In this document: positions 1-48,729 of the stretch, piece after piece | Layout: every line of letters starts with the position of its first letter | Numbering within the stretch: the first letter of the stretch is position 1 | NCBI GenBank assembly: GCA_964371935.1 | Contig: CAYJOT010000001.1 | Location: 1 to 48,729, forward strand | Source: an uncultured Candidatus Saccharibacteria bacterium | GTDB taxonomy: Bacteria; Patescibacteriota; Minisyncoccia; Sungbacterales; HO2-52-23 | DNA length: 48,729 bases | Direction of reading: 5' to 3' | Position numbers and translations under genes: made by a program | Notes under the pieces: generated by a model | Database searches by the model: none | Seen by the model: only the letters and a program-made list of their open reading frames with translations | Told to the model about the DNA's origin: nothing

Positions 1-55
1 ACGCCCAATAAATCCGGATAACGCTTGAGGTCTACGTATTACCGCGGGTGCTGGC

Positions 56-366
56 CAAAAATTTTACTTTTTGTTTTGGACTATATCATAATCCATTTGA
101 AAAAAATGGATCCCTAGCGTGTTATAACAGAATCCTTGAATCTGTTATCTGTCCCGTCGGGACAAGTCTCTGAGGCGCCCATGTTAAACACTCGGTGTTT
201 AACATGGTTGCCTGCTGATTCTCCATACGTAATCGGTCAGCGTTGTTAAACACTCGGTGTTTAACAATAGACCAATGCACCCTGATACCCGTATGGCATT
301 CCAGCATATAAGCTAAGTTATTCAATGCCGATTGCTCGGCAAGGACGCGCCGTCCCTTATGGGATC
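56..366 (-). ncRNA. 311-nt ORF-less group I intron in 16S, inserted after the U equivalent to E. coli U516
   Basis: Deleting 56-366 restores AACTACGT|GCCAGCACCCGCGGTAATAC. The insert follows a U and ends in G. In RNA order it carries P-like AUGCUGGAA (307-299), Q AAUCAGCAGG (220-211), R UCAGAGACU (173-165) and S GAUAUAGUCC (87-78). Confidence 0.8.
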
Positions 367-679
367 ACGTAGTTACCAACCTCTTATTCCACCGGTACGC
401 TCAATCCGGCCCAAAGGGCCGGACTTGTTCCCGGTGAAAAGCAGTTTACAGGCCGAAACCCTTCTTCCTGCACGCGGCGTCGCTCGATCAGGCTTTCGCC
501 CATTGTCGAATATTCTCGACTGCTGCCACCCGTAGGTGTACGAGCCGTGTCTCAGTCTCGTCGTTGGGGGCCGTGCTCTCACACCCCCTACCCGTCATTG
601 CCTTGGTGGGCCGTTACCTCACCAACAAGCTGATAGGACCTAGGCTCCTCTCAAAGTGTCCCGACGAATCGGGACTTTA

Positions 680-930
680 CCCTACACCTCTTTGGACTCT
701 TGACGAAATATATTGGATATGCTACAATAGCAAACAGAAGGGGGGTGATAATGGATGATGATGCCGTTGATGTTTGTTTGTATTATGGCGGTTGCCCTTG
801 TGGGCGCCACCGTCGTTACAACGGTTGACGGCTGGATGAATCCATAAATCCAGCGTCAACCTCGGTCCTGGGCATGACCTTACCAAAAACTGCCTTATTT
901 ATTTTGTCAAAAATCCAAAGAGGTATAGGG
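680..930 (-). other. ~250-nt expansion or intervening sequence replacing 16S helix 9 (V2 region)
   Basis: A 17-bp closing stem (930-914 CCCUAUACCUCUUUGGA with 696-680 UCCAAAGAGGUGUAGGG, one G-U pair) encloses ~217 nt with several internal hairpins. E. coli has only a ~10-nt hairpin here. The flanks align to conserved 16S sequence. Confidence 0.75.
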
Positions 931-1226
931 ACTATCGGGAATTAGTCCGCCTTTCGGCGGATTATGCCCGTCTTTGAGGTAGATGCCAGGGTATTACTAA
1001 CTCGTTCGCCACTAACCATATTCGGTATTGCTACCAAATATGATCCGTTCGACTTGCATGCCTTATCCACGCCGCCAGCGTTCATCCTGGACCAGGATCA
1101 AATCCTCTATAAAGGTTGGAATCCGCCAGATGGCGGACCAACCATACTAAATCGGAACAGCTGGAAAAAGATAATTCCAAACTGTTTTGGGATTCACAAA
1201 TTGTAAATTTGCTTTCCTTATCAGAC

Positions 1227-1244
1227 ATCCGCCAACTGGCGGAT
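1227..1244. repeat. Hairpin module ATCCGCCAACTGGCGGAT in the rRNA leader
   Basis: The 17-mer TCCGCCAACTGGCGGAT recurs identically at 22984-23000. A variant, TCCGCCAGATGGCGGA, lies at ~1123-1138. Confidence 0.6.
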
Positions 1245-1475
1245 TCAGGCAAACAACAACCACGCAAAGCTCCGATCCTTCAGAACCTTACGTGGTCATT
1301 GGTTTTCCAAAAAGCGGCAACTCTTTTTAAAAACCAGTCCCGCTACGCGGGATTCTCGATTTTCTCACCAGATCAAAGATTTGGAAAAAATCGGAACAAC
1401 TCGATTGTGAATTGTGACCTTCCGGCACTGCTCCGCCGAAAGAGCGATTATCAGCCACTTCATAATGGTAGACTT

Positions 1476-1504
1476 ATACTAATCCTTTCCCATTTTCTTG
1501 TCAA
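1476..1504 (-). promoter_or_regulatory. Candidate sigma70-type promoter of the rRNA operon
   Basis: The minus strand reads TTGACA (1504-1499), a 17-nt spacer, then TAGTAT (1481-1476). This is ~360 nt upstream of the mature 16S 5' end. Confidence 0.5.
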
Positions 1505-1512
1505 GCGCAATA

Positions 1513-1556
1513 TTTATATCACTATTTTGACCGATCGAACAAGATAGTGATATAAA
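1513..1556. repeat. CGATCG-centred palindrome, copy A (class 1)
   Basis: The sequence is TATATCACTATTTTGACCGATCGAACAAGATAGTGATATA with the symmetry centre at 1534/1535. It matches copy B (18740-18781) at 39/42 positions. It lies 19 nt after the stop of the 615-aa gene and 8 nt upstream of the rRNA -35. Confidence 0.85.
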
Positions 1557-1574
1557 CTACCAGGGAATTATCAA

Positions 1575-3422
1575 TTATCTCTGTGCCTGCAACAGATTTT
1601 TTACCATATCCCAGTACCGGCCATCGCCTTGTTTCTCCCTCACGTAATACCACCACTCCGCGCCCCAGAGATAGTACTCATCAAACCCCGTATCTTGAGC
1701 ATACTGGATTGTCTCGCGGAAATATTCGGGAGGAAAGATGCCGGTCTGTTCCTCGTATGACAGCAGGGGTATTTCAACCGGGCCCCATGGTTCGGCCTGG
1801 AGTTCGATCACGATGAAGCGTTTTGTGTACTCGCCCGTAAGCCAGCGCGCAAATCGCTGTCTGAACTTGAAAAAGGATGGGCTTAAAGGATAATCAATAA
1901 TGCCTGTATAGCGCCCGATCGACGGAGGATAGATGCGACGATACATGGTGGTGCCAAATATGTCTCCGGCGCGAATTGCCCTATTCCATAACCCAAGCTC
2001 TCCACCGTCCGTCACCACGACCGGATGCACCGGATCAAGAGATTTTACGAGTGCGATCTCATCTTGAAGCGCCTGCTGCGGCCGCGTCGCGCACAAACCG
2101 AATTTCAAAAACGGTTCGTTTTCCACTTGCCACATCTGGAGCGCCGGATGATTTTTGTACCGTTGTACAACTTCCGTCAGATATACGCGCAGCCACGCTT
2201 CTAATTCCTCGTTTGGAAATTTGGATTTTGAAATTTGAAATTCCCGCGTCCACGCGGGCATATGACATTCGGGCCAGCGCGGCGTCTTCATGCCAACCAC
2301 GACAACCACGCCAATCCCCCGCTCGGCGGCCCGATTCATCTGCCAGTCAAGATTTGAGAAGTCATACGTTCCGCGCTCGCGTTCAATCTCATCCCAATAC
2401 GCGATCAGCCGCATCTTTTTTGGGTGCAGTTCATCCACAATCGCAGAAAAATTTTTTTGCCAATCAAGCCCGAGCGCGCGGCTGTACTTGTCCGAAAACG
2501 TAACACCCCATGTGATATCGCGGTGCGAATCAACCGGAAGCGCCGCCGCATAGGTAACCAGACCAAGCACAATAAGCCCAACGGCAATGCAGGTTGTAGC
2601 GCTCATTTTGCCGATCAGACGCAAACCCCGGGCCCGCTCTTTGAGCAAAAACCATCCGGCAAGGAAAATAACGGCGTGGCGCATGCTTTGTGTGGCATCC
2701 ACGAGCGCCGGATGCGCCAAAAAGATTGCGCCGCTTACCATAAATGAACCGAGCGATCCATAGACGCGATTGGCAAAATACCAGCCCCGGTTTGCCATGC
2801 TTGCCGTCTCCGAGAGCGCAAACACGCGCTGCCTGATGCGAGAAATCAGCAGCAGCGCAAGAGCAAATATGACTCCGCCCATGCGCGGCCAGAAAAATCC
2901 GGCAAGAAAGTTCGTCTCCTCAAACGTGATCTTGGTAAGTACGTTGGAGATTCCGAAACACAACGCGCTGGCCAACGCAAGGAGAAAAACCGTGACACGT
3001 AATTCTTTTTTCTCGGTGATAAAGAAAAGAAATCCGCCGAAAATCAAGATGGTGAACGCGACCAAATCGCCAAAACCGAGAAGCTGCTGTTTCAAGAGAG
3101 ACCCAATGGTAAGCGTTGCAATGGGAGACATCGCGCCCACGAGTGCCAAAGTTCCGGCAACATCGGCTTTCCGGATCGCAAGAAAAACACAGAGCATCGC
3201 AGCAATGAAAAAAGCTCCCGCAATAAGCGCCACCGGAATTACGGAAAGCGGAATGTTTGTCACGCCAAACGGCAGAAGCAGCAAAGAGAATATGCCGAGC
3301 AGCCCAAACCAAAACGTATACACCCACGGATCAACAAACCCCCGCTTGAGCAGCAGCTTGTCAAACACCACCGAGGTGCCAAGAACTATTTGCGCAGTTA
3401 TTGCGATGAGAAGCCAGGTCAT
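1575..3422 (-). CDS. Membrane protein: N-terminal ~10-TM EamA/DMT-like domain fused to a C-terminal clan GH-A (TIM-barrel) glycoside hydrolase-like domain
   Basis: A 615-aa ORF. The first ~290 aa are hydrophobic helices. The C-terminal half has a WQVENEP acid/base-like motif and a later IELQAEPW nucleophile-like motif. Its ATG overlaps the stop of the upstream GT2 gene. Confidence 0.8.
   Translation of the reverse strand: MTWLLIAITAQIVLGTSVVFDKLLLKRGFVDPWVYTFWFGLLGIFSLLLLPFGVTNIPLSVIPVALIAGAFFIAAMLCVFLAIRKADVAGTLALVGAMSPIATLTIGSLLKQQLLGFGDLVAFTILIFGGFLFFITEKKELRVTVFLLALASALCFGISNVLTKITFEETNFLAGFFWPRMGGVIFALALLLISRIRQRVFALSETASMANRGWYFANRVYGSLGSFMVSGAIFLAHPALVDATQSMRHAVIFLAGWFLLKERARGLRLIGKMSATTCIAVGLIVLGLVTYAAALPVDSHRDITWGVTFSDKYSRALGLDWQKNFSAIVDELHPKKMRLIAYWDEIERERGTYDFSNLDWQMNRAAERGIGVVVVVGMKTPRWPECHMPAWTREFQISKSKFPNEELEAWLRVYLTEVVQRYKNHPALQMWQVENEPFLKFGLCATRPQQALQDEIALVKSLDPVHPVVVTDGGELGLWNRAIRAGDIFGTTMYRRIYPPSIGRYTGIIDYPLSPSFFKFRQRFARWLTGEYTKRFIVIELQAEPWGPVEIPLLSYEEQTGIFPPEYFRETIQYAQDTGFDEYYLWGAEWWYYVREKQGDGRYWDMVKNLLQAQR
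2212..2243. repeat. AT-rich ~7-nt periodic low-complexity tract inside the GH-domain coding sequence
   Basis: TTTGGAAATTTGGATTTTGAAATTTGAAATTC is translated in frame as FQISKSKFPN. The same word family occurs in the intergenic repeats and in trmD. Confidence 0.6.
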
Positions 3423-4213
3423 AACAGCCGATGGTGCTTAAAATAATACCGGAGCCTTGAGGAGTAAAAAAGGCACTGCCGTTTGAGCGGTGAATGGGCA
3501 TGGCCCTCAAGCATATCAACAACCGCATCGCACACAAAGTAAGTCAGAAAGCCCAGTTGTCGTAACCGCTCGGAGAGGTCAAGGCCTTCAAAAAACATAA
3601 AGTATCCTTCATCAAATCCACCTACCTGTTCAAATATTTTGCGAGGGATGGCGTTGAAGCTCTCAATAACCCAATCAACCGGGATAGTCCGATCATAATT
3701 CCAATAGTTGAAGGAAAATTGCGCGGTCAGATCCATAAACCAACGGGTGCGAATCAAGCGAAATGTAATAAAGAGACCCAAAAACCACCCGATTGTAGCC
3801 CGCACAAAATTCGGGCGGTATCCCATATTCCAGAAAATAGTTGTCCCGCGCTCGGAAACCAACTTTCCGCCAACCAATCCAATTACAGAATGATTCGCTA
3901 AAAAATGTAGCATCGACTGAATCGAATCTGGTCGTACAAGAATATCATTATCAAGGAACACGAGATACTCACCATGTGCCTGCTCGGCACCACGGTTCCG
4001 AGAATAGGTTGGCCCGCGGTTTTTGTCATTCCGGATCAACATACAAGTTGGAAATTCTGAACGCATCATCTCTAATGTTCCGTCGGACGAACAATCATCT
4101 ACCACAATAATCTCTTGTGGCACAGCATTGCTTTTTTCTAACGCTTTGAGAGAACGGCGCAAAAATTCCTTGCCATTATACGAGATAATTATGACCGAAA
4201 ATGAACTATTCAT
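3419..4213 (-). CDS. Family 2 glycosyltransferase
   Basis: The protein begins MNSSFSVIIISYNG and carries IIVVDDCSSDGT and FLDNDILV motifs. The start was moved to the ATG at 4213, because the longer ORF-track N-terminus overlaps the GH1 gene. Confidence 0.85.
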   Translation of the reverse strand: MNSSFSVIIISYNGKEFLRRSLKALEKSNAVPQEIIVVDDCSSDGTLEMMRSEFPTCMLIRNDKNRGPTYSRNRGAEQAHGEYLVFLDNDILVRPDSIQSMLHFLANHSVIGLVGGKLVSERGTTIFWNMGYRPNFVRATIGWFLGLFITFRLIRTRWFMDLTAQFSFNYWNYDRTIPVDWVIESFNAIPRKIFEQVGGFDEGYFMFFEGLDLSERLRQLGFLTYFVCDAVVDMLEGHAHSPLKRQCLFYSSRLRYYFKHHRLL

Positions 4214-5510
4214 AATTTTTCTCCGCACTCTCTGCTTGCTCAATAATATTCTTATATTCCCAAGCGCTCTTGCGAATTCTCCGCTCCATTGTCTCATAAT
4301 CAATTTCCACCAGTCCAAACCGTGGCCAGAAGCCTCGCAATTCCGGAAATTCAAAATTATCCAAGAGCGACCAGTAAAAATAACCGCGGACATCAGCGCC
4401 TTCTCGTATTGCTTTTTTCATCCACCGAACATGCTCTTGGATAAATTTTTCACGATGCATATCACGGGCATCTGCGATGCCGTTTTCGGTAATCAGAATA
4501 GGTTTTCCATATTTTTGAAATCGCTTTATGGCATGGTAAATACCTTCTGGGTAGATCTGCCATCCCAAATCGCTTTTCCTCGCAATTTCATTTTCTATAG
4601 TGAACAGTCCAAAGTACTTTCCGCCCCAGCGAAAAGCTATTGGCTCGTGTTTGTAATACTGAATACCAAGAAAATCAGTATACGGACTCATACGCTTCAG
4701 AAACCTGTCTTCACTCAAGTAGTTTGTTATTTTCACCGCCAACTGATTCCAGAGATGGTTTTTGTACGGCGCCCGATGAGCTACGGCATGCGAGATGCCG
4801 ATTTGAAAATCTGCAGACAGCACATGCCCGGCTTCATAGACCATTTTGTGCGCGAGAGTAAAATTCTTCGCTGCACGGTAAGCATAAACCACATTCTTTT
4901 CTCCGGGCGGCTGGACTCCGGTTATATACCCAAATGCCGTGTATAAATTTGGCTCGTTGAACGGCTGCCAATACCGCACCACGTCGCGAAACTGATCCAT
5001 CATATGCTTTGCAAATCTCACATAATCCGCAACGGTTTTTTGATTTTTCCATCCCCCCTGATCTCGCACCCATAAAGGATTAGTCCAGTGCCACAACGTC
5101 ACGAACGGCTCCATGCCGCGTTCGCGAAGCGCCGTGATAACTTTGCGGTAATGCTCGATCTCCTGCTCGTCAAACCTCCCTTCTTCTGGTTCAATACGCG
5201 ACCACTCAATCGAAAAACGGTGGGCATTGTGGCCAAGCTGTTTTGCAATATCAAAATCCTCACGAAAGCGATGGTAATGGTCGCACGCAGTACCGGAAAT
5301 ATAATTTTCGGGCCGCGTCGCTTGCTCCCGTATCATCGGCCACGACGCAAGATACCCGAATCTTTTCTCGGCCTCGGCCGCGAGCCGCTCCGCGTTCGCC
5401 AACTCCCACTCGCTCCAGTCATTGTGATTCCCGCCCTCCACCTGATGGCTCGAGGTCGCCGCTCCCCACAAAAAGTTTTTTGGAAATTGAAAGTTATCGG
5501 ACATGAGCAA
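4206..5510 (-). CDS. GH1 beta-glucosidase
   Basis: A 434-aa ORF with FPKNFLWGAATSSHQVEGG, the acid/base motif FNEP and the nucleophile motif ITENG. Confidence 0.93.
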   Translation of the reverse strand: MLMSDNFQFPKNFLWGAATSSHQVEGGNHNDWSEWELANAERLAAEAEKRFGYLASWPMIREQATRPENYISGTACDHYHRFREDFDIAKQLGHNAHRFSIEWSRIEPEEGRFDEQEIEHYRKVITALRERGMEPFVTLWHWTNPLWVRDQGGWKNQKTVADYVRFAKHMMDQFRDVVRYWQPFNEPNLYTAFGYITGVQPPGEKNVVYAYRAAKNFTLAHKMVYEAGHVLSADFQIGISHAVAHRAPYKNHLWNQLAVKITNYLSEDRFLKRMSPYTDFLGIQYYKHEPIAFRWGGKYFGLFTIENEIARKSDLGWQIYPEGIYHAIKRFQKYGKPILITENGIADARDMHREKFIQEHVRWMKKAIREGADVRGYFYWSLLDNFEFPELRGFWPRFGLVEIDYETMERRIRKSAWEYKNIIEQAESAEKNYE

Positions 5511-5573
5511 AGAGTATTATTATGAGCATCTCACTGTTCAAGTATATTTGTAAACTCCATAAATATCAAAGAT

Positions 5574-5607
5574 CAACATATTATGGCCGATCGGTTATGG
5601 ATTGTTG
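5574..5607. repeat. CGATCG-centred palindrome, copy D (class 2, imperfect)
   Basis: The sequence is CAACATATTATGGCCGATCGGTTATGGATTGTTG. It shares CCGATCGGTTATGRRTTGTTGA with copy E in direct orientation. It lies between the PaaX-like gene stop (5650) and the GH1 start (5510). Confidence 0.7.
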
Positions 5608-5649
5608 ACAGTCAAAATTCCATTTCCGTCGAAAAATTCTCGGATGATA

Positions 5650-6198
5650 CTATGTCTTTTGTATCGTCCCCCGATCTCGAATACTAAAAATGTGCACATG
5701 ATTTCTCACCCTCAGCACATCAAGAAAAGTTAAAAAATCTTCCGGCAGGGGAGCATGGCCAATCCATACGCTTTTTTGCAGTTGGGTAAAACCGGCTGCC
5801 AGCAGTTCTACACGAATTGCCCTCCGTTTACTTCGCTCTTTCTCCGGAATATCAAAAATTACCAAGCGCCCTATGCCATCCTTTTTGGGCAATAGTTCTC
5901 GCTTTTTTGTTTCTCCGATCTTCTGTTCTCCTTGTTTCGTCAGCCGCCACCGCGCACCTGAAGCCCTTCCCGATTTTTCGATCAAACCTTCTGTCTTGAG
6001 TCGTGAAAGAAGCACGGTAAAAGTTCTTTGAGTAACACGCCCCCGTGGATAGGTATTGAAAGCGCCCATGACACTCCTAAAACGTCGAAAACCGCCGCGC
6101 AAAGGGAACATAACATCGAGCATCCCTTCGCCTGCCTCGCTTAATTTTTCGAGAATACAGCGCGTAATAGTTTTGCGTACCCTCCTTTTCGTGTACAT
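5650..6198 (-). CDS. Winged-helix plus Cas2-fold (PaaX-like) DNA-binding protein, paralog 1
   Basis: A 182-aa ORF. The N-terminal part looks wHTH-like (TFTVLLSRLKTEGLIEK). The core LVIFDIPEKERSKRRAIRVELLAAGFTQLQKSVWIG resembles the Cas2/PaaX central beta-alpha-beta unit. It is paralogous to 18164-18718. Confidence 0.8.
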   Translation of the reverse strand: MYTKRRVRKTITRCILEKLSEAGEGMLDVMFPLRGGFRRFRSVMGAFNTYPRGRVTQRTFTVLLSRLKTEGLIEKSGRASGARWRLTKQGEQKIGETKKRELLPKKDGIGRLVIFDIPEKERSKRRAIRVELLAAGFTQLQKSVWIGHAPLPEDFLTFLDVLRVRNHVHIFSIRDRGTIQKT

Positions 6199-6204
6199 GC
6201 CGTC

Positions 6205-6234
6205 ATCATATCACGATAGCCGTATAATCAACAA
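6205..6234 (-). promoter_or_regulatory. Candidate extended -10 promoter of paralog 1, giving a leaderless mRNA
   Basis: The minus strand reads TTGTTG (6234-6229), an 18-nt spacer, TGaTATGAT (-10 at 6210-6205), then 6 nt to the ATG at 6198. The -35 lies inside palindrome E. Confidence 0.45.
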
Positions 6235-6265
6235 CTCATGACCGATCGGTTATGAGTTGTTGATT
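6226..6265. repeat. CGATCG-centred palindrome, copy E (class 2)
   Basis: The sequence is AATCAACAACTCATGACCGATCGGTTATGAGTTGTTGATT, with 20 symmetric pairs including one G-T pair. It lies between the trmD stop and the paralog 1 start. Confidence 0.9.
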
Positions 6266-6332
6266 TAGCAATTCGACGTTTTTCATGTGTCCATGTGTCC
6301 ATGTGATCTTGACTAATTTCGGCATATCGTCT

Positions 6333-7028
6333 TTATCGGGTTTTCTTGGGTCGTACATGATTTTTTCGCCATTCTTCTATTTTCTTATGATCGCCGGAGA
6401 GCAGTTCTTTCGGGACGCGGTACTTTTTTTTCTTCCACTGAAAAATTTCCGGGCGCGTGTACACCGGCACGCCAATACCGTAGCGTTTCTCTTCCAGCGA
6501 TTCGCGTTTGCCGAGCACCCCGGGAATATGGCGCGAGACGGCATCAGCTACAATCAGCGCCGGCAATTCGCCGCCGGTTAGCACATACGGCCCTACGGAT
6601 AAATTTTGAATTTTGAATTTTGAATTTTGAATGATTCTTTTGATGCGCTCATCCACTCCTTCATAGCGCCCGGCGATCATGACTATGCGATTGTACTTTT
6701 TTGCCCAGTCAGCGGCCATTTTTTGAGTAAATTGTTTTCCTGCCACAGAAAATAAAATGATTTTAATGCTCTTTCGTTTGGAAATTGGAAATTGGAAATT
6801 GGAAATTATCGAACCGAGCGCCCGGGCGATTGGCTCGATTTGCAGCACCATACCGGGTCCGCCACCAAAAGGGCGGCCATCAACTTTGCGATGCGGCCCG
6901 CGAGCATAGTCGCGCAGGTCATGTACGCAAAATTCAACGAGCTTTTTTTCTTGCGCTCGCTTGAGAATCGACTCGCCCCTATAGGCATTGATGATTCCCG
7001 GGAAAATGGTGATAACGTCAAAATGCAT
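6333..7028 (-). CDS. trmD: tRNA (guanine37-N1)-methyltransferase
   Basis: The protein begins MHFDVITIFPG and carries RPFGGGPGMV, AGRYEGVDERI and YVLTGGELPA motifs. The start was set at the ATG at 7028; the ORF-track start is a TTG. Confidence 0.93.
   Translation of the reverse strand: MHFDVITIFPGIINAYRGESILKRAQEKKLVEFCVHDLRDYARGPHRKVDGRPFGGGPGMVLQIEPIARALGSIISNFQFPISKRKSIKIILFSVAGKQFTQKMAADWAKKYNRIVMIAGRYEGVDERIKRIIQNSKFKIQNLSVGPYVLTGGELPALIVADAVSRHIPGVLGKRESLEEKRYGIGVPVYTRPEIFQWKKKKYRVPKELLSGDHKKIEEWRKNHVRPKKTR
6602..6632. repeat. (AATTTTG)x4 tandem heptamer inside the trmD coding sequence
   Basis: Four perfect 7-nt units plus AAT, translated on the minus strand as IQNSKFKIQN in a loop that is variable relative to E. 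coli TrmD. Confidence 0.9.
6780..6807. repeat. (GGAAATT)x4 tandem heptamer inside the trmD coding sequence
   Basis: Four perfect 7-nt units, translated on the minus strand as ISNFQFPIS in a second variable loop. Confidence 0.9.
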
Positions 7029-7100
7029 ATTGATTTTCGGAACCAATTCGAATTAAACAATGATTAGATCTTATCGTAGCATGGTTCCCCCCCATTCCTC

Positions 7101-7138
7101 AAACCAAAACCAAAACCCGCCCTGCGGCGGATTTTTTT
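7101..7138 (-). terminator. Intrinsic terminator after the rpsP-KH genes; the hairpin is bidirectional
   Basis: The stem is CCGCC (7117-7121) with GGCGG (7126-7130) around a 4-nt loop. On the minus-strand RNA it is followed by GUUUUGGUUUUGGUUU. A T-run is also present on the plus side. Confidence 0.7.
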
Positions 7139-7158
7139 GAGATTTTCAATATCTCCGA

Positions 7159-7518
7159 TTACAGTTTCAGGTCGTCCACCACCTCGTCAATATCCCGCAG
7201 GCGGGCTTCGTGTCCTGTTGAGCGGCCTTGCTCATCTTCGCGCCTCATGGCCGGGCCGCGTCCTCCTTCGGGCTCTTCGATCTTCAGGTTCACGCGCGCG
7301 TTGTTTTTCACGCCCACGACCCGAAGCAGCGCCCTGATGGATTTCGCGGTCTGCCCGTTGCGGCCGATGATCTTGCCCATGTCCGCAGGGTCCACTTTGA
7401 GCGTAATCAGCACGCCCATTTCATCCACCTTGCGATCCGTGTGCACGGCATCCGGATTATCCACGAGCGCGCGCACGACAAATTCGAGAAATTCCTGGTC
7501 TTGTGTCATTGTTGCCAT
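7159..7518 (-). CDS. KH-domain RNA-binding protein (YlqC-like) with an acidic and basic C-terminal extension
   Basis: The protein begins MATMTQDQEFLEFVVRALVDNPD and carries GKIIGRNGQTAKSIRALL (the GXXG KH motif). Its position between rpsP and trmD is typical. The start was set at the ATG at 7518. Confidence 0.85.
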   Translation of the reverse strand: MATMTQDQEFLEFVVRALVDNPDAVHTDRKVDEMGVLITLKVDPADMGKIIGRNGQTAKSIRALLRVVGVKNNARVNLKIEEPEGGRGPAMRREDEQGRSTGHEARLRDIDEVVDDLKL

Positions 7519-7559
7519 TGCTTTCGTAAAAACTCTTATGTCGCTCTCGACCTTTTCAG

Positions 7560-7904
7560 TTAACTGACAGTTTCTGTTTTTTCGGATGCTGCGGGTCCCG
7601 CGGACTCTGGAGGCATCCCGCTTCGCGGGATCTCGCGTAGCGAGACAGGCACGACGTTTCTCTTTTTCCCGCATACCACTCCATTTGCGATCAGCATGTT
7701 ATATGCCGTGTCTGACACCTGCGCACCTTTTGACATCCAATGCAAAATACGATCATTTTTCAAAATGGTCTCTTTGGTCTTGGGGTGGTATGACCCCAGC
7801 ACCTCCATGCCGCTCGACTGCGGCTTTGAGCGCCGCTCGCCGATAACCATGCGAAACGCCGGATCATTTTTCCTGCCTACGCGCTGAAGACGTATGACTA
7901 ACAT
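7560..7904 (-). CDS. rpsP: 30S ribosomal protein S16
   Basis: The protein begins MLVIRLQRVGRKNDPAFRMV. The start was set at the ATG at 7904. Confidence 0.93.
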   Translation of the reverse strand: MLVIRLQRVGRKNDPAFRMVIGERRSKPQSSGMEVLGSYHPKTKETILKNDRILHWMSKGAQVSDTAYNMLIANGVVCGKKRNVVPVSLREIPRSGMPPESAGPAASEKTETVS

Positions 7905-7936
7905 ACCGTTACTATACCAAAAAAGCTCACAAAAAG

Positions 7937-8293
7937 TCAACCACCCAATCTTGCACGCGTTTTTACTCCTACAACTCCATACCCTGTGGTTCGCGGAGAT
8001 CCGGAACAGACGATTTTTTGGCTGCACTGGAATTTTTTTACCGCAGTCAAGGTAAGGAAACCGAAGAAGCCAGAATCATTTCCGGCCGCTAACAGCCCTT
8101 TTGCAATAAGTATCCTTTGCAATGTTTTGACGGATTCGCTCCGCATGCCGTACAAGAGATTGCCGCTCAAAAGAACTGCTGATGTTGCTTGAGGCGATGC
8201 CGGTGGTATCGGCATTATAGGCGATGAAGAAACTGGAACCGGTATTCCCAAAGTTGTGGTTGCGGTGCTCGTTGCGGTTGCGCTGGCGGTCAC
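7937..8293 (-). CDS. Peptidoglycan-binding (PG_binding_1-like) domain segment, probably the frameshifted C-terminus of the upstream FN3 gene
   Basis: The segment reads GMRSESVKTLQRILIAKGLL...GFFGFLTLTAVKKFQ. It has only a GTG start, no signal peptide, and its frame stays open upstream into 8293-8347. Confidence 0.5.
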   Translation of the reverse strand: MTASATATSTATTTLGIPVPVSSSPIMPIPPASPQATSAVLLSGNLLYGMRSESVKTLQRILIAKGLLAAGNDSGFFGFLTLTAVKKFQCSQKIVCSGSPRTTGYGVVGVKTRARLGG

Positions 8294-9087
8294 TAAAGAG
8301 TCGAGGTTGCCAAAGATGAAGCTGGGAGCGGCACAACTATTATTGGAGGTGCCGCCAGAGTCATGCCGGACGCGATGTTGGATATCGATATTCCAGAGAT
8401 ATTCCCGGCTTTGTCGCGCGCTCGGACTGCTACGTAATACTTGGTGCTCGTTGCAAGGTTTTGCGCAGTGTATGATTCTTGAGATCCGGGCCCTTGGGGC
8501 GTAAGAGAATTAGGTAACACCGCGGCATTGTTCCACCACTGCAAAGCGCCGATTTCCGGTATGGTCGTATATGACGCGCGAATCTCATAGCTGGTTGAAG
8601 TGCCTGTTGGCCCATCGCCGCCCGGGGCAACCCATGTGAGCACGAGTGAAGTGACAGTGGCGCTCGCGACCCGAAGGGAAGTTATCTCTTCAGGGGGCAT
8701 GTAGTCAAGAGGCGGATTTGTCGTGAAGGTACGATCCGCATCAACCCGTTCCCTACCTGACGCATCAGTCGAGCGCACGCGATAATGATAGATCGTATTC
8801 GTATCAAGCGGCAAGAGCTGAATCTGGTGAAATGTACGCAAGCTCGGCTCAATGATGGAATTTATTTCATAACTGATCGTCAAACCATAATCCAGACGCG
8901 TGGTTGCCGGCACATCGGTATTCCAGGAAATAATCGCCGATGATTGCGTGATGTTATCCACGGCAACACTGGAGATAACCGGCGGATTCGAACTCGGCGG
9001 CGTTTGGGCAGAGGTGGAGATGCCGGGGAAGACAAATGTAACCACCGCAAATATAATTGCCAAAAAAAATTTTTGATAGATGTTCAT
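8293..9087 (-). CDS. Secreted protein with two fibronectin type III-like domains
   Basis: It has a signal peptide (MNIYQKFFLAIIFAVVTFVFPGISTSA) and two FN3-like units (ISWNTDVPATTRLDYG...YHYRVRS; LTWVAPGGDG...YYVAVRARD). Confidence 0.8.
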   Translation of the reverse strand: MNIYQKFFLAIIFAVVTFVFPGISTSAQTPPSSNPPVISSVAVDNITQSSAIISWNTDVPATTRLDYGLTISYEINSIIEPSLRTFHQIQLLPLDTNTIYHYRVRSTDASGRERVDADRTFTTNPPLDYMPPEEITSLRVASATVTSLVLTWVAPGGDGPTGTSTSYEIRASYTTIPEIGALQWWNNAAVLPNSLTPQGPGSQESYTAQNLATSTKYYVAVRARDKAGNISGISISNIASGMTLAAPPIIVVPLPASSLATSTL

Positions 9088-9192
9088 AAATCCTTTACCT
9101 TCAACCTTCCCCTAGTCTCCTCCTTAATAAATAAGGGGGGAGGGATGGTGATCCTATAAAGTAGTATCCTGTCTTTCAATTATACCACCGAT

Positions 9193-11532
9193 CTACTTGC
9201 TCGTATACGTTTCCGCTTGTTCTAATTTGAGCGAGAGCAGTTTTGAAACGCCGTCGTCGCCCATGGTAATGCCGTAAAGCACACCGGCGGACTTCATGGT
9301 TTCGCGGTTGTGGGTGATCACGATCAGCTGGGTGGCTTTGGCAAGCTCGGTGAGAATGGCGCCGTAGCGCTGCGAGTTTGCCTCGTCAAGCGCGGCATCC
9401 GTTTCATCCAAAATAAGAAACGGCGGTGGATTTACCGCGGCAATCGCAAACAGAAGCGCAATAGAAGTAAGCGCGCGCTCCCCACCCGAGAGCATGGCAA
9501 GCGACTTGATGCGTTTGCGCGGAAGATCAACTTCAATCTCGATCCCCTCCTTCGCCAAGGCTTCGGAGGGCGCGCCCTCCTCATCTTCTTCGTCCGCAGA
9601 CTCGTCCGCCATAGCTTTAGCGGCGGCGGAAGCTTCAAGCGAAAGAGGATCATTTGTCATTTTCAACTCCGCTTTTCCTCCTCCGAAAATAATGTTGAAA
9701 TAGGTTTGAAATTCCGCGGTTATTTTTCTAAAGCCATCGTGAAAATCTCGCCGCATGTGCTCGTCAAGCTCTTTAATCAATTCCGCAAGAGACACCGATG
9801 CTTGCCGCACATCATCAAGCTCTTTTACCAGAAACGCGTGGCGAGCTTCGGTGTCTTTGTATTCGGTGACCACCAAGGGATCAATACCTCCGATCTCCTC
9901 AAGCTTGCCGGTTAATCGTTCGATCCTCCGTTTAATGTCTGCCGGTTGTAATGCTGCATATTCTTGGCCATCCGCACCGTTTGCAAGAATTTCATCAGCC
10001 GATACATTGGCAGCTTCACGTTCGCGGTTGAGTTCATCTTCCCGGGTGCGAAGCCGTTCCTCATCAAATCGGAACCGCTCGGCCTCAAGCATGACATCGC
10101 GCTGCTCCTCCTGTTTTACGCGAAGCAATCCCTCGATCTCGCGGATACGCGATTGCGCTTCCCGAAAAGCCGCGTATTCTTTTTGCCGCTGCTGCTCCCG
10201 CTGTTCAATCTCGGCGCTAACACGGCCGACTTCCTGCTGAATCGTGACAAGCGCGCCTTCGAGTTCACAGACAAGGCGGGATTCCTCCGGCGTATCATAA
10301 AGTTCCCGTGCGGCTTTATTTCCCTCGGTGCCACCCGGGCCGCCTTCTCCGGCAACGCCTCTTTCAACTCCAACGTCACGTCGCGAGTCAATCTCTGCCA
10401 AAAGCTCCTCGAGCCGGCTGATCAATCCTGCGCCGCGACTGCGCACTTCATCTATATCATTGTATCCGGAAAAGATCTGACGCAGTTCGTAAATGTAGTG
10501 CGTAAGCCGCTCCCGCACATAGGACGCATCCACCGGGCGCTGGTCGGCATTATGGCCCGGCATGCCCATTCGACTTCGCTCACGGTCGCGTTCTGCTTCC
10601 AGCCGTCCCTCAAGCCGCCCAAGCTCGCGCTCAAGCTCGCGTCGCCGCCCGGCAAGCTCGGCGATCTTCCGCTCCGTTCCGACTTTGTCGGGACCGCCAC
10701 CTGCCGACGACCTCTCAAGCTCGGCCAGACGCGCGGTCAGACGGATGATCTCGACATTAATCTCCTCCTCCCGGTGCCGTATCGGGTCCGCATGCACGTT
10801 CACGCGCGCTTTCTCTTCTTGGATCGCGCGCAATTCCGATGTCCAGTATGCTTTTTGAAAATTCCGCAGCTCGGCCTCGGTGCGCTCCCGCGTTTCGGCC
10901 TTGTCCGCCTGCAGCCGGAGAAATTTCAGGTGCGGGGCAAGCTCGCGGATCAAGGACTCAACCTGCTTTATATTTTCCTCGGTTGCCAAAAGCTTGCGCT
11001 CGGTCTCATTTTTCTTCAGCTGGTACACGCGCAAACCCAGCGCCTCTTCAAGCATGCCCCTGCGCTCGCGCGGCGATGCCGTCAAAATCTGGTCAACTTC
11101 GCCCTGCCCGATGATATTGTGTTTTGATTCGCCCAACCCCATCCGGGCGGTGAGCATAACCACGTCGCGCATGCGCACGACCGAGTTGTTGATCGCATAC
11201 TCGTTCATGCCGTCCCGGAAAATTTTCCGCGAAAGTATCAACTCATCAAACTCTATCGGAATCTGCCGATCATGGTTGTCAAACACGAGCGTTACCGCGG
11301 CCTTGCCCATGCGCGGCGTCTGCGTTGATCCGTTCCAGATCAAATCCTCTCCCTTTTTTCCCCGCAGCGATTTCATGGACTGCTCCCCCAGCACCCACTG
11401 CATCGCATCCTTGATATTGGACTTCCCTGACCCGTTGGGCCCCACCACGGCCGTGATCCGCGAAGGAAATTCCAAAACCGTCGTTTTCGCAAACGACTTG
11501 AAACCAGAGAGTTCAAGACGAGTGAGGCGCAT
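9193..11532 (-). CDS. smc: SMC-family ATPase, short form (779 aa) with no recognisable hinge
   Basis: The N-terminal head carries FKSFA and GPNGSGKSN. The C-terminal head carries LSGGERALTSIALLFA and ILDETDAALD. The middle is coiled-coil-like with a Gly-rich stretch (GVAGEGGPGGTEG). Confidence 0.85.
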   Translation of the reverse strand: MRLTRLELSGFKSFAKTTVLEFPSRITAVVGPNGSGKSNIKDAMQWVLGEQSMKSLRGKKGEDLIWNGSTQTPRMGKAAVTLVFDNHDRQIPIEFDELILSRKIFRDGMNEYAINNSVVRMRDVVMLTARMGLGESKHNIIGQGEVDQILTASPRERRGMLEEALGLRVYQLKKNETERKLLATEENIKQVESLIRELAPHLKFLRLQADKAETRERTEAELRNFQKAYWTSELRAIQEEKARVNVHADPIRHREEEINVEIIRLTARLAELERSSAGGGPDKVGTERKIAELAGRRRELERELGRLEGRLEAERDRERSRMGMPGHNADQRPVDASYVRERLTHYIYELRQIFSGYNDIDEVRSRGAGLISRLEELLAEIDSRRDVGVERGVAGEGGPGGTEGNKAARELYDTPEESRLVCELEGALVTIQQEVGRVSAEIEQREQQRQKEYAAFREAQSRIREIEGLLRVKQEEQRDVMLEAERFRFDEERLRTREDELNREREAANVSADEILANGADGQEYAALQPADIKRRIERLTGKLEEIGGIDPLVVTEYKDTEARHAFLVKELDDVRQASVSLAELIKELDEHMRRDFHDGFRKITAEFQTYFNIIFGGGKAELKMTNDPLSLEASAAAKAMADESADEEDEEGAPSEALAKEGIEIEVDLPRKRIKSLAMLSGGERALTSIALLFAIAAVNPPPFLILDETDAALDEANSQRYGAILTELAKATQLIVITHNRETMKSAGVLYGITMGDDGVSKLLSLKLEQAETYTSK

Positions 11533-11617
11533 AGGAGCTATTGACAGAGTGATTGATAATTAGTGCCTTATCTTCGAGACCGCTCATTAACAAGATCCAT
11601 TCGCAAGGAGATCTGAC

Positions 11618-11698
11618 ATGAATAAAAACGAACTACTTCAGAAAATAAGGCTTATACAAGCAGGCAAGATTTCAGAGTCGTGGATGCTGTTGAATTAG
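11618..11698 (+). CDS. 26-codon small ORF with a strong SD; possibly the stub of a decayed gene
   Basis: AAGGAG at 11605-11610 lies 7 nt before the ATG. The peptide is MNKNELLQKIRLIQAGKISESWMLLN. A hairpin AGCAGCAGAT...ATCTGCTGCT follows at ~11803-11838. Confidence 0.25.
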   Translation: MNKNELLQKIRLIQAGKISESWMLLN

Positions 11699-11851
11699 CT
11701 CCTGGCATTATTGCTGTTTCCGATTCAATGGATGAAATCGACATCTACATTTCATTCAATCTGGGAACAATCAGAAGATTAATCTATGCACTAGTAACGT
11801 ATACCAGCAGCAGATATCCAGACGGAATCTGCTGCTATTCAATTTCTCCCA

Positions 11852-12544
11852 TCACGCCCACCCCTTCGTATGCAATCCCAGCCGCGCGGCCTCTTCCTGG
11901 CCGGTTTGTTTGGATGCGCCCTCGCCCTCAGCTACGAGATCGACACCAAGGTATACGCCGACGACAAAATGCTTGTCGTGGTCAGGGCCCCATTCGCGAA
12001 TAACCTCGTAGGTGGGAGTGATGCCAACTCGCTCCTGGGCTTCTTCCTGAAAAAGCGACTTCGGATCTTTGTACAATTTTTTCTCAAGCACTTCTGACAG
12101 ACGCGGCATGACGAAACGCATGAGAAAATCTCTGGCGATCGCATACCCCTGGTCAAGATAGATGGCGCCGATCAATGCCTCCATCGCGTTTGCGAGGATG
12201 TACTGCCTGGCGCGGCCCACGTCTTTTGCCTCGCCGCGCGAGAGTAGCATAAATTCATTGAGTTCAATCTCGCCCGCAACCTCCGCAAGCATTTTTGCGT
12301 TGACGAGCGCTGCGCGAAAACTGGTCAAATCGCCTTCGGGCTTGTCCGGAAACTTCGCGTAGAGTTCTTCGGTAATCACCAATTCCAAAACCGCGTCCCC
12401 CAAAAATTCAAGACGTTCATTGTGCCCCACGCGAAACGCCGGGTTTTCATTCAAATACGAGCGGTGCGTGAGCGCCTGCAAAAGCAGATCTTTATTTGCA
12501 AAGACAACTGAAATTTTTTCTTCAAGCTGGGAGAGATTGTTCAT
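11852..12544 (-). CDS. rnc: Ribonuclease III
   Basis: It carries the signature NERLEFLGDAVLELVITEELY and a C-terminal dsRBD. The start was set at the ATG at 12544 (MNNLSQLEEK). Confidence 0.92.
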   Translation of the reverse strand: MNNLSQLEEKISVVFANKDLLLQALTHRSYLNENPAFRVGHNERLEFLGDAVLELVITEELYAKFPDKPEGDLTSFRAALVNAKMLAEVAGEIELNEFMLLSRGEAKDVGRARQYILANAMEALIGAIYLDQGYAIARDFLMRFVMPRLSEVLEKKLYKDPKSLFQEEAQERVGITPTYEVIREWGPDHDKHFVVGVYLGVDLVAEGEGASKQTGQEEAARLGLHTKGWA

Positions 12545-13025
12545 CAGATATTTCTTCTTTTTTCTTGGCAAGCTCATCGCGCGTCGGGTATTCTTTGCCC
12601 GGCTCGCCGATCTCGCGATAGACCGTGCCAAGCACGCCGTTCACAAATTTGCCAGATGAGTCCCCGCCAAATGCTTTGGCAAGCTCAATGGCCTCGTTGA
12701 TCGCGACTTTGGGCGGCACCTCTTCGTGCTTGCCGAACAAAAGTTCATACAAGCCCAGCCGTAATACGGCGCGGTCAACCGCCGTGATCTGCTCAATTGG
12801 CCAGGCAGGCGCGGCTTCTTTAATAATCTGATCAATGCGCTCAAGGTGCTCCACCGTGCCGTGCACCAGCTGGTTGATGAATTCATATTCTTCTTCAAGC
12901 CCGGGTCCGAATTCGGCTTTGTTACGCTCGACAATACCCGCCAGCGTGTCTGCCGGTTTCTTATAAAAGTCCCACTCAAAAAGGGACTGCATTGCAATAG
13001 AACGAGCGAGATGGCGGGAAGCCAT
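12522..13025 (-). CDS. nusB: Transcription antitermination factor NusB
   Basis: The protein begins MASRHLARSIAMQSLFEWDF and carries AVDRAVLRLGLYELLF. Confidence 0.88.
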   Translation of the reverse strand: MASRHLARSIAMQSLFEWDFYKKPADTLAGIVERNKAEFGPGLEEEYEFINQLVHGTVEHLERIDQIIKEAAPAWPIEQITAVDRAVLRLGLYELLFGKHEEVPPKVAINEAIELAKAFGGDSSGKFVNGVLGTVYREIGEPGKEYPTRDELAKKKEEISDEQSLPA

Positions 13026-13034
13026 AAGTAAGGG

Positions 13035-13265
13035 CTAATTCTTTGTTGCCAATTCTTTTTCCTTCTTTTTCTTCTCTTTTTTGCCAAGTTTCGCAAGCAC
13101 GTCAACCACCTGCCGGGTGCCATAGTACCCGCAATTCTTGCACATCACATGCGGCTGCACCGGCTTTGCGCAATGCCCGCACACGCCAAGTTTTTTCGGC
13201 GTCAGCGCATGATGCGACCGCACCCGATTGCGCTTCCCCTTCGTATGTTTCATCCGGATTACCAT
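13035..13265 (-). CDS. rpmF: 50S ribosomal protein L32 with a Lys-rich tail
   Basis: It carries RNRVRSHHAL and the zinc ribbon CGHC...CKNCGYY. Confidence 0.88.
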   Translation of the reverse strand: MVIRMKHTKGKRNRVRSHHALTPKKLGVCGHCAKPVQPHVMCKNCGYYGTRQVVDVLAKLGKKEKKKKEKELATKN

Positions 13266-13280
13266 AGTTTTTGAAAAAAA

Positions 13281-13559
13281 TTAACGGTAAAGCTCGTCGT
13301 GTGTCCCTATATCAAAATAGATAACCTCCTCTCCACCACGAAATGCGAATACAATCCTATATTCATAGTCCACAGAATACGACCATTCACCCGCACGCGG
13401 TCCCTGAAGTTTATGGGTCTTGAGACGGACATCAAAAGCATTAGCTTTAAAAATATTTTCTTGTCCCTTTACTTTTTACTGGAGACCAACAGGAAGTTTA
13501 ACAAAAGAACGAAGGAATCGCGGACTGTATTCAATCTTTTTTATTTTTCTTTCTGGCAT
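13281..13559 (-). pseudogene. RelE/ParE-family toxin gene inactivated by a single in-frame TAA
   Basis: The ATG is at 13559. The reading is MPERKIKKIEYSPRFLRSFVKLPVGLQ, then TAA (13478-13476), then KVKGQENIF...LQGPRAGEWSYSVDYEYRIVFAFRGGEEVIYFDIGTHDELYR in the same frame. It overlaps the 3' end of the antitoxin gene. Confidence 0.75.
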
Positions 13560-13848
13560 ACATACGTAATGCTTCATCAATCGAAGAAGCGCTTATGGTC
13601 TTCCCCGCCTTATATTCCGCCATTGCCTCTCGCACACGCTCATCCAGTCGCTCCGCCGCTTTCCCGTGCAATTGATACACCGGTACCTGATATTTCTTAC
13701 CCTTTGACGTGTGGGTTTCGTACCCACTAAACGTTGGACCCAAGCGATCCCGCTCCTTGAGCCGCTCATACTCCCGACGCGGCAAAACAACAAGATCTTC
13801 ATGTCCCGTAACCTTTTTAGAAATAGTCGCAATAGGGGTTACATTCAT
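13531..13848 (-). CDS. Putative type II antitoxin, partner of the RelE-like pseudogene
   Basis: A 105-aa ORF immediately upstream of and overlapping the toxin remnant. The assignment rests on gene context only. Confidence 0.55.
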   Translation of the reverse strand: MNVTPIATISKKVTGHEDLVVLPRREYERLKERDRLGPTFSGYETHTSKGKKYQVPVYQLHGKAAERLDERVREAMAEYKAGKTISASSIDEALRMYARKKNKKD

Positions 13849-13883
13849 ACACTCCTATCCTACCAAAAACAAAATAGTTTGGC

Positions 13884-13913
13884 AAATGAAAAGCCCCGAC
13901 TTTCGCTTGGGGC
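13884..13913 (-). terminator. Intrinsic terminator after the zinc-ribbon gene
   Basis: On the minus-strand RNA the hairpin GCCCC-AAGCGAAAGUC-GGGGC is followed by UUUUCAUUU. Confidence 0.65.
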
Positions 13914-13947
13914 AAAACAGTACTGTTTTCGACTTGAAGAAAACCCG

Positions 13948-14154
13948 CTAAAGTAATTCTGCTTCATCAGTAAAGCTGATCTCAGTTTTCTCTGCGGTAA
14001 TGACTTGGCTTGCAAGACATACTCCGCATACGGGGCAATAAGCTAAATTTGGGTAATCTTCTCCGCAAAGAAGATTACTTATTTTGGACGTAGTCAAACA
14101 GCTTAAACACCTGAGACGGCTATCTGAAGTAACAACACCAATATGCTTTTCCAT
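13948..14154 (-). CDS. Small zinc-ribbon protein (68 aa), function unknown
   Basis: GGAGG lies 6 nt upstream of the ATG at 14154. The protein has CLSC...CPVC cysteine pairs. Confidence 0.65.
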   Translation of the reverse strand: MEKHIGVVTSDSRLRCLSCLTTSKISNLLCGEDYPNLAYCPVCGVCLASQVITAEKTEISFTDEAELL

Positions 14155-14215
14155 TTCAACCTCCTTTACGATATCTGACGAACTAGAAAAAGAGTAAATC
14201 TTTTGAGGTCGCCCG

Positions 14216-14770
14216 TCAACCACACCGAAATGATTTCCGATGCACCTCACACCTTCCAAATTTCCTAATCATCTCGCGATGCAGCTCGGTGCTATATCCT
14301 TTGTGCAAATCGAAACGGTACGCGGGATATTTTTTGTGGGTGCGCAGCATAATGCGGTCGCGGGTGACTTTGGCGATTATGGATGCGGCGGAAATAATGG
14401 GGATAAGTTCGTCGCCCCTGATGATAGTTTCGTGCGAAATGGGCCACGGCAGATGCAAGCTGCCGTCAAGTAAGGCATAGATATGCTTCGATTCCAGACT
14501 TAGTCTGGAAAATACCCTCCGTGCGCCTATCTGTGCGGCCTGGTAAATATTGATGCGATCGATCACTCCGGGCGATATGCGCGAGACAGTCCATTGGATA
14601 CGCGGATGGCCGGTCAGAAAATCAAACCATTCTTCGCGTTGCTTGACCGACAGCTGTTTGGAGTCCCTAATGCCTGCGAGCGCCCGCGCCGCAAGCCGCG
14701 GGGTCATGAGTACTCCGGCAACCACCACCGGCCCAGCAAGCGGCCCCCGTCCGGCTTCGTCTATACCCAT
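14216..14770 (-). CDS. rnhB: Ribonuclease HII
   Basis: The N-terminus is MGIDEAGRGPLAGPVVVAGV. The start is uncertain, with alternative ATGs at 14806 and 14809. The ORF-track start at 14848 would overlap the divergent dnaE start. Confidence 0.88.
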   Translation of the reverse strand: MGIDEAGRGPLAGPVVVAGVLMTPRLAARALAGIRDSKQLSVKQREEWFDFLTGHPRIQWTVSRISPGVIDRINIYQAAQIGARRVFSRLSLESKHIYALLDGSLHLPWPISHETIIRGDELIPIISAASIIAKVTRDRIMLRTHKKYPAYRFDLHKGYSTELHREMIRKFGRCEVHRKSFRCG

Positions 14771-14837
14771 GATCTTTCCACCACTTTTTTTATTTGCTTT
14801 GCGCATCATCGTCGTTGATAGTATCATGAAAGGCACA

Positions 14838-17800
14838 ATGAAATTCACCCATCTCCATGTCCACTCCCATTATAGCCTGCTTGACGGTTTGTCAAAAATC
14901 GACGAGCTGGTAAACCGCGCGGCGGAACTGGGCATGGACTCGCTGGCACTCACCGATCACGGCAATATGTATGGGGCTATCGAGTTTTATCAGAAATGCA
15001 AGAAAGCCGGAATCAAGCCTATTATCGGATGCGAGATGTACATTGCCGCCGGAAATATGCGGGACAAAAACCCGGGCGTGGATGACAAGCGGTATCATCT
15101 GACCGTGCTTGCCTCCTCGACCCAAGGATACCAAAATCTCATCAAGCTTGCGTCTGCCGCGCATCTCGAAGGTTTTTATTACAAGCCGCGCGTGGACAAA
15201 GATCTCCTTGCCAAATACTCGGCGGGACTTATCGCGCTCTCCGGCTGTCCGGCAAGCGAGATTTCGCGGGCGCTGCAATATAAAAAACCGGTCATTGCCG
15301 AAAAGCTTGTTCGTGAATACCAGGACATCTTTGGCAAAGAAAATTTCTATCTCGAGGTTCAGCCGCATAAGACCGCGGATCAGCCGCTTGTGAATGCGGG
15401 ATTGATCGCGCTCGCCCCAAAAGTTGGCGCCGAACTGGTTGCCACCAACGATATTCATTACACGCGAGCTGATGATGCGGACGCGCAGGATATTCTGGTT
15501 TCGGTACAGACCGGAAACCGAGTCCATGACGAAGACCGACTCACTATGAAAGGCACGGATCTCTCGATGCGCTCAGGCAGCGAGATGGCATTACTTTTTC
15601 CGGACACGCCCGAGGCGATTGCAAATACGGTTGAGATCGCGGATCGCGTGCACATTGACATAGAGCTTGGCAAAACCCACCTGCCGCATTTTGACGTGCC
15701 AAAGCAATACGATCCGGACTCATATCTAAAAGAGCTTTGCGAGCGGGGTGTTTTGCGACGCTACCAAATTCCTGTATCGGAACTTGAAGCGCGCCCTGAG
15801 TATGCACAACTCAAAGACCGGCTCGCCTACGAGCTTCGCGTGATTAAGGAAACGGGATTTGCGTCGTACTTTTTGATCGTGCAGGATTTTGTGAACTGGG
15901 CAAAAGAGCACCATATCGTAGTGGGTCCGGGGCGCGGATCCGCGGCCGGATCCCTCGTTTCTTACCTTCTTAATATTATAAACATTGATCCGCTCAAGTA
16001 TAATCTCCTCTTTGAGCGTTTCTTAAATCCGGAGCGCATCTCCATGCCCGATATTGATATTGATTTTGCCGATACGCGGCGCGACGAGGTGATTGAGTAT
16101 GTTGCGCAAAAATACGGGCGCGACCACGTGGCGCAGATCATCACGTTCGGCACCATGGCGGCGCGCGCGGCAATCCGCGATACGGGCCGGGCGCTTGGCA
16201 TTGCGTACGGCTTCTGCGACCAGCTTGCCAAACTCATCCCGTTCAACCCGACACAAGGCACGAAAGTCGGCTGGCTCAAAAAATCGCTCGAAACCGTAGG
16301 CGAACTCAAAGGCCTCTACGAGCGCGACCCTGAAGTGAAACGGCTGATTGACGCCGCCATCAAATTAGAGGGCGTTGCGCGCCATGCATCCACGCACGCA
16401 TGCGGCGTCGTGATGTCGCCCCGTCCACTGCAGGAATACGTGCCGCTGCAGCTTGCCACCAAGCACGGCGAGAAGAAAAATGGCGCCAGAGAAAATCAGA
16501 TTGTTGTCACACAATATGATATGAAAGCAGTCGCAGATCTCGGTTTGTTGCAAATGGATTTTCTCGGTCTCCGCAACTTGAGCATTATTGAGCATGCCTT
16601 GCGCCTGATCGAGCAAACTCACGGCACCCGAATCGCCATTGAAGATATCGCGCTCGACGATCCGGCCGTCTTCAGATTGTTTCAACGCGGAGAAACAACC
16701 GGCCTGTTCCAGTTTGAGTCGGGTGGGATGCGCCGCTATCTGAAAGAGCTGAAGCCCACCGAGCTTGAAGATTTGATCGCCATGGTGGCGCTGTACCGCC
16801 CCGGACCTATGGAGTTGATCCCTTCCTACATCAAGCGCAAGCAAAAACTTGAGCGCGTGGAGTATCTGCATCCGAAACTCGCGCCCATCCTGGGCAACAC
16901 CTACGGTATCGGCGTGTACCAAGAACAGATGATGCAGATCACCCGCGACCTGGCAGGGTTCAACCTGTCAGAGGCCGACACCATGCGCCGTGCCATCGGC
17001 AAAAAAATAAAATCACTCCTCGACGAGCAGGGCGAGAAGCTTATTCGCGGCATGATCAAAAACGGCATTGACGAGCGCACCGCCAAGGCGATCTGGGAAC
17101 TCTTTCCGCCGTTCGCGCGCTACGGCTTCAACCGGTCGCATGCGGCATGCTACGCGCTCATCGCCTACCAAACCGGCTGGCTCAAGGCGCATTACCCAAC
17201 CGAGTTCATGACCGCGACGCTTGCCGCCGAAAGCACCGATGTCGAGAAGATCGCATTTTTTGTGGAGGAGGCGCACACCATGGGTATCGAAGTCCTTGGC
17301 CCCTACGTCAACGAGAGCTTTGCAAGCTTTGCCATGGTCGCGGACAAAAAAATCCGCTTTGGCCTCGGCGCCATCAAAAATGTCGGGTCAAATATCGTTG
17401 ATGCGATCATTACCGAGCGCGAAGCCCGCGGCCGCTTCTCTTCCCTTACCGATTTTGCCGAGCGCGTAAAGCACAAAGATTTCAACAAAAAGTCGCTTGA
17501 GTCGCTCATCAAGTGCGGGGCGCTGGACGAGCTTGGCGAGCGCAACCAACTCCTTGCTAATCTCGAGACCATACTCGAATTCAATCGCGAGACGCAAAAA
17601 GCCCAGAGCGGAGGTCAGGCAAGTTTATTCAGCATGGCACCTGAAGTGCAACTGGCATCCTTTCGCCTCAAACCCGCGGACCCGGCGGAAAAGCGCGACC
17701 GGCTACAGTGGGAACGCGAACTTCTCGGACTGTATGTAAGCGAACACCCGTTTCAGGATTATGCCGAAAAATTTAAATCGAAAAACGTGATAGCGCTCAA

Positions 17801-18071
17801 AGATCTCACGGCCAATATGCGCAATCAGAAAGTTTTCGTCGGCGGTTTGGTCAGCGGCATCCAAAAAATAGTTACCAAGTCCGGAGAGCCAATGTTATTC
17901 GTCAAACTGGAAGACATAGCCGGCAGGACCGAGATACTGGTGTTTCCCAAGACACTCGCAAAAAACCCAGCGGTCTGGCAGGAAGAAAAAATACTCCTCG
18001 TCCGCGGCCGGGTCTCGGACAAAGACGGCGCCCCGAAGATACTATGCGAGGATGCAGTGGAAATGATTTAA
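14838..18071 (+). CDS. dnaE: DNA polymerase III alpha subunit
   Basis: It begins with the PHP domain MKFTHLHVHSHYSLLDG and continues as a full-length DnaE-like sequence. An alternative ATG lies at 14826. The ORF-track N-terminal extension is antisense to rnhB. Confidence 0.95.
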   Translation: MKFTHLHVHSHYSLLDGLSKIDELVNRAAELGMDSLALTDHGNMYGAIEFYQKCKKAGIKPIIGCEMYIAAGNMRDKNPGVDDKRYHLTVLASSTQGYQNLIKLASAAHLEGFYYKPRVDKDLLAKYSAGLIALSGCPASEISRALQYKKPVIAEKLVREYQDIFGKENFYLEVQPHKTADQPLVNAGLIALAPKVGAELVATNDIHYTRADDADAQDILVSVQTGNRVHDEDRLTMKGTDLSMRSGSEMALLFPDTPEAIANTVEIADRVHIDIELGKTHLPHFDVPKQYDPDSYLKELCERGVLRRYQIPVSELEARPEYAQLKDRLAYELRVIKETGFASYFLIVQDFVNWAKEHHIVVGPGRGSAAGSLVSYLLNIINIDPLKYNLLFERFLNPERISMPDIDIDFADTRRDEVIEYVAQKYGRDHVAQIITFGTMAARAAIRDTGRALGIAYGFCDQLAKLIPFNPTQGTKVGWLKKSLETVGELKGLYERDPEVKRLIDAAIKLEGVARHASTHACGVVMSPRPLQEYVPLQLATKHGEKKNGARENQIVVTQYDMKAVADLGLLQMDFLGLRNLSIIEHALRLIEQTHGTRIAIEDIALDDPAVFRLFQRGETTGLFQFESGGMRRYLKELKPTELEDLIAMVALYRPGPMELIPSYIKRKQKLERVEYLHPKLAPILGNTYGIGVYQEQMMQITRDLAGFNLSEADTMRRAIGKKIKSLLDEQGEKLIRGMIKNGIDERTAKAIWELFPPFARYGFNRSHAACYALIAYQTGWLKAHYPTEFMTATLAAESTDVEKIAFFVEEAHTMGIEVLGPYVNESFASFAMVADKKIRFGLGAIKNVGSNIVDAIITEREARGRFSSLTDFAERVKHKDFNKKSLESLIKCGALDELGERNQLLANLETILEFNRETQKAQSGGQASLFSMAPEVQLASFRLKPADPAEKRDRLQWERELLGLYVSEHPFQDYAEKFKSKNVIALKDLTANMRNQKVFVGGLVSGIQKIVTKSGEPMLFVKLEDIAGRTEILVFPKTLAKNPAVWQEEKILLVRGRVSDKDGAPKILCEDAVEMI

Positions 18072-18107
18072 CTTCACGGAAACCTATTTGCCATGCTCAA
18101 TATATTT

Positions 18108-18147
18108 TATTATACTATGTTTGCCGATCGGTCAACATAGTGATATA
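18108..18147. repeat. CGATCG-centred palindrome, copy C (diverged class 1)
   Basis: The core is ACTATGTTTGCCGATCGGTCAACATAGT, with arms extending to ...TATTATACT and GTGATATAA. It lies 37 nt after the dnaE stop and covers the paralog 2 promoter. Confidence 0.8.
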
Positions 18148-18149
18148 AA
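18121..18149 (+). promoter_or_regulatory. Candidate extended -10 promoter of paralog 2, embedded in palindrome C
   Basis: TTGCCG (18121-18126), a 17-nt spacer, then TGaTATAAA (-10 at 18144-18149), with the ATG at 18164. An alternative is TTGCCA (18088-18093), 17 nt, TATACT (18111-18116). Confidence 0.4.
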
Positions 18150-18163
18150 ATAATTTTAAATTT

Positions 18164-18718
18164 ATGAAATATGGTGCCCTAACAAAAGCCATTCTTGAGC
18201 GCCTTGCTGAATCAGGCAAGGGCATGATTGAGACGCTCCTGTCCCCGCAGCACCCGAAGGCAAAATTTACTCGGACCGTATTGAGTGCTTATGATACACG
18301 TTACTCTTCTCATCCTGCGGCAAAACATGCCCTCTCCGCCACGCTGTGCCGCCTGAAAAAACAAGGACTGGTTGCAAGCACCGGACCGAAAAAGAAGACG
18401 GAATGGACAATTACCAAAGAGGGTAGAAAATTCTTAAAACACCCCCCACTCCATACAACGAGTAGCGCATATGAACTTCCTCCCGAAGACAATATCATTC
18501 GCCTCGTTACTTTCGATATTCCGGAAAAAGAGAAAAGGAAGCGCCGATGGCTTCGGGCCGAACTACTCTCATGTGGTTTTAGTCCTCTTCACAAAAGCGT
18601 GTTTACCGGAAAGCGGCCTCTGCCGGACGGCTTTATAAAAAATATTGACCGGCTCGGTTTGAACAAGTACACCCATATCATCGGCATTGAAAAATCAGGC
18701 ACTCTTGGCCAAAGATAG
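18164..18718 (+). CDS. Winged-helix plus Cas2-fold (PaaX-like) DNA-binding protein, paralog 2
   Basis: A 184-aa ORF with ALSATLCRLKKQGLV (wHTH-like) and LVTFDIPEKEKRKRRWLRAELLSCGFSPLHKSVFTG. It aligns with 5650-6198. Confidence 0.8.
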   Translation: MKYGALTKAILERLAESGKGMIETLLSPQHPKAKFTRTVLSAYDTRYSSHPAAKHALSATLCRLKKQGLVASTGPKKKTEWTITKEGRKFLKHPPLHTTSSAYELPPEDNIIRLVTFDIPEKEKRKRRWLRAELLSCGFSPLHKSVFTGKRPLPDGFIKNIDRLGLNKYTHIIGIEKSGTLGQR

Positions 18719-18739
18719 CCGGTACAATCGGGTATATTT

Positions 18740-18781
18740 TATATCACTGTTCTGACCGATCGAACAAGATAGTGATAGAAA
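18740..18781. repeat. CGATCG-centred palindrome, copy B (class 1)
   Basis: The sequence is TATATCACTGTTCTGACCGATCGAACAAGATAGTGATAGAAA. It matches copy A at 39/42 positions and starts 22 nt after the paralog 2 stop. Confidence 0.85.
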
Positions 18782-18860
18782 TCCCTTTGCTGGTCTCCTG
18801 TCGATTGTACACAACCAAAACTGCTGCATGTCTCTTGCGCGCAAGAACGGCCACGTGCCA

Positions 18861-18890
18861 TTGACACCATGATCGAGTATTTACTACTAT
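18861..18890 (+). promoter_or_regulatory. Candidate promoter of the Thr-leader transcript
   Basis: TTGACA (18861-18866), an 18-nt spacer, then TACTAT (18885-18890). The leader ATG is 12 nt downstream. A perfect 14-bp palindrome TCTTGCGCGCAAGA lies at 18833-18846. Confidence 0.5.
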
Positions 18891-18902
18891 ACCCTCATAC
18901 GT

Positions 18903-18968
18903 ATGAAAATAAGCAGAAGCCAAACAACGACCACTACGACCGACATAAGACCCTCTGATTCGAGGTAG
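18903..18968 (+). CDS. Candidate leader peptide MKISRSQTTTTTTDIRPSDSR with six consecutive Thr codons
   Basis: The ATG is at 18903. Thr codons ACA ACG ACC ACT ACG ACC occupy 18924-18941. The UAG stop at 18966-18968 lies inside a hairpin segment. The ORF is too short for the ORF track. Confidence 0.45.
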   Translation: MKISRSQTTTTTTDIRPSDSR

Positions 18969-18990
18969 TGGTTTTGTTAGGAGAATAATA

Positions 18991-19034
18991 AAACAAACCC
19001 CCACAACCCTCGACTCGGGGGTTGTTTCTTTTTT
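18991..19034 (+). terminator. Intrinsic terminator, proposed attenuator segments 3:4
   Basis: AAACAAACCCCC (18991-19002) pairs with GGGGGTTGTTT (19017-19027) with one bulged A, followed by CTTTTTT (19028-19034). The HAD gene ATG follows at 19035. Confidence 0.75.
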
Positions 19035-19579
19035 ATGGATAAAGTTTTTACTAACATCTTCTTTGATTTTGACAGCACTCTCATACGAGGTGAGGGTTTG
19101 GATTTGCTTGGCGACTTGCGTGGTGTGGGAAAAAAGTACGAAAGATGACTGAGTCGGCAATGAATGGCGTAGTTCCAATGGAACTGGTCTTTAAGCAAAA
19201 GGTTGACCTTATCGCTCCCACATTATCCGATGTACACAAAATAAGTATGCAATGCGCGGACTTGTTGGTGGAAGATGCGAAGGGAATTGTTGGCGCCTTT
19301 CATGCACTCGGCAAGAAAGTATACGTTCTCTCTTCAAACTTTCACCACATTATTGACCCAGTTGCGGCAATCCTTGCCATACCGCAAGAGCGAATTATTG
19401 CGAATGATCTCTACTTTGACAAGGCGGGAAATTATCACGGCTTTAATCATGTCTCTCCTTTATGTTGCGGTTCCGGGAAAGCCGTCATGCTTCAGAAATA
19501 CGCTAAGAGCGGAGAACGCTGCGTGTTTATAGGAGACGGGAGTACCGATCTTTATGATACTTACCCCGGCCGAGATTAA
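19035..19579 (+). pseudogene. HAD-superfamily phosphatase (SerB/ThrH-like), frameshifted in an A6 run and C-terminally short
   Basis: Frame A reads MDKVFTNIFFDFDSTLIRGEGLDLLGDLRGVGKK, which includes HAD motif I, and then stops. Frame B continues VRKMTESAMNG...FIGDGSTD, which includes motif IV. The frames join if one A is added to AAAAAA at 19130-19135. Confidence 0.7.
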
Positions 19580-19785
19580 CCAGTTGGGTAAAATTGGATT
19601 AAGGAGTCCTACAACCTCGTCTTAAGAGACTTTCGCCTTCTCAAAATGGGCGCGAAGCCACACCTGCGGGCAAGGAGTCTCTGTTATCTTGGCTTCGACG
19701 TGAAGTTGAACAGTGTATACATGCACGACCTCCTGCGATTCGTGATTTGTTTCGGATAGTTAACCGGGCATGGACGAGTTCGGAT

Positions 19786-20118
19786 ATGCCTCGCGTATAC
19801 GCGCCAGAAACTATTCGCGCCGCTCGCTTCATTGTGGATAACTTCAGAGACCACACGGAAAAAGAGGAGTCGCGCGATTGGCTCGCCTTTGCCTTTGAAC
19901 TTGAGGCGTGTCTCAGTTGTATCGAATACTCATGGCCACTCAATGTCACAAGTTACGGCGTGTATAAAGGATGCTGGGTTGAAGTCGGCAGATTGCCGAT
20001 TGCAAAAATCCAGAGTACGGAACTCGTAGTTGTGAAGCGAGTGCTTGCCGAACTGATGAACATCAGAACCAAAGGCTTCGCGCCGATCATCGTGAATGAG
20101 TGCGGAGATTCTCACTGA
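19786..20118 (+). CDS. Hypothetical protein (110 aa)
   Basis: An ORF starting at an ATG (MPRVYAPETIRAARF...). No recognisable motif. A terminator follows at 20279-20320. Confidence 0.45.
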   Translation: MPRVYAPETIRAARFIVDNFRDHTEKEESRDWLAFAFELEACLSCIEYSWPLNVTSYGVYKGCWVEVGRLPIAKIQSTELVVVKRVLAELMNIRTKGFAPIIVNECGDSH

Positions 20119-20278
20119 CGTAGACATGCGGCAGATATTGGCGATTGAAGTTTTGCCCCATGTTGGATATTATCACCCCGTCACGTACTTACCGGTGCTT
20201 CTTCTTCCCGAATACTCCTGCGGTGCAGTCATGAAAGCGATGTATGATCGACGGTAGTCCTTCCCTGACAGTCAGTAC

Positions 20279-20320
20279 GGCTCGCTGAGATTATATCAAC
20301 GCGAGCCCTCCCTTTTTATT
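20279..20320 (+). terminator. Intrinsic terminator upstream of thrS
   Basis: GGCTCGC (20279-20285) pairs with GCGAGCC (20301-20307), followed by CTCCCTTTTTATT. Confidence 0.6.
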
Positions 20321-20344
20321 ATTAATTATGATAAGGTTAAAAAT

Positions 20345-22069
20345 ATGAAAAATCTTGAACATATTCGCCATTCGTTGGCACATTTGCTTGCGGCATCGGT
20401 ACTGGAGTTGTGGCCCAATACGAAGCATGCGATAGGACCGGCGATTGCGGACGGGTTTTATTTTGATTTTGAGTTTGGGCAGCCGCTTTTGGAAAGCGAT
20501 TTAGCGAAAATTGAGGCAAAGATGCGGGAATTGCTGCCTACGTGGGAGAAATTCGAGCGCAGAGAAATGAGTAGAGAAGACGCAGAGGAATTCTACAAAG
20601 ATAATCCTTACAAACGCGAGCTTATTGATGAGTTTGAACAAAAGGGAGAAGTAATCACTTTCTATAAATCCGGGCTGTATCAAGATCTCTGCCGCGGAGG
20701 GCATGTGGGGGATATTAAAGATATTGATCTGGATGCGTTCAAGCTTACCCGGATTGCGGGCGCGTATTGGCGCGGCAGTGAAAAAAAACCCATGCTCACG
20801 CGGATCTACGGGCTGGCGTTTTCGACTAAAGAAGAACTGGAGCAGCATCTTGCACTGATGGAAGAAGCGAAAAAACGAGATCATAAAAAACTCGGGCCAG
20901 AGCTTGATTTGTTTACCTTTTCCGAATTGGTCGGGCCGGGACTGCCGCTCTGGACCCCAAAAGGAGCGCTTTTGCGCGATATACTCGACAATTTAGTCTG
21001 GAAACTCCGCAAGCAAAAGGGATATGAGCGCGTAGATATTCCGCACATCGCCAAAAAAGATTTGTACGAAACCAGCGGGCACTGGGATAAGTTTAAGGAC
21101 GATCTTTTTAGAATCACTACGCGCGAGGGGCACTTGTTTGCCATGAAGCCCATGAATTGTCCGCACCACGCGCAGATTTATGCCCGAAAACAGTGGAGCT
21201 ATCGCGAACTTCCGCAGCGCTACGCAAGCACCACCAAAGTATACCGCGATGAGCAATCCGGCGAACTGGCCGGGCTTTCGCGCGTGCTTTCCATTACGCA
21301 GGACGATGCGCATGTTTTTTGCCGCCAGGGCCAGATTAAAGAAGAAATGGGAAAGATATGGGATATTATTACCATGTTCTATAACCAGATCGGGTTTACT
21401 CTTGATATACGCCTTTCCTTGCGCGATCCCAAAGAGCCGGAAAAATATCTTGGCAGTCCCGCAGTTTGGGAAGCCGCGGAACAAATACTCCGCGAACTCG
21501 TAAAAGAAAAAGGCGCAGTCGCTATTGAAGCGCCCGGCGAAGCCGCATTTTATGGACCGAAGATCGACTTCATGGCGCATGACTCGCTCCGGCGCGAATG
21601 GCAGGTTGCGACCATTCAGCTCGATATGAATCAGCCGGAGCGGTTTGATCTCTACTGCATTGACGAGAGCGGCAAAAAAGAACGCATAGTCATGATACAC
21701 GCCGCGATCATGGGATCAATCGAGCGGTTTCTCTCCATCCTTATCGAGCACTATGCGGGCGTGTTTCCCTTTTGGCTGGCGCCGGTGCAGGTTGCAATTT
21801 TGCCGGTGAGCGAAAAATTTCAGGAGTACGCAGAATCAATTTTGCAAAACTTGCACGAGCATGATATCCGCGCGGAACTTGACGCATCCAACGAAACGCT
21901 CGGCAAAAAAATCCGGGCGGCCGAACTGCAAAAAATCCCCTACCTGCTTGTTATCGGCCAGCGCGAACAGGAATCGTACACTGTTTCGGTGCGCGAGCGC
22001 GGCATTGGCGATTTGGGCGCAATGACTGTAGATGAGTTCCTCGCCGTATGCGACAACGCCAAAAATTGA
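20345..22069 (+). CDS. thrS: Threonyl-tRNA synthetase (no N-terminal TGS domain)
   Basis: It starts in the SAD/editing-type region (HIRHSLAHLLAASV) and has a class II catalytic core plus an anticodon-binding domain. Length 574 aa. Confidence 0.93.
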   Translation: MKNLEHIRHSLAHLLAASVLELWPNTKHAIGPAIADGFYFDFEFGQPLLESDLAKIEAKMRELLPTWEKFERREMSREDAEEFYKDNPYKRELIDEFEQKGEVITFYKSGLYQDLCRGGHVGDIKDIDLDAFKLTRIAGAYWRGSEKKPMLTRIYGLAFSTKEELEQHLALMEEAKKRDHKKLGPELDLFTFSELVGPGLPLWTPKGALLRDILDNLVWKLRKQKGYERVDIPHIAKKDLYETSGHWDKFKDDLFRITTREGHLFAMKPMNCPHHAQIYARKQWSYRELPQRYASTTKVYRDEQSGELAGLSRVLSITQDDAHVFCRQGQIKEEMGKIWDIITMFYNQIGFTLDIRLSLRDPKEPEKYLGSPAVWEAAEQILRELVKEKGAVAIEAPGEAAFYGPKIDFMAHDSLRREWQVATIQLDMNQPERFDLYCIDESGKKERIVMIHAAIMGSIERFLSILIEHYAGVFPFWLAPVQVAILPVSEKFQEYAESILQNLHEHDIRAELDASNETLGKKIRAAELQKIPYLLVIGQREQESYTVSVRERGIGDLGAMTVDEFLAVCDNAKN

Positions 22070-22956
22070 TCGTGATTGTAGGCCCTACGGCTTCAGGCAA
22101 GTCGGAACTGGCAATTAAGATTGCCAAGAAATATAATGGTGAAATTATTTCGGCAGACTCCCGGCAAGTGTATCGCGGACTGGATATTGGCACGGCAAAA
22201 GTGAATGGTAAGTGGAAAGATGGAATATTTACCTATAAAAAAATTCCTCACCACTGCATCGACTTCGTATCCCCGGCAAAAACATATAGCGTTGCCGAGT
22301 TTGAGCAGCACGCAGCGCAAGCGATTCGAGATATCGCGCAGCGCGGGAAAATTCCCATTGTTGCCGGCGGAACCGGTCTGTGGGTTGATGCGCTCATCTA
22401 TGGCTGGTGCCTGCCGCGCATAGCGCCGGACATCAAATTACGCGCACGACTCGAGAAAAAAACCGCGGCGCAGCTCTTGTCCATACTCAAACGGCTTGAC
22501 CAGAGGCGCGCCGAGACTATTGAACAAAAAAATCCGCGGCGGCTTATCCGCGCGATCGAAATCGCGCGGGCGCTCGGATCAGTGCCGGAACTAAAAAAAC
22601 GCGCCATATACGATACGCGTATAATCGGGCTCAACCCGACTGCTTTGATATTGGAAAAACGAATCCGCAATCGCAGCCGGCGCATGATCCGCGAGGGATT
22701 CATCTCCGAGATTAAAAAACTGCGCGACATTAACATCAGCAAAAAACGAATCCGTGAATTCGGCTTTGAATACCGCGCCGGACTTGAGTATCTGGACGGC
22801 ACGCTTTCCCAGGCCGGACTGCTTGAGCGCATCACGGTCCAGACCCGCCAATATGCCAAACGCCAGATGACGTGGTTCAAGCGCAATCCCGACATAATCT
22901 GGAATCCGTCGGCACGCGAGATAGAGACGGGGCTCACACACTTCACGTCATCATGA
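22048..22956 (+). CDS. miaA: tRNA dimethylallyltransferase
   Basis: It carries LIVIVGPTASGKSELAI and ISADSRQVYRGLDIGTAK. It overlaps the thrS 3' end by 22 nt. Confidence 0.92.
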   Translation: MRQRQKLIVIVGPTASGKSELAIKIAKKYNGEIISADSRQVYRGLDIGTAKVNGKWKDGIFTYKKIPHHCIDFVSPAKTYSVAEFEQHAAQAIRDIAQRGKIPIVAGGTGLWVDALIYGWCLPRIAPDIKLRARLEKKTAAQLLSILKRLDQRRAETIEQKNPRRLIRAIEIARALGSVPELKKRAIYDTRIIGLNPTALILEKRIRNRSRRMIREGFISEIKKLRDINISKKRIREFGFEYRAGLEYLDGTLSQAGLLERITVQTRQYAKRQMTWFKRNPDIIWNPSAREIETGLTHFTSS

Positions 22957-23009
22957 ACGCAGTGAAGGATCTCTAGATTCTTCTCCGCCAACTGGCGGAT
23001 CAGAATGAC
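22947..23009. repeat. Modular REP-like element, copy 1 (GTCATCATGAACGCAGTGAAGGATCTC...AGATTCTTC...CAGAATGAC), carrying the CCGCCAACTGGCGG hairpin module
   Basis: Its first 27 nt match copy 2 (38819-38845) at 26/27. It supplies the last codons and the TGA stop of miaA. Confidence 0.75.
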
Positions 23010-23023
23010 TAAGGGGGCGGTCA

Positions 23024-23386
23024 TTACTGTATCCTGTTCAGCCACCCCAAAAGCCACTTCCAGAATCCCTGCCCGGTCTGCTCCACCTGTTTTTGCATAT
23101 CGCCTGCCTTTTGGGTGAGCACCACCACGACCTGTTCCCCGGGAAGCTTCAGATTAAGCCGTTCGCGCGCCTGCTGCTCGATCGCTCCCGGAGTCTGCAA
23201 ATGCTCGAGATATGCTTCAAGCTCGCGCTTCCTTTGCGTCAGGTGCTCAATCTTCCGTTGATTTGCCATTGACTCGCGATACAACGCAAGGGCCTGTTTA
23301 GCCAGGTACAACGAAGCATAGGCAACGGCAATCGCGACAATGAGCAAAAAAATATGGAACAGGAGCGAATTTTTAATCCATTTCAT
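23024..23386 (-). CDS. FtsB/DivIC-like septum formation initiator
   Basis: It has one N-terminal TM helix followed by a coiled coil (RKIEHLTQRKRELEAYLEHLQTPGAIEQQARERLNL). The start was set at the ATG at 23386. Confidence 0.75.
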   Translation of the reverse strand: MKWIKNSLLFHIFLLIVAIAVAYASLYLAKQALALYRESMANQRKIEHLTQRKRELEAYLEHLQTPGAIEQQARERLNLKLPGEQVVVVLTQKAGDMQKQVEQTGQGFWKWLLGWLNRIQ

Positions 23387-23489
23387 AACGACATCATACC
23401 AAAAAATAATACCAAAAACAATAATTGACAAAAGCGCAAAAAATATGCTACCTTGGTTAGCAGTACCGATTTTTCTACCGTATCAAATT

Positions 23490-23591
23490 ATGTTTCGTAA
23501 TCGCAAAAAACTTAATATCATCTGGATCGGGATCTCGGTCTTGGCCGTCTTGGCCATGGTCGCCTCGCTCTTTGTGCCGTTTCTGCTCTAG
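23490..23591 (+). CDS. Possible 33-aa single-TM small protein
   Basis: The peptide is MFRNRKKLNIIWIGISVLAVLAMVASLFVPFLL. TTGACA at 23425-23430 lies upstream. The ORF converges on the lepA stop. Support is weak. Confidence 0.3.
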   Translation: MFRNRKKLNIIWIGISVLAVLAMVASLFVPFLL

Positions 23592-25420
23592 CGCTTCATC
23601 ATCTTGAGAAAGACATCGGATGAGATTTCCACAACCGTCCGGGCTTTCAGGCGTTTTTTGCCGGCCCGCTGCTTTTTCCACAGCTTCATTTTGCGCGTGC
23701 GGTCTCCGCCATAGAGATAGCCGGTCACGTCTTTGCGCATGGCCGAGATTGTTTCGCGCGCAAGCACGCGCCCCTCAACCTGCGCCTGCAGTGCTACGGC
23801 GAAAAGCTCCCGGGGCAAAAGCTCTTTCAATTTTTGTACGCGTGTATGCCCGAGCATATATGCGTGTTGGGTTGGCACGATCTCCGAGAAAGCCGCTACC
23901 TTTTCCTCGGCAACCAGAATATCCAGACGTACTACGTCAGCCGGACGGTATGCGCCCAGCGTATACGAGAACGACGCAAATCCACTTGAGACGCTTTTGA
24001 GCACGTCATAGAAATCCACGATGATTTCCCGGAGCGGCGCGTCAAACCGGACCAGCAGGCGTTCTCCTGCGAGCAGCGACGTATCATGGATCATGCCCGT
24101 TCGTTCGTGAACCAGCGTGGTAAGTGCCCCAAGAAAGCGCGACGGAGCCACGATCTCTCCCCGCACCCACGGCTCCTCAACGCGGCTGATCTCATGGCGA
24201 TCCGGCATCTTCATGGCCGAATAGACAGTAAGATACTCTTCGCTTTCCCGCTGTGTAGATTTCACAATCGGGTACACCCCTCCAGAAACGGGGTAAACAT
24301 GAAATGCCACCGAAGGGTTTGAAAAAACAAGCGAAAGCTCATATTCGCGGCTTAAACGCTCCGACACGATCTCCATATGGAGCATTCCCAAAAAACCTAC
24401 GCGGAATCCGCGGCCGAGAGACGCGAGGCCTGTTTCCGGTTCAAAAGAAAGCGCCGCATCATTGAGCTTGAGCTTTTGCAGAGCGTCGCGCAGCTGTTCG
24501 TATTGGTCCTGATTTTCCGGGAAGATCGAAGCATACACCATGGGCATGGGCTCGCGATACCCGGGAAGCGGTTCAACATACGCATCCCCGCTTTTTACAT
24601 TCGTAATCGTATCCCCCACGCGAACATGTTCCATCTCTTTAACGCCCGTTGCAATATATCCGATCTCGCCCTCGCACAGCTGGGCACGGGCCATGCGCTG
24701 CGGCACAAATGCCCCGACTTCAACGACCTCGGCGCTGGCCCCGCTCGCCAGAAAGCATATTTTTTCACGCGCCTTGATCCGGCCTTCCACAATGCGCACA
24801 TGCGCGATAATGCCTTGATACGGATCATACATCGAGTCAAAAATGAGCGCGCGGAGTCCGGCCGTCGCTGAAGCTATGGCCGGCGAGGGAATTTTTTCAA
24901 CAATCACGCGCAGCAGCACCTCCACGCCCGCTCCGGTCTTTGCGGAAATTTTCAAAATTTCACTGGGTGAGACGCCAAGAAGCTCAACAAGTTCTTGTTC
25001 GACTTTCTCGACATCCGCCGACGGCAGATCAATCTTATTGATAACGGGAATAATGACAAGCTTCTGCTCCAGTGCCAGATGCAGATTCGCAATGGTCTGG
25101 GCCTGTACGCCCTGCGTCGCGTCAACCAGGAGAAGCGCTCCCTCAACTGCGGCAAGCGCACGCGACACTTCATAGGTGAAATCCACGTGCCCGGGAGTAT
25201 CAATCAAATTCAGAATATACTCTCCCCATTCCATCCGCACCGGCTGCATTTTGATCGTAATCCCCTTCTCGCGCTCCAACGGGTGCATATCCAGATACTG
25301 CTCCCGCATTTTTCGCTTCTCGACCGTTCCGGTCAATTCCAAAAACCGATCCGCCAGCGTGGACTTCCCGTGATCAATATGCGCAAGAATGCAGAAATTT
25401 CTGATATGCGAGGTATTCAT
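23588..25420 (-). CDS. lepA: Elongation factor 4 (LepA)
   Basis: The N-terminus is IRNFCILAHIDHGKSTLADRFLE and the sequence is LepA-like over its full length. It forms an ATGA overlap with the murJ stop. Confidence 0.95.
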   Translation of the reverse strand: MNTSHIRNFCILAHIDHGKSTLADRFLELTGTVEKRKMREQYLDMHPLEREKGITIKMQPVRMEWGEYILNLIDTPGHVDFTYEVSRALAAVEGALLLVDATQGVQAQTIANLHLALEQKLVIIPVINKIDLPSADVEKVEQELVELLGVSPSEILKISAKTGAGVEVLLRVIVEKIPSPAIASATAGLRALIFDSMYDPYQGIIAHVRIVEGRIKAREKICFLASGASAEVVEVGAFVPQRMARAQLCEGEIGYIATGVKEMEHVRVGDTITNVKSGDAYVEPLPGYREPMPMVYASIFPENQDQYEQLRDALQKLKLNDAALSFEPETGLASLGRGFRVGFLGMLHMEIVSERLSREYELSLVFSNPSVAFHVYPVSGGVYPIVKSTQRESEEYLTVYSAMKMPDRHEISRVEEPWVRGEIVAPSRFLGALTTLVHERTGMIHDTSLLAGERLLVRFDAPLREIIVDFYDVLKSVSSGFASFSYTLGAYRPADVVRLDILVAEEKVAAFSEIVPTQHAYMLGHTRVQKLKELLPRELFAVALQAQVEGRVLARETISAMRKDVTGYLYGGDRTRKMKLWKKQRAGKKRLKARTVVEISSDVFLKMMKR

Positions 25421-27021
25421 AAAAAATGTTTCCGCATGCTTGATCGCACCATATCCAAATCCTCACTCTTAAAAAGCATAAGCAGGCCCGCATATGCAAG
25501 CAGCCCGACAATACCGGCAAGGAGGCCGTGTGCCAGGACTGGGATGGCCGAGCCGTGCGGTGCAACTTCCGGAAACGATACGCGCACGGCATAGGCGGCA
25601 ATGCCGGCAACAAGAGACGCCGCAACTATTTTCAACATGGGAATGACAGGAGGCCGCTCCCTTGTTCCCCCGGCGTACGTCCGGGTTCCAAACACCCTTG
25701 TCGCGAACCGCACAAGCACGATATATAAAAGAAGAGCGTTTATGGCGAGTCCAAGAGAAAATCCAAGTGCTATGCCAAGCACAGGAGGAGAAATCAACTT
25801 TGTGAATACGAACGCAAGCGCGACGGAAACTACTGATCCGCCCATGTCTACGAGCAGCGGCGCGCGCGTATTCTCAAGCGCATAAAAACTTTTCACTATA
25901 TGAGGCATCAAACTTGCCGCGATAATCGCGATGGCGAGTACGCCCAGACACGCGGCCGTGAGCTGCACGTGCTCCCACGAAAACGCCCGGCTCCCGAGCA
26001 CAACGCGGACGATCTCAATGCGCAAAACAAAAAAAAGTATTGCGGAAGGAACGGCCCAAAAAAGGATTGAGCGTAGCCCTAGAAAAAATTCCTGAAAAAA
26101 GCGCTCCCGGTTGCGCTCAATATACGCGGCACTCAAGCGCGGGAAAAGCGCCACCGAGTAGCTCACGCCAAACACGCCGACCGGAACGAAATACAGGTTC
26201 TGGCTGAACTGAAATACGGAGATGCTTCCGGACGGGAGCAGCGACGCGAGCGCCGTGAGTGCAAGCACGGTGAGCTGGGTGAATGAGAGCGACAAAACCC
26301 GCGGAGCCGAAAGCGCTACGATCTTTTTTAATCCCTGGTCAATCGGACGAACAACGAGACGCGGAGCAAACCCGAGCGATGAGAGCGACGCATATTGTAT
26401 GGCCATATGCAGGCCCGCGCCCAGAACAACGCCGATTGCAAGTCCGGCAACCCCCCACGCAGGCGCGAAAAAGAGAATGCCCGCAATGATGCCGAGATTA
26501 TAAAATATCGGCGCCGCCGCATAGGCGAGAAATCGCTCAAACGACTGGATGACCGCGGAAAAAATACTGGAGAGCCCGAAAAGAACCGGCGAGCAAAGCA
26601 TGATCCGCATGAGTGTCACGGTCAGCGCCTGGTCGGCCGGAGAAAACCCGGGTACGGTCAGACGCACAAGCCACGGGGCGAGCATAAATACAAGCGCGGC
26701 ACCGCCCAGCGCGCCCAATAAAAAGAGCGTGCTGATCTGCGAGATAAGTTGCTGGGCGCGTGCGCGGTCGCGTGCCAGATACTCCTGGAATATCGGCAGG
26801 ATCGCAGCGCTTCCCGCACCCAGCAGAAAGACCACGGACATCAGATCCGGAATTTGGAACGCGGCATAGTAGATATCAAGCTCGCGCCCGGCCCCAAAAT
26901 GCGATGCAAGCAGCCGGTCGCGCACCATGCCCGCCAGACGGCTGAAAAGACCCGCGGCTCCCAGAAGGAAAGCCGCGGCGTGAACGCTTGACATTTCGTG
27001 ATTCAGAAAACGGACGCGCAT
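25417..27021 (-). CDS. murJ: Lipid II flippase MurJ
   Basis: It carries SRLAGMVRDRLLASHFGAGRELDIYYAAFQIPD and is multi-TM throughout. Confidence 0.9.
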   Translation of the reverse strand: MRVRFLNHEMSSVHAAAFLLGAAGLFSRLAGMVRDRLLASHFGAGRELDIYYAAFQIPDLMSVVFLLGAGSAAILPIFQEYLARDRARAQQLISQISTLFLLGALGGAALVFMLAPWLVRLTVPGFSPADQALTVTLMRIMLCSPVLFGLSSIFSAVIQSFERFLAYAAAPIFYNLGIIAGILFFAPAWGVAGLAIGVVLGAGLHMAIQYASLSSLGFAPRLVVRPIDQGLKKIVALSAPRVLSLSFTQLTVLALTALASLLPSGSISVFQFSQNLYFVPVGVFGVSYSVALFPRLSAAYIERNRERFFQEFFLGLRSILFWAVPSAILFFVLRIEIVRVVLGSRAFSWEHVQLTAACLGVLAIAIIAASLMPHIVKSFYALENTRAPLLVDMGGSVVSVALAFVFTKLISPPVLGIALGFSLGLAINALLLYIVLVRFATRVFGTRTYAGGTRERPPVIPMLKIVAASLVAGIAAYAVRVSFPEVAPHGSAIPVLAHGLLAGIVGLLAYAGLLMLFKSEDLDMVRSSMRKHFL

Positions 27022-27023
27022 GG

Positions 27024-29654
27024 TTACTTTTTCCCGCGCGTTTTCGAAGCAGGCACGGGTGAAGATTCCTGACCCTCGGCAACGGGCGGCTGACTGCGGG
27101 CTTCCGGCGGCGTTGCTGGCGGGACAATGCTGTCGAGCGCCGGTTTGCCCACGCGCAAATTTTCAAGAATCTGCTTTACTTCCTGATTATCCGGATTGTA
27201 CTTCGTAATCTCTTCAAACTGCGCGATGGCCTTATCCGGGCTGCCTTGCCGCGAATAAATCAGGCCGAGAAAGTACCGCGCGTTTGAGTACTGCTGGTTG
27301 AGCGACACCGCGCGTTCGAATTCGCCGGCCGCCAAGTTAAGATTATTGTTCTGGTAATACAGGAGACCGAGTTGAAACGCCACGCCAGCGTCAAATGGAG
27401 CCGCAAGTTTTGTGTTCTCGGTGCTCTGGATCGCTTTTTGCAAGTTTCCGCTGCGAAGCGCCGCCTGTGCCAGCAGAAAATGGGCGGCTGCGAAATCGGC
27501 CTTAATGCCAATCGCTTCCTGCAGCACTTTTTCGATCTGTTCAAGTATTTCACTGCGCGACTTGGTAAGCTGTGCGATATCAACTCCCTGCTGTGGATTT
27601 TGCTGCTGTTGGTTTAGGGTTAGCTGGATACTGTCCGCAGCTGCAAGCCCGGCGCGCGCAAGATCAACACGGCCTGCGGGATTTCGTGGATCGAGCTCGC
27701 TTTGTTTCTGATAACTGGCAAATGCAAGACGATCCGCACCAGGAATGTACGGAATGATCGTCTCATACAAAGCGCCTTGCGTTTGCCACAGCGCCGGATC
27801 CTCGGGCGAGAGCGCCAATGCCACCTGACTGTTCTGGATTGCCGTCTGCAGCGTTTGCTGGAAATCGTTTTGTACGTTTTTTCCCTGCGATGCCGCCGCA
27901 ACTAAAGTGCGGATTTTTTCCATGCGCAACTGTACCAGCGCCTGATGCACGCGCGCATTCTTGCTCTCATACCCGGCGGCGCGCTCAAACGAGGCGATCG
28001 CAGCGTCAAGATCTCCCTTTGCAACCGCAGCAAGGCCGGATGCCTGGGCAAATGCGCTCCGGATACGCGTGATCTCGTAGTAAAACATGCCAATACTCAA
28101 GGAAAGCATGAGCACGATTGCGAGTGAGAAGGCGAATACCGCCCATGGCTGCTGAAATGCGACCCAGCGTTCCGAGATACCCCAGAGCCGCGAATCTTTT
28201 TTTTCGTGTTGCTCTTTCCAGACTAAGTCTGGAACGCTTTCCAGACTTAGTCTGGAAACGTCAGCCATTGGCATGCTTAAGCCAGTCATTAAAAGCCCAG
28301 CAAAGAAAAAGAGAAGCAAGACAAAGGCGATGTTTGCCGGATACAGCGCCGCAATGCATACCATGCCCACCAATCCGAGAAAAACGCTGGCGAGAAACCC
28401 GGCATCATCCCGGCGCACGGCCTGCCTGCCCGTAGGCACGGCAAGCAGCGAGCGCAATGCTACGATTAAAAATCCCAGGACAAAAAGGAGGAATAATACC
28501 ACCCCGACAATACCGGTCGTACCCGCAAGCGTAGTGATCAACGAATAACCCTGATTGAATTGCGTTCCCCAAAACGGAGTCGCATTGATTGCCGCATCCT
28601 TATAACGCATCCAGTCCCGATCAAAGGTTGCCGGACCCGAACCAAAGAGCGTACGCACCACGCCTTCGCGATACACGGATCGCGCAATGCGCAAGGTAGT
28701 CATGGCCGAGGGCGACACTTCGGCCGGAAGAGATATGTTCCCCACTATGGGCCCGGGCACCATAAGCATAACTAAGGAGAAAGCAAGCACAACCAGCGAG
28801 AGCGCGTACTTCCCACCCTTTGCCAAGGCTATGGGTGGCAAGCTTTCCCTCGCTTTCTTATCCTCGAATTCAGGCGTGTCCCCCATAGCTTTAGCGGAGG
28901 AGGACACCCAAAACATAAATCCTGAAAGGAATAAACTCCCTACAAACAAGATGATCCACGCAGTTCGGAAATGCACCATGAGCAGGTTTGCGCTAAAAAA
29001 GAAAATCGCCGCATACAGCACCCACCGAATCCATGTGCGCAACTGGTGGAATGCCGGAGTCAATATAAAACCCAGAGCCATGATAATGCCAGTCGCATAC
29101 AGGAGTACCGCGCCATTGATCGTGCCAATCACGTTGAAATCATCACCCTGCACAAAAGGCGCTATTGCCCGGAATGCCGAGACACGGAACGCGAGCGAGA
29201 AGAACGTCATGGCCGCCTGCGCCCCCGCAGCCAAAAGAAAAATAATCACCGCGCGCGTCACGTCCTTGCGCGAAACAAACACGCTGGCTGTCACGATCAT
29301 TACCAAAAATCCAGCGAGCAAAGTTGACCATTTTTCAGCCGAGGGATCGTTCAAAAAAGCCGACGCAAACGGCCTTTTTGAAAGTAATGTACTGACCGAT
29401 GCCGCAAGCAGGAAAAGCGCGCCGGCATAGAGTCCGATTGAGCGGACAAACCGGAACCTTCCGGTCAAGAGGCCGGACAAAAGCCACGCGACAAACGCGC
29501 CCAGAATCAGCAGCAGAAACGTCATTTCCCTGCCGAAATCCACATTGATCCGCCACGGCACAAACCACAGCGGCACGGCCCCCGCAAAGATAAACAGAAG
29601 CGTCCGCCCCACACTCGCAAACCTCAAAGGAACCTTTTGGTCTTGTTCGTTCAT
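27024..29654 (-). CDS. Large polytopic membrane protein (O-antigen ligase/Wzy-like) with C-terminal TPR repeats
   Basis: An 876-aa ORF. Roughly the first 530 aa are TM-rich. TPR-like repeats follow (AIASFERAAGYESKNARVH..., AIAQFEEITKYNPDN). It is first in an operon with murJ and lepA. Confidence 0.8.
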   Translation of the reverse strand: MNEQDQKVPLRFASVGRTLLFIFAGAVPLWFVPWRINVDFGREMTFLLLILGAFVAWLLSGLLTGRFRFVRSIGLYAGALFLLAASVSTLLSKRPFASAFLNDPSAEKWSTLLAGFLVMIVTASVFVSRKDVTRAVIIFLLAAGAQAAMTFFSLAFRVSAFRAIAPFVQGDDFNVIGTINGAVLLYATGIIMALGFILTPAFHQLRTWIRWVLYAAIFFFSANLLMVHFRTAWIILFVGSLFLSGFMFWVSSSAKAMGDTPEFEDKKARESLPPIALAKGGKYALSLVVLAFSLVMLMVPGPIVGNISLPAEVSPSAMTTLRIARSVYREGVVRTLFGSGPATFDRDWMRYKDAAINATPFWGTQFNQGYSLITTLAGTTGIVGVVLFLLFVLGFLIVALRSLLAVPTGRQAVRRDDAGFLASVFLGLVGMVCIAALYPANIAFVLLLFFFAGLLMTGLSMPMADVSRLSLESVPDLVWKEQHEKKDSRLWGISERWVAFQQPWAVFAFSLAIVLMLSLSIGMFYYEITRIRSAFAQASGLAAVAKGDLDAAIASFERAAGYESKNARVHQALVQLRMEKIRTLVAAASQGKNVQNDFQQTLQTAIQNSQVALALSPEDPALWQTQGALYETIIPYIPGADRLAFASYQKQSELDPRNPAGRVDLARAGLAAADSIQLTLNQQQQNPQQGVDIAQLTKSRSEILEQIEKVLQEAIGIKADFAAAHFLLAQAALRSGNLQKAIQSTENTKLAAPFDAGVAFQLGLLYYQNNNLNLAAGEFERAVSLNQQYSNARYFLGLIYSRQGSPDKAIAQFEEITKYNPDNQEVKQILENLRVGKPALDSIVPPATPPEARSQPPVAEGQESSPVPASKTRGKK
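28215..28258. repeat. 44-nt double-hairpin element, copy 1, in frame inside the Wzy-TPR gene
   Basis: The sequence is TTTCCAGACTAAGTCTGGAACGCTTTCCAGACTTAGTCTGGAAA. It matches 46193-46236 at 43/44 positions and is translated as VSRLSLESVPDLVWK in an inter-TM loop. Confidence 0.9.
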
Positions 29655-29741
29655 AATATAAAATTAGTTAAAACTCTCCAAATTTTTATAAATATAGCAT
29701 ACTATATCTGCGGCGTAAATACTTTTTTGCAGTCCCTAAAT

Positions 29742-30544
29742 TCACCCCAGAAGTGCAACTTCGGTTTTTTTAATACCTACGAATAAATGATGCTCGACCA
29801 TAACCTCATAGGGCGTCTGATATTTGAGTGATCGTCTTGGTTTGTTGTTGAGTATCATGGTGATGCGCCTAAAATCTTCATCCGTGTATTCTCCGATATC
29901 CGCTCCCTTGTGAATATACCGCCTGATCATCTTGTTTGCGTTCTCCACCTCTCCCTTCTGCCAGGAAGAGTATGGATCGCAGAAGTAGGGGAATACCCAA
30001 CTCTTCATGCTTGGTATTCTCGATTCCATTATCCTCGCTTAAGCTGAGGGCTTTTTTATCATGGAGCATATCAGTTACGGCGCGATTGTGCAAGCAAGGC
30101 TTGAGATTCGGTATTTTTCTGGTCTCAGTATACTTTGCTTTTCGCTCGTAGGCAACCGATCCCGCCACCTTGCTGCCGGTATTTTTCCCAGAAACGATCG
30201 TATCAGATTCCCAATGTCCGTAGCGCGTGCGATTTAATGAGCGTCTTTTTAGTCTTGTTTTTCTTTCTTTTCTTGACGGCATATCTGCCTGAATACAGAT
30301 AGCGGCAGTACTGTACTCCCACTCCGGTGCGCAGCCACTCATAGATGGCGGTCTTTGATGCGTAGCAGGGATCGTCTCTGGTTCCTCCGCGCGTCCTTTT
30401 CTTTTTCCGGTTCCCGCTGATTTCGCGGGAAATGGTTGATTTGTGCACGCCCAGGATATTCGCAATCTCCTGTTGTTCATGATGCCCGTCTCGTAATGCC
30501 TGAATGCGGTCTCGCTGTGCTTGGGTGAGATGCGCATACTTCAT
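29742..30544 (-). mobile_element. Decayed IS30-family transposase gene with at least two frameshifts and a shortened length
   Basis: Three frames carry the parts: the N-terminal HTH (MKYAHLTQAQRDRIQAL...STISREI), the GHWESDTIV...DNGIEN region, and the C-terminal FCDPYSSWQKGEVENANKMIRRY...LNNKPRRSL. Confidence 0.8.
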
Positions 30545-30589
30545 TATGTTTTTTGTTCATCTGCCGATGATACCGGAATCAGTTGCGCT

Positions 30590-31357
30590 TCAGAATGGAA
30601 TTAACGGGTGCCGGATACGGTAAGGTTGGTGAAGGTGCTGGTGGCTGATGAGGTAACTATGATACTGGGAGCAGAGATCGATCCGGTGTTGAGGGTCAGA
30701 TTGCCGGATTGGATGATCGCGCCGTCCTGTACCGTGGGTTAGTGGAGTGCTGCGTTGTAGAGCTTGTCCAATTTTTGGGACAGAACTACAGGGACTATGG
30801 TGTTGGTGCTGGGCTGCGTGCCGATGTTTATGAAGCGCACTTCGGAATTGCCGATGCGATCGCGAAGATCTTGGATGGCTGATTCGAATTCGCGCGGTGC
30901 GCTCCGTCACTTCGCGCACGCGCGTGATCTCGGTGACGTGAGTCAAGGAGGTAACTCCGACACTCCTTTCCGTCAGAGTATTCGGAGTCTCGGTCCGAGT
31001 CCCGATGCCCTCCGGAATCGGGAGAATTGGAGAAAACCATGCTTCTTCCGAAGCGAACGCATTGAGCATCTGTGAGTTCATTTTCTAGCCCGCATGAATC
31101 GCAAACGCTCCTACTGCAAGAGATGTTGTCGCAACTGCAATGAACGCGCCAACAGTAAGTAGCCCGGCAATGAACCGTTTTGTTTAAACTTCGCATGGCC
31201 GTTGTGCTGCGCATACTCATCCAGCCACGCATTTGTGGTAATCCAGTTTCTGCCTATTTTCAGCCCTTGGAGTTTCTTCTTAAAAATCAAAACGTAGGTA
31301 GTCCTTGCTGACTCCGCGCTCTTTGGCGGCTTGGGCAAGAGATAGATAGTGGTCCAT
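30590..31357 (-). pseudogene. Degraded gene: HTH N-terminus, one TM helix and a surface/beta-helix-like region, with multiple frameshifts and stops
   Basis: The fragments lie in different frames: MDHYLSLAQAAKERGVSKDYLRF, LIFKKKLQGLKIGRNWITTNAWLDEY, KRFIAGLLTVGAFIAVATTSLAVGAFAIHAG and ESAIQDLRDRIGNSEVRFINIG...GNLTLNTGSISAPSIIVTSSATSTFTNLTVSG. Confidence 0.55.
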
Positions 31358-31710
31358 TTTGAATATCGTTTATTGAGCTTAGGAATCAATGAAAAACGAT
31401 ACCTGTATATATTAAAATCATGCTTTTAGTATAGCATGCGTATGCTCAAAAATTCGTTCCCGCTTCTGTGCATAACTTACTCTTGACCTTATTGAGCGAA
31501 AGACCGATGCTGAGAGAGTAAGATTGTGGTACAATGATACATACGCATAATTGTATATAAACCTTACTAAGATTTGGACTCTTCCTATTAAGGTTTATGT
31601 AAGTCCTCTCTGATAAGATCAGAAAGACTTAGCCAATAAAATTTCCGTAAAAAATTCATAATATAAGCCGATTTGCCTCTTGACAGCTTTTTGCAAACGA
31701 CAAAAAAACT

Positions 31711-31932
31711 ATGGAAAGCAGATATGTTTCAATTCAGAAAGCGGCGAAGATGCTCGGAGTAAGTCCGCTCACGCTTCGCAATTGGGATAAGAAAGGCACT
31801 TTTGTCGCCTATCGAAACCCACTTAACAACTACCGGGTCTATCGTGCGGACCAGCTCGAGCTTTTCCTGCGTCGAGTCGAAAATTCAAAGAACCGGCGCA
31901 ACGGAAAAAAGATCGATATCTCCGTTGCATAG
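31711..31932 (+). CDS. Small MerR/excisionase-type HTH DNA-binding protein
   Basis: The HTH is VSIQKAAKMLGVSPLTLRNWDKKG. It is followed by the bidirectional terminator at 31984-32023. Confidence 0.7.
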   Translation: MESRYVSIQKAAKMLGVSPLTLRNWDKKGTFVAYRNPLNNYRVYRADQLELFLRRVENSKNRRNGKKIDISVA

Positions 31933-31983
31933 AACGATACCATCGTTTTCTTCTTTTATCTGTGGGATACAAACGATACCATA

Positions 31984-32023
31984 ACAATAATAAAATCCGG
32001 CCTGCGCCGGATTTTATTATTGT
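31984..32023. terminator. Bidirectional intrinsic terminator shared by the HTH gene (+) and rnpB (-)
   Basis: The palindrome is ACAATAATAAAATCCGGC-CTGC-GCCGGATTTTATTATTGT, with a GC core stem, A/T extensions and U-tracts on both strands. Confidence 0.85.
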
Positions 32024-32423
32024 TCCCCTTATCGATAAGCCGAGTTCTGTCTCCGACTAAAATCGGAGGGTGATCATCTCTCTGTACCGCTGATTGCTCA
32101 AGCGGCTCAAGCGGTATCCCCGACAATGCGTTGGGGTCCCTTGCACCGGATAGGTGTTTTTCGTAATACGTTGTTACCAGCGCATCATGTGGGCTCTTAC
32201 CCCATCTCTTTTCACCCTTACTCCGACTTGAGCCGGAGCGGTATGGTCTCTGTGACACTTTCCCGTTCATCCCGACAAAGTCGGGACTATGGCGGCCGTT
32301 AGCCGCTATCGCTTATCTGGTCTCCGGTTTCTAGAATCCAGATTCCGATTTTCCAGATTGGTGCTCGGACTTTCCTCTCCAATCCGCCACGGCGAATCGG
32401 AGCGATCACCTGATAAAGAGAAC
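32022..32423 (-). ncRNA. rnpB: RNase P RNA (bacterial type A-like)
   Basis: The minus strand carries GGAGAGGAAAGTCCGAGCACC (32381-32361), GTAAGGGTGAAAAGAGATGGGGTAAGAGCCCAC and ACAGAACTCGGCTTATCGATAAGG. A 12-bp P1 forms between GUUCUCUUUAUC (5' end) and GAUAAGGGGAAC (3' end). Confidence 0.9.
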
Positions 32424-32430
32424 ATCAGAG

Positions 32431-32459
32431 AGCATACCACATAACTACAAAAAAACAAG
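32431..32459 (-). promoter_or_regulatory. Candidate rnpB promoter
   Basis: The minus strand reads CTTGTT (32459-32454), a 17-nt spacer, then TGgTATGCT (-10 at 32436-32431). The predicted start 7 nt downstream coincides with the P1 5' end. Confidence 0.45.
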
Positions 32460-32464
32460 AAACT

Positions 32465-32510
32465 CATTCTTAACAATTTCCTGACGATCGTCAGAAGTTT
32501 GTTAAGAATG
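32465..32510. repeat. CGATCG-centred palindrome, copy F (class 3)
   Basis: The sequence is CATTCTTAACAATTTCCTGACGATCGTCAGAAGTTTGTTAAGAATG. It lies 22 nt after the rnhA stop and 5 nt upstream of the rnpB -35. Confidence 0.85.
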
Positions 32511-32531
32511 AAAAAACTACTTTTCATGGAG

Positions 32532-33011
32532 CTAATTGCGGAACAATGCATGTTGTTCGCTGTCGAGCGCTTGATTTACTAATCGATCAGCTTCTTTGTT
32601 TTGTTCGCGTGGCACGTGGACAAATACGAGCGTTCCGAAATCAATTCGCAGATTCCAGATTTTGATGAAAAGCGGAAAGAGGCGCTCCTGCTCGATTTTG
32701 TATTCGCCATTGAGCTGGCGGCAGACCAGCTCGCTGTCCATCCGCGCCTCGCACTGCATTGCTTTGATCTTCTCTTTGCCGAACAATGCCCTGACTTTTT
32801 CAAGCGCAAAAATAACCGCGCCATACTCCGCCTCGTTGTTGGTGGCGATCCCGATGACTTTTCCATAACTCTTAAGCATCTGTCCCGTTCCATCATAGAT
32901 CACCACGCCAATCGCGGCCGGCCCCGGGTTGCCGCGGGACCCGCCGTCAGTATAGACAATAATTTTTTCTTTTTTGACTTTGGATTTTGTCATTGATTTG
33001 AAATTTGACAT
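32532..33011 (-). CDS. rnhA: Ribonuclease HI
   Basis: It carries IIVYTDGGSRGNPGPAAIG, NNEAEYGAVIFALEK and MDSELVCRQLNGEYK. The N-terminus MSNFKSMTKSKVKK is encoded by an AT-rich repeat. An alternative ATG lies at 32993. Confidence 0.9.
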   Translation of the reverse strand: MSNFKSMTKSKVKKEKIIVYTDGGSRGNPGPAAIGVVIYDGTGQMLKSYGKVIGIATNNEAEYGAVIFALEKVRALFGKEKIKAMQCEARMDSELVCRQLNGEYKIEQERLFPLFIKIWNLRIDFGTLVFVHVPREQNKEADRLVNQALDSEQHALFRN

Positions 33012-33020
33012 TTGAGCTTT
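32976..33020. repeat. AT-rich repeat unit (TTTGGATTTTGTCATTGATTTGAAATTTGACATTTGAGCTTT family), copy a
   Basis: About 40/45 identical to 33901-33946. It covers the RBS, the start codon and the first codons of rnhA. Confidence 0.8.
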
Positions 33021-33833
33021 CTATTTAAGGTATCCGATCTTTTTCAACCAATAATCATTCTCCCACTCCCAAAGAATTTTTGCCGCAACAAATGCTTTCA
33101 TGTCTTGATGCACGAATGGAAATGCCTTCAACTCCACGTCCCCTTCCCGCTCTCCCCATTCATGCTGTTCATCAGCACACACCGTTTTTTTTGCCGCGCC
33201 CACGCGGTAGTATGGAGTGCGAATTTTCGACCGGCCGCCCTTTTCCCTAAGAGTGGCACTACATTTTTTGCAGATCCGATGCTGGTCGATACGGAGAATC
33301 CAGCGGGTCTCAATATCGCACGGCAAAGACAGCGCGCGCTTTATGTCAAACTCCTGCAGGGCCGTGACGTATGCCGCGGTCTGCAGATTGTATTCGGGAT
33401 AAAATCCGGTTGAGGTCTTGATGTCCAAAACGCCAAACTTGCCGTCCACCCATGCAAGCGCATCAAGCGTGCCCGCATACCGATGGCGCAGAGACCAAAG
33501 GCGCCGCTCAACAAACTCGGGGTGAAACTTAATCTTTCGTTGTTCGTTGAACTTCTGGAACGCGGCTACGCCCGGCTCCACCTCTGCGGGAATCCGCCGC
33601 GGCGGATGCGTACCCGTAAGCAGATTCTGGATGGCCTCGTGCATGAGCGTCCCCTCCGCTGCCGACTTGTTCTTCACCTCGTCGGCGGCTTCATAGCTTC
33701 CCATTTCTTTAAAAAAGTTTTCAAGCGCGGGCTTGGATTTAATCTCCAGGATTTTGGTCACGCGGGGATACCATGTCTCACCAACTGTATATCCGTTCGC
33801 AGTTTTAAAATCTTCACTGTCTTGATATCGCAT
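33021..33833 (-). CDS. PD-(D/E)XK-superfamily nuclease (RecB/Cas4-like fold) with an inserted Cys-rich segment
   Basis: It carries GTLMHEAIQ, YAGTLDALAWVDGKFGVLDIKTS and LQTAAYVTAL. The Cys-rich segment is CKKCSATL...CADEQHEW. Confidence 0.65.
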   Translation of the reverse strand: MRYQDSEDFKTANGYTVGETWYPRVTKILEIKSKPALENFFKEMGSYEAADEVKNKSAAEGTLMHEAIQNLLTGTHPPRRIPAEVEPGVAAFQKFNEQRKIKFHPEFVERRLWSLRHRYAGTLDALAWVDGKFGVLDIKTSTGFYPEYNLQTAAYVTALQEFDIKRALSLPCDIETRWILRIDQHRICKKCSATLREKGGRSKIRTPYYRVGAAKKTVCADEQHEWGEREGDVELKAFPFVHQDMKAFVAAKILWEWENDYWLKKIGYLK

Positions 33834-33853
33834 ACTCGTGGTGGCAAAAGTTT

Positions 33854-33953
33854 AAATATCAAATTCGAAATGTCAAATTAAGCTTAAAACCTCTTCTTTT
33901 GAACTTTGGATTTTGTCATTCATTTGGACTTTGACATTTTGATTTTAGATTTT
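33854..33953. repeat. Inverted pair of AT-rich repeat units (cores AAATGTCAAA and TTTGACATTT) at the pgk / nuclease-gene junction
   Basis: AAATATCAAATTCGAAATGTCAAATT (33854-33879) faces GAACTTTGGATTTTGTCATTCATTTGGACTTTGACATTTTGATTTTAGATTTT (33901-33953). The right unit encodes the Pgk tail KSKIKMSKSK and its stop codon. Confidence 0.8.
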
Positions 33954-35098
33954 CTTAACGCTTCCACCCCCGGCAATTTTTCGCCGGCAAGAAATGCGAG
34001 CATGGCTCCTCCTCCTGCGGACACATGCGTAAACATACGTAAAAGTGTTTTTGCTCCGACGGCCGCAATAACATCGCCGCCCCCCACTACGGAGAGCGCT
34101 TTGGTACCGGCAATGGCACGGGCAAGATTTTTGGTTCCCCGGGCGAATTCAGGAACCTCAACGTATCCGAAAGGCCCGTTCCATACTATGGTTGCCGCAC
34201 GCTTGAGCAGAGAGAAAAAATGCCTGATGCTCCGGTCTCCGATATCTACGATATAGTCGTCGGGACCGACGGTCTTGATATCTTTCACAAATCGTCGGGC
34301 TGATCCGCGAAGATTTTTTACCACCACCACATCACCGGGCATATGGAGCTTTTTATTGCCAAGAAGCGAGGACGCGTTCAATCCGGACTGTACGCCTGAC
34401 TTTGATTTTCCAATCTCTTCCCCCTCCAGCGCATAGATCGTATTGGCTAATATACCGCCGACAATAACCGCATCTGCCGTTTTCAAAAAATGCTTCAGCA
34501 ACGGCATCTTGGTTTCGAGTTTTGCGCCCCCAAGAATCGCCACTAAAGGACGCTTTGGCCGATCGCACACCAGCTCCAGATACCGTATCTCGTTAGCCAA
34601 CGAATGCCCCATGAAGCTCGGAAGTTTGCGCGCCAGCGCGACCATGGATGCGTGGCTGCGATGTGAGTTGGCAAACGCTTCGTTCACATAGAGATCCCCC
34701 CACTGGGCAAGCCGGCTTGCAAACGCGTTGCCATTTGCTTCCTCCTCCGGCCAGAAGCGGATGTTTTCAAAAAGCAGGCACGGTGCCGCGCCATACCGCG
34801 CAAGAGCGGTACTTGCGAACGGATCGGAGACCAAGGGAACTGGCCGTTTAAGCGCGCGCTCAAGATATTGCGCAACCGGCAGCAGCGAGAGCGCTTTTTT
34901 GCGCCTGCCATACGGCCGATCCATATGCGCGATCAACCTAACTTTGGCGCCACGTTTCAGGCACTCGCGTACAGTTGGCAATACTCGGGTAATCCGAAAA
35001 TCATCAACGATTTTCCCGTTCTTGATCCCAATATCAAAATCCGCACGGATCAATATTCGTTTTCCCTTTAGGCCTGATACCGGAAGCGTGTGCAGCAT
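33920..35098 (-). CDS. pgk: Phosphoglycerate kinase
   Basis: A 392-aa ORF that is Pgk-like over its full length (RADFDIG..., VWNGPFGYVEVPEFARGT, GGGDVIAAV). Confidence 0.93.
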   Translation of the reverse strand: MLHTLPVSGLKGKRILIRADFDIGIKNGKIVDDFRITRVLPTVRECLKRGAKVRLIAHMDRPYGRRKKALSLLPVAQYLERALKRPVPLVSDPFASTALARYGAAPCLLFENIRFWPEEEANGNAFASRLAQWGDLYVNEAFANSHRSHASMVALARKLPSFMGHSLANEIRYLELVCDRPKRPLVAILGGAKLETKMPLLKHFLKTADAVIVGGILANTIYALEGEEIGKSKSGVQSGLNASSLLGNKKLHMPGDVVVVKNLRGSARRFVKDIKTVGPDDYIVDIGDRSIRHFFSLLKRAATIVWNGPFGYVEVPEFARGTKNLARAIAGTKALSVVGGGDVIAAVGAKTLLRMFTHVSAGGGAMLAFLAGEKLPGVEALRKSKIKMSKSK

Positions 35099-35106
35099 AT
35101 CTGTCT

Positions 35107-35135
35107 ATTCTACCGCATTTATGCCGCGTTCGCAA
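35107..35135 (-). promoter_or_regulatory. Candidate pgk promoter giving a leaderless or near-leaderless mRNA
   Basis: The minus strand reads TTGCGA (35135-35130), a 17-nt spacer, TAGAAT (35112-35107), then 8 nt to the ATG at 35098. There is no SD. Confidence 0.5.
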
Positions 35136-35140
35136 TATAT

Positions 35141-35174
35141 TCAAAAAGGCGGACAGAGATTATTCTGTACCGCC
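35141..35174 (-). terminator. Intrinsic terminator of the orphan two-gene cassette
   Basis: On the minus-strand RNA the hairpin GGCGGUACAG-AAUAAUCU-CUGUCCGCC is followed by UUUUUGA. It starts directly after the stop at 35176-35178. Confidence 0.8.
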
Positions 35175-35175
35175 C

Positions 35176-35601
35176 CTATGCGTCTTTACTGCGGATACGC
35201 GCTCGCATCTTTTTGCGGGCTTTTTTCCTTTCCTGTTCCCATACGATACGCGTCTCCTGTATCAGTTTCCGAACTCTCGGTGATTCCGGAAGACGGTCCC
35301 CGTTGTGGCGGCGTATGCAGATACCGCATCCAGCCAAGAAATTAGCGTCAAACATGACGCCTAAACCAAGCAGTATCACGCAGGCTCCCTCCTTATCTTC
35401 TGCGGAGAAAAAACCATAGAGCCTGATCGCCGGTCCGCAATTGAGTCTGTCTTGATCGAGCTTTTTTTCGATCTCGGGAATAACCGCTTCCGCAGTCTCG
35501 AGGGTCGAGACACTCCACACCACACCGATGACCGGGATCGGGTTTGTCTTGATCACAGGATGCCGGTCGGACGATCTCCATTGTTTCTGGCGCCTTTTCA
35601 T
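35176..35601 (-). CDS. Hypothetical protein (141 aa) with basic termini
   Basis: The start was set at the ATG at 35601, which forms an ATGA overlap with the upstream gene stop. No recognisable motif. Confidence 0.6.
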   Translation of the reverse strand: MKRRQKQWRSSDRHPVIKTNPIPVIGVVWSVSTLETAEAVIPEIEKKLDQDRLNCGPAIRLYGFFSAEDKEGACVILLGLGVMFDANFLAGCGICIRRHNGDRLPESPRVRKLIQETRIVWEQERKKARKKMRARIRSKDA

Positions 35602-36560
35602 GAGGTGTCTCCTTTCTTGTACCGTCTGATTATTTGAACGAGCAGGTGCGTCTTTAGGATATGTGATGCCCCATGCCGTATTGCAGCGATGCACTGCGTC
35701 AACAGATTTCTTTTGAACAGGGTTATCTCGGCATCCATAGGCGCGCTGTTGTCTTGCAATATGTGCTCTGATTGTTCAACCGCCGCGTGTTCCTGCGCGG
35801 GAGGTAATACCGTATCATGCTGCTCGGTAATCTCCTGTTGTGGGGAAGCGAAATCAGGAACATGATCCACCAATCGTAACCTCTGTATACCATTGCGCTT
35901 CTGCTCTATCGGAATCAAGACACCAAATTCCGCCAGTTGAGCCAACGCATCCGTAATCTGCTGATACATCATGTCGCATCGTTCTTTGATGATGCTATGC
36001 ACATTTGTGACTTCGGCGTAGTCATCATAAAGTCGTGCGCGCTTGTCGTCAGAGGTGGCAACATCTGCAATGATACCATATATGAGCGCGGTCTCTCGAG
36101 TCCAAGGTATTGAGTCTGATGGGATGCAGGTGGAATTATCGCGTTTCTTGAGTACGCGCTGGTCTTCTCTTGTACGAGAGGCATCCGCGAGAATTGGTAT
36201 ATCACGTTCTTTCTGTTGGGAGGCATAATCACTCCACCTAACTACAATTTCTGGTTTCCATTCTTTTACGCGTTGAACAATCTCTCGGCAACATGCCGAT
36301 AATGAACTATCACTTCGCACGATCACCTGATAGCGAACAACACCCTCACTATTACGGAACCGCACAAGTACTACATTTAATACCACTGATGCTTCAAGTA
36401 TTATGTCGCACCTTCTGGTTCCTGCACCAAAGTGTCCCACCTGACGAAAACTCCTGATCGTATGACACTTGTTTAGCACATCACAAAACTTAAGTGCTGT
36501 CCTTGGATATGCTTTTGGATCATGCCCCTTCAACATCTTTCCATAATCGGAACGAGGCAT
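35598..36560 (-). CDS. Hypothetical protein (320 aa)
   Basis: GAAAGGAA lies 7 nt before the ATG. A possible wHTH-like stretch is ITDALAQLAEFGVLIPIEQKRNGIQRLRLV. No confident family assignment. Confidence 0.65.
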   Translation of the reverse strand: MPRSDYGKMLKGHDPKAYPRTALKFCDVLNKCHTIRSFRQVGHFGAGTRRCDIILEASVVLNVVLVRFRNSEGVVRYQVIVRSDSSLSACCREIVQRVKEWKPEIVVRWSDYASQQKERDIPILADASRTREDQRVLKKRDNSTCIPSDSIPWTRETALIYGIIADVATSDDKRARLYDDYAEVTNVHSIIKERCDMMYQQITDALAQLAEFGVLIPIEQKRNGIQRLRLVDHVPDFASPQQEITEQHDTVLPPAQEHAAVEQSEHILQDNSAPMDAEITLFKRNLLTQCIAAIRHGASHILKTHLLVQIIRRYKKGDTS

Positions 36561-36750
36561 ATGAGTTCCTTTCTGTTATCAAGGTGCTTGTCTTTGATTG
36601 GTCACCGATACCTTACGCTCTTTTGGGCGAGTTGTCTATCGTGCGAGAGAGAACAAACGAAAATCCGGGATGAATATGGAAGTCCTTTAAGGTTCTTGAC
36701 CCGCGTCCCCTCTTTACAGCCTGATCGCCGTTCTGAACAATATGGGGACA

Positions 36751-36779
36751 TTGGGAACATAGCATTTTTATGATATACT
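36751..36779 (+). promoter_or_regulatory. Candidate promoter of the NDH-2-like gene, near-leaderless
   Basis: TTGGGA (36751-36756), a 17-nt spacer, TATACT (36774-36779), then 10 nt to the ATG at 36790. There is no SD. Confidence 0.5.
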
Positions 36780-36789
36780 GTCACCTGTT

Positions 36790-37965
36790 ATGACAGAAAC
36801 ACCAAAAACAATCTTGATTGCGGGCGCAGGTTTCGGGGGTATGACTGCAGCACTCAAGCTTGAGCGACAGCTCCGCAATCGTCCGGACTGGAATATTGTT
36901 TTGATCGATAAAAACACCTATCAGCTTTATACCCCGGCCCTTTATGAAATCGCGGCAATACCCAAAGAGGAGGTTGATCCGACCAGCATTACATCCATCA
37001 TCGCAATCCCGATCGCGGATATTATTGCCGGGAAAAAGATCACTTTTGTGCAGGGAGCGTTGACCGGCTTTGACTGCGAGAAGCGATCCGTACGCCTACA
37101 GGGAGGCCGGCAATTCAGTTATGCGTATCTCGTCCTTGCGCTCGGGTCTAAAACAAACTACTTTGATATACATGGACTGCGCGAACACGCCCTGCCGCTC
37201 AAGCGTTTCGAGGATACCGTGGCTATACGAAATAAAATCGAACGCATGCTCACCGAACGGCGCGAGTTAACACTTATCGTCGGAGGCGCCGGCGCCACGG
37301 GCGTTGAGCTCATAGCCGAGCTTTCCAACTTCATACGACACAACCCCGTGTGTCCCGTACGACTTGTCCTGATTGAAGCATCGAGTACTGTTTTGCCGGG
37401 CTTTGACCGGCACATCATACAACGCGCGAACAAGCGCCTTATAAACCTTGGCATCGAAATCTATACGAGTACCCGCATTACCTCGGTGGGTTCAAAAGAA
37501 ATTATACTCGATGATGCAAAAGCAATCCCCTATGATATCATGGTCTGGACCGGAGGTGTGATGGGCAATCCTTTCTCCTGCGCCGTCAACAAGTTCCTGC
37601 AGATCGATGATTATGCGTTTGCCATCGGAGACGCCGCCGAATTCACTGACGCGCAAACCGGCAAAACGCTTCCCCGGAACGTGCCTGTTGCCCAAGCCCA
37701 AGCTCGCGCGGTTGCCCGAAATATCCTCCGCGAAATCGAAGGAAAACCAAAGCTCCCTTTTCGTCCGTCCAAAAGATACCCCTATGTCCTTGCCGTCGGC
37801 AGAAAGTACGCCATCGCCGATCTTATCTTCATCCGCTTCCGGGGCTTTGCGGGCTGGTGCGTCAAACTACTCGTTGAACTGCGCTACCTTCTCTTTATCC
37901 TGCCCCTTCCAAAAGCCATCTCTGTATGGCTCCGCAGCATCCGAGTATACGCCTCGAATGATTAA
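36790..37965 (+). CDS. Type II NADH dehydrogenase-like FAD/NAD(P)-binding oxidoreductase
   Basis: It has two Rossmann motifs (ILIAGAGFGGMTAALKL; LIVGGAGATGVELIAEL) and a hydrophobic C-terminal tail. Confidence 0.85.
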   Translation: MTETPKTILIAGAGFGGMTAALKLERQLRNRPDWNIVLIDKNTYQLYTPALYEIAAIPKEEVDPTSITSIIAIPIADIIAGKKITFVQGALTGFDCEKRSVRLQGGRQFSYAYLVLALGSKTNYFDIHGLREHALPLKRFEDTVAIRNKIERMLTERRELTLIVGGAGATGVELIAELSNFIRHNPVCPVRLVLIEASSTVLPGFDRHIIQRANKRLINLGIEIYTSTRITSVGSKEIILDDAKAIPYDIMVWTGGVMGNPFSCAVNKFLQIDDYAFAIGDAAEFTDAQTGKTLPRNVPVAQAQARAVARNILREIEGKPKLPFRPSKRYPYVLAVGRKYAIADLIFIRFRGFAGWCVKLLVELRYLLFILPLPKAISVWLRSIRVYASND

Positions 37966-38007
37966 CAACATTTTATTCACGATCGTGAGAAGTTTGTTGT
38001 TAATCAT
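37958..38007. repeat. CGATCG-centred palindrome, copy G (class 3)
   Basis: The sequence is AATGATTAACAACATTTTATTCACGATCGTGAGAAGTTTGTTGTTAATCAT. It contains the TAA stop of the NDH-2-like gene and lies between convergent gene ends. It shares ACGATCGTSAGAAGTTTGTT with copy F. Confidence 0.85.
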
Positions 38008-38050
38008 ATAGAACAGGTATAAATCCGGGGCGGGCAGATACACGAGAAAA

Positions 38051-38809
38051 CTATGTGGAAGCAGCGGCAATGATGCGGCCGAATTCTTCCGCGTTCAAAC
38101 TGGCGCTTCCGACAAGTGTGCCCCGCATATGCCCGTCCGTAAGAAAACTTCTGATATTGCCTGCGTTGATTGATCCGCCGTAGATAATCAGGATTCCTTC
38201 TCCGGCAGTTCGACCAAAGATACGGCAAAGAATCTTGCGGATATAGATGTTGCTTTGAAAGGCACTTTCGGGGGTATCCGGACGGCTGTCCGGCATAGTA
38301 CTGATGGCCCAGACCGGCTCATACGCTATAATAAGATTTTTGATCAGAGATTTTTTAATACCCGTAAGCGCCGCTTCAAGCTGATGCGCGACTATCTCGG
38401 ACATTTCGCGGCTTGACTGTTCGCGCTCCCCTACGCAAAGAATCGGCCGGAGACCGTGCTCAAGCAGCGCCCGGATTTTCTTTGCGATCATCTCATCGGT
38501 CTCGCCCAGGAAGATCCGCCGCTCCGAGTGACCTATAATTACGTAGCCGACTTTCAGATTTTTGAGCTGTTGCCATGAGACCTCGCCGGTATACGGGCCT
38601 GCGTCTTCCCAAAACGCATCCTGGCTTCCTAATTTGACGCGCTTCAATATCGGCGCAACCGCAGCCAAAAAGGGATAGGGAGGTGCAATCACGATTTCAA
38701 CATTTCGATACGCAGATGCCGCCAGCTCGGTTTTTTGAGCAAGCGCCAGCGCCTCGCGCAGCGTGGAGGGGTTTACTTTCCAATTTGCGATGATAAGATT
38801 TTTAGGCAC
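38051..38809 (-). CDS. tpiA: Triosephosphate isomerase
   Basis: It carries IIANWKVN, IIGHSERR, IAYEPVWAI and YGGSIN. The start codon is GTG. Confidence 0.92.
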   Translation of the reverse strand: MPKNLIIANWKVNPSTLREALALAQKTELAASAYRNVEIVIAPPYPFLAAVAPILKRVKLGSQDAFWEDAGPYTGEVSWQQLKNLKVGYVIIGHSERRIFLGETDEMIAKKIRALLEHGLRPILCVGEREQSSREMSEIVAHQLEAALTGIKKSLIKNLIIAYEPVWAISTMPDSRPDTPESAFQSNIYIRKILCRIFGRTAGEGILIIYGGSINAGNIRSFLTDGHMRGTLVGSASLNAEEFGRIIAAAST

Positions 38810-38818
38810 AGTTTTACC

Positions 38819-38884
38819 GTCATCCTGAACGCAGTGAAGGATCTCCTGTGTTATAGTGAGATTCTTCGCTTCACTCAGAACGAC
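38819..38884. repeat. Modular REP-like element, copy 2 (imperfect hairpin)
   Basis: The sequence is GTCATCCTGAACGCAGTGAAGGATCTC-CTGTGTTATAGT-GAGATTCTTCGCTTCACTCAGAACGAC. It fills the galT-tpiA spacer. Confidence 0.75.
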
Positions 38885-38890
38885 TAGTTC

Positions 38891-39895
38891 CTATTCTATT
38901 TTAATCTTCCTCAAAAACGCGGCGGCGCTTTCTGGCTTGATGGTGGATATTTCAATGCCGGTGCCGATTTCGAATCCGGCCCAGATAGCGGTTTTGGGCA
39001 GGATCTCGAAGTGCCAATGGTAATGGTCATGCGAACGGCTGTTTTCGACCGGTGCGGTATGTAGAAAAAAATTATAGTCCGGGTTTTTTAATCCGCGATA
39101 GAGTTTTGCGAGCGATATCCGAAGCGTGCGGGCGAAATCACGCTGCTCATCCGGAGCGATATTTTCAAAGCGCGCCTGATGGCTTTTCGGAAAAATACGC
39201 ATCTCAAATGCGGTCCGCGAGGCAAACGGGGCAACGGTCACAAAATGCTTGCCCGCAAAGATTAACCGTTCCTTATTTTTTAGATCATACTGAAGCATAC
39301 TGCAATGCACGCATTTTTTTTCCTTCGTAAAATAGCGCTTCGATCCTTCGAGACTTGATGCGATATCGGGCGGGATTACCGGAATCGCGATGATCTGCGA
39401 GTGCGGATGGCTGATGGATGCTCCGGCAAGTTTGCCGTGATTGTGAAAAAGCGAGATATATCTTACGCATGGATCATCTTGCAGCATATGGAAACGATCC
39501 CGATACATCTGTACAACCAGTTCCGCCTCTCGGTCGGTCATGGCTGCAAACGAGCGGGTATGATCGGCCGTGATTACTACTTCGTGCGATCCGGCTCCGT
39601 TGGTTGTGGTGTATGGTCCTTTTTTAGTGAACACCGCGCAGATACTTTTGCTCGCCTCGCTGAAGCTCCGGCGAAGCGGGTTGAACGCAGGATATTTGTT
39701 CGGGATCGTTTGCACCCACCAGTCCGATCCCGTGGCGCCGGAAAAAAGCTTTTCAAAAGGACAGGTATCTTTTGGCTGTGCGAATGCCGGGCGTTTTGAG
39801 ACAATAAAATCGTTCGGCCGTTTTGAGCGGCCGGTTGCGATCACCACCCAGTCGCCGGATACGAGATCCTGGCGGAGTTCGGAGATGCTTTTCAT
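38891..39895 (-). CDS. galT: Galactose-1-phosphate uridylyltransferase
   Basis: It carries a CPFE zinc-site region and the active-site motif SHPHSQIIA. It forms an ATGA-type overlap with the upstream GT2 gene. Confidence 0.88.
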   Translation of the reverse strand: MKSISELRQDLVSGDWVVIATGRSKRPNDFIVSKRPAFAQPKDTCPFEKLFSGATGSDWWVQTIPNKYPAFNPLRRSFSEASKSICAVFTKKGPYTTTNGAGSHEVVITADHTRSFAAMTDREAELVVQMYRDRFHMLQDDPCVRYISLFHNHGKLAGASISHPHSQIIAIPVIPPDIASSLEGSKRYFTKEKKCVHCSMLQYDLKNKERLIFAGKHFVTVAPFASRTAFEMRIFPKSHQARFENIAPDEQRDFARTLRISLAKLYRGLKNPDYNFFLHTAPVENSRSHDHYHWHFEILPKTAIWAGFEIGTGIEISTIKPESAAAFLRKIKIE

Positions 39896-40623
39896 TGTTC
39901 GTATTTACGGGTAATCAGGTTCCACCGGATGCGGAATACATCAAGAAAAACTTGCAGATATGCTTTGAGCGTCACCTTGCTATCCGCATCGAATTTCCAC
40001 CGGACCGGTATGACGCCGACGCGGTATCCAAATTTTCGGGCAAGAGCCAAAACCTCAATATCAAATGCCCACCCCTGGATTCGCTCGCGGGAAAATATAG
40101 CTTCGGCAGATTCCGCGGTAAATGCCTTAAAACCGTTTTGCGTATCCCAGATTCCCCATACTCCAAATATCTGAATGACTATATTGCCCATATTGCCAAG
40201 CAGTTCCCGGTACCACGGCTCCTCAACATCACGAGAGGCTCCCGGAGCGTCTTTCGGATCGCGCGAAGAGATGACAACGTCGTATCCTTCACGGAACAGC
40301 GGCTCCATGGAGTCAAAATATTTCGGTGCGGTGGAATTATCCGCATCCGAAAAAATTCGTATATCCCCCTTTGCATCGAGCATGCCAAGCCGGACCGTCC
40401 ATCCCTTTCCCTTGTTTATCTCTCCGATCAGCCGCAGGTTTGCAACTTCAGATTTCAACCGTTCGACCACTTCCTTGGTCCCATCCGTAGACGCGGAATC
40501 AACCGCGAGAATTTCATATCCGCCGGAAATATTTTTTGTGCGCAAATATACATCCACTTCGCGAAGCGTTTTCTCAATGCGATGCTCTTCGTTGTGCATT
40601 GGAATGATCCAGGAAAGATACAT
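39892..40623 (-). CDS. Family 2 glycosyltransferase (polyprenyl-phosphate sugar transferase-like)
   Basis: It carries SWIIPMHNEEHRIEKTL, ILAVDSASTDGT and FSDADNS. Confidence 0.85.
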   Translation of the reverse strand: MYLSWIIPMHNEEHRIEKTLREVDVYLRTKNISGGYEILAVDSASTDGTKEVVERLKSEVANLRLIGEINKGKGWTVRLGMLDAKGDIRIFSDADNSTAPKYFDSMEPLFREGYDVVISSRDPKDAPGASRDVEEPWYRELLGNMGNIVIQIFGVWGIWDTQNGFKAFTAESAEAIFSRERIQGWAFDIEVLALARKFGYRVGVIPVRWKFDADSKVTLKAYLQVFLDVFRIRWNLITRKYEQ

Positions 40624-40675
40624 GGAGATAACATAAAACGTAACATATACAACAAAAACTATTTTTTATTTTCTT

Positions 40676-40712
40676 GTTTTATGTTCTACGTTTTATCGTT
40701 TTACGTTTTTTT
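40676..40712. repeat. CGTTTTA-type short tandem repeat tract, locus 1
   Basis: The sequence is GTTTTATGTTCTACGTTTTATCGTTTTACGTTTTTTT. It shares ATCGTTTTACGTT and TTCTACGTTTTA with 48137-48168 in permuted order. GTTTTATGTT pairs with AACATAAAAC at 40630-40639. Confidence 0.75.
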
Positions 40713-41093
40713 CCGGTCCAGGTATGACTGCAGCACCAATGCCGCGGATGATTCGTCAACGTGCTCTTTGGCAACACCCGCGTCTTCAACTATCCGGCTC
40801 GAAAACATTTCATTTTCAAATTCAATGGGAATACTGGTTTTAGCGGCAAGCTCTTTAGCAAACTCCCGTACGCGTCCCGACTCCTCTGTCTCGCCGCCAT
40901 CCATCCCAAGCGGAAGTCCTATCACAATCATCGTATCAACCTTTTCCTGTTTGACAAGCGCCAAAATTTGATCCAGCACAAACGTATTTCCCCTTCGATG
41001 AATCACACCATGGGGAAACCCAATCCGCCCTCCCACATCAGACAGTGCCACCCCGATCTGCTTTGTCCCATAGTCAATCCCAAGATACCGCAT
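40701..41093 (-). CDS. ruvX: Holliday junction resolvase-like nuclease RuvX/YqgF
   Basis: The N-terminus is MRYLGIDYGTKQIGVALSD. Length 130 aa. Confidence 0.9.
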   Translation of the reverse strand: MRYLGIDYGTKQIGVALSDVGGRIGFPHGVIHRRGNTFVLDQILALVKQEKVDTMIVIGLPLGMDGGETEESGRVREFAKELAAKTSIPIEFENEMFSSRIVEDAGVAKEHVDESSAALVLQSYLDRKKT

Positions 41094-41161
41094 AGCTACT
41101 ATTTTACACCCAATTTCCTAAAAAGAAAAAAATTGTAGATATACATAATTGCGACATTTCT

Positions 41162-41758
41162 TTATGACAACCTCTCCCGCATCTTTATAATTTCTTCAAA
41201 CTCCGGCTCGTTCGGAGAAATTAGGTCAAGGACCTTTTTTAATTCAGCACGGGCATGACTCAAGGACGCTTCAGACGTATGATGCCGCATTTTCTGTTCA
41301 AAATCAGAGATTAAAAAAGCAATATTTCTAAGTGGGTGAAAAAAGACTCGATTCGATTTCGTGCGCTCCTTATAATAGTTATTCTCCTCATTCTTCTTCT
41401 CGTAGACATCAGTGGCCGGTCCTATATCTACTATATAGAAGTTGTCCTCCGTTTCATTTGCTCGATGTCCAAACACAATTTGTTCACCATTTACATCCCA
41501 AAGAAACTCTCCCCCGTCACAGTATATATCACCATAGAAGCGCGCGAGGGAGGCAAGGAATGTGTCAAACTTTTCTTTCTATTGTTGCAACCTTTCGCCT
41601 CGCCATATACCCGGTGTAACAGTGTTTAGATTATTTCCGTGGATCTTTTCAACTGTCACATACATCCCCGTCTTACCCCCTTCGTCCTTCCCAATAAAGG
41701 ACTCAAAGTTCAGGCTTCTTATGCCATAATGCTCCCTTAGAAAAAGGTTCCTGATTAC
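41162..41758 (-). pseudogene. Hypothetical gene interrupted by an in-frame TAG; only a GTG-initiated 104-codon 3' part remains open
   Basis: A single frame reads ...GKTGMYVTVEKIHGNNLNTVTPGIWRGERLQQ, then TAG (41581-41579), then KEKFDTFLASLARFYGDIYCDGGEFLWDVNGEQIVFGHRANE... Confidence 0.5.
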
Positions 41759-41817
41759 TTACAAAATTTTCCATATAATTGACAAGGGGGTTAGATACAA
41801 GCTCCCTCTGTATAATT

Positions 41818-42210
41818 TTATCCCGCAAGAAGTCCGAACTTCCGGTAAAACTTATCAAACGAGAGAATGGCATCAATCCCATGTATCCTTGCAACGGCGA
41901 CATTGCAACAATCGATCCATGATATGCCTTTTGATTTTTGAGAAAGAAAAACCTCATCCGCTTCATCGACAATGCTCTGACTCAATGACAGCTCAAAGAA
42001 GTTCTTCGCCCTGGCCGCCTTGAGGAAATTTTTTGCAGCGGTATGCGACACTTTATATGACAACACCGTTGCTGTCTCCGGTATGCCAAACGGAGTAACA
42101 AAAAGAGCCGCATCTTGCAACTCATTTGTCTTTGTAAGCGCCACTCGATGGTTCGCATCATCTTCCTTTACAAGCGCAATAAAAAAATCAGCGTCAATGA
42201 GCAATTTCAT
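41818..42210 (-). CDS. vapC: PIN-domain toxin (VapC-like)
   Basis: The protein begins MKLLIDADFFIAL and carries SWIDCCNVAVA and ILSFDKFY, with conserved acidic residues. It forms an ATGA overlap with the upstream small gene. Confidence 0.8.
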   Translation of the reverse strand: MKLLIDADFFIALVKEDDANHRVALTKTNELQDAALFVTPFGIPETATVLSYKVSHTAAKNFLKAARAKNFFELSLSQSIVDEADEVFLSQKSKGISWIDCCNVAVARIHGIDAILSFDKFYRKFGLLAG

Positions 42211-42440
42211 AGATCATATAAATAATCCCGCAATCTGCTCGAGAGATCATGCGGCCCCCCCTTAATTTTGAGCTGTGCCATATCCAACAACGCTTCCCGT
42301 CCAGTAAAAAACGTGCTCTTTTGTCTACCTACAAGCGATTGGAGCGCTCCCTCCACCCTTTTTTTTTCCCGCACCAGTTGCTCGTAGCTCTTTTTGAAAA
42401 TGTGTCGTGCCATCTTTGTTTCTTTTGTTTCTACAGCCAT
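42207..42440 (-). CDS. Putative antitoxin of the VapC-like toxin
   Basis: A 77-aa ORF translationally coupled to the PIN gene. The assignment rests on gene context. Confidence 0.6.
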   Translation of the reverse strand: MAVETKETKMARHIFKKSYEQLVREKKRVEGALQSLVGRQKSTFFTGREALLDMAQLKIKGGPHDLSSRLRDYLYDL

Positions 42441-42464
42441 AAGACTACTTTATCAAACTATGTC

Positions 42465-43232
42465 CTACTTTGTCAAAACCTCCACCCCGTCTTTTGTCAC
42501 CGCAATGGTGTGCTCAAAGTGCGCGGCAAGGGAGCCGTCTGCGGTCTTATACGTCCACGCGTCCTTTTGCAACACTACGCGCCAAGTGCCGAGGGTTGCC
42601 ATGGGCTCAATGGCGATGACCATGCCCTCTTTGAGTTCCGGACCAGTGCGGGGCGACCCAAAATTAGGGATGAAGGGGTCTTCGTGAAGTTTGTAGCCAA
42701 CGCCATGTCCGGCAAGATCGCGGATAATGCCGAGGTGATCTTTTTTGAGCCGCTGCTCTACTGCGTAGCCAATATCGCCGATGTGCCCTCCGGGACGCAC
42801 GGCTGCGATCCCCAGATCAAGCGATTCTTTTGTGGCGGCTATCATGCGCTCGATCTCGGCTGACACTTTCCCTACTCCAACCGTAACCGCCATGTCCGTG
42901 CATAATTTTTTCCACCATATACCAATGTCCAGACTGACCACATCGCCCTCGCGTAAAATTTTGTCTTTGACCGGAATCGCATGCACCACCTCGTCATTGA
43001 CCGAGACGCATATCGTAGCCGGATACGGAGTATGTATGCCAACCGCGCGGTATCCCTTAAACGAAGGAATGCCGCCGGATTCTATGATCAGGCGTTCGGC
43101 AAGAGTATCAAGATCAAATGTCGAAATACCGGGCGCAACTGCGGCCGCGACCCGCGCTAAAACAAGCGCGAGGCGCTTTCCACCCTCACGCAAAGTATCA
43201 ATCTCTTCTATTGTCTTTATAGTGATGGCCAT
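42465..43232 (-). CDS. map: Methionine aminopeptidase type I
   Basis: A 255-aa ORF that is MetAP-like over its full length (VVHAIP, DVVSLDIG, GHGVGYKLHEDP, IAIEPM). Confidence 0.92.
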   Translation of the reverse strand: MAITIKTIEEIDTLREGGKRLALVLARVAAAVAPGISTFDLDTLAERLIIESGGIPSFKGYRAVGIHTPYPATICVSVNDEVVHAIPVKDKILREGDVVSLDIGIWWKKLCTDMAVTVGVGKVSAEIERMIAATKESLDLGIAAVRPGGHIGDIGYAVEQRLKKDHLGIIRDLAGHGVGYKLHEDPFIPNFGSPRTGPELKEGMVIAIEPMATLGTWRVVLQKDAWTYKTADGSLAAHFEHTIAVTKDGVEVLTK

Positions 43233-43843
43233 TTGTCTCCCAACCGCTCGCCCAACATGCGATCAATCTGTTTCCACACCTCGTCGGGCGGCACATTGCC
43301 GTCAATCTTGATTAGTCGTTCGTGCTCTTCATAGTAGTCAACCACGGGCATGACATCTTCATAAAAAAATTGCATCCGGCTGCGGATCGCCTCTGGCGTA
43401 TCATCGGCCCTGCCACCACCACGGTTGAGCAGACGACGAATCGCCTCTTCCTCATCTACATCTATATAGATACAGACAGGGAGGGGTCGCCCATGCCATG
43501 ACATAACATCGTCAAGAAATTTTGCCTCTACTAAGCGTCGTGGTGTTCCATCCCCAATCATGTGTTTGTCGGCATGGCCATGCTCAATAATTTCACGAAG
43601 CCAGACAAACATTGGAAACCACCATGGGTAAAGTTTTCCTTTCTCGTCAACAGAGAGTCGGATAATCTCGGTTGTAGGATTTTTGAGCGTTAGCAACTCG
43701 CGCAAAAACCTCCCGGTTTCCATATGAAAAACACCCTGCGATTCAAGCCGCTCCAGCATAAACTTGGCCTGCGTACCCTTGCCGCATCCGGAACGACCTA
43801 CAAAACAAAACGTGAATTTGTCAGATAAGGAGTTGGTATTCAT
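43217..43843 (-). CDS. adk: Adenylate kinase-like nucleoside monophosphate kinase
   Basis: The P-loop is GRSGCGKGTQ, and DGTPRR is present. It occupies the canonical secY-adk-map position. Confidence 0.8.
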   Translation of the reverse strand: MNTNSLSDKFTFCFVGRSGCGKGTQAKFMLERLESQGVFHMETGRFLRELLTLKNPTTEIIRLSVDEKGKLYPWWFPMFVWLREIIEHGHADKHMIGDGTPRRLVEAKFLDDVMSWHGRPLPVCIYIDVDEEEAIRRLLNRGGGRADDTPEAIRSRMQFFYEDVMPVVDYYEEHERLIKIDGNVPPDEVWKQIDRMLGERLGDKWPSL

Positions 43844-43861
43844 AATAAATACGGCTACAGA

Positions 43862-44107
43862 TCATTCAGCATAAAAATGAGGATTCAATTCCGACTCCGG
43901 TATGTACCGCGATCCTTGGCGATAGATTGCATGAAGTGTTCCTCTATCCAACTCCGGATGATTGGCAATGGTCAGGGTTTGTCTGGAGCCGTTGGGAAGA
44001 ATCTTTCGCAACTTAACATGACTTCCGCGTTGGGAAGCCATTTCAAAACCAAAAGAATAAAATATCTTTATAACCTCTTCGCCGGAAAGAGTTTTAAGCC
44101 GCGGCAT
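43862..44107 (-). CDS. hicA: HicA-family mRNA interferase toxin
   Basis: It carries LSGEEVIKIFYSFGFEMASQRGSHVKLRK...HPELDRGTLHAIYRQ. Confidence 0.8.
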   Translation of the reverse strand: MPRLKTLSGEEVIKIFYSFGFEMASQRGSHVKLRKILPNGSRQTLTIANHPELDRGTLHAIYRQGSRYIPESELNPHFYAE

Positions 44108-44327
44108 ATACTCTTGGCTCTAATTCGAAACTTGCAAGTACGGACGGCCTTTCAATCAAACCAAAGTCGGCAAGATTTTCTCCCTCCAGCTGTAGACAGA
44201 GCGCCTCTCCCAGATTTTCCATAAGCTCATCAAGAGTTTTTCCCTGTGTTATCACCGGCAAATCAATACATTCTGCCACAAAGTAGTTTTCACCTTTTGA
44301 AACATATACCTGAATGATTCTTTTCAT
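44094..44327 (-). CDS. hicB: HicB-like antitoxin (short UPF0150-type)
   Basis: The protein is MKRIIQVYVSKGENYFVAECIDLPVITQGKTLDELMENLGEAL. It overlaps hicA by 14 nt. Confidence 0.75.
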   Translation of the reverse strand: MKRIIQVYVSKGENYFVAECIDLPVITQGKTLDELMENLGEALCLQLEGENLADFGLIERPSVLASFELEPRVYAAA

Positions 44328-44374
44328 AGTGACAGCAGTATAGCACATAAACCTTAAGAAATCAACAAGAAGGG

Positions 44375-45646
44375 TTAAATCCGCTCGTACTCGCGCGTGA
44401 CGAGTTGCGCCTCGATCTGTTTGATGGTTTCAAGCACGACCGAGACCACGATGAGGAGGGCGGTGCCGCCAAGCGTGAGCGACTGTATCCGAAACACACT
44501 CTGAACCATCAGCGGCAAAACCGCGACAATGCCGAGAAAAAGTCCGCCGGCAAGCGTAATGCGGTTGAGAATATATGAAAGCATTTCCGAAGTGGGCCTG
44601 CCCGGGCGCACGCCAAGGATAAAGCCGCCCTGTTTCTGGATATTTTCGGCGATTGAATTCGGATCAAACGTAACCGCGGTATAAAAGTAAGTAAACGCGA
44701 AGACGAGCACAAAGTAAATAAGGCCGTAGACCAACTGATTGTTGAGAATCTCCAAGAGCATGGCCGAGATTTTCTGAACGATTGGATTGGATGCGCCCGC
44801 GAGGAAGCTGCCGACAAGGCCGGGAAAAAGCAGCAGGGAGATCGCGAATATAATCGGAATAACTCCTGCCTGGTTTACGCGCAGCGGCAAATGAGTGGAC
44901 ACGCCCCCGTACATGCGCTGCCCGCGGATACGCTTGGCGTACGAGACCGGCACGTTGCGCTGGCCTTCGGAAATGATCACCACGCCCGCGATCACGACCA
45001 ACGACGCCACCAGAAACGCCAGATATGCAGGCAGCTTATCCGGAGTGAAATTAAAAAGTTCCTGCCGCAGATCGCGCGGAATGCTCGATACAATACCCGC
45101 GAATATGATGAGCGAGACTCCGTTGCCGATGCCCTTTTCGGTGATCAGCTCGCCAAGCCACATAAGAAGCATACTGCCGGCTGTCGCAACAATCATGTTG
45201 GTCGCGTATCCGAATACACCGATATCACCGAGTACATTCTGACGGGCAAGCAATACCAGAAGTCCGTAGGACTGGAGAAGTGCGAGCGGCACCGCGAGCA
45301 GACGGGAGTACTGATTGAAGCGGGCACGTCCGGCTTCACCCTCTTCCTTGTACATTTCTTTGAACCTCGGCACAACCATGGTCAAGAGCTGCATAATAAT
45401 GGATGCCGTGATAAAAGGGCCAACGCCAAGCATCACAATCGAGAGATTATCCAAGGCGCCGCCGGAGAAGATATTGAAAAGCCCAAAAAACTGGTTTCCG
45501 GCAATAAAATCCTTAAGCCGACTGACATCAACCCCAGGAACCGGAATCGCGGCCGCGACACGGAAGAGCACCAGCACGCCTAATATGAAGAACACCTTCT
45601 TGCGAAGATCAGGAATCCGGAATAACATGGTGAGTTTATCGAACAT
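44375..45646 (-). CDS. secY: Preprotein translocase subunit SecY
   Basis: The N-terminus is MFDKLTMLFRIPDLRKKVFFILGVLVLFRV, and the protein is a 10-TM SecY. The start was set at the ATG at 45646, because the ORF-track TTG start lies in a repeat. Confidence 0.93.
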   Translation of the reverse strand: MFDKLTMLFRIPDLRKKVFFILGVLVLFRVAAAIPVPGVDVSRLKDFIAGNQFFGLFNIFSGGALDNLSIVMLGVGPFITASIIMQLLTMVVPRFKEMYKEEGEAGRARFNQYSRLLAVPLALLQSYGLLVLLARQNVLGDIGVFGYATNMIVATAGSMLLMWLGELITEKGIGNGVSLIIFAGIVSSIPRDLRQELFNFTPDKLPAYLAFLVASLVVIAGVVIISEGQRNVPVSYAKRIRGQRMYGGVSTHLPLRVNQAGVIPIIFAISLLLFPGLVGSFLAGASNPIVQKISAMLLEILNNQLVYGLIYFVLVFAFTYFYTAVTFDPNSIAENIQKQGGFILGVRPGRPTSEMLSYILNRITLAGGLFLGIVAVLPLMVQSVFRIQSLTLGGTALLIVVSVVLETIKQIEAQLVTREYERI

Positions 45647-45662
45647 AATGGGGAAAAGTCCT

Positions 45663-45767
45663 AATGTCAAATTCCAAATGACAAATCAACGACTAAAGCC
45701 CAAAATCCAAAACAATTTTTTGATATTTAGATTTTGGATTTGATTTGATATTTGAGCTTTGATATTT
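45663..45767. repeat. Inverted pair of AT-rich repeat units filling the L15-secY spacer
   Basis: AATGTCAAATTCCAAATGACAAATCAA...CAAAATCCAAAAC faces TAGATTTTGGATTTGATTTGATATTTGAGCTTTGATATTT. It belongs to the same word family as 32976-33020. Confidence 0.75.
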
Positions 45768-46179
45768 ATGCGTTCAGTTTCGCCGATACTTTTTTAGAAA
45801 ACAGCACATTTTTAAACGTGAACTTGCGAGTAATCTCCCCTCTGCCTAAAATTTTTACTTTTGGCATTCTGCCTTTTTTCTTATGAATCATGCCTGCCTT
45901 GAGCAGCGTTTCCGGAGAAATCAAGTCGCCCGGCTTCATTTTTTGTTCAAGCATATCAAAATTGATCACGACTGGCCGCTCCTGGAATGATCTAAAGCGA
46001 TAGCCGCGCAGTTTCGGGATGCGCTTAAGCGTATCGCGCTCTTCGGGCCGCCGCTTTCCCCCGGCGCGGGCCAGCAGACCTTTGGTACCGCGCCCGGAAA
46101 ACGTCCCGCGCTTTCCGCCGCGGCCGACGCGCTTTTTCCGGTGCAATTTTGTTTTGGGTTGAAGAGTGTTGATTTGCAT
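45766..46179 (-). CDS. rplO: 50S ribosomal protein L15
   Basis: It carries KKRVGRGGKRGTFSGRGTKG. Confidence 0.92.
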   Translation of the reverse strand: MQINTLQPKTKLHRKKRVGRGGKRGTFSGRGTKGLLARAGGKRRPEERDTLKRIPKLRGYRFRSFQERPVVINFDMLEQKMKPGDLISPETLLKAGMIHKKKGRMPKVKILGRGEITRKFTFKNVLFSKKVSAKLNA

Positions 46180-46192
46180 AGTATGGATTAAT

Positions 46193-46236
46193 TTTCCAGA
46201 CTAAGTCTGGAATGCTTTCCAGACTTAGTCTGGAAA
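46193..46236. repeat. 44-nt double-hairpin element, copy 2, in the S5-L15 spacer
   Basis: The sequence is TTTCCAGACTAAGTCTGGAATGCTTTCCAGACTTAGTCTGGAAA. Its right end encodes the last residues (NFPD) and the stop of S5. Confidence 0.9.
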
Positions 46237-46725
46237 ATTACCCTTCTGTCTCAGTTTCTTCAACGCCTCCATGGTTGCACGGGCGTTATTGAGCTTATTT
46301 GGAGTGCGGCTCAAGATTTTTGCCGTAATGTGCCTGATGCCGGCCAAGTCCGCTACAATGCGGATCGGCCCTCCGGCCACAAGTCCTCGTCCCCCCCGGC
46401 CGGGCTTGAGCAGCACCCGGGCCGCGGATGACTTGCCGTCAACCTCATAGGGAATCGTCCGGGTCTTGGTACCCGGAATGACCAGCATGTCTTTCTTCGC
46501 TTTTGCCACTGCTTTTTCCACGGCGCTTGACACGTCAGCGCCCTTGCCCATGCCAAGCCCGACTTTCCCGTTGCGGTTGCCGATGACTACGGATGCGCGA
46601 AAGCTAAACCGCCGTCCGCCAGCCACCACGCGCGCGGTTCTGCGGATATCCAAAACCTTCTGATCATATTCAGGTTTTTCCCTCCGGGGTCCTCCTCCTT
46701 GTCTTCGCTCGTTTGGTTGACGCAT
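46225..46725 (-). CDS. rpsE: 30S ribosomal protein S5
   Basis: It carries RTARVVAGGRRFSFRASVVIGN and GLGMGKGADV. Confidence 0.93.
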   Translation of the reverse strand: MRQPNERRQGGGPRREKPEYDQKVLDIRRTARVVAGGRRFSFRASVVIGNRNGKVGLGMGKGADVSSAVEKAVAKAKKDMLVIPGTKTRTIPYEVDGKSSAARVLLKPGRGGRGLVAGGPIRIVADLAGIRHITAKILSRTPNKLNNARATMEALKKLRQKGNFPD

Positions 46726-46734
46726 AGTAACGTA

Positions 46735-46824
46735 ATATCAAATGATAAATTTCAAATTACAAATAAATGGTGATCTTGACGTTTTAATCTGTTTTGTCAT
46801 TTAAAATTTGACATTTGTAATTTT
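46735..46824. repeat. Inverted pair of AT-rich repeat units filling the L18-S5 spacer
   Basis: ATATCAAATGATAAATTTCAAATTACAAAT faces TTTTGTCATTTAAAATTTGACATTTGTAATTTT, with AAATTACAAAT pairing ATTTGTAATTT. Confidence 0.75.
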
Positions 46825-47191
46825 ATAATTTCAGTCCTCCTTTGCGCGCTCCTTCCGCAATTGCCCTAACCAGGCCGTGATACCGGTATCCGCCGCGGTC
46901 GAACACGACTGTACTGATTTTTTTCTCCACGGCCATGCCGGCAAGTTTCTCGCCAGCGGCAGCGGCCGCCATGGTTCTTTGCATTGGTTTGCTTTTTGAT
47001 TTTGCGCCGTTCAGATCACGCGTACCCACCGCAACAAGCGTATGCCCGGTTTCATCGTCAATCAACTGCGTCCATACATAGCGGTTTGACCGGAATACAG
47101 AAAGTCGCGGGCGGATGCCTGTTCCTTTGACCCGGCTTCGAATGCGCCCATGCCGACGCGCTCGTTTTTCTTTGTTGGAAGTTGTCTTCAT
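46823..47191 (-). CDS. rplR: 50S ribosomal protein L18
   Basis: It carries RPRLSVFRSNRYVWTQLIDD and YHGLVRAIAEGARKGGLKL. Confidence 0.93.
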   Translation of the reverse strand: MKTTSNKEKRARRHGRIRSRVKGTGIRPRLSVFRSNRYVWTQLIDDETGHTLVAVGTRDLNGAKSKSKPMQRTMAAAAAGEKLAGMAVEKKISTVVFDRGGYRYHGLVRAIAEGARKGGLKL

Positions 47192-47193
47192 AA

Positions 47194-47730
47194 TTATGTC
47201 CCGGATTTTTTTCCCTGCTTGCGCCGGATCACTTCGCCGCGATAATGGATACCCTTGCCTTTGTACGGTTCCGGTTTTTTCAGCGCCCGGATCCGCGCGG
47301 CAACTTCCCCGACCTTGGCTTTGTCAACGCCGGATACGGTAATAACATTGCGCTCAACCTCAAACTGAATCCCTTCGGGTGCGGAAACGCGCACCGGATG
47401 CGAAAACCCGAGCTGCATGAGCAGACCAGTACCCTCCATGGCAACGCGATAGCCGATCCCGTCAAGCTCAAGCTTTTTTTCAAACCCTTTGGTAGCGCCC
47501 TCAACCATGTTGGCGATCAGCGAACGGTATAACCCCCACAATGCAGCCGATTGCTTATTTTCCAGCCGAGGCAATACCTGCGCCTCATTGTTTTCAAACG
47601 TGATATGCATATCTGGATGCAAGAGCAGCGACAGTTCGCCCTTAGGTCCTTTGACGATAACCGAACGGTCCGCAATCGTCATGGTTGCGTTTGCCGGAAC
47701 GAAAATTGGTTTTTTGCCGATTCGTGACAT
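47194..47730 (-). CDS. rplF: 50S ribosomal protein L6
   Basis: The N-terminus is MSRIGKKPIFVP and EPYKGKGIHY is present. Confidence 0.93.
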   Translation of the reverse strand: MSRIGKKPIFVPANATMTIADRSVIVKGPKGELSLLLHPDMHITFENNEAQVLPRLENKQSAALWGLYRSLIANMVEGATKGFEKKLELDGIGYRVAMEGTGLLMQLGFSHPVRVSAPEGIQFEVERNVITVSGVDKAKVGEVAARIRALKKPEPYKGKGIHYRGEVIRRKQGKKSGT

Positions 47731-47742
47731 AGATTTCTTATA

Positions 47743-48129
47743 CTACCATATCTCCGCAATAAGCTGCCCGCCGACTTTCTCCTTGTGCGCTTCCGCGCTC
47801 GACAGTATTCCTTTGGGAGTCGTCAGCAGCATAATGCCTCCGTGCGCCGGCCGGTGAAGTTCGCGATACGAGGCATAGAGGCGCCTGCTCGGTTTTGAGA
47901 TCAGCTTCACTTGCGTAATCGCCGGCTTGCCCTCCGGATAGAGCAGCTGCACATCCAGAATCTTTCGCACGCGCTTGCCTTTCCGCTCGCTTGCGCCCAC
48001 CATACCGGAACGCTCAAGCGCCCGCGCAATCTCATGCTTCATCCGCGAATACGGAATACGCACCATTTCCTGCTTGGCTCGTTGCGCATTCTTGATTCGG
48101 ATAAACATATCTGATATCGGATCGTTCAT
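47743..48129 (-). CDS. rpsH: 30S ribosomal protein S8
   Basis: The N-terminus is MNDPISDMFIRIKNA and the C-terminus is GGQLIAEIW. Confidence 0.93.
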   Translation of the reverse strand: MNDPISDMFIRIKNAQRAKQEMVRIPYSRMKHEIARALERSGMVGASERKGKRVRKILDVQLLYPEGKPAITQVKLISKPSRRLYASYRELHRPAHGGIMLLTTPKGILSSAEAHKEKVGGQLIAEIW

Positions 48130-48136
48130 GCTGTTG

Positions 48137-48168
48137 TATCGTTTTACGTTCTACGTTTTATGTTTTCG
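48137..48168. repeat. CGTTTTA-type short tandem repeat tract, locus 2 (S14-S8 spacer)
   Basis: The sequence is TATCGTTTTACGTTCTACGTTTTATGTTTTCG. It shares 12- and 13-mers with 40676-40712. Confidence 0.75.
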
Positions 48169-48169
48169 C

Positions 48170-48355
48170 CTACCATGAAGCTTTTTTGATTCCTGGAATT
48201 TCCCCGCTGTTTGCAAGCTCGCGAAAACAGATACGGCACAGGCCGAAATCTCCCAGATAGCCGCGCTTTCTGCCGCACCGAAAACAACGGCGGACCACGC
48301 GTGACTTGAATTTCGGCTTTTTAAGCGCTCGCGCAATAACTGATTTTTTTGCCAT
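48170..48355 (-). CDS. rpsN: 30S ribosomal protein S14, zinc-binding type Z (61 aa)
   Basis: The protein is [46 protein letters not shown]. The start was set at the ATG at 48355. Confidence 0.92.
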
Positions 48356-48368
48356 AATACTCTGGATT

Positions 48369-48729
48369 CTAGATTCCGGACTCTGGATTCTGGAGGGGAA
48401 ACCCCAGCAGGCGCAGGAGTTCAATGCCCTCTTCGGCCGTGCGTGCCGTGGTTACCACGGTCACCTCAAACCCAAAAAGAACGTGATAATCCTCGCCCAT
48501 CATTTCAGGGAATATGATATGCTCCTTGATGCCGATAGTCAAATTGCCTTTCTGGTCAAATGATTTTTCATCAAGCCCCCTGAAATCCCGCGTGCGAGGC
48601 AGTCCCACATCAATCAGGCGGATCAGAAAGTCATACATGCGCGTTCCCCGCAGCGTTACCTGATACCCAATAATGAGACCCTTGCGTGTCTTAAAGGACG
48701 CAATGGCTTTTTTGGCAGCCCGGGGAGCG
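48369..48729 (-). CDS. rplE: 50S ribosomal protein L5, 3' part (the 5' end lies beyond the window end)
   Basis: The frame stays open to the window edge (...[40 protein letters not shown]...). The tail PLQNPESGI runs into a CTCTGGATTCT direct repeat. Confidence 0.9.

Follow-up and report, generated by a model that had tools for sequence, protein, structure and literature searches.

The 48.7-kb window, by which we mean the whole stretch of DNA analysed here, encodes two truncated PaaX-like proteins, P1 and P2, which contain a winged helix and a Cas2-like PaaX_M domain and are without an effector domain. Each gene is bracketed by its own class of CGATCG-centred palindromes, and the outer arms of these palindromes change together with the protein. 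We therefore read P1 and P2, which we refer to as mini-PaaX proteins, as probable autoregulated repressors with a cognate operator set, each putatively binding palindromes of about 44 bp of its own class. The features of the window are listed in Table 1.

Table 1. Mini-PaaX genes, palindromes and candidate promoters in the window. Palindrome scores are complementary arm positions out of 20.
Feature	Position	Strand	Characteristics
P1, mini-PaaX paralog, 184 aa	18164..18718	+	PF20803 E 9.8e-11; AF2 pLDDT 75; Foldseek top match PaaX 8a39, E 5e-4
P2, mini-PaaX paralog, 182 aa	5650..6198	-	PF20803 E 1.1e-16
Palindrome C, class 1	18103..18152		Dyad 36 nt before P1 start codon; overlaps core promoter
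Palindrome B, class 1	18738..18781		Dyad 41 nt after P1 stop codon
Orphan palindrome A, class 1	1513..1556		Score 16/20
Palindrome E, class 2, arm ATCAACAACTCAT	6226..6265		Dyad 47 nt before P2 start codon; 16/20
Palindrome D, class 2, degenerate inner arms	5572..5608		Dyad about 60 nt after P2 stop; abuts GH1 promoter -35
Orphan palindrome F, arm TTCTTAACAA	32464..32511		Dyad 45 nt past RNase H-like gene stop
Orphan palindrome G, arm ATTAACAAC	37958..38007		Between convergent pyridine-nucleotide oxidoreductase and tpiA genes
P2 cassette, about 850 bp (leader, E, P2, D, GH1 promoter)	5503..6355	-	
Candidate P1 promoter, TTGCCA-17-TATACT	18088..18116	+	10/12 match; -10 in left outer arm of C
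rrn promoter, sigma70-like, TTGACA-17-TAGTAT	1476..1504	-	Toward 16S rRNA, mature 5' end near 1113
GH1 glycosidase promoter, sigma70-like, TTGATA-17-TATACT	5541..5569	-	GH1 ATG at 5502

P1 and P2 share 38% identity (E 3e-40). In both proteins PaaX_M (PF20803) scores above the Pfam cutoff of 24 bits, with 42.1 bits for P1 and 61.1 bits for P2. The AF2 model of P1 contains an N-terminal winged helix with the order H-H-H-beta-beta (residues 4-92), followed by the Cas2-like PaaX_M domain. The best full-length Foldseek match of this model is PaaX of E. coli W (8a39; E 5e-4), a GntR-type repressor of phenylacetate catabolism; 3l09, a Jannaschia homolog, was also among the top matches. Separate domain matches were obtained to Cas2 and to MarR/PadR winged helices. 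The PaaX/Cas2-like fold proposed in the initial annotation is thus borne out by both the Pfam and the Foldseek matches. A sequence search of the PDB with the family profile gave nothing significant (best E 0.021), so the PaaX likeness was found by the fold search only. No Pfam winged-helix model exceeded its own threshold for P1 or P2, and the full-length equivalog TIGR02277 scored below threshold (19.9 and 31.2 bits versus a cutoff of 264.55). Both proteins stop after PaaX_M, at 184 and 182 aa, and have no Pfam match to PaaX_C.

The Cas2 models were likewise below cutoff for the two proteins (PF09827, 20.7 and 19.9 bits versus 23.8; TIGR01573, 20.5 and 22 bits versus 24.5). PADLOC returned weak Cas2 matches only and no defence system, and no CRISPR-like direct repeats were found in the 48.7-kb window. 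The public annotation of one homolog (P0016) reads ‘CRISPR-associated endonuclease Cas2’; this label is most likely a misnomer for mini-PaaX homologs. The family as a whole is commonly, and most likely wrongly, annotated as Cas2. It comprises about 1,800 clusters at 50% identity (E below 1e-10) and is restricted to Patescibacteria within the sample examined, with several paralogs per genome that each have an arm sequence of their own. The two paralogs in the window are neighbored by dnaE, thrS, trmD, and GH1, and no paa genes occur among the neighbors scanned in the window or in related loci.

The window contains 17 CGATCG sites. Seven of them form the centers of intergenic palindromes of 40-50 bp, four of which bracket P1 and P2, while the other 10 sites score 1-7/20. 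Outside its CGATCG core, palindrome C pairs at 15 of 20 arm positions, and B, which begins about 20-22 nt 3' of the P1 stop codon, scores 13/20. The palindromes exceed chance expectation: only 12 of the about 48,700 possible centers in the window reach at least 14/20. The flanking of P1 by C and B, as originally described, is confirmed. Orphan A, found about 18 nt past the stop codon of a GH42-like/EamA gene (1575-3422, minus strand), is indeed a near-identical copy of B: three of 44 positions differ (93% identity), and both carry the same asymmetric inner sequence. The string CGATCG..CAA.ATAGTGATA is common to A, B, and C. All five exact occurrences of ATAGTGATA in the window fall within these three palindromes, and with at most one mismatch there are 17 matches versus 4.9 expected, a number reached in none of 100 shuffles. 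No Rfam match was found at the palindromes.

P2 is bracketed by a class with a different arm, as had been noted, with E scoring 16/20 and D being a weak palindrome (10/20) that retains the center and the outer TCAACA/TGTTGA motifs. The dyad of F lies about 66 nt upstream of the 5' end of the RNase P RNA. A third class, to which F and G would belong, may not be separate: their arms (TTAACAA, TTAACAAC) depart by a single base from the class 2 motif TCAACAAC. A metagenome scan with the shared F/G arm CGATCGTSAGAAGTTTGTT for a cognate gene of this class was discarded, as 16 of 17 matches were chance, non-palindromic hits; the one true palindrome (L099) lies between convergent genes on a short contig with no family gene.

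Promoter-like hexamers are clustered in or beside the palindromes, and A, D, and F each adjoin the -35 of a sigma70-like promoter. The predicted transcription start site (TSS) of P1 lies near the dyad of C, and the pattern TTGnnn-17-TAYAMT is kept in seven of eight P1 orthologs in an alignment read by eye. Palindrome C overlaps this candidate P1 promoter; the elements originally assigned (-35 TTGCCG and TGATATAAA) are possible, but TTGCCA-17-TATACT is the better sigma70-like match. The position of A at the rRNA promoter is corroborated: A ends 8 nt upstream of its -35, and the promoter is conserved in three relatives (L106, L107, and L104), two of which (L106 and L104) have a palindrome at the orthologous position of A. 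The distances from the rrn palindrome to the TSS are inconstant among relatives (roughly -65, -87, and -95), and the idea of a fixed palindrome-to-promoter phasing was dropped for this reason.

The association between gene and palindrome extends across the family, and hundreds of diverged relatives share the layout. In a comparison sample of 80 loci from other Patescibacteria, GRYC-centered palindromes were scored at family genes and at neighboring control genes. A palindrome precedes the start codon of 42/79 family genes versus 7/359 control genes, at a median distance of 48 nt, and follows the stop codon of 42/77 family genes versus 9/357 control genes, at a median distance of 36 nt. These rates (53-55% at family genes versus about 2% at controls) correspond to an enrichment of about 25-fold, and the palindromes are thus not equally frequent next to unrelated genes. 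By the criteria used, 26 of the 80 loci have no site. Counting CGRYCG-centered palindromes, 66 lie within 300 nt of a family gene versus 13 in 714 kb elsewhere in the related loci, an orphan density of roughly one per 55 kb. In the related loci, orphans showed no convincing link to genes for tRNA or other RNAs.

The GRYC center, usually CGATCG, is conserved family-wide, with the paralog variants GGCC, GACC, and TGATCA. Symmetry amounts to 80-100% at the center and at outer arm positions 12-19, and to 61-74% at positions 5-11, the inner arms, which are symmetric without sequence conservation. The outer motifs are spaced about 30 bp apart, center to center. Located 12-19 bp from the dyad, these outer arms are paralog-specific and change together with the protein. 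With increasing divergence of the protein, all four arms around P1 orthologs switch in concert from ATCACTAT to TTACAATAT, and loci with similar recognition helices also have similar outer motifs. In L106, the orphan next to the rrn promoter carries TTATTATAAT/ATTGTAATAA arms, typical of the P1 orthologs of that lineage, and orphans located on other contigs belong to the class of a paralog of the same genome (L012:6560 with L022; L017:12190 with L029). The four-arm switch, the switched rrn orphan, and the orphan-paralog matches substantiate the co-variation of repeat and protein claimed in the initial annotation, and together with the fold they support the first of its two readings, namely a cognate operator set with autoregulation and remote targets. 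In three loci (L039, L035, and L041), the use is operon-like: the same palindrome is located ahead of each gene of a CDPS-racemase-MFS cluster adjoining the regulator.

Both the enrichment at family genes over their neighbors and the class-specific arms co-varying with the adjacent protein make it very improbable that the palindromes are protein-independent signals (intrinsic terminators, methylation/restriction CGATCG sites or HIP1-like iterated palindromes) found near these genes by chance. Such signals would agree with the position of all seven window palindromes 17-90 nt downstream of some stop codon, and with CGATCG being a known methyltransferase/restriction site that is contained in HIP1 (GCGATCGC) (PMC4390886). 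However, CGATCG is not over-represented in the window (17 observed versus 23.6 expected) and the center varies among paralogs, for which reasons the HIP1/methylation-site reading was rejected. Intrinsic terminators, which have a GC-rich stem ahead of a U-tract and tolerate sense-strand G.U pairs, were set aside as well, given AT-rich stems with no consistent T-run and G.T about equal to A.C. An integron attC-like nature was also rejected: RYYYAAC/GTTRRRY cores are not matched by the arms, and nothing similar exists in the majority of classes.

The second original reading was modeled on REPtrons, in which a RAYT transposase (HUH Y1, IS200/IS605-like) is flanked by REP palindromes that number in the tens to hundreds per genome. 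A selfish cassette of this kind, whose Cas2-fold protein would mobilize or maintain the flanking palindromes while paralog modules spread within genomes, could account for a gene flanked by its own repeat class, for orphan copies elsewhere, for several paralogs per genome, and for the inner sequence shared by A and B. The P2 module, moreover, is an 850-bp segment that some genomes have and others do not, at a junction that varies: it is absent from L107, where trmD and GH1 overlap, and L104 and L106 have other cargo at this junction. Against this, P1 and P2 have no Pfam or NCBIfam match to a HUH, transposase or recombinase domain, and the copy number appears low over the sequence covered, at three class 1 copies in the 48.7-kb window and about 13 orphans across 714 kb of related loci. 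The order dnaE-P1-thrS holds over protein identities ranging from 94% to 64%, with the palindromes evolving in place, and the junctions of the P2 gain or loss are located about 70-90 nt outside the palindromes, the cassette carrying a promoter along. On these grounds the REPtron-like reading is unsupported and highly unlikely.

The sites at gene ends deserve separate consideration. In 15 of 36 cases the gene beyond the 3' site is convergent, and 19 of 21 co-directional 3' sites are nearer to the stop codon of the family gene than to the next start codon; the 3' site is therefore not a conventional operator of the downstream gene. Several orphans (G, L099, L012:6560, and L017:12190) are located between convergent genes, a setting in which promoters are not expected, and none of about 16 orphans lies in a divergent intergenic region versus a background of 17%. 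In addition, the inner arms differ between copies of the same class, even within one locus, yet are often fully self-complementary (22/22 in L068 and L080), and double changes in them are compensated in 46 cases versus 27 uncompensated. A model of a plain B-DNA operator would not predict this self-complementarity. As single-stranded DNA, six of the seven palindromes in the window fold much better than shuffled sequences, the exception being D (z -0.29).

Together with the inner-arm symmetry without sequence conservation and the closeness of the dyads to stop codons, these observations favor a structure-dependent element, in which the palindromes would be extruded cruciforms or single-strand hairpins serving as protein-dependent bidirectional terminators or insulators at gene ends, including those of their own gene. 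In that case the Cas2-like domain would recognize the GRYC loop, and the winged helix the stem motif specific to the paralog. We regard such an element as unlikely. In D and in the palindromes of the P1 orthologs, the inner arms pair poorly although the outer motifs and the center are conserved, and nine upstream sites are found in divergent regions, away from any gene end. The palindromes have no U-tract, while canonical terminators exist in the genome (31983-32024). A sense-strand bias of G.T over A.C is absent (16 versus 22 upstream and 31 versus 25 downstream), so that an RNA hairpin is not favored, and templated correction of quasi-palindromes could give symmetry without selection. The retention of motifs in D without hairpin potential and the lack of a G.T wobble bias count for the operator reading.

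It is also rather improbable that mini-PaaX proteins are a Patescibacteria-specific set of structure-sensitive, class-specific ‘gene-end clamps’, insulating or terminating transcription at both ends of their own gene and at selected other gene ends. Here the winged helix would contact the arm motif, while the Cas2-fold dimer would contact the GRYC center or loop. The targets would include the approaches to core translation genes, namely to the 16S rRNA promoter and to the RNase P RNA and, in relatives, ileS, thrS, and another class II aaRS gene. If true, the family would be a main layer of transcriptional organization in genomes with very few regulators.

The protein fold, the association of gene and palindrome and their co-variation are shown here; binding, its stoichiometry and the sign of regulation are what we infer under the preferred operator reading. 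P1 and P2 would each bind, as a dimer, their own class of palindromic operator of about 44 bp. The Cas2-like domains would dimerize over the GRYC/CGATCG center, and the two winged helices would read the paralog-specific outer motifs, which lie about 15 bp from the dyad in both directions and roughly 30 bp from each other. An occupied 5' palindrome would block RNA polymerase at the gene's own promoter, resulting in negative autoregulation as for PaaX at Px. A few orphan copies may be remote targets; in the window they are next to the 16S rRNA promoter, the gene for RNase P RNA, and the GH1 glycosidase operon. The copy past the stop codon would be part of the module, possibly closing a loop with the 5' site, acting as a roadblock or insulator against read-through, or controlling a downstream promoter. 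The placement of the 3' site, the self-complementary inner arms, the loci without a site, the inconstant palindrome-to-TSS distances and the orphans between convergent genes speak against the operator reading.

In the literature on PaaX, Cas2, CPR/Patescibacteria, CGATCG palindromes, and PF20803, we found no published description of the mini-PaaX family or of the palindrome-bracketed arrangement. A large part of bacterial diversity belongs to the Patescibacteria (CPR), yet, to our knowledge, almost nothing is known of their gene regulation. What is gained here is a sizeable protein family with a predicted binding-site architecture and, for each paralog, a recognition motif that can be read from the flanks of its own gene. 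Mini-PaaX regulons may thereby become predictable from sequence alone, providing a first handle on gene regulation in these uncultivated bacteria, with the rRNA promoter region, the RNase P RNA, and the glycosidase operon as candidate targets in the window. The conserved second site past the stop codon, present even with a convergent next gene, is unusual for a transcription factor and may point to looping or insulation.

The arrangement resembles that of lambda CI (OR, OL), LacI, GalR, and DeoR, where a repressor gene or regulated unit has an operator for its own product on each side, permitting cooperative looping. Unlike in these systems, the mini-PaaX sites hug a single 0.55-kb gene, no oligomerization domain is evident beyond the Cas2-like dimer, and looping is hypothetical. 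As in REPtrons, the gene is flanked by its own palindrome class and different paralogs have different repeat classes, but mini-PaaX has no HUH Y1 transposase, its palindromes seem low in copy number over the sequence covered and overlap promoters, and its synteny is stable. With Cas2, mini-PaaX shares the ferredoxin-like fold and the beta1 ‘FDIPE ... KSVF’ motifs (weak matches, E about 1e-4); in contrast to Cas2, it is fused to a winged helix, scores under the Cas2 thresholds, and has no CRISPR array in the window. Further parallels lie with PaaX itself. E. coli PaaX recognizes the operator TGATTC(N27)GAATCA and autorepresses Px by blocking RNA polymerase (PMC9493321). Mini-PaaX has the same order of N-terminal winged helix and Cas2-like PaaX_M, its palindromes carry inverted motifs at a similar spacing (about 27-30 bp), at which binding is predicted, and palindrome C overlaps the candidate P1 promoter, where we propose autorepression by occlusion. 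Unlike PaaX, mini-PaaX is about 130 residues shorter, has neither the PaaX_C effector (phenylacetyl-CoA) domain nor paa genes nearby, and has a second palindrome just past the stop codon. The putative mini-PaaX operator also differs in being a full 44-bp palindrome with a family-wide GRYC center, and in occurring with several paralogs per genome, each with an arm sequence of its own.

Both palindrome-flanked paralogs of the window, P1 and P2, score 42 and 61 bits, above the Pfam threshold of 24, for the domain that lies centrally in PaaX and resembles Cas2 (PaaX_M); their matches to Cas2 families are sub-threshold. In an AF2 model (pLDDT 75), a winged helix at the N terminus precedes a beta-alpha-beta-beta-alpha-beta domain. 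The top PDB match of the model is PaaX of E. coli W (8a39, E 5e-4, probability 1.0), the second is a PaaX-like protein of Jannaschia (3l09), and separate domain-level matches are MarR/PadR winged helices and Cas2 proteins. The winged-helix plus Cas2-fold assignment of the initial annotation was thus borne out, including by the structure prediction it had proposed as a check. PaaX has an effector-binding C-terminal domain, whereas P1 and P2 lack it and end directly after PaaX_M. Because of this missing domain and a PaaX equivalog score far below the cutoff (only 20-31 versus 264 bits), we call these proteins mini-PaaX, i.e., PaaX-like but not PaaX. At 50% identity, the family comprises 4,820 clusters (E up to 1e-3) or 1,820 clusters (E up to 1e-10), with the best 150 clusters all between 112 and 219 aa. 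In public annotation, one homolog carries the label ‘CRISPR-associated endonuclease Cas2’; no CRISPR array was found in the window.

The window has 17 CGATCG sites, seven of which, all intergenic, form the centre of a long palindrome: class 1 (A, B, and C), class 2 (D and E, around P2), and F and G, which are orphans, having no family gene alongside. The ten remaining sites score 1-7 of 20 and are apparently coding, judged by flanking sequence. Only 12 of ~48,700 possible centres in the window reach 14/20, and CGATCG is not over-represented there (17 observed versus 23.6 expected). The set is therefore not due to chance, given the seven palindrome centres among 17 sites and the rarity of such scores. 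The P1 coordinates and length agree with the initial annotation, as does the make-up of class 1: A, B, and C have CGATCG..CAA.ATAGTGATA in common, and A and B are 93% identical across 44 nt. P2 is bracketed as well, as initially claimed: E is a strong palindrome and D retains the centre and the outer TCAACA/TGTTGA motifs, but the arms of D pair at just 10/20 positions. As single-stranded DNA, D folds no better than shuffles.

Coordinates of the genes, RNAs, and palindromes in the window
Feature	Position	Strand	Remarks
16S rRNA gene	1-1113	minus	with large insertion
Palindrome A	1513-1556		class 1, orphan
Palindrome D	5572-5608		class 2, at other side of P2
P2	5650-6198	minus	38% identity to P1, E 3e-40
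Palindrome E	6226-6265		class 2, strong, at one side of P2
Candidate P1 promoter	18088-18116		TTGCCA-17-TATACT, matches 10/12 positions
Palindrome C	18103-18152		class 1
P1	18164-18718	plus	184 aa
Palindrome B	18738-18781		class 1, starts ~20-22 nt past P1 stop codon
RNase P RNA	32020-32421	minus	
Palindrome F	32464-32511		between RNase H-like gene and RNase P RNA; no paralog near
Palindrome G	37958-38007		between convergent oxidoreductase gene and tpiA; no paralog near

The window (GC 50%) is from a Patescibacteria (CPR) genome near Candidatus Sungbacteria, and several of its proteins have their closest relatives in Sungbacteria MAGs. The 16S rRNA gene matches model positions 1-561 only, spread over 1,113 nt, and thus contains a ~550-nt insertion in its 5' half; 16S insertions are often reported for CPR. 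The final bases of the RNase P RNA 3' end lie within a canonical terminator-like hairpin (31983-32024), which runs past them and has a CCGGC...GCCGG stem, a T-rich tail, and extended palindromic flanks rich in AT, so ordinary intrinsic terminators are in use in this genome. A second palindrome family of 19-20 bp, TTCCAGACT(A/T)AGTCTGGAA, is unrelated to the CGATCG set and looks operator-like in its arrangement (14492-14513, 28215-28258, 46189-46240), with a single copy just upstream of dnaE and tandem pairs, 4 nt apart, within an 876-aa TPR ORF and between rpsE/rplO. Low-complexity short repeats (types GGAAATT, TTTGAAATT, and TTTGACATTTGA) are located at 2209-2242, 6601-6634, 6774-6807, 32971-33026, 33897-33952, 45718-45773, and 46767-46830, the copies at 32971-33026 and 33897-33952 straddling gene boundaries.

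For comparison, a scan limited to a single genome per species supplied 80 loci, each with one paralog; several of the genomes are represented by more than one locus. Most are titled as Patescibacteria lineages and others as ‘uncultured bacterium’; several binchicken MAGs are titled Saccharibacteria, Gammaproteobacteria, or Bdellovibrionales, labels that we consider doubtful. A blind scan with 18-nt arms yielded 90 palindromes in 806 kb, the majority paired and flanking the family gene, with CGATCG centres in 36/90 and CGGCCG, CGACCG, CGGTCG, TGATCA, or TGGCCG in others. Their density is 1.8 per kb up to 300 nt from a family gene versus 0.11 per kb elsewhere, and CGRYCG-type centres occur 66 times near a family gene and 13 times far from one. 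When a GRYC centre and at least 8/10 complementary outer positions were required, 42/79 family genes had a palindrome before the start, 42/77 after the stop, and 30 had both. The association withstood the refutation test of the initial annotation, i.e., equal frequency beside unrelated genes, because control genes of the same loci scored only 7/359 and 9/357, respectively. The dyad (palindrome centre) lies a median of 48.5 nt (interquartile range 40-75) before the start codon or 36 nt (21-52) past the stop codon. One locus (L032) additionally has three local-class palindromes (4688, 4871, and 4998, spaced 127-183 bp) in a 600-bp gap ~1 kb upstream of its mini-PaaX gene, between the genes for a 1,152-aa peptidoglycan-binding protein and a TPR protein.

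The flanking repeat co-varies with the protein, as initially proposed. In P1 orthologs ranging from 94% down to 64% identity, the gene order (dnaE - P1 - thrS - miaA) and both palindromes are retained, with an invariant GATC in the latter. The arms are ATCACTAT/ATAGTGAT in the window and in the orthologs of 94% and 80% identity. In four of the five orthologs of 64-71% identity, both sites have switched to the TTACAATAT/ATGTTGTAA type; the upstream arms in L085 are of an intermediate type. The position of orphan A was inspected in relatives of the GH42-like/EamA gene. There, L106 has a palindrome with its dyad 24 nt past the stop and arms TTATTATAAT/ATTGTAATAA, the class of that lineage's P1 orthologs; the rrn promoter of the window (TTGACA-17-TAGTAT) recurs behind it. 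In L104, the two CGATCG palindromes at this position belong to other classes, and L107 has none. Because the L106 orphan carries the arms of its own lineage, the remote copy tracks protein specificity, and no other finding speaks as strongly for a cognate site set. Two other orphans (L012:6560 and L017:12190) share the class of a paralog on another contig of the same genome (L022 and L029, respectively). Across loci, like recognition helices go with like motifs (e.g., RTFSxxLSRL with (T/C)AACAA, RLNSxxxKLxxKGW with GTGTCCA), a pattern confounded by shared descent. Upstream of thrS, ~100-150 nt downstream of the P1 ortholog, AAAAGCCGAGGAGGGTTACTCGCTCGG is conserved in L082, L083, L085, and L086; it has no match in the window at up to three mismatches and no Rfam hit in L085 and L086, and could be a thrS leader or small RNA.

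With its -10 in the outer left arm of C, the candidate P1 promoter has a predicted start near the C dyad, and the TTGnnn-17-TAYAMT arrangement is kept in 7/8 P1 orthologs. The alternative promoter of the initial annotation, TTGCCG and TGATATAAA, does not have the conserved final T and shows less conservation. The conserved rrn promoter has palindrome A ahead of it, ending 8 nt upstream of the -35, in line with the copy reported there. D abuts the -35 of TTGATA-17-TATACT ahead of a GH1 gene. As read by eye, a TTGTTT / TGgTATGCT pair begins ~5 nt past the end of F and itself ends ~10 nt ahead of the RNase P RNA 5' end. L039, L035, and L041 have a CPR gene cluster beside the regulator in which each gene is preceded by the same palindrome. 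The genes of this cluster (L039:5492-10008) code for a fusion of cyclodipeptide synthase and solute-binding domain, for an Asp/Glu racemase, and for an MFS transporter, with the same GTGTGACAG...CGRYCG palindrome in every intergenic gap and the mini-PaaX gene adjoining. Genes right downstream of the 3' site in other loci include ileS (twice), a class II aaRS, tpiA, and a parA-like gene.

Across 94 sites, the centre (aCGA|TCGt) is nearly invariant and symmetric. Positions 5-11 from the dyad are 61-74% symmetric without sequence conservation, positions 12-19 are 80-97% symmetric with a paralog-specific sequence (e.g., TTAACAA, TCAACAA, TATCAC, GTGACAG, GGGACAA, GTGTCCA), and symmetry drops to background past position 22. 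Two specific motifs thus lie ~30 bp apart centre to centre. This resembles the published operator of E. coli PaaX, TGATTC(N27)GAATCA; PaaX is an autorepressor that blocks RNA polymerase at its own promoter (PMC9493321). A wide spacing of inverted half-sites is thus a probable family trait. In a geometrically plausible arrangement for a 184-aa two-domain protein, a Cas2-like dimer would occupy the dyad and its two winged helices would reach ~50 Å outwards, one in each direction. Of the two readings in the initial annotation, the most likely is a regulator with a cognate operator set. We consider it fairly probable that mini-PaaX proteins are an autoregulated family, each with its own class of 44-bp palindromic operator at the promoter, after the stop, and at a few remote places. 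The fold, the gene-palindrome association, and the co-variation are observed; from these we infer binding, dimer geometry, and repression. The copy over the regulator's own promoter would confer repression, the copy just past the stop codon would belong to the same operator class, and the few remote copies would be targets. The 3' site may act in looping, as a roadblock or insulator, or in a structure-dependent function.

Downstream-site placement, convergent orphans, and inner-arm symmetry do not fit a simple operator. A convergent gene lies opposite the downstream site in 15/36 cases (9 of these 15 being a long ORF), and in co-directional cases 19/21 sites are nearer the family-gene stop than the next start (medians 37 versus 111 nt). 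G, L099, and the orphans of L012 and L017 all lie between convergent genes. Inner arms differ among same-class sites, yet self-complementarity is often perfect (22/22 pairing at both flanks in L068 and L080, despite unlike inner sequences), and same-class pairs show 167 single changes and 46 compensated versus 27 uncompensated double changes. This pattern suggests either that the sites are used to some extent in hairpin or extruded form, or that templated correction of quasi-palindromes has made them symmetric, in which case symmetry would reflect a mutational process, not function. Against a hairpin in RNA, the sites show no bias of G.T over A.C on the sense strand and no U-tract, and D and several ortholog sites have the motifs but no stem potential.

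The second initial reading, a REPtron-like system tying a Cas2-fold protein to its palindromes, is unlikely given the low copy number in the sequence scanned, the lack of a transposase fold, and the form of the P2 locus. Synteny at P1 is stable, and the P2 module is an ~850-bp indel (5503-6355) with CATG at both junctions, 70-90 nt outside the palindromes, and carries the GH1 promoter along. This form points to acquisition of a regulatory cassette rather than to palindrome-mediated transposition. The trmD-GH1 junction is a variable spot, empty in L107 (2340-2355), where trmD overlaps GH1 with nothing between. It holds the P2 module in the window and unrelated cargo in L104 (3872-4338, a 118-aa gene without Pfam hits) and L106 (1674-2493, an oppositely oriented gene of 230 aa).

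The cognate pairing of mini-PaaX and palindrome is of interest because it makes CPR regulons predictable and testable. A literature search did not find a published description of this arrangement. We rate the PaaX-type repressor with its operator as the known side of the system, and the mini-PaaX variant of that pair as the new one.

What the first reader, a model, noticed from the sequence alone, without database searches (positions are those of the whole stretch)
18833..19034. Thr-codon leader peptide with alternative hairpins and a U-tract terminator: a candidate thr-type transcription attenuator
Seen in sequence, in six parts. (1) A good promoter, TTGACA-18-TACTAT (18861-18890), is followed 12 nt later by a 21-codon ORF (18903-18968), MKISRSQTTTTTTDIRPSDSR. 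(2) That ORF has six consecutive Thr codons (18924-18941) that use all four ACN codons. (3) Segment 1 (18929-18937, GACCACTAC, inside the Thr run) pairs over 9 bp with segment 2 (18965-18973, GTAGTGGTT), and segment 2 contains the UAG stop. (4) Segment 2 extended (18968-18978, GTGGTTTTGTT) can instead pair over 4+6 bp with segment 3 (18992-19004, AACAAACCCCCAC). (5) Segment 3 also forms the 5' arm of a terminator, pairing with 19017-19027 (GGGGGTTGTTT), followed by CTTTTTT. (6) The next ATG (19035) starts a SerB/ThrH-like HAD gene, and thrS lies 1.3 kb downstream on the same strand. Established knowledge: this is the logic of ribosome-mediated attenuation, as in E. coli thrL, whose leader also starts MKRIS and is Thr/Ile rich. 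Inference: Thr-tRNA charging controls read-through here. I am not aware of leader-peptide attenuation having been described in CPR-type genomes, which are usually poor in amino-acid biosynthesis. The element is invisible to a 60-aa ORF cutoff.
Basis: partly seen in the sequence, partly recalled or inferred. Interest (0 to 1): 0.8.

Follow-up and report, generated by a model that had tools for sequence, protein, structure and literature searches.

The report
Threonine-sensing leader-peptide attenuator in a CPR bacterium
A tiny threonine-rich gene and its switchable RNA hairpins form a classical "ribosome-sensed" on/off switch, here found as a conserved new family in the poorly known Patescibacteria (CPR), although in this genome the genes it once controlled have decayed.

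Summary
The promoter, the 21-codon ORF with six Thr codons, the hairpins and the U-tract are all present at the stated coordinates. Comparative evidence supports the attenuator reading. Fifteen distinct loci carry a promoter, a 15-21-codon Thr-run ORF starting 6-12 nt after the -10 box, and a terminator ending 0-3 nt before a HAD-IB phosphatase gene (HAD identity down to about 42%).

The pairing scheme needs revising. The terminator is 19003-19025. The antiterminator pairs the ORF end (18953-18971) with 19001-20, that is, with the terminator's 5' arm, loop and 3' arm.

- Constrained folding gives P1 plus terminator when free, the antiterminator with a ribosome on the Thr codons (11/13), and the terminator with a ribosome at the stop (13/13).
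- Both the antiterminator and the terminator helices show compensatory changes.
- It is not a member of Rfam Thr_leader (15.5 bits against a threshold of 55).

In this window the HAD gene and its roughly 465-aa partner are pseudogenes, and thrS adjacency is not conserved. In relatives, a paralogous second attenuator is fused in frame to the HAD C-terminus as a poly-Thr tail. Similar Thr leaders precede thrS in two other CPR loci. No transcript or experimental data were available.

The parts
18861..18890 (+). Sigma-70-type promoter: TTGACA (18861-66), 18-nt spacer, TACTAT (18885-90). The predicted start is about 18896-98, so the leader mRNA is nearly leaderless (5' UTR of about 5-7 nt, no SD).
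   Evidence: Homology with L081 begins at the -35 box. The -35/-10 pair is found in 15 of 17 leaders, with the ATG 6-12 nt after the -10; L108 (TTGACA-17-TACAGT, ATG 11 nt on) was read by eye, and L086 is the exception.
18903..18968 (+). Leader ORF of 21 codons plus UAG: MKISRSQTTTTTTDIRPSDSR*
   Evidence: An ORF with an in-frame Thr run is kept in all relatives although the ATG-to-Thr distance varies (12-27 nt, always a multiple of 3). The stop always lies at the antiterminator/P1 junction, and it stays there even where the frame shifted (UGA in L092 and L109).
18924..18941 (+). Regulatory run of six Thr codons (ACA ACG ACC ACT ACG ACC), the proposed ribosome stalling site.
   Evidence: Relatives have 4-8 Thr codons.
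18920..18937 (+). Segment 1: the 5' strand of hairpin P1, lying inside the Thr codons.
   Evidence: MFE fold. P1 domain energy -21.4 kcal/mol. 91% of cells are paired across 14 leaders, but the helix is nearly invariant.
18953..18981 (+). Segment 2: the ORF end, the UAG and the following bases. 18965-81 is the 3' strand of P1. 18953-71 (CUCUGA-UCGAGG-UA-GUGG) is the 5' strand of the antiterminator.
   Evidence: pair list. Covariation. The RNAalifold consensus of 13 leaders is this antiterminator.
19001..19020 (+). The 3' strand of the antiterminator: CCAC (19001-04), CCUCGA (19008-13) and UCGGG (19015-20). It covers the terminator's 5' arm, loop and part of its 3' arm.
19003..19034 (+). Intrinsic terminator: stem ACAACCCUCG/CGGGGGUUGU (19003-12 with 19016-25), loop ACU, then the tract UUUCUUUUUU (19026-34), which ends directly at the HAD ATG.
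   Evidence: -14.7 kcal/mol, z = -3.0. The helix is 91% paired, with 4 pairs showing compensatory changes across 15 leaders.
19035..19601 (+). Pseudogene of a HAD-IB (SerB-like) phosphatase. It has a 1-nt deletion near 19127, an internal deletion of about 110 nt after 19552, and has lost its C-terminus.
19615..20248 (+). Remnant of the cassette's second gene, a roughly 465-aa family without Pfam or NCBIfam models. Only residues about 146-308 and 369-417 survive.
   Evidence: Family and structure.

Best explanation
This is a ribosome-mediated (leader-peptide) transcription attenuator that reads the supply of charged tRNA-Thr.

Transcription starts about 6 nt before the AUG of a 21-codon ORF, so the leader mRNA is near-leaderless. 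Three states follow.

1. No ribosome. The Thr codons (18920-37) pair with the stop-codon region (18965-81) to form P1. The terminator 19003-25 plus its U-tract then forms, and transcription ends just before the HAD start codon.
2. Thr-tRNA plentiful. The ribosome runs to the UAG (18966-68) and covers 18953-81. The terminator forms again.
3. Thr-tRNA scarce. The ribosome stalls on the six ACN codons. It masks the 5' strand of P1 but leaves the ORF end free. That segment (CUCUGA-UCGAGG-UA-GUGG) pairs with CCAC..CCUCGA-CUCGGG, which is the terminator's 5' arm, loop and part of its 3' arm. It does so before the 3' arm can close the hairpin, so RNA polymerase reads through.

Shown here: the sequence features, their conservation, covariation and in-silico energetics. 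Inferred: translation of the ORF, stalling at the Thr codons, termination at the U-tract, and the response to Thr.

The ancestral targets are a two-gene cassette, a HAD-IB phosphatase and a roughly 465-aa protein of unknown function. In this window both targets are pseudogenes. The switch here is therefore structurally intact but probably a relic.
For: Conservation:
- Fifteen distinct HAD loci, with HAD identity down to about 42%, carry the full arrangement. This is a promoter, an ATG 6-12 nt after the -10 box, a 15-21-codon ORF with 4-6 Thr, a stop at the GAGGUAG or UUGAG motif, a GC hairpin and a U-tract ending 0-3 nt before the HAD ATG.
- The flanking genes differ between loci, and homology with L081 begins at the -35 box.

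Three-state constrained folding:
- Free RNA gives P1 plus the terminator.
- A ribosome on the second Thr codon removes the terminator from the MFE in 11 of 13 leaders.
- A ribosome at the stop codon restores the terminator in 13 of 13.
- With the transcript cut before the 3' arm, 3-8 nt of the 5' arm (at least half) are already paired in all 13.
- Shuffling the spacer rarely abolishes the terminator (0-8% in 9 of 13 leaders), and the observed energy gain is matched by 0-1 of 200 shuffles in 7 leaders.

Covariation:
- The antiterminator is 85.7% paired, against 32-58% when the partner strand is slid. Six of its pairs show double changes, for example CG to UA at two positions and UA to CG at a third.
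- The terminator is 91.4% paired against 32-54% slid, with 4 compensatory pairs.
- RNAalifold on 13 leaders returns the antiterminator as the consensus structure.

Window energies: P1 -21.4, terminator -14.7, full antiterminator -24.7 kcal/mol.

Evidence for translation:
- The frame is kept despite variable spacing.
- The stop codon is re-created (UGA) where the spacing changed by a number of bases that is not a multiple of three (L092, L109).
- A paralogous element sits in frame at the end of the HAD ORF. It gives 27-30 bits to the leader model at E of about 1e-3, and the same three-state logic holds in 7 of 12.
- Poly-Thr tails and intergenic terminators are present or absent together.

Thr-rich near-leaderless leaders with a hairpin and U-tract also precede thrS in L029 and L073.
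Against: - There is no transcript, Term-seq, ribosome-profiling or reporter evidence. Everything rests on sequence and thermodynamic models.
- In the window itself the antiterminated and terminated stalled states are nearly isoenergetic (-29.3 against -28.5 kcal/mol; 13 of 200 shuffles do as well).
- In L081, L088, L108 and L029 the terminator stays in the stalled-state MFE. Those cases need a kinetic, co-transcriptional argument.
- The P1 strand that encodes Thr is almost invariant at the nucleotide level, so Thr-codon conservation is confounded with RNA pairing.
- My helix registers were anchored on the best complementarity, which biases the pair counts upward.
- The leader ORF has no SD. 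Translation therefore relies on leaderless or near-leaderless initiation, which has not been shown for this lineage.
- The regulated genes are not recognisable Thr-pathway genes, and they are pseudogenes here.
Confidence: 0.8

Rival explanations
1. A translation-independent riboregulator. The P1, antiterminator and terminator switch would be set by a protein, a small ligand or an uncharged tRNA. On this view the ACN run is conserved only because it forms the 5' strand of P1.
For: The Thr-coding strand of P1 (AACCACUAC) is nearly invariant, third codon positions included, and P1 shows little true covariation. The ORF has no SD. T-box-type control of aminoacyl-tRNA synthetase genes by uncharged tRNA is established in other bacterial phyla (general knowledge, not tested here).
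Against: - An AUG lies 6-12 nt after the -10 box and is in frame with the ACN run in every lineage, despite ATG-to-Thr distances of 12-27 nt.
- No in-frame stop occurs before the junction.
- The stop is re-created as UGA when the register changes.
- Thr codons outside P1 vary synonymously.
- A paralogous element lies in frame at the 3' end of a real protein gene.
- No Rfam family, T-box included, matches at gathering score.
Confidence: 0.07
2. Mainly translational control. The hairpin next to the HAD AUG would occlude initiation, and its 3' arm carries GGGGG or GAGGG, a possible SD. Leader translation or stalling would open it, without regulated termination.
For: The HAD AUG follows the hairpin and U-tract by 0-3 nt and has no separate SD. 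The 3' arm contains GGGGG or GAGGG about 13 nt upstream of the AUG.
Against: A U-rich tract of 6-9 U directly after a GC-rich stem is conserved in nearly all leaders, which is the signature of intrinsic termination. The extended antiterminator also pairs part of the 3' arm, so it would not free the SD-like bases. The two modes could coexist.
Confidence: 0.08
3. An independent small-protein gene, encoding a Thr-rich peptide with its own function, followed by its own terminator. It would not be a sensor for the downstream genes.
For: The ORF is conserved in length and has a Thr-rich core. Leader peptides with trans functions are known (peTrpL, PMC7298713, from the abstract).
Against: Outside the Thr run and the RNA-paired codons the peptide sequence is not conserved (MKISRSQ, MRQSLR, MNKIFL and so on). 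The ORF end is complementary to the terminator, with covariation. The element always abuts the next gene's AUG.
Confidence: 0.04

Closest known systems
E. coli / enterobacterial thr operon leader thrL (Rfam RF00506 Thr_leader)
   Same: A short ORF with a run of Thr codons. A 1:2 hairpin, a 2:3 antiterminator and a 3:4 terminator with a U-tract. The logic of stalling versus reaching the stop is the same.
   Different: - There is no detectable homology: 15.5 bits against a gathering score of 55, E = 2.2.
- No Ile codons are required.
- The leader ORF is leaderless or near-leaderless, with no SD.
- The antiterminator's 5' strand is the ORF end plus the stop codon, and it pairs across the terminator's 5' arm, loop and 3' arm.
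- The targets are not thrABC but a HAD-IB phosphatase and an uncharacterised protein.
- The host is Patescibacteria.
Leaderless leader-peptide attenuators of Deinococcus deserti (PMC4007540)
   Same: The leader peptide is translated from an AUG at or 1 nt from the transcription start. They were predicted upstream of amino-acid biosynthesis and aminoacyl-tRNA synthetase genes. This parallels the thrS-linked Thr leaders in L029 and L073.
   Different: Different phylum, and no sequence relationship was tested. The Deinococcus cases were found by dRNA-seq, whereas here only sequence is available.
Leader-peptide attenuators predicted in Actinobacteria (PMC1262725) and the ilvB uORF of Corynebacterium (PMC10272879)
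   Same: They are comparative-genomics predictions of ribosome-mediated attenuation outside Proteobacteria and Firmicutes.
   Different: Those control canonical biosynthetic operons (as listed; I did not read the papers in detail). None is from CPR.
T-box leaders of thrS and other aaRS genes (Firmicutes and others)
   Same: They sense the same physiological signal, tRNA-Thr charging, through a terminator/antiterminator switch.
   Different: A T-box binds uncharged tRNA directly, is more than 200 nt long and has a conserved T-box motif. No Rfam T-box hit was found in the window or the relatives.

Membership tests
Ribosome-mediated (leader-peptide) transcription attenuators (trp/thr/his/leu type) | Short leader ORF with a cluster of codons for the sensed amino acid | tested here: met
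   21 codons with six consecutive Thr. Relatives have 4-8 Thr in 13-21 codons.
Ribosome-mediated (leader-peptide) transcription attenuators (trp/thr/his/leu type) | Intrinsic terminator (GC stem plus U-tract) between the leader ORF and the first regulated gene | tested here: met
   19003-25 plus UUUCUUUUUU, -14.7 kcal/mol. It is conserved, with 4 compensatory pairs.
Ribosome-mediated (leader-peptide) transcription attenuators (trp/thr/his/leu type) | Antiterminator mutually exclusive with the terminator | tested here: met
   18953-71 with 19001-20, -24.7 kcal/mol. 85.7% paired, with double changes. It is the RNAalifold consensus.
Ribosome-mediated (leader-peptide) transcription attenuators (trp/thr/his/leu type) | Geometry: a ribosome on the regulatory codons frees the antiterminator strand; a ribosome at the stop codon, or no ribosome (1:2 hairpin), blocks it | tested here: met
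   Constrained folding: the antiterminator forms in 11 of 13 stalled states, the terminator in 13 of 13 at the stop, and P1 plus terminator when free. This is in silico only, and in the window the two stalled states differ by just 0.8 kcal/mol.
Ribosome-mediated (leader-peptide) transcription attenuators (trp/thr/his/leu type) | Leader ORF is translated, and read-through rises when the cognate aminoacyl-tRNA is limiting | not testable with these tools
   No transcriptome, ribosome-profiling or reporter data. The only indirect evidence is frame and stop-codon conservation.
Ribosome-mediated (leader-peptide) transcription attenuators (trp/thr/his/leu type) | Regulated genes act in supply or use of the sensed amino acid | tested here: inconclusive
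   - The HAD-IB phosphatase is SerB-like: 102-109 bits, below the equivalog cutoff of 144. Its ThrH score is 13 bits.
- The partner protein has no family. Foldseek gives only weak hits to free serine kinase, SbnI and ParB-N (E 0.14-1.5).
- Similar leaders precede thrS in L029 and L073.
Rfam RF00506 Thr_leader (enterobacterial thrL) | Covariance-model score at or above the gathering threshold (55 bits) | tested here: not met
   15.5 bits, E = 2.2, at 18907-19028.
T-box riboswitch | Match to the T-box covariance model (specifier loop plus T-box antiterminator motif) | tested here: not met
   No T-box hit at gathering score in the window or in 5 relatives, and none up to E = 10 in 18700-19100.

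The most novel reading that the evidence does not exclude
Patescibacteria may use a portable, leaderless Thr-codon attenuator as a general Thr-starvation switch, in three settings.

1. In front of a HAD-IB phosphatase.
2. Again as a paralogous copy fused in frame to that enzyme's C-terminus. The poly-Thr tail is the sensor, and the last codons pair with the next terminator. The end of a full-length enzyme ORF thus acts as the 'leader peptide' for the next gene.
3. In front of thrS.

The controlled HAD plus roughly 465-aa cassette (possibly a ParB/Srx-fold small-molecule kinase) would then be an undescribed threonine supply or salvage route in organisms thought to lack amino-acid biosynthesis.
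Probability: 0.35. Interest if true: 0.8.

Novelty: new member of a known kind. Interest (0 to 1): 0.62.

Why it matters
Leader-peptide attenuation is a textbook mechanism. I found no report of it in Patescibacteria/CPR: three full-text searches returned nothing. This family is conserved, shows covariation and is unrelated to the Rfam Thr leader. It indicates that these reduced, largely unculturable bacteria couple transcription to translation and monitor tRNA-Thr charging. It also marks an uncharacterised two-gene cassette as Thr-responsive, which gives a concrete handle on its function. The in-frame C-terminal version found in relatives would be an unusual way to build an intercistronic attenuator. 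Finally, the case shows that elements below ORF-calling cutoffs can be recovered by comparative analysis.

Tried and rejected
- Rfam membership. The window has no hit at gathering score, and Thr_leader and Phe_leader score only 15-19 bits. It is not a member of a known family.
- T-box. None was detected. I suspected a T-box upstream of thrS in L013, but Rfam did not confirm it.
- Programmed -1 frameshift at A_AAA_AAG (19127-33) in the HAD gene. I rejected this. Alignment with L081 shows a simple 1-nt deletion a few bases upstream plus a deletion of about 110 nt, so it is a pseudogene.
- Minus-strand ORF 18744-19178 (144 aa). It has no Pfam hit, and the region upstream of the -35 box is not conserved in L081. 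I treat it as spurious.
- Control of thrS by this leader in the window. This is not supported. thrS adjacency is absent from the other cassette loci, and a stable terminator-like hairpin (20279-20307, then CUCCCUUUUU) lies between them.
- Identity of the roughly 465-aa protein. Pfam, NCBIfam, and PDB sequence and profile searches gave nothing. Foldseek gave only weak hits to free serine kinase, SbnI and ParB-N. The 'DGxHR-like' reading of the invariant CDTDGTHR motif is from memory. The L013 GCS2-like protein is unrelated to this family.
- The 'terminator-forbidden' energies came from a faulty constraint, and I ignored them.
- The MAFFT alignment of whole leaders (A3) misaligned the distant members. 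I replaced it with motif-anchored gapless blocks (A5, A7), which bias slightly towards pairing.

Full report
**1. What is in the window**

- TTGACA (18861-66), an 18-nt spacer and TACTAT (18885-90).
- An ATG 12 nt later opens a 21-codon ORF, 18903-18968, MKISRSQTTTTTTDIRPSDSR*. Its six Thr codons are ACA ACG ACC ACT ACG ACC.
- There is no Shine-Dalgarno sequence. With a start about 6-7 nt after the -10 box, the mRNA would have a 5' UTR of only about 5-7 nt.

RNAfold of 18897-19040 gives -37.8 kcal/mol (z = -2.75 against 200 shuffles). The fold has two modules.
- A long hairpin, P1, pairs the Thr codons (18920-37) with the stop-codon region (18965-81).
- A 10-bp hairpin, ACAACCCUCG/CGGGGGUUGU (19003-12 with 19016-25, loop ACU, -14.7 kcal/mol), is followed by UUUCUUUUUU. 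This tract ends at the ATG at 19035.

**2. Context**

- Upstream lie dnaE (14550-18071) and a PaaX/Cas2-like gene (18164-18718). Downstream lie thrS (20345-22069) and miaA.
- The window ends in a 16S rRNA gene with a large insertion.
- Its ThrS is at most 66% identical to any species representative. The best matches are Doudnabacteria, Saccharibacteria, Paceibacterota, Peribacteria and Uhrbacteria. The genome is therefore Patescibacteria/CPR.
- The reading frame at 19035 is a HAD-IB phosphatase, but it is broken. Compared with the intact 247-aa homologue P0001 (84% identity) it has a 1-nt deletion near 19127, an internal deletion of about 110 nt, and has lost its C-terminus.
- Directly after it, 19615-20248 holds fragments (residues about 146-308 and 369-417) of a roughly 465-aa protein family.
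- The same lesions occur in three other public assemblies, so they are not assembly errors.

**3. Relatives**

I fetched every HAD homologue I could reach. In 15 distinct loci, with HAD identity down to about 42%, the gene is preceded by the same arrangement.
- TTGACA-16/18-TAnnnT.
- An ATG only 6-12 nt after the -10 box (35 nt in L086).
- A 15-21-codon ORF with 4-6 Thr.
- A stop inside a conserved GAGGUAG(UG) or UUGAG motif.
- A GC-rich hairpin and a U-tract ending 0-3 nt before the HAD ATG.

Only L090 lacks it. The neighbouring genes differ from locus to locus, and homology between the window and L081 begins exactly at the -35 box. What is conserved is therefore a cassette: leader, HAD, and the roughly 465-aa gene.

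The peptide is not conserved outside the Thr run (MKISRSQ, MRQSLR, MNRQSR, MKNINQ, MNKIFL and so on). Three properties are nevertheless kept.
- The frame holds despite ATG-to-Thr distances of 12-27 nt.
- No early stop occurs.
- The stop position is maintained. In L092 and L109 the spacing changed by a number of bases that is not a multiple of three, and a UGA replaces the UAG at the same place.

**4. The switch**

The conserved ORF end (window CUCUGA-UCGAGG-UA-GUGG, 18953-71) is complementary to CCAC..CCUCGA-CUCGGG (19001-20). That target is the terminator's 5' arm, loop and part of its 3' arm (-24.7 kcal/mol in the window).

I folded each leader with a ribosome footprint imposed as unpaired bases.
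- With no ribosome, P1 plus the terminator form.
- With the A site on the second Thr codon, the terminator is absent from the MFE in 11 of 13 leaders and the antiterminator forms.
- With the ribosome at the stop codon, the terminator forms in 13 of 13.
- With the transcript cut before the terminator's 3' arm, at least half of the 5'-arm bases (3-8 nt) are already paired in all 13.
- Dinucleotide shuffles of the spacer seldom abolish the terminator (0-8% in 9 of 13).
- In L085, L104, L106, L089, L105, L103 and L091 the observed stabilisation is matched by 0-1 of 200 shuffles.

The weak cases are the window (0.8 kcal/mol preference), L081, L088, and later L108 and L029. These would depend on co-transcriptional kinetics.

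**5. Covariation**

I used motif-anchored gapless blocks.
- The antiterminator is 85.7% paired, against 32-58% when the partner strand is slid. Six of its pairs show changes on both sides, for example CG to UA and UA to CG next to the invariant GAGG:CCUC core.
- The terminator is 91.4% paired, against 32-54% slid, with four compensatory pairs.
- P1 is 91% paired but nearly invariant, so it says little either way.
- RNAalifold on 13 aligned leaders returned the antiterminator as the consensus structure.

A covariance model built on that alignment recovered several elements outside the training set.
- Non-training leaders: L087 at 52 bits, the second L013 leader at 44 bits, L109 at 39 bits.
- Elements at the 3' end of the HAD genes, at lower scores: L086, L103, L085 and L104 at 27-30 bits, E of about 1e-3 to 7e-3.

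**6. A second attenuator inside the HAD gene**

Most full-length homologues end in a poly-Thr tail such as ...TTTTTTTTNSPGSW*. The tail is followed by a terminator.
- The last codons (for example CCGAGUUCUUGG in L085, CCGGGUUCUUGG in L088) are complementary to that terminator's loop and 3' arm.
- The same three-state folding works in 7 of 12 loci.
- Homologues without the tail (P0001/L081, L109, and the window's remnant) also lack the intergenic terminator.
- In L013 the two leaders stand in tandem without a HAD gene, upstream of a GCS2-like gene.

The window has lost this second element through the deletion that fused the two pseudogenes.

**7. What is regulated**

- The phosphatase is HAD subfamily IB. 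It is SerB-like at 102-109 bits, below the equivalog cutoff of 144, and it is not ThrH at 13 bits.
- The partner family has 18 members, all unnamed, and no Pfam, NCBIfam or PDB sequence match.
- An AlphaFold model has pLDDT 88.6. It gives only weak Foldseek hits, led by free serine kinase (5x0b), its homologue 1vk1, SbnI and ParB N-domains (E 0.14-1.5).
- SerK and SbnI use the ParB fold as an ATP-binding module (PMC12704722).
- I treat 'small-molecule kinase of the ParB/Srx fold' as a lead, not a result.

**8. thrS**

The adjacency in the window is probably incidental.
- Other cassette loci have no thrS nearby.
- A stable hairpin at 20279-20307 followed by CUCCCUUUUU lies between the remnant and thrS.

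However, Thr-rich near-leaderless ORFs with a hairpin and U-tract lie directly upstream of thrS in two other CPR loci.
- L029: MLAITTTTTTTTA*.
- L073: MKITNTTTTTITRI*.

This fits a wider use of Thr-codon attenuation in this group.

**9. Comparison with known systems**

- The logic is that of the trp/thr attenuators.
- It is not a member of Rfam Thr_leader (15.5 bits against 55), and it is not a T-box.
- Leaderless leader peptides have a precedent in Deinococcus deserti (PMC4007540).
- Full-text searches combining leader peptide or attenuation with Patescibacteria or candidate phyla radiation returned nothing. That is consistent with novelty for this group but does not prove it.

**10. Verdict**

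- It is a new family of a known kind of switch, in a phylum where none was described.
- In this window it is intact (98 bits to the family model) but sits in front of decayed genes.
- All mechanistic steps beyond sequence, conservation and energetics are inferred.

Noticed in passing
L085 935-1036; L104 912-1013; L103 908-1007; L088 963-1062; L086 4270-4371; L091 3687-3784; L092 3714-3807 (absent from the window): The HAD-IB genes of most relatives end in an in-frame poly-Thr tail (for example TTTTTTTTNSPGSW*) followed by a terminator. The last codons are complementary to that terminator. This looks like a second Thr attenuator, paralogous to the 5' leader, embedded in the 3' end of an enzyme ORF and controlling the next gene.
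   Followed up: partly
window 19035-19601 and 19615-20248: Both cassette genes are pseudogenes here. The HAD-IB gene has a 1-nt deletion near 19127 and a deletion of about 110 nt. The roughly 465-aa gene has lost about 145 N-terminal residues and further segments. The closest relative, L081, keeps HAD intact but has the second gene split over four frames.
   Followed up: yes
window 19127-19133: The HAD frame break lies at a sequence that happens to read A_AAA_AAG in the zero frame, the same slippery heptamer as in dnaX. Alignment with L081 shows a plain 1-nt deletion, and other lesions are present, so programmed frameshifting is unlikely.
   Followed up: yes
L029 2116-2237 and L073 5856-5974: Thr-rich near-leaderless leader ORFs (MLAITTTTTTTTA*, MKITNTTTTTITRI*) with a hairpin and U-tract lie directly upstream of thrS in a Paceibacterota MAG and a Peribacteria MAG. 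They score weakly against the leader model (22.4 and 20.8 bits).
   Followed up: partly
L013 4292-4510, 4588-5580, 5600-5920: Two Thr leaders stand in tandem (MRNRRFTTTTLNFLFSR*, MNLFILTTTTTTTNSPPV*) with no HAD gene between them. A GCS2-like 330-aa gene follows. After that comes a structured leader of about 250 nt ending in a terminator in front of thrS, which has no Rfam match.
   Followed up: partly
L085 1011-1065 region; also L104, L106, L088, L103, L089, and L081 about 5600-5680: A strongly conserved long hairpin (GUGCUGAUGAUUG...CAAUCACCAGCAC) sits between the second terminator and the SD of the roughly 465-aa gene. It persists in L081, where the attenuator is gone. Its function is unknown.
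   Followed up: no
P0012-P0029 (for example L085 1151-2584): A rare family of about 465 aa (18 clusters, no Pfam or NCBIfam model) is always paired with the HAD-IB gene. It gives a confident AlphaFold model and weak structural similarity to free serine kinases (SerK, SbnI) and ParB N-domains. It has an invariant CDTDGTHR motif.
   Followed up: partly
window 20279-20318: A stable hairpin (-16.2 kcal/mol for the 20262-20330 fold that contains it, z = -3.2) followed by CUCCCUUUUUAUU lies between the pseudogene remnant and thrS. It overlaps a promoter-like site (CTGACA-18-GATTAT, 20265-94). It is probably the cassette's terminator.
   Followed up: partly
window 1-1113 (minus strand): The 16S rRNA gene fragment spans 1113 nt for model positions 1-561. 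That implies about 550 nt of inserted sequence, as is often seen in CPR 16S genes.
   Followed up: no
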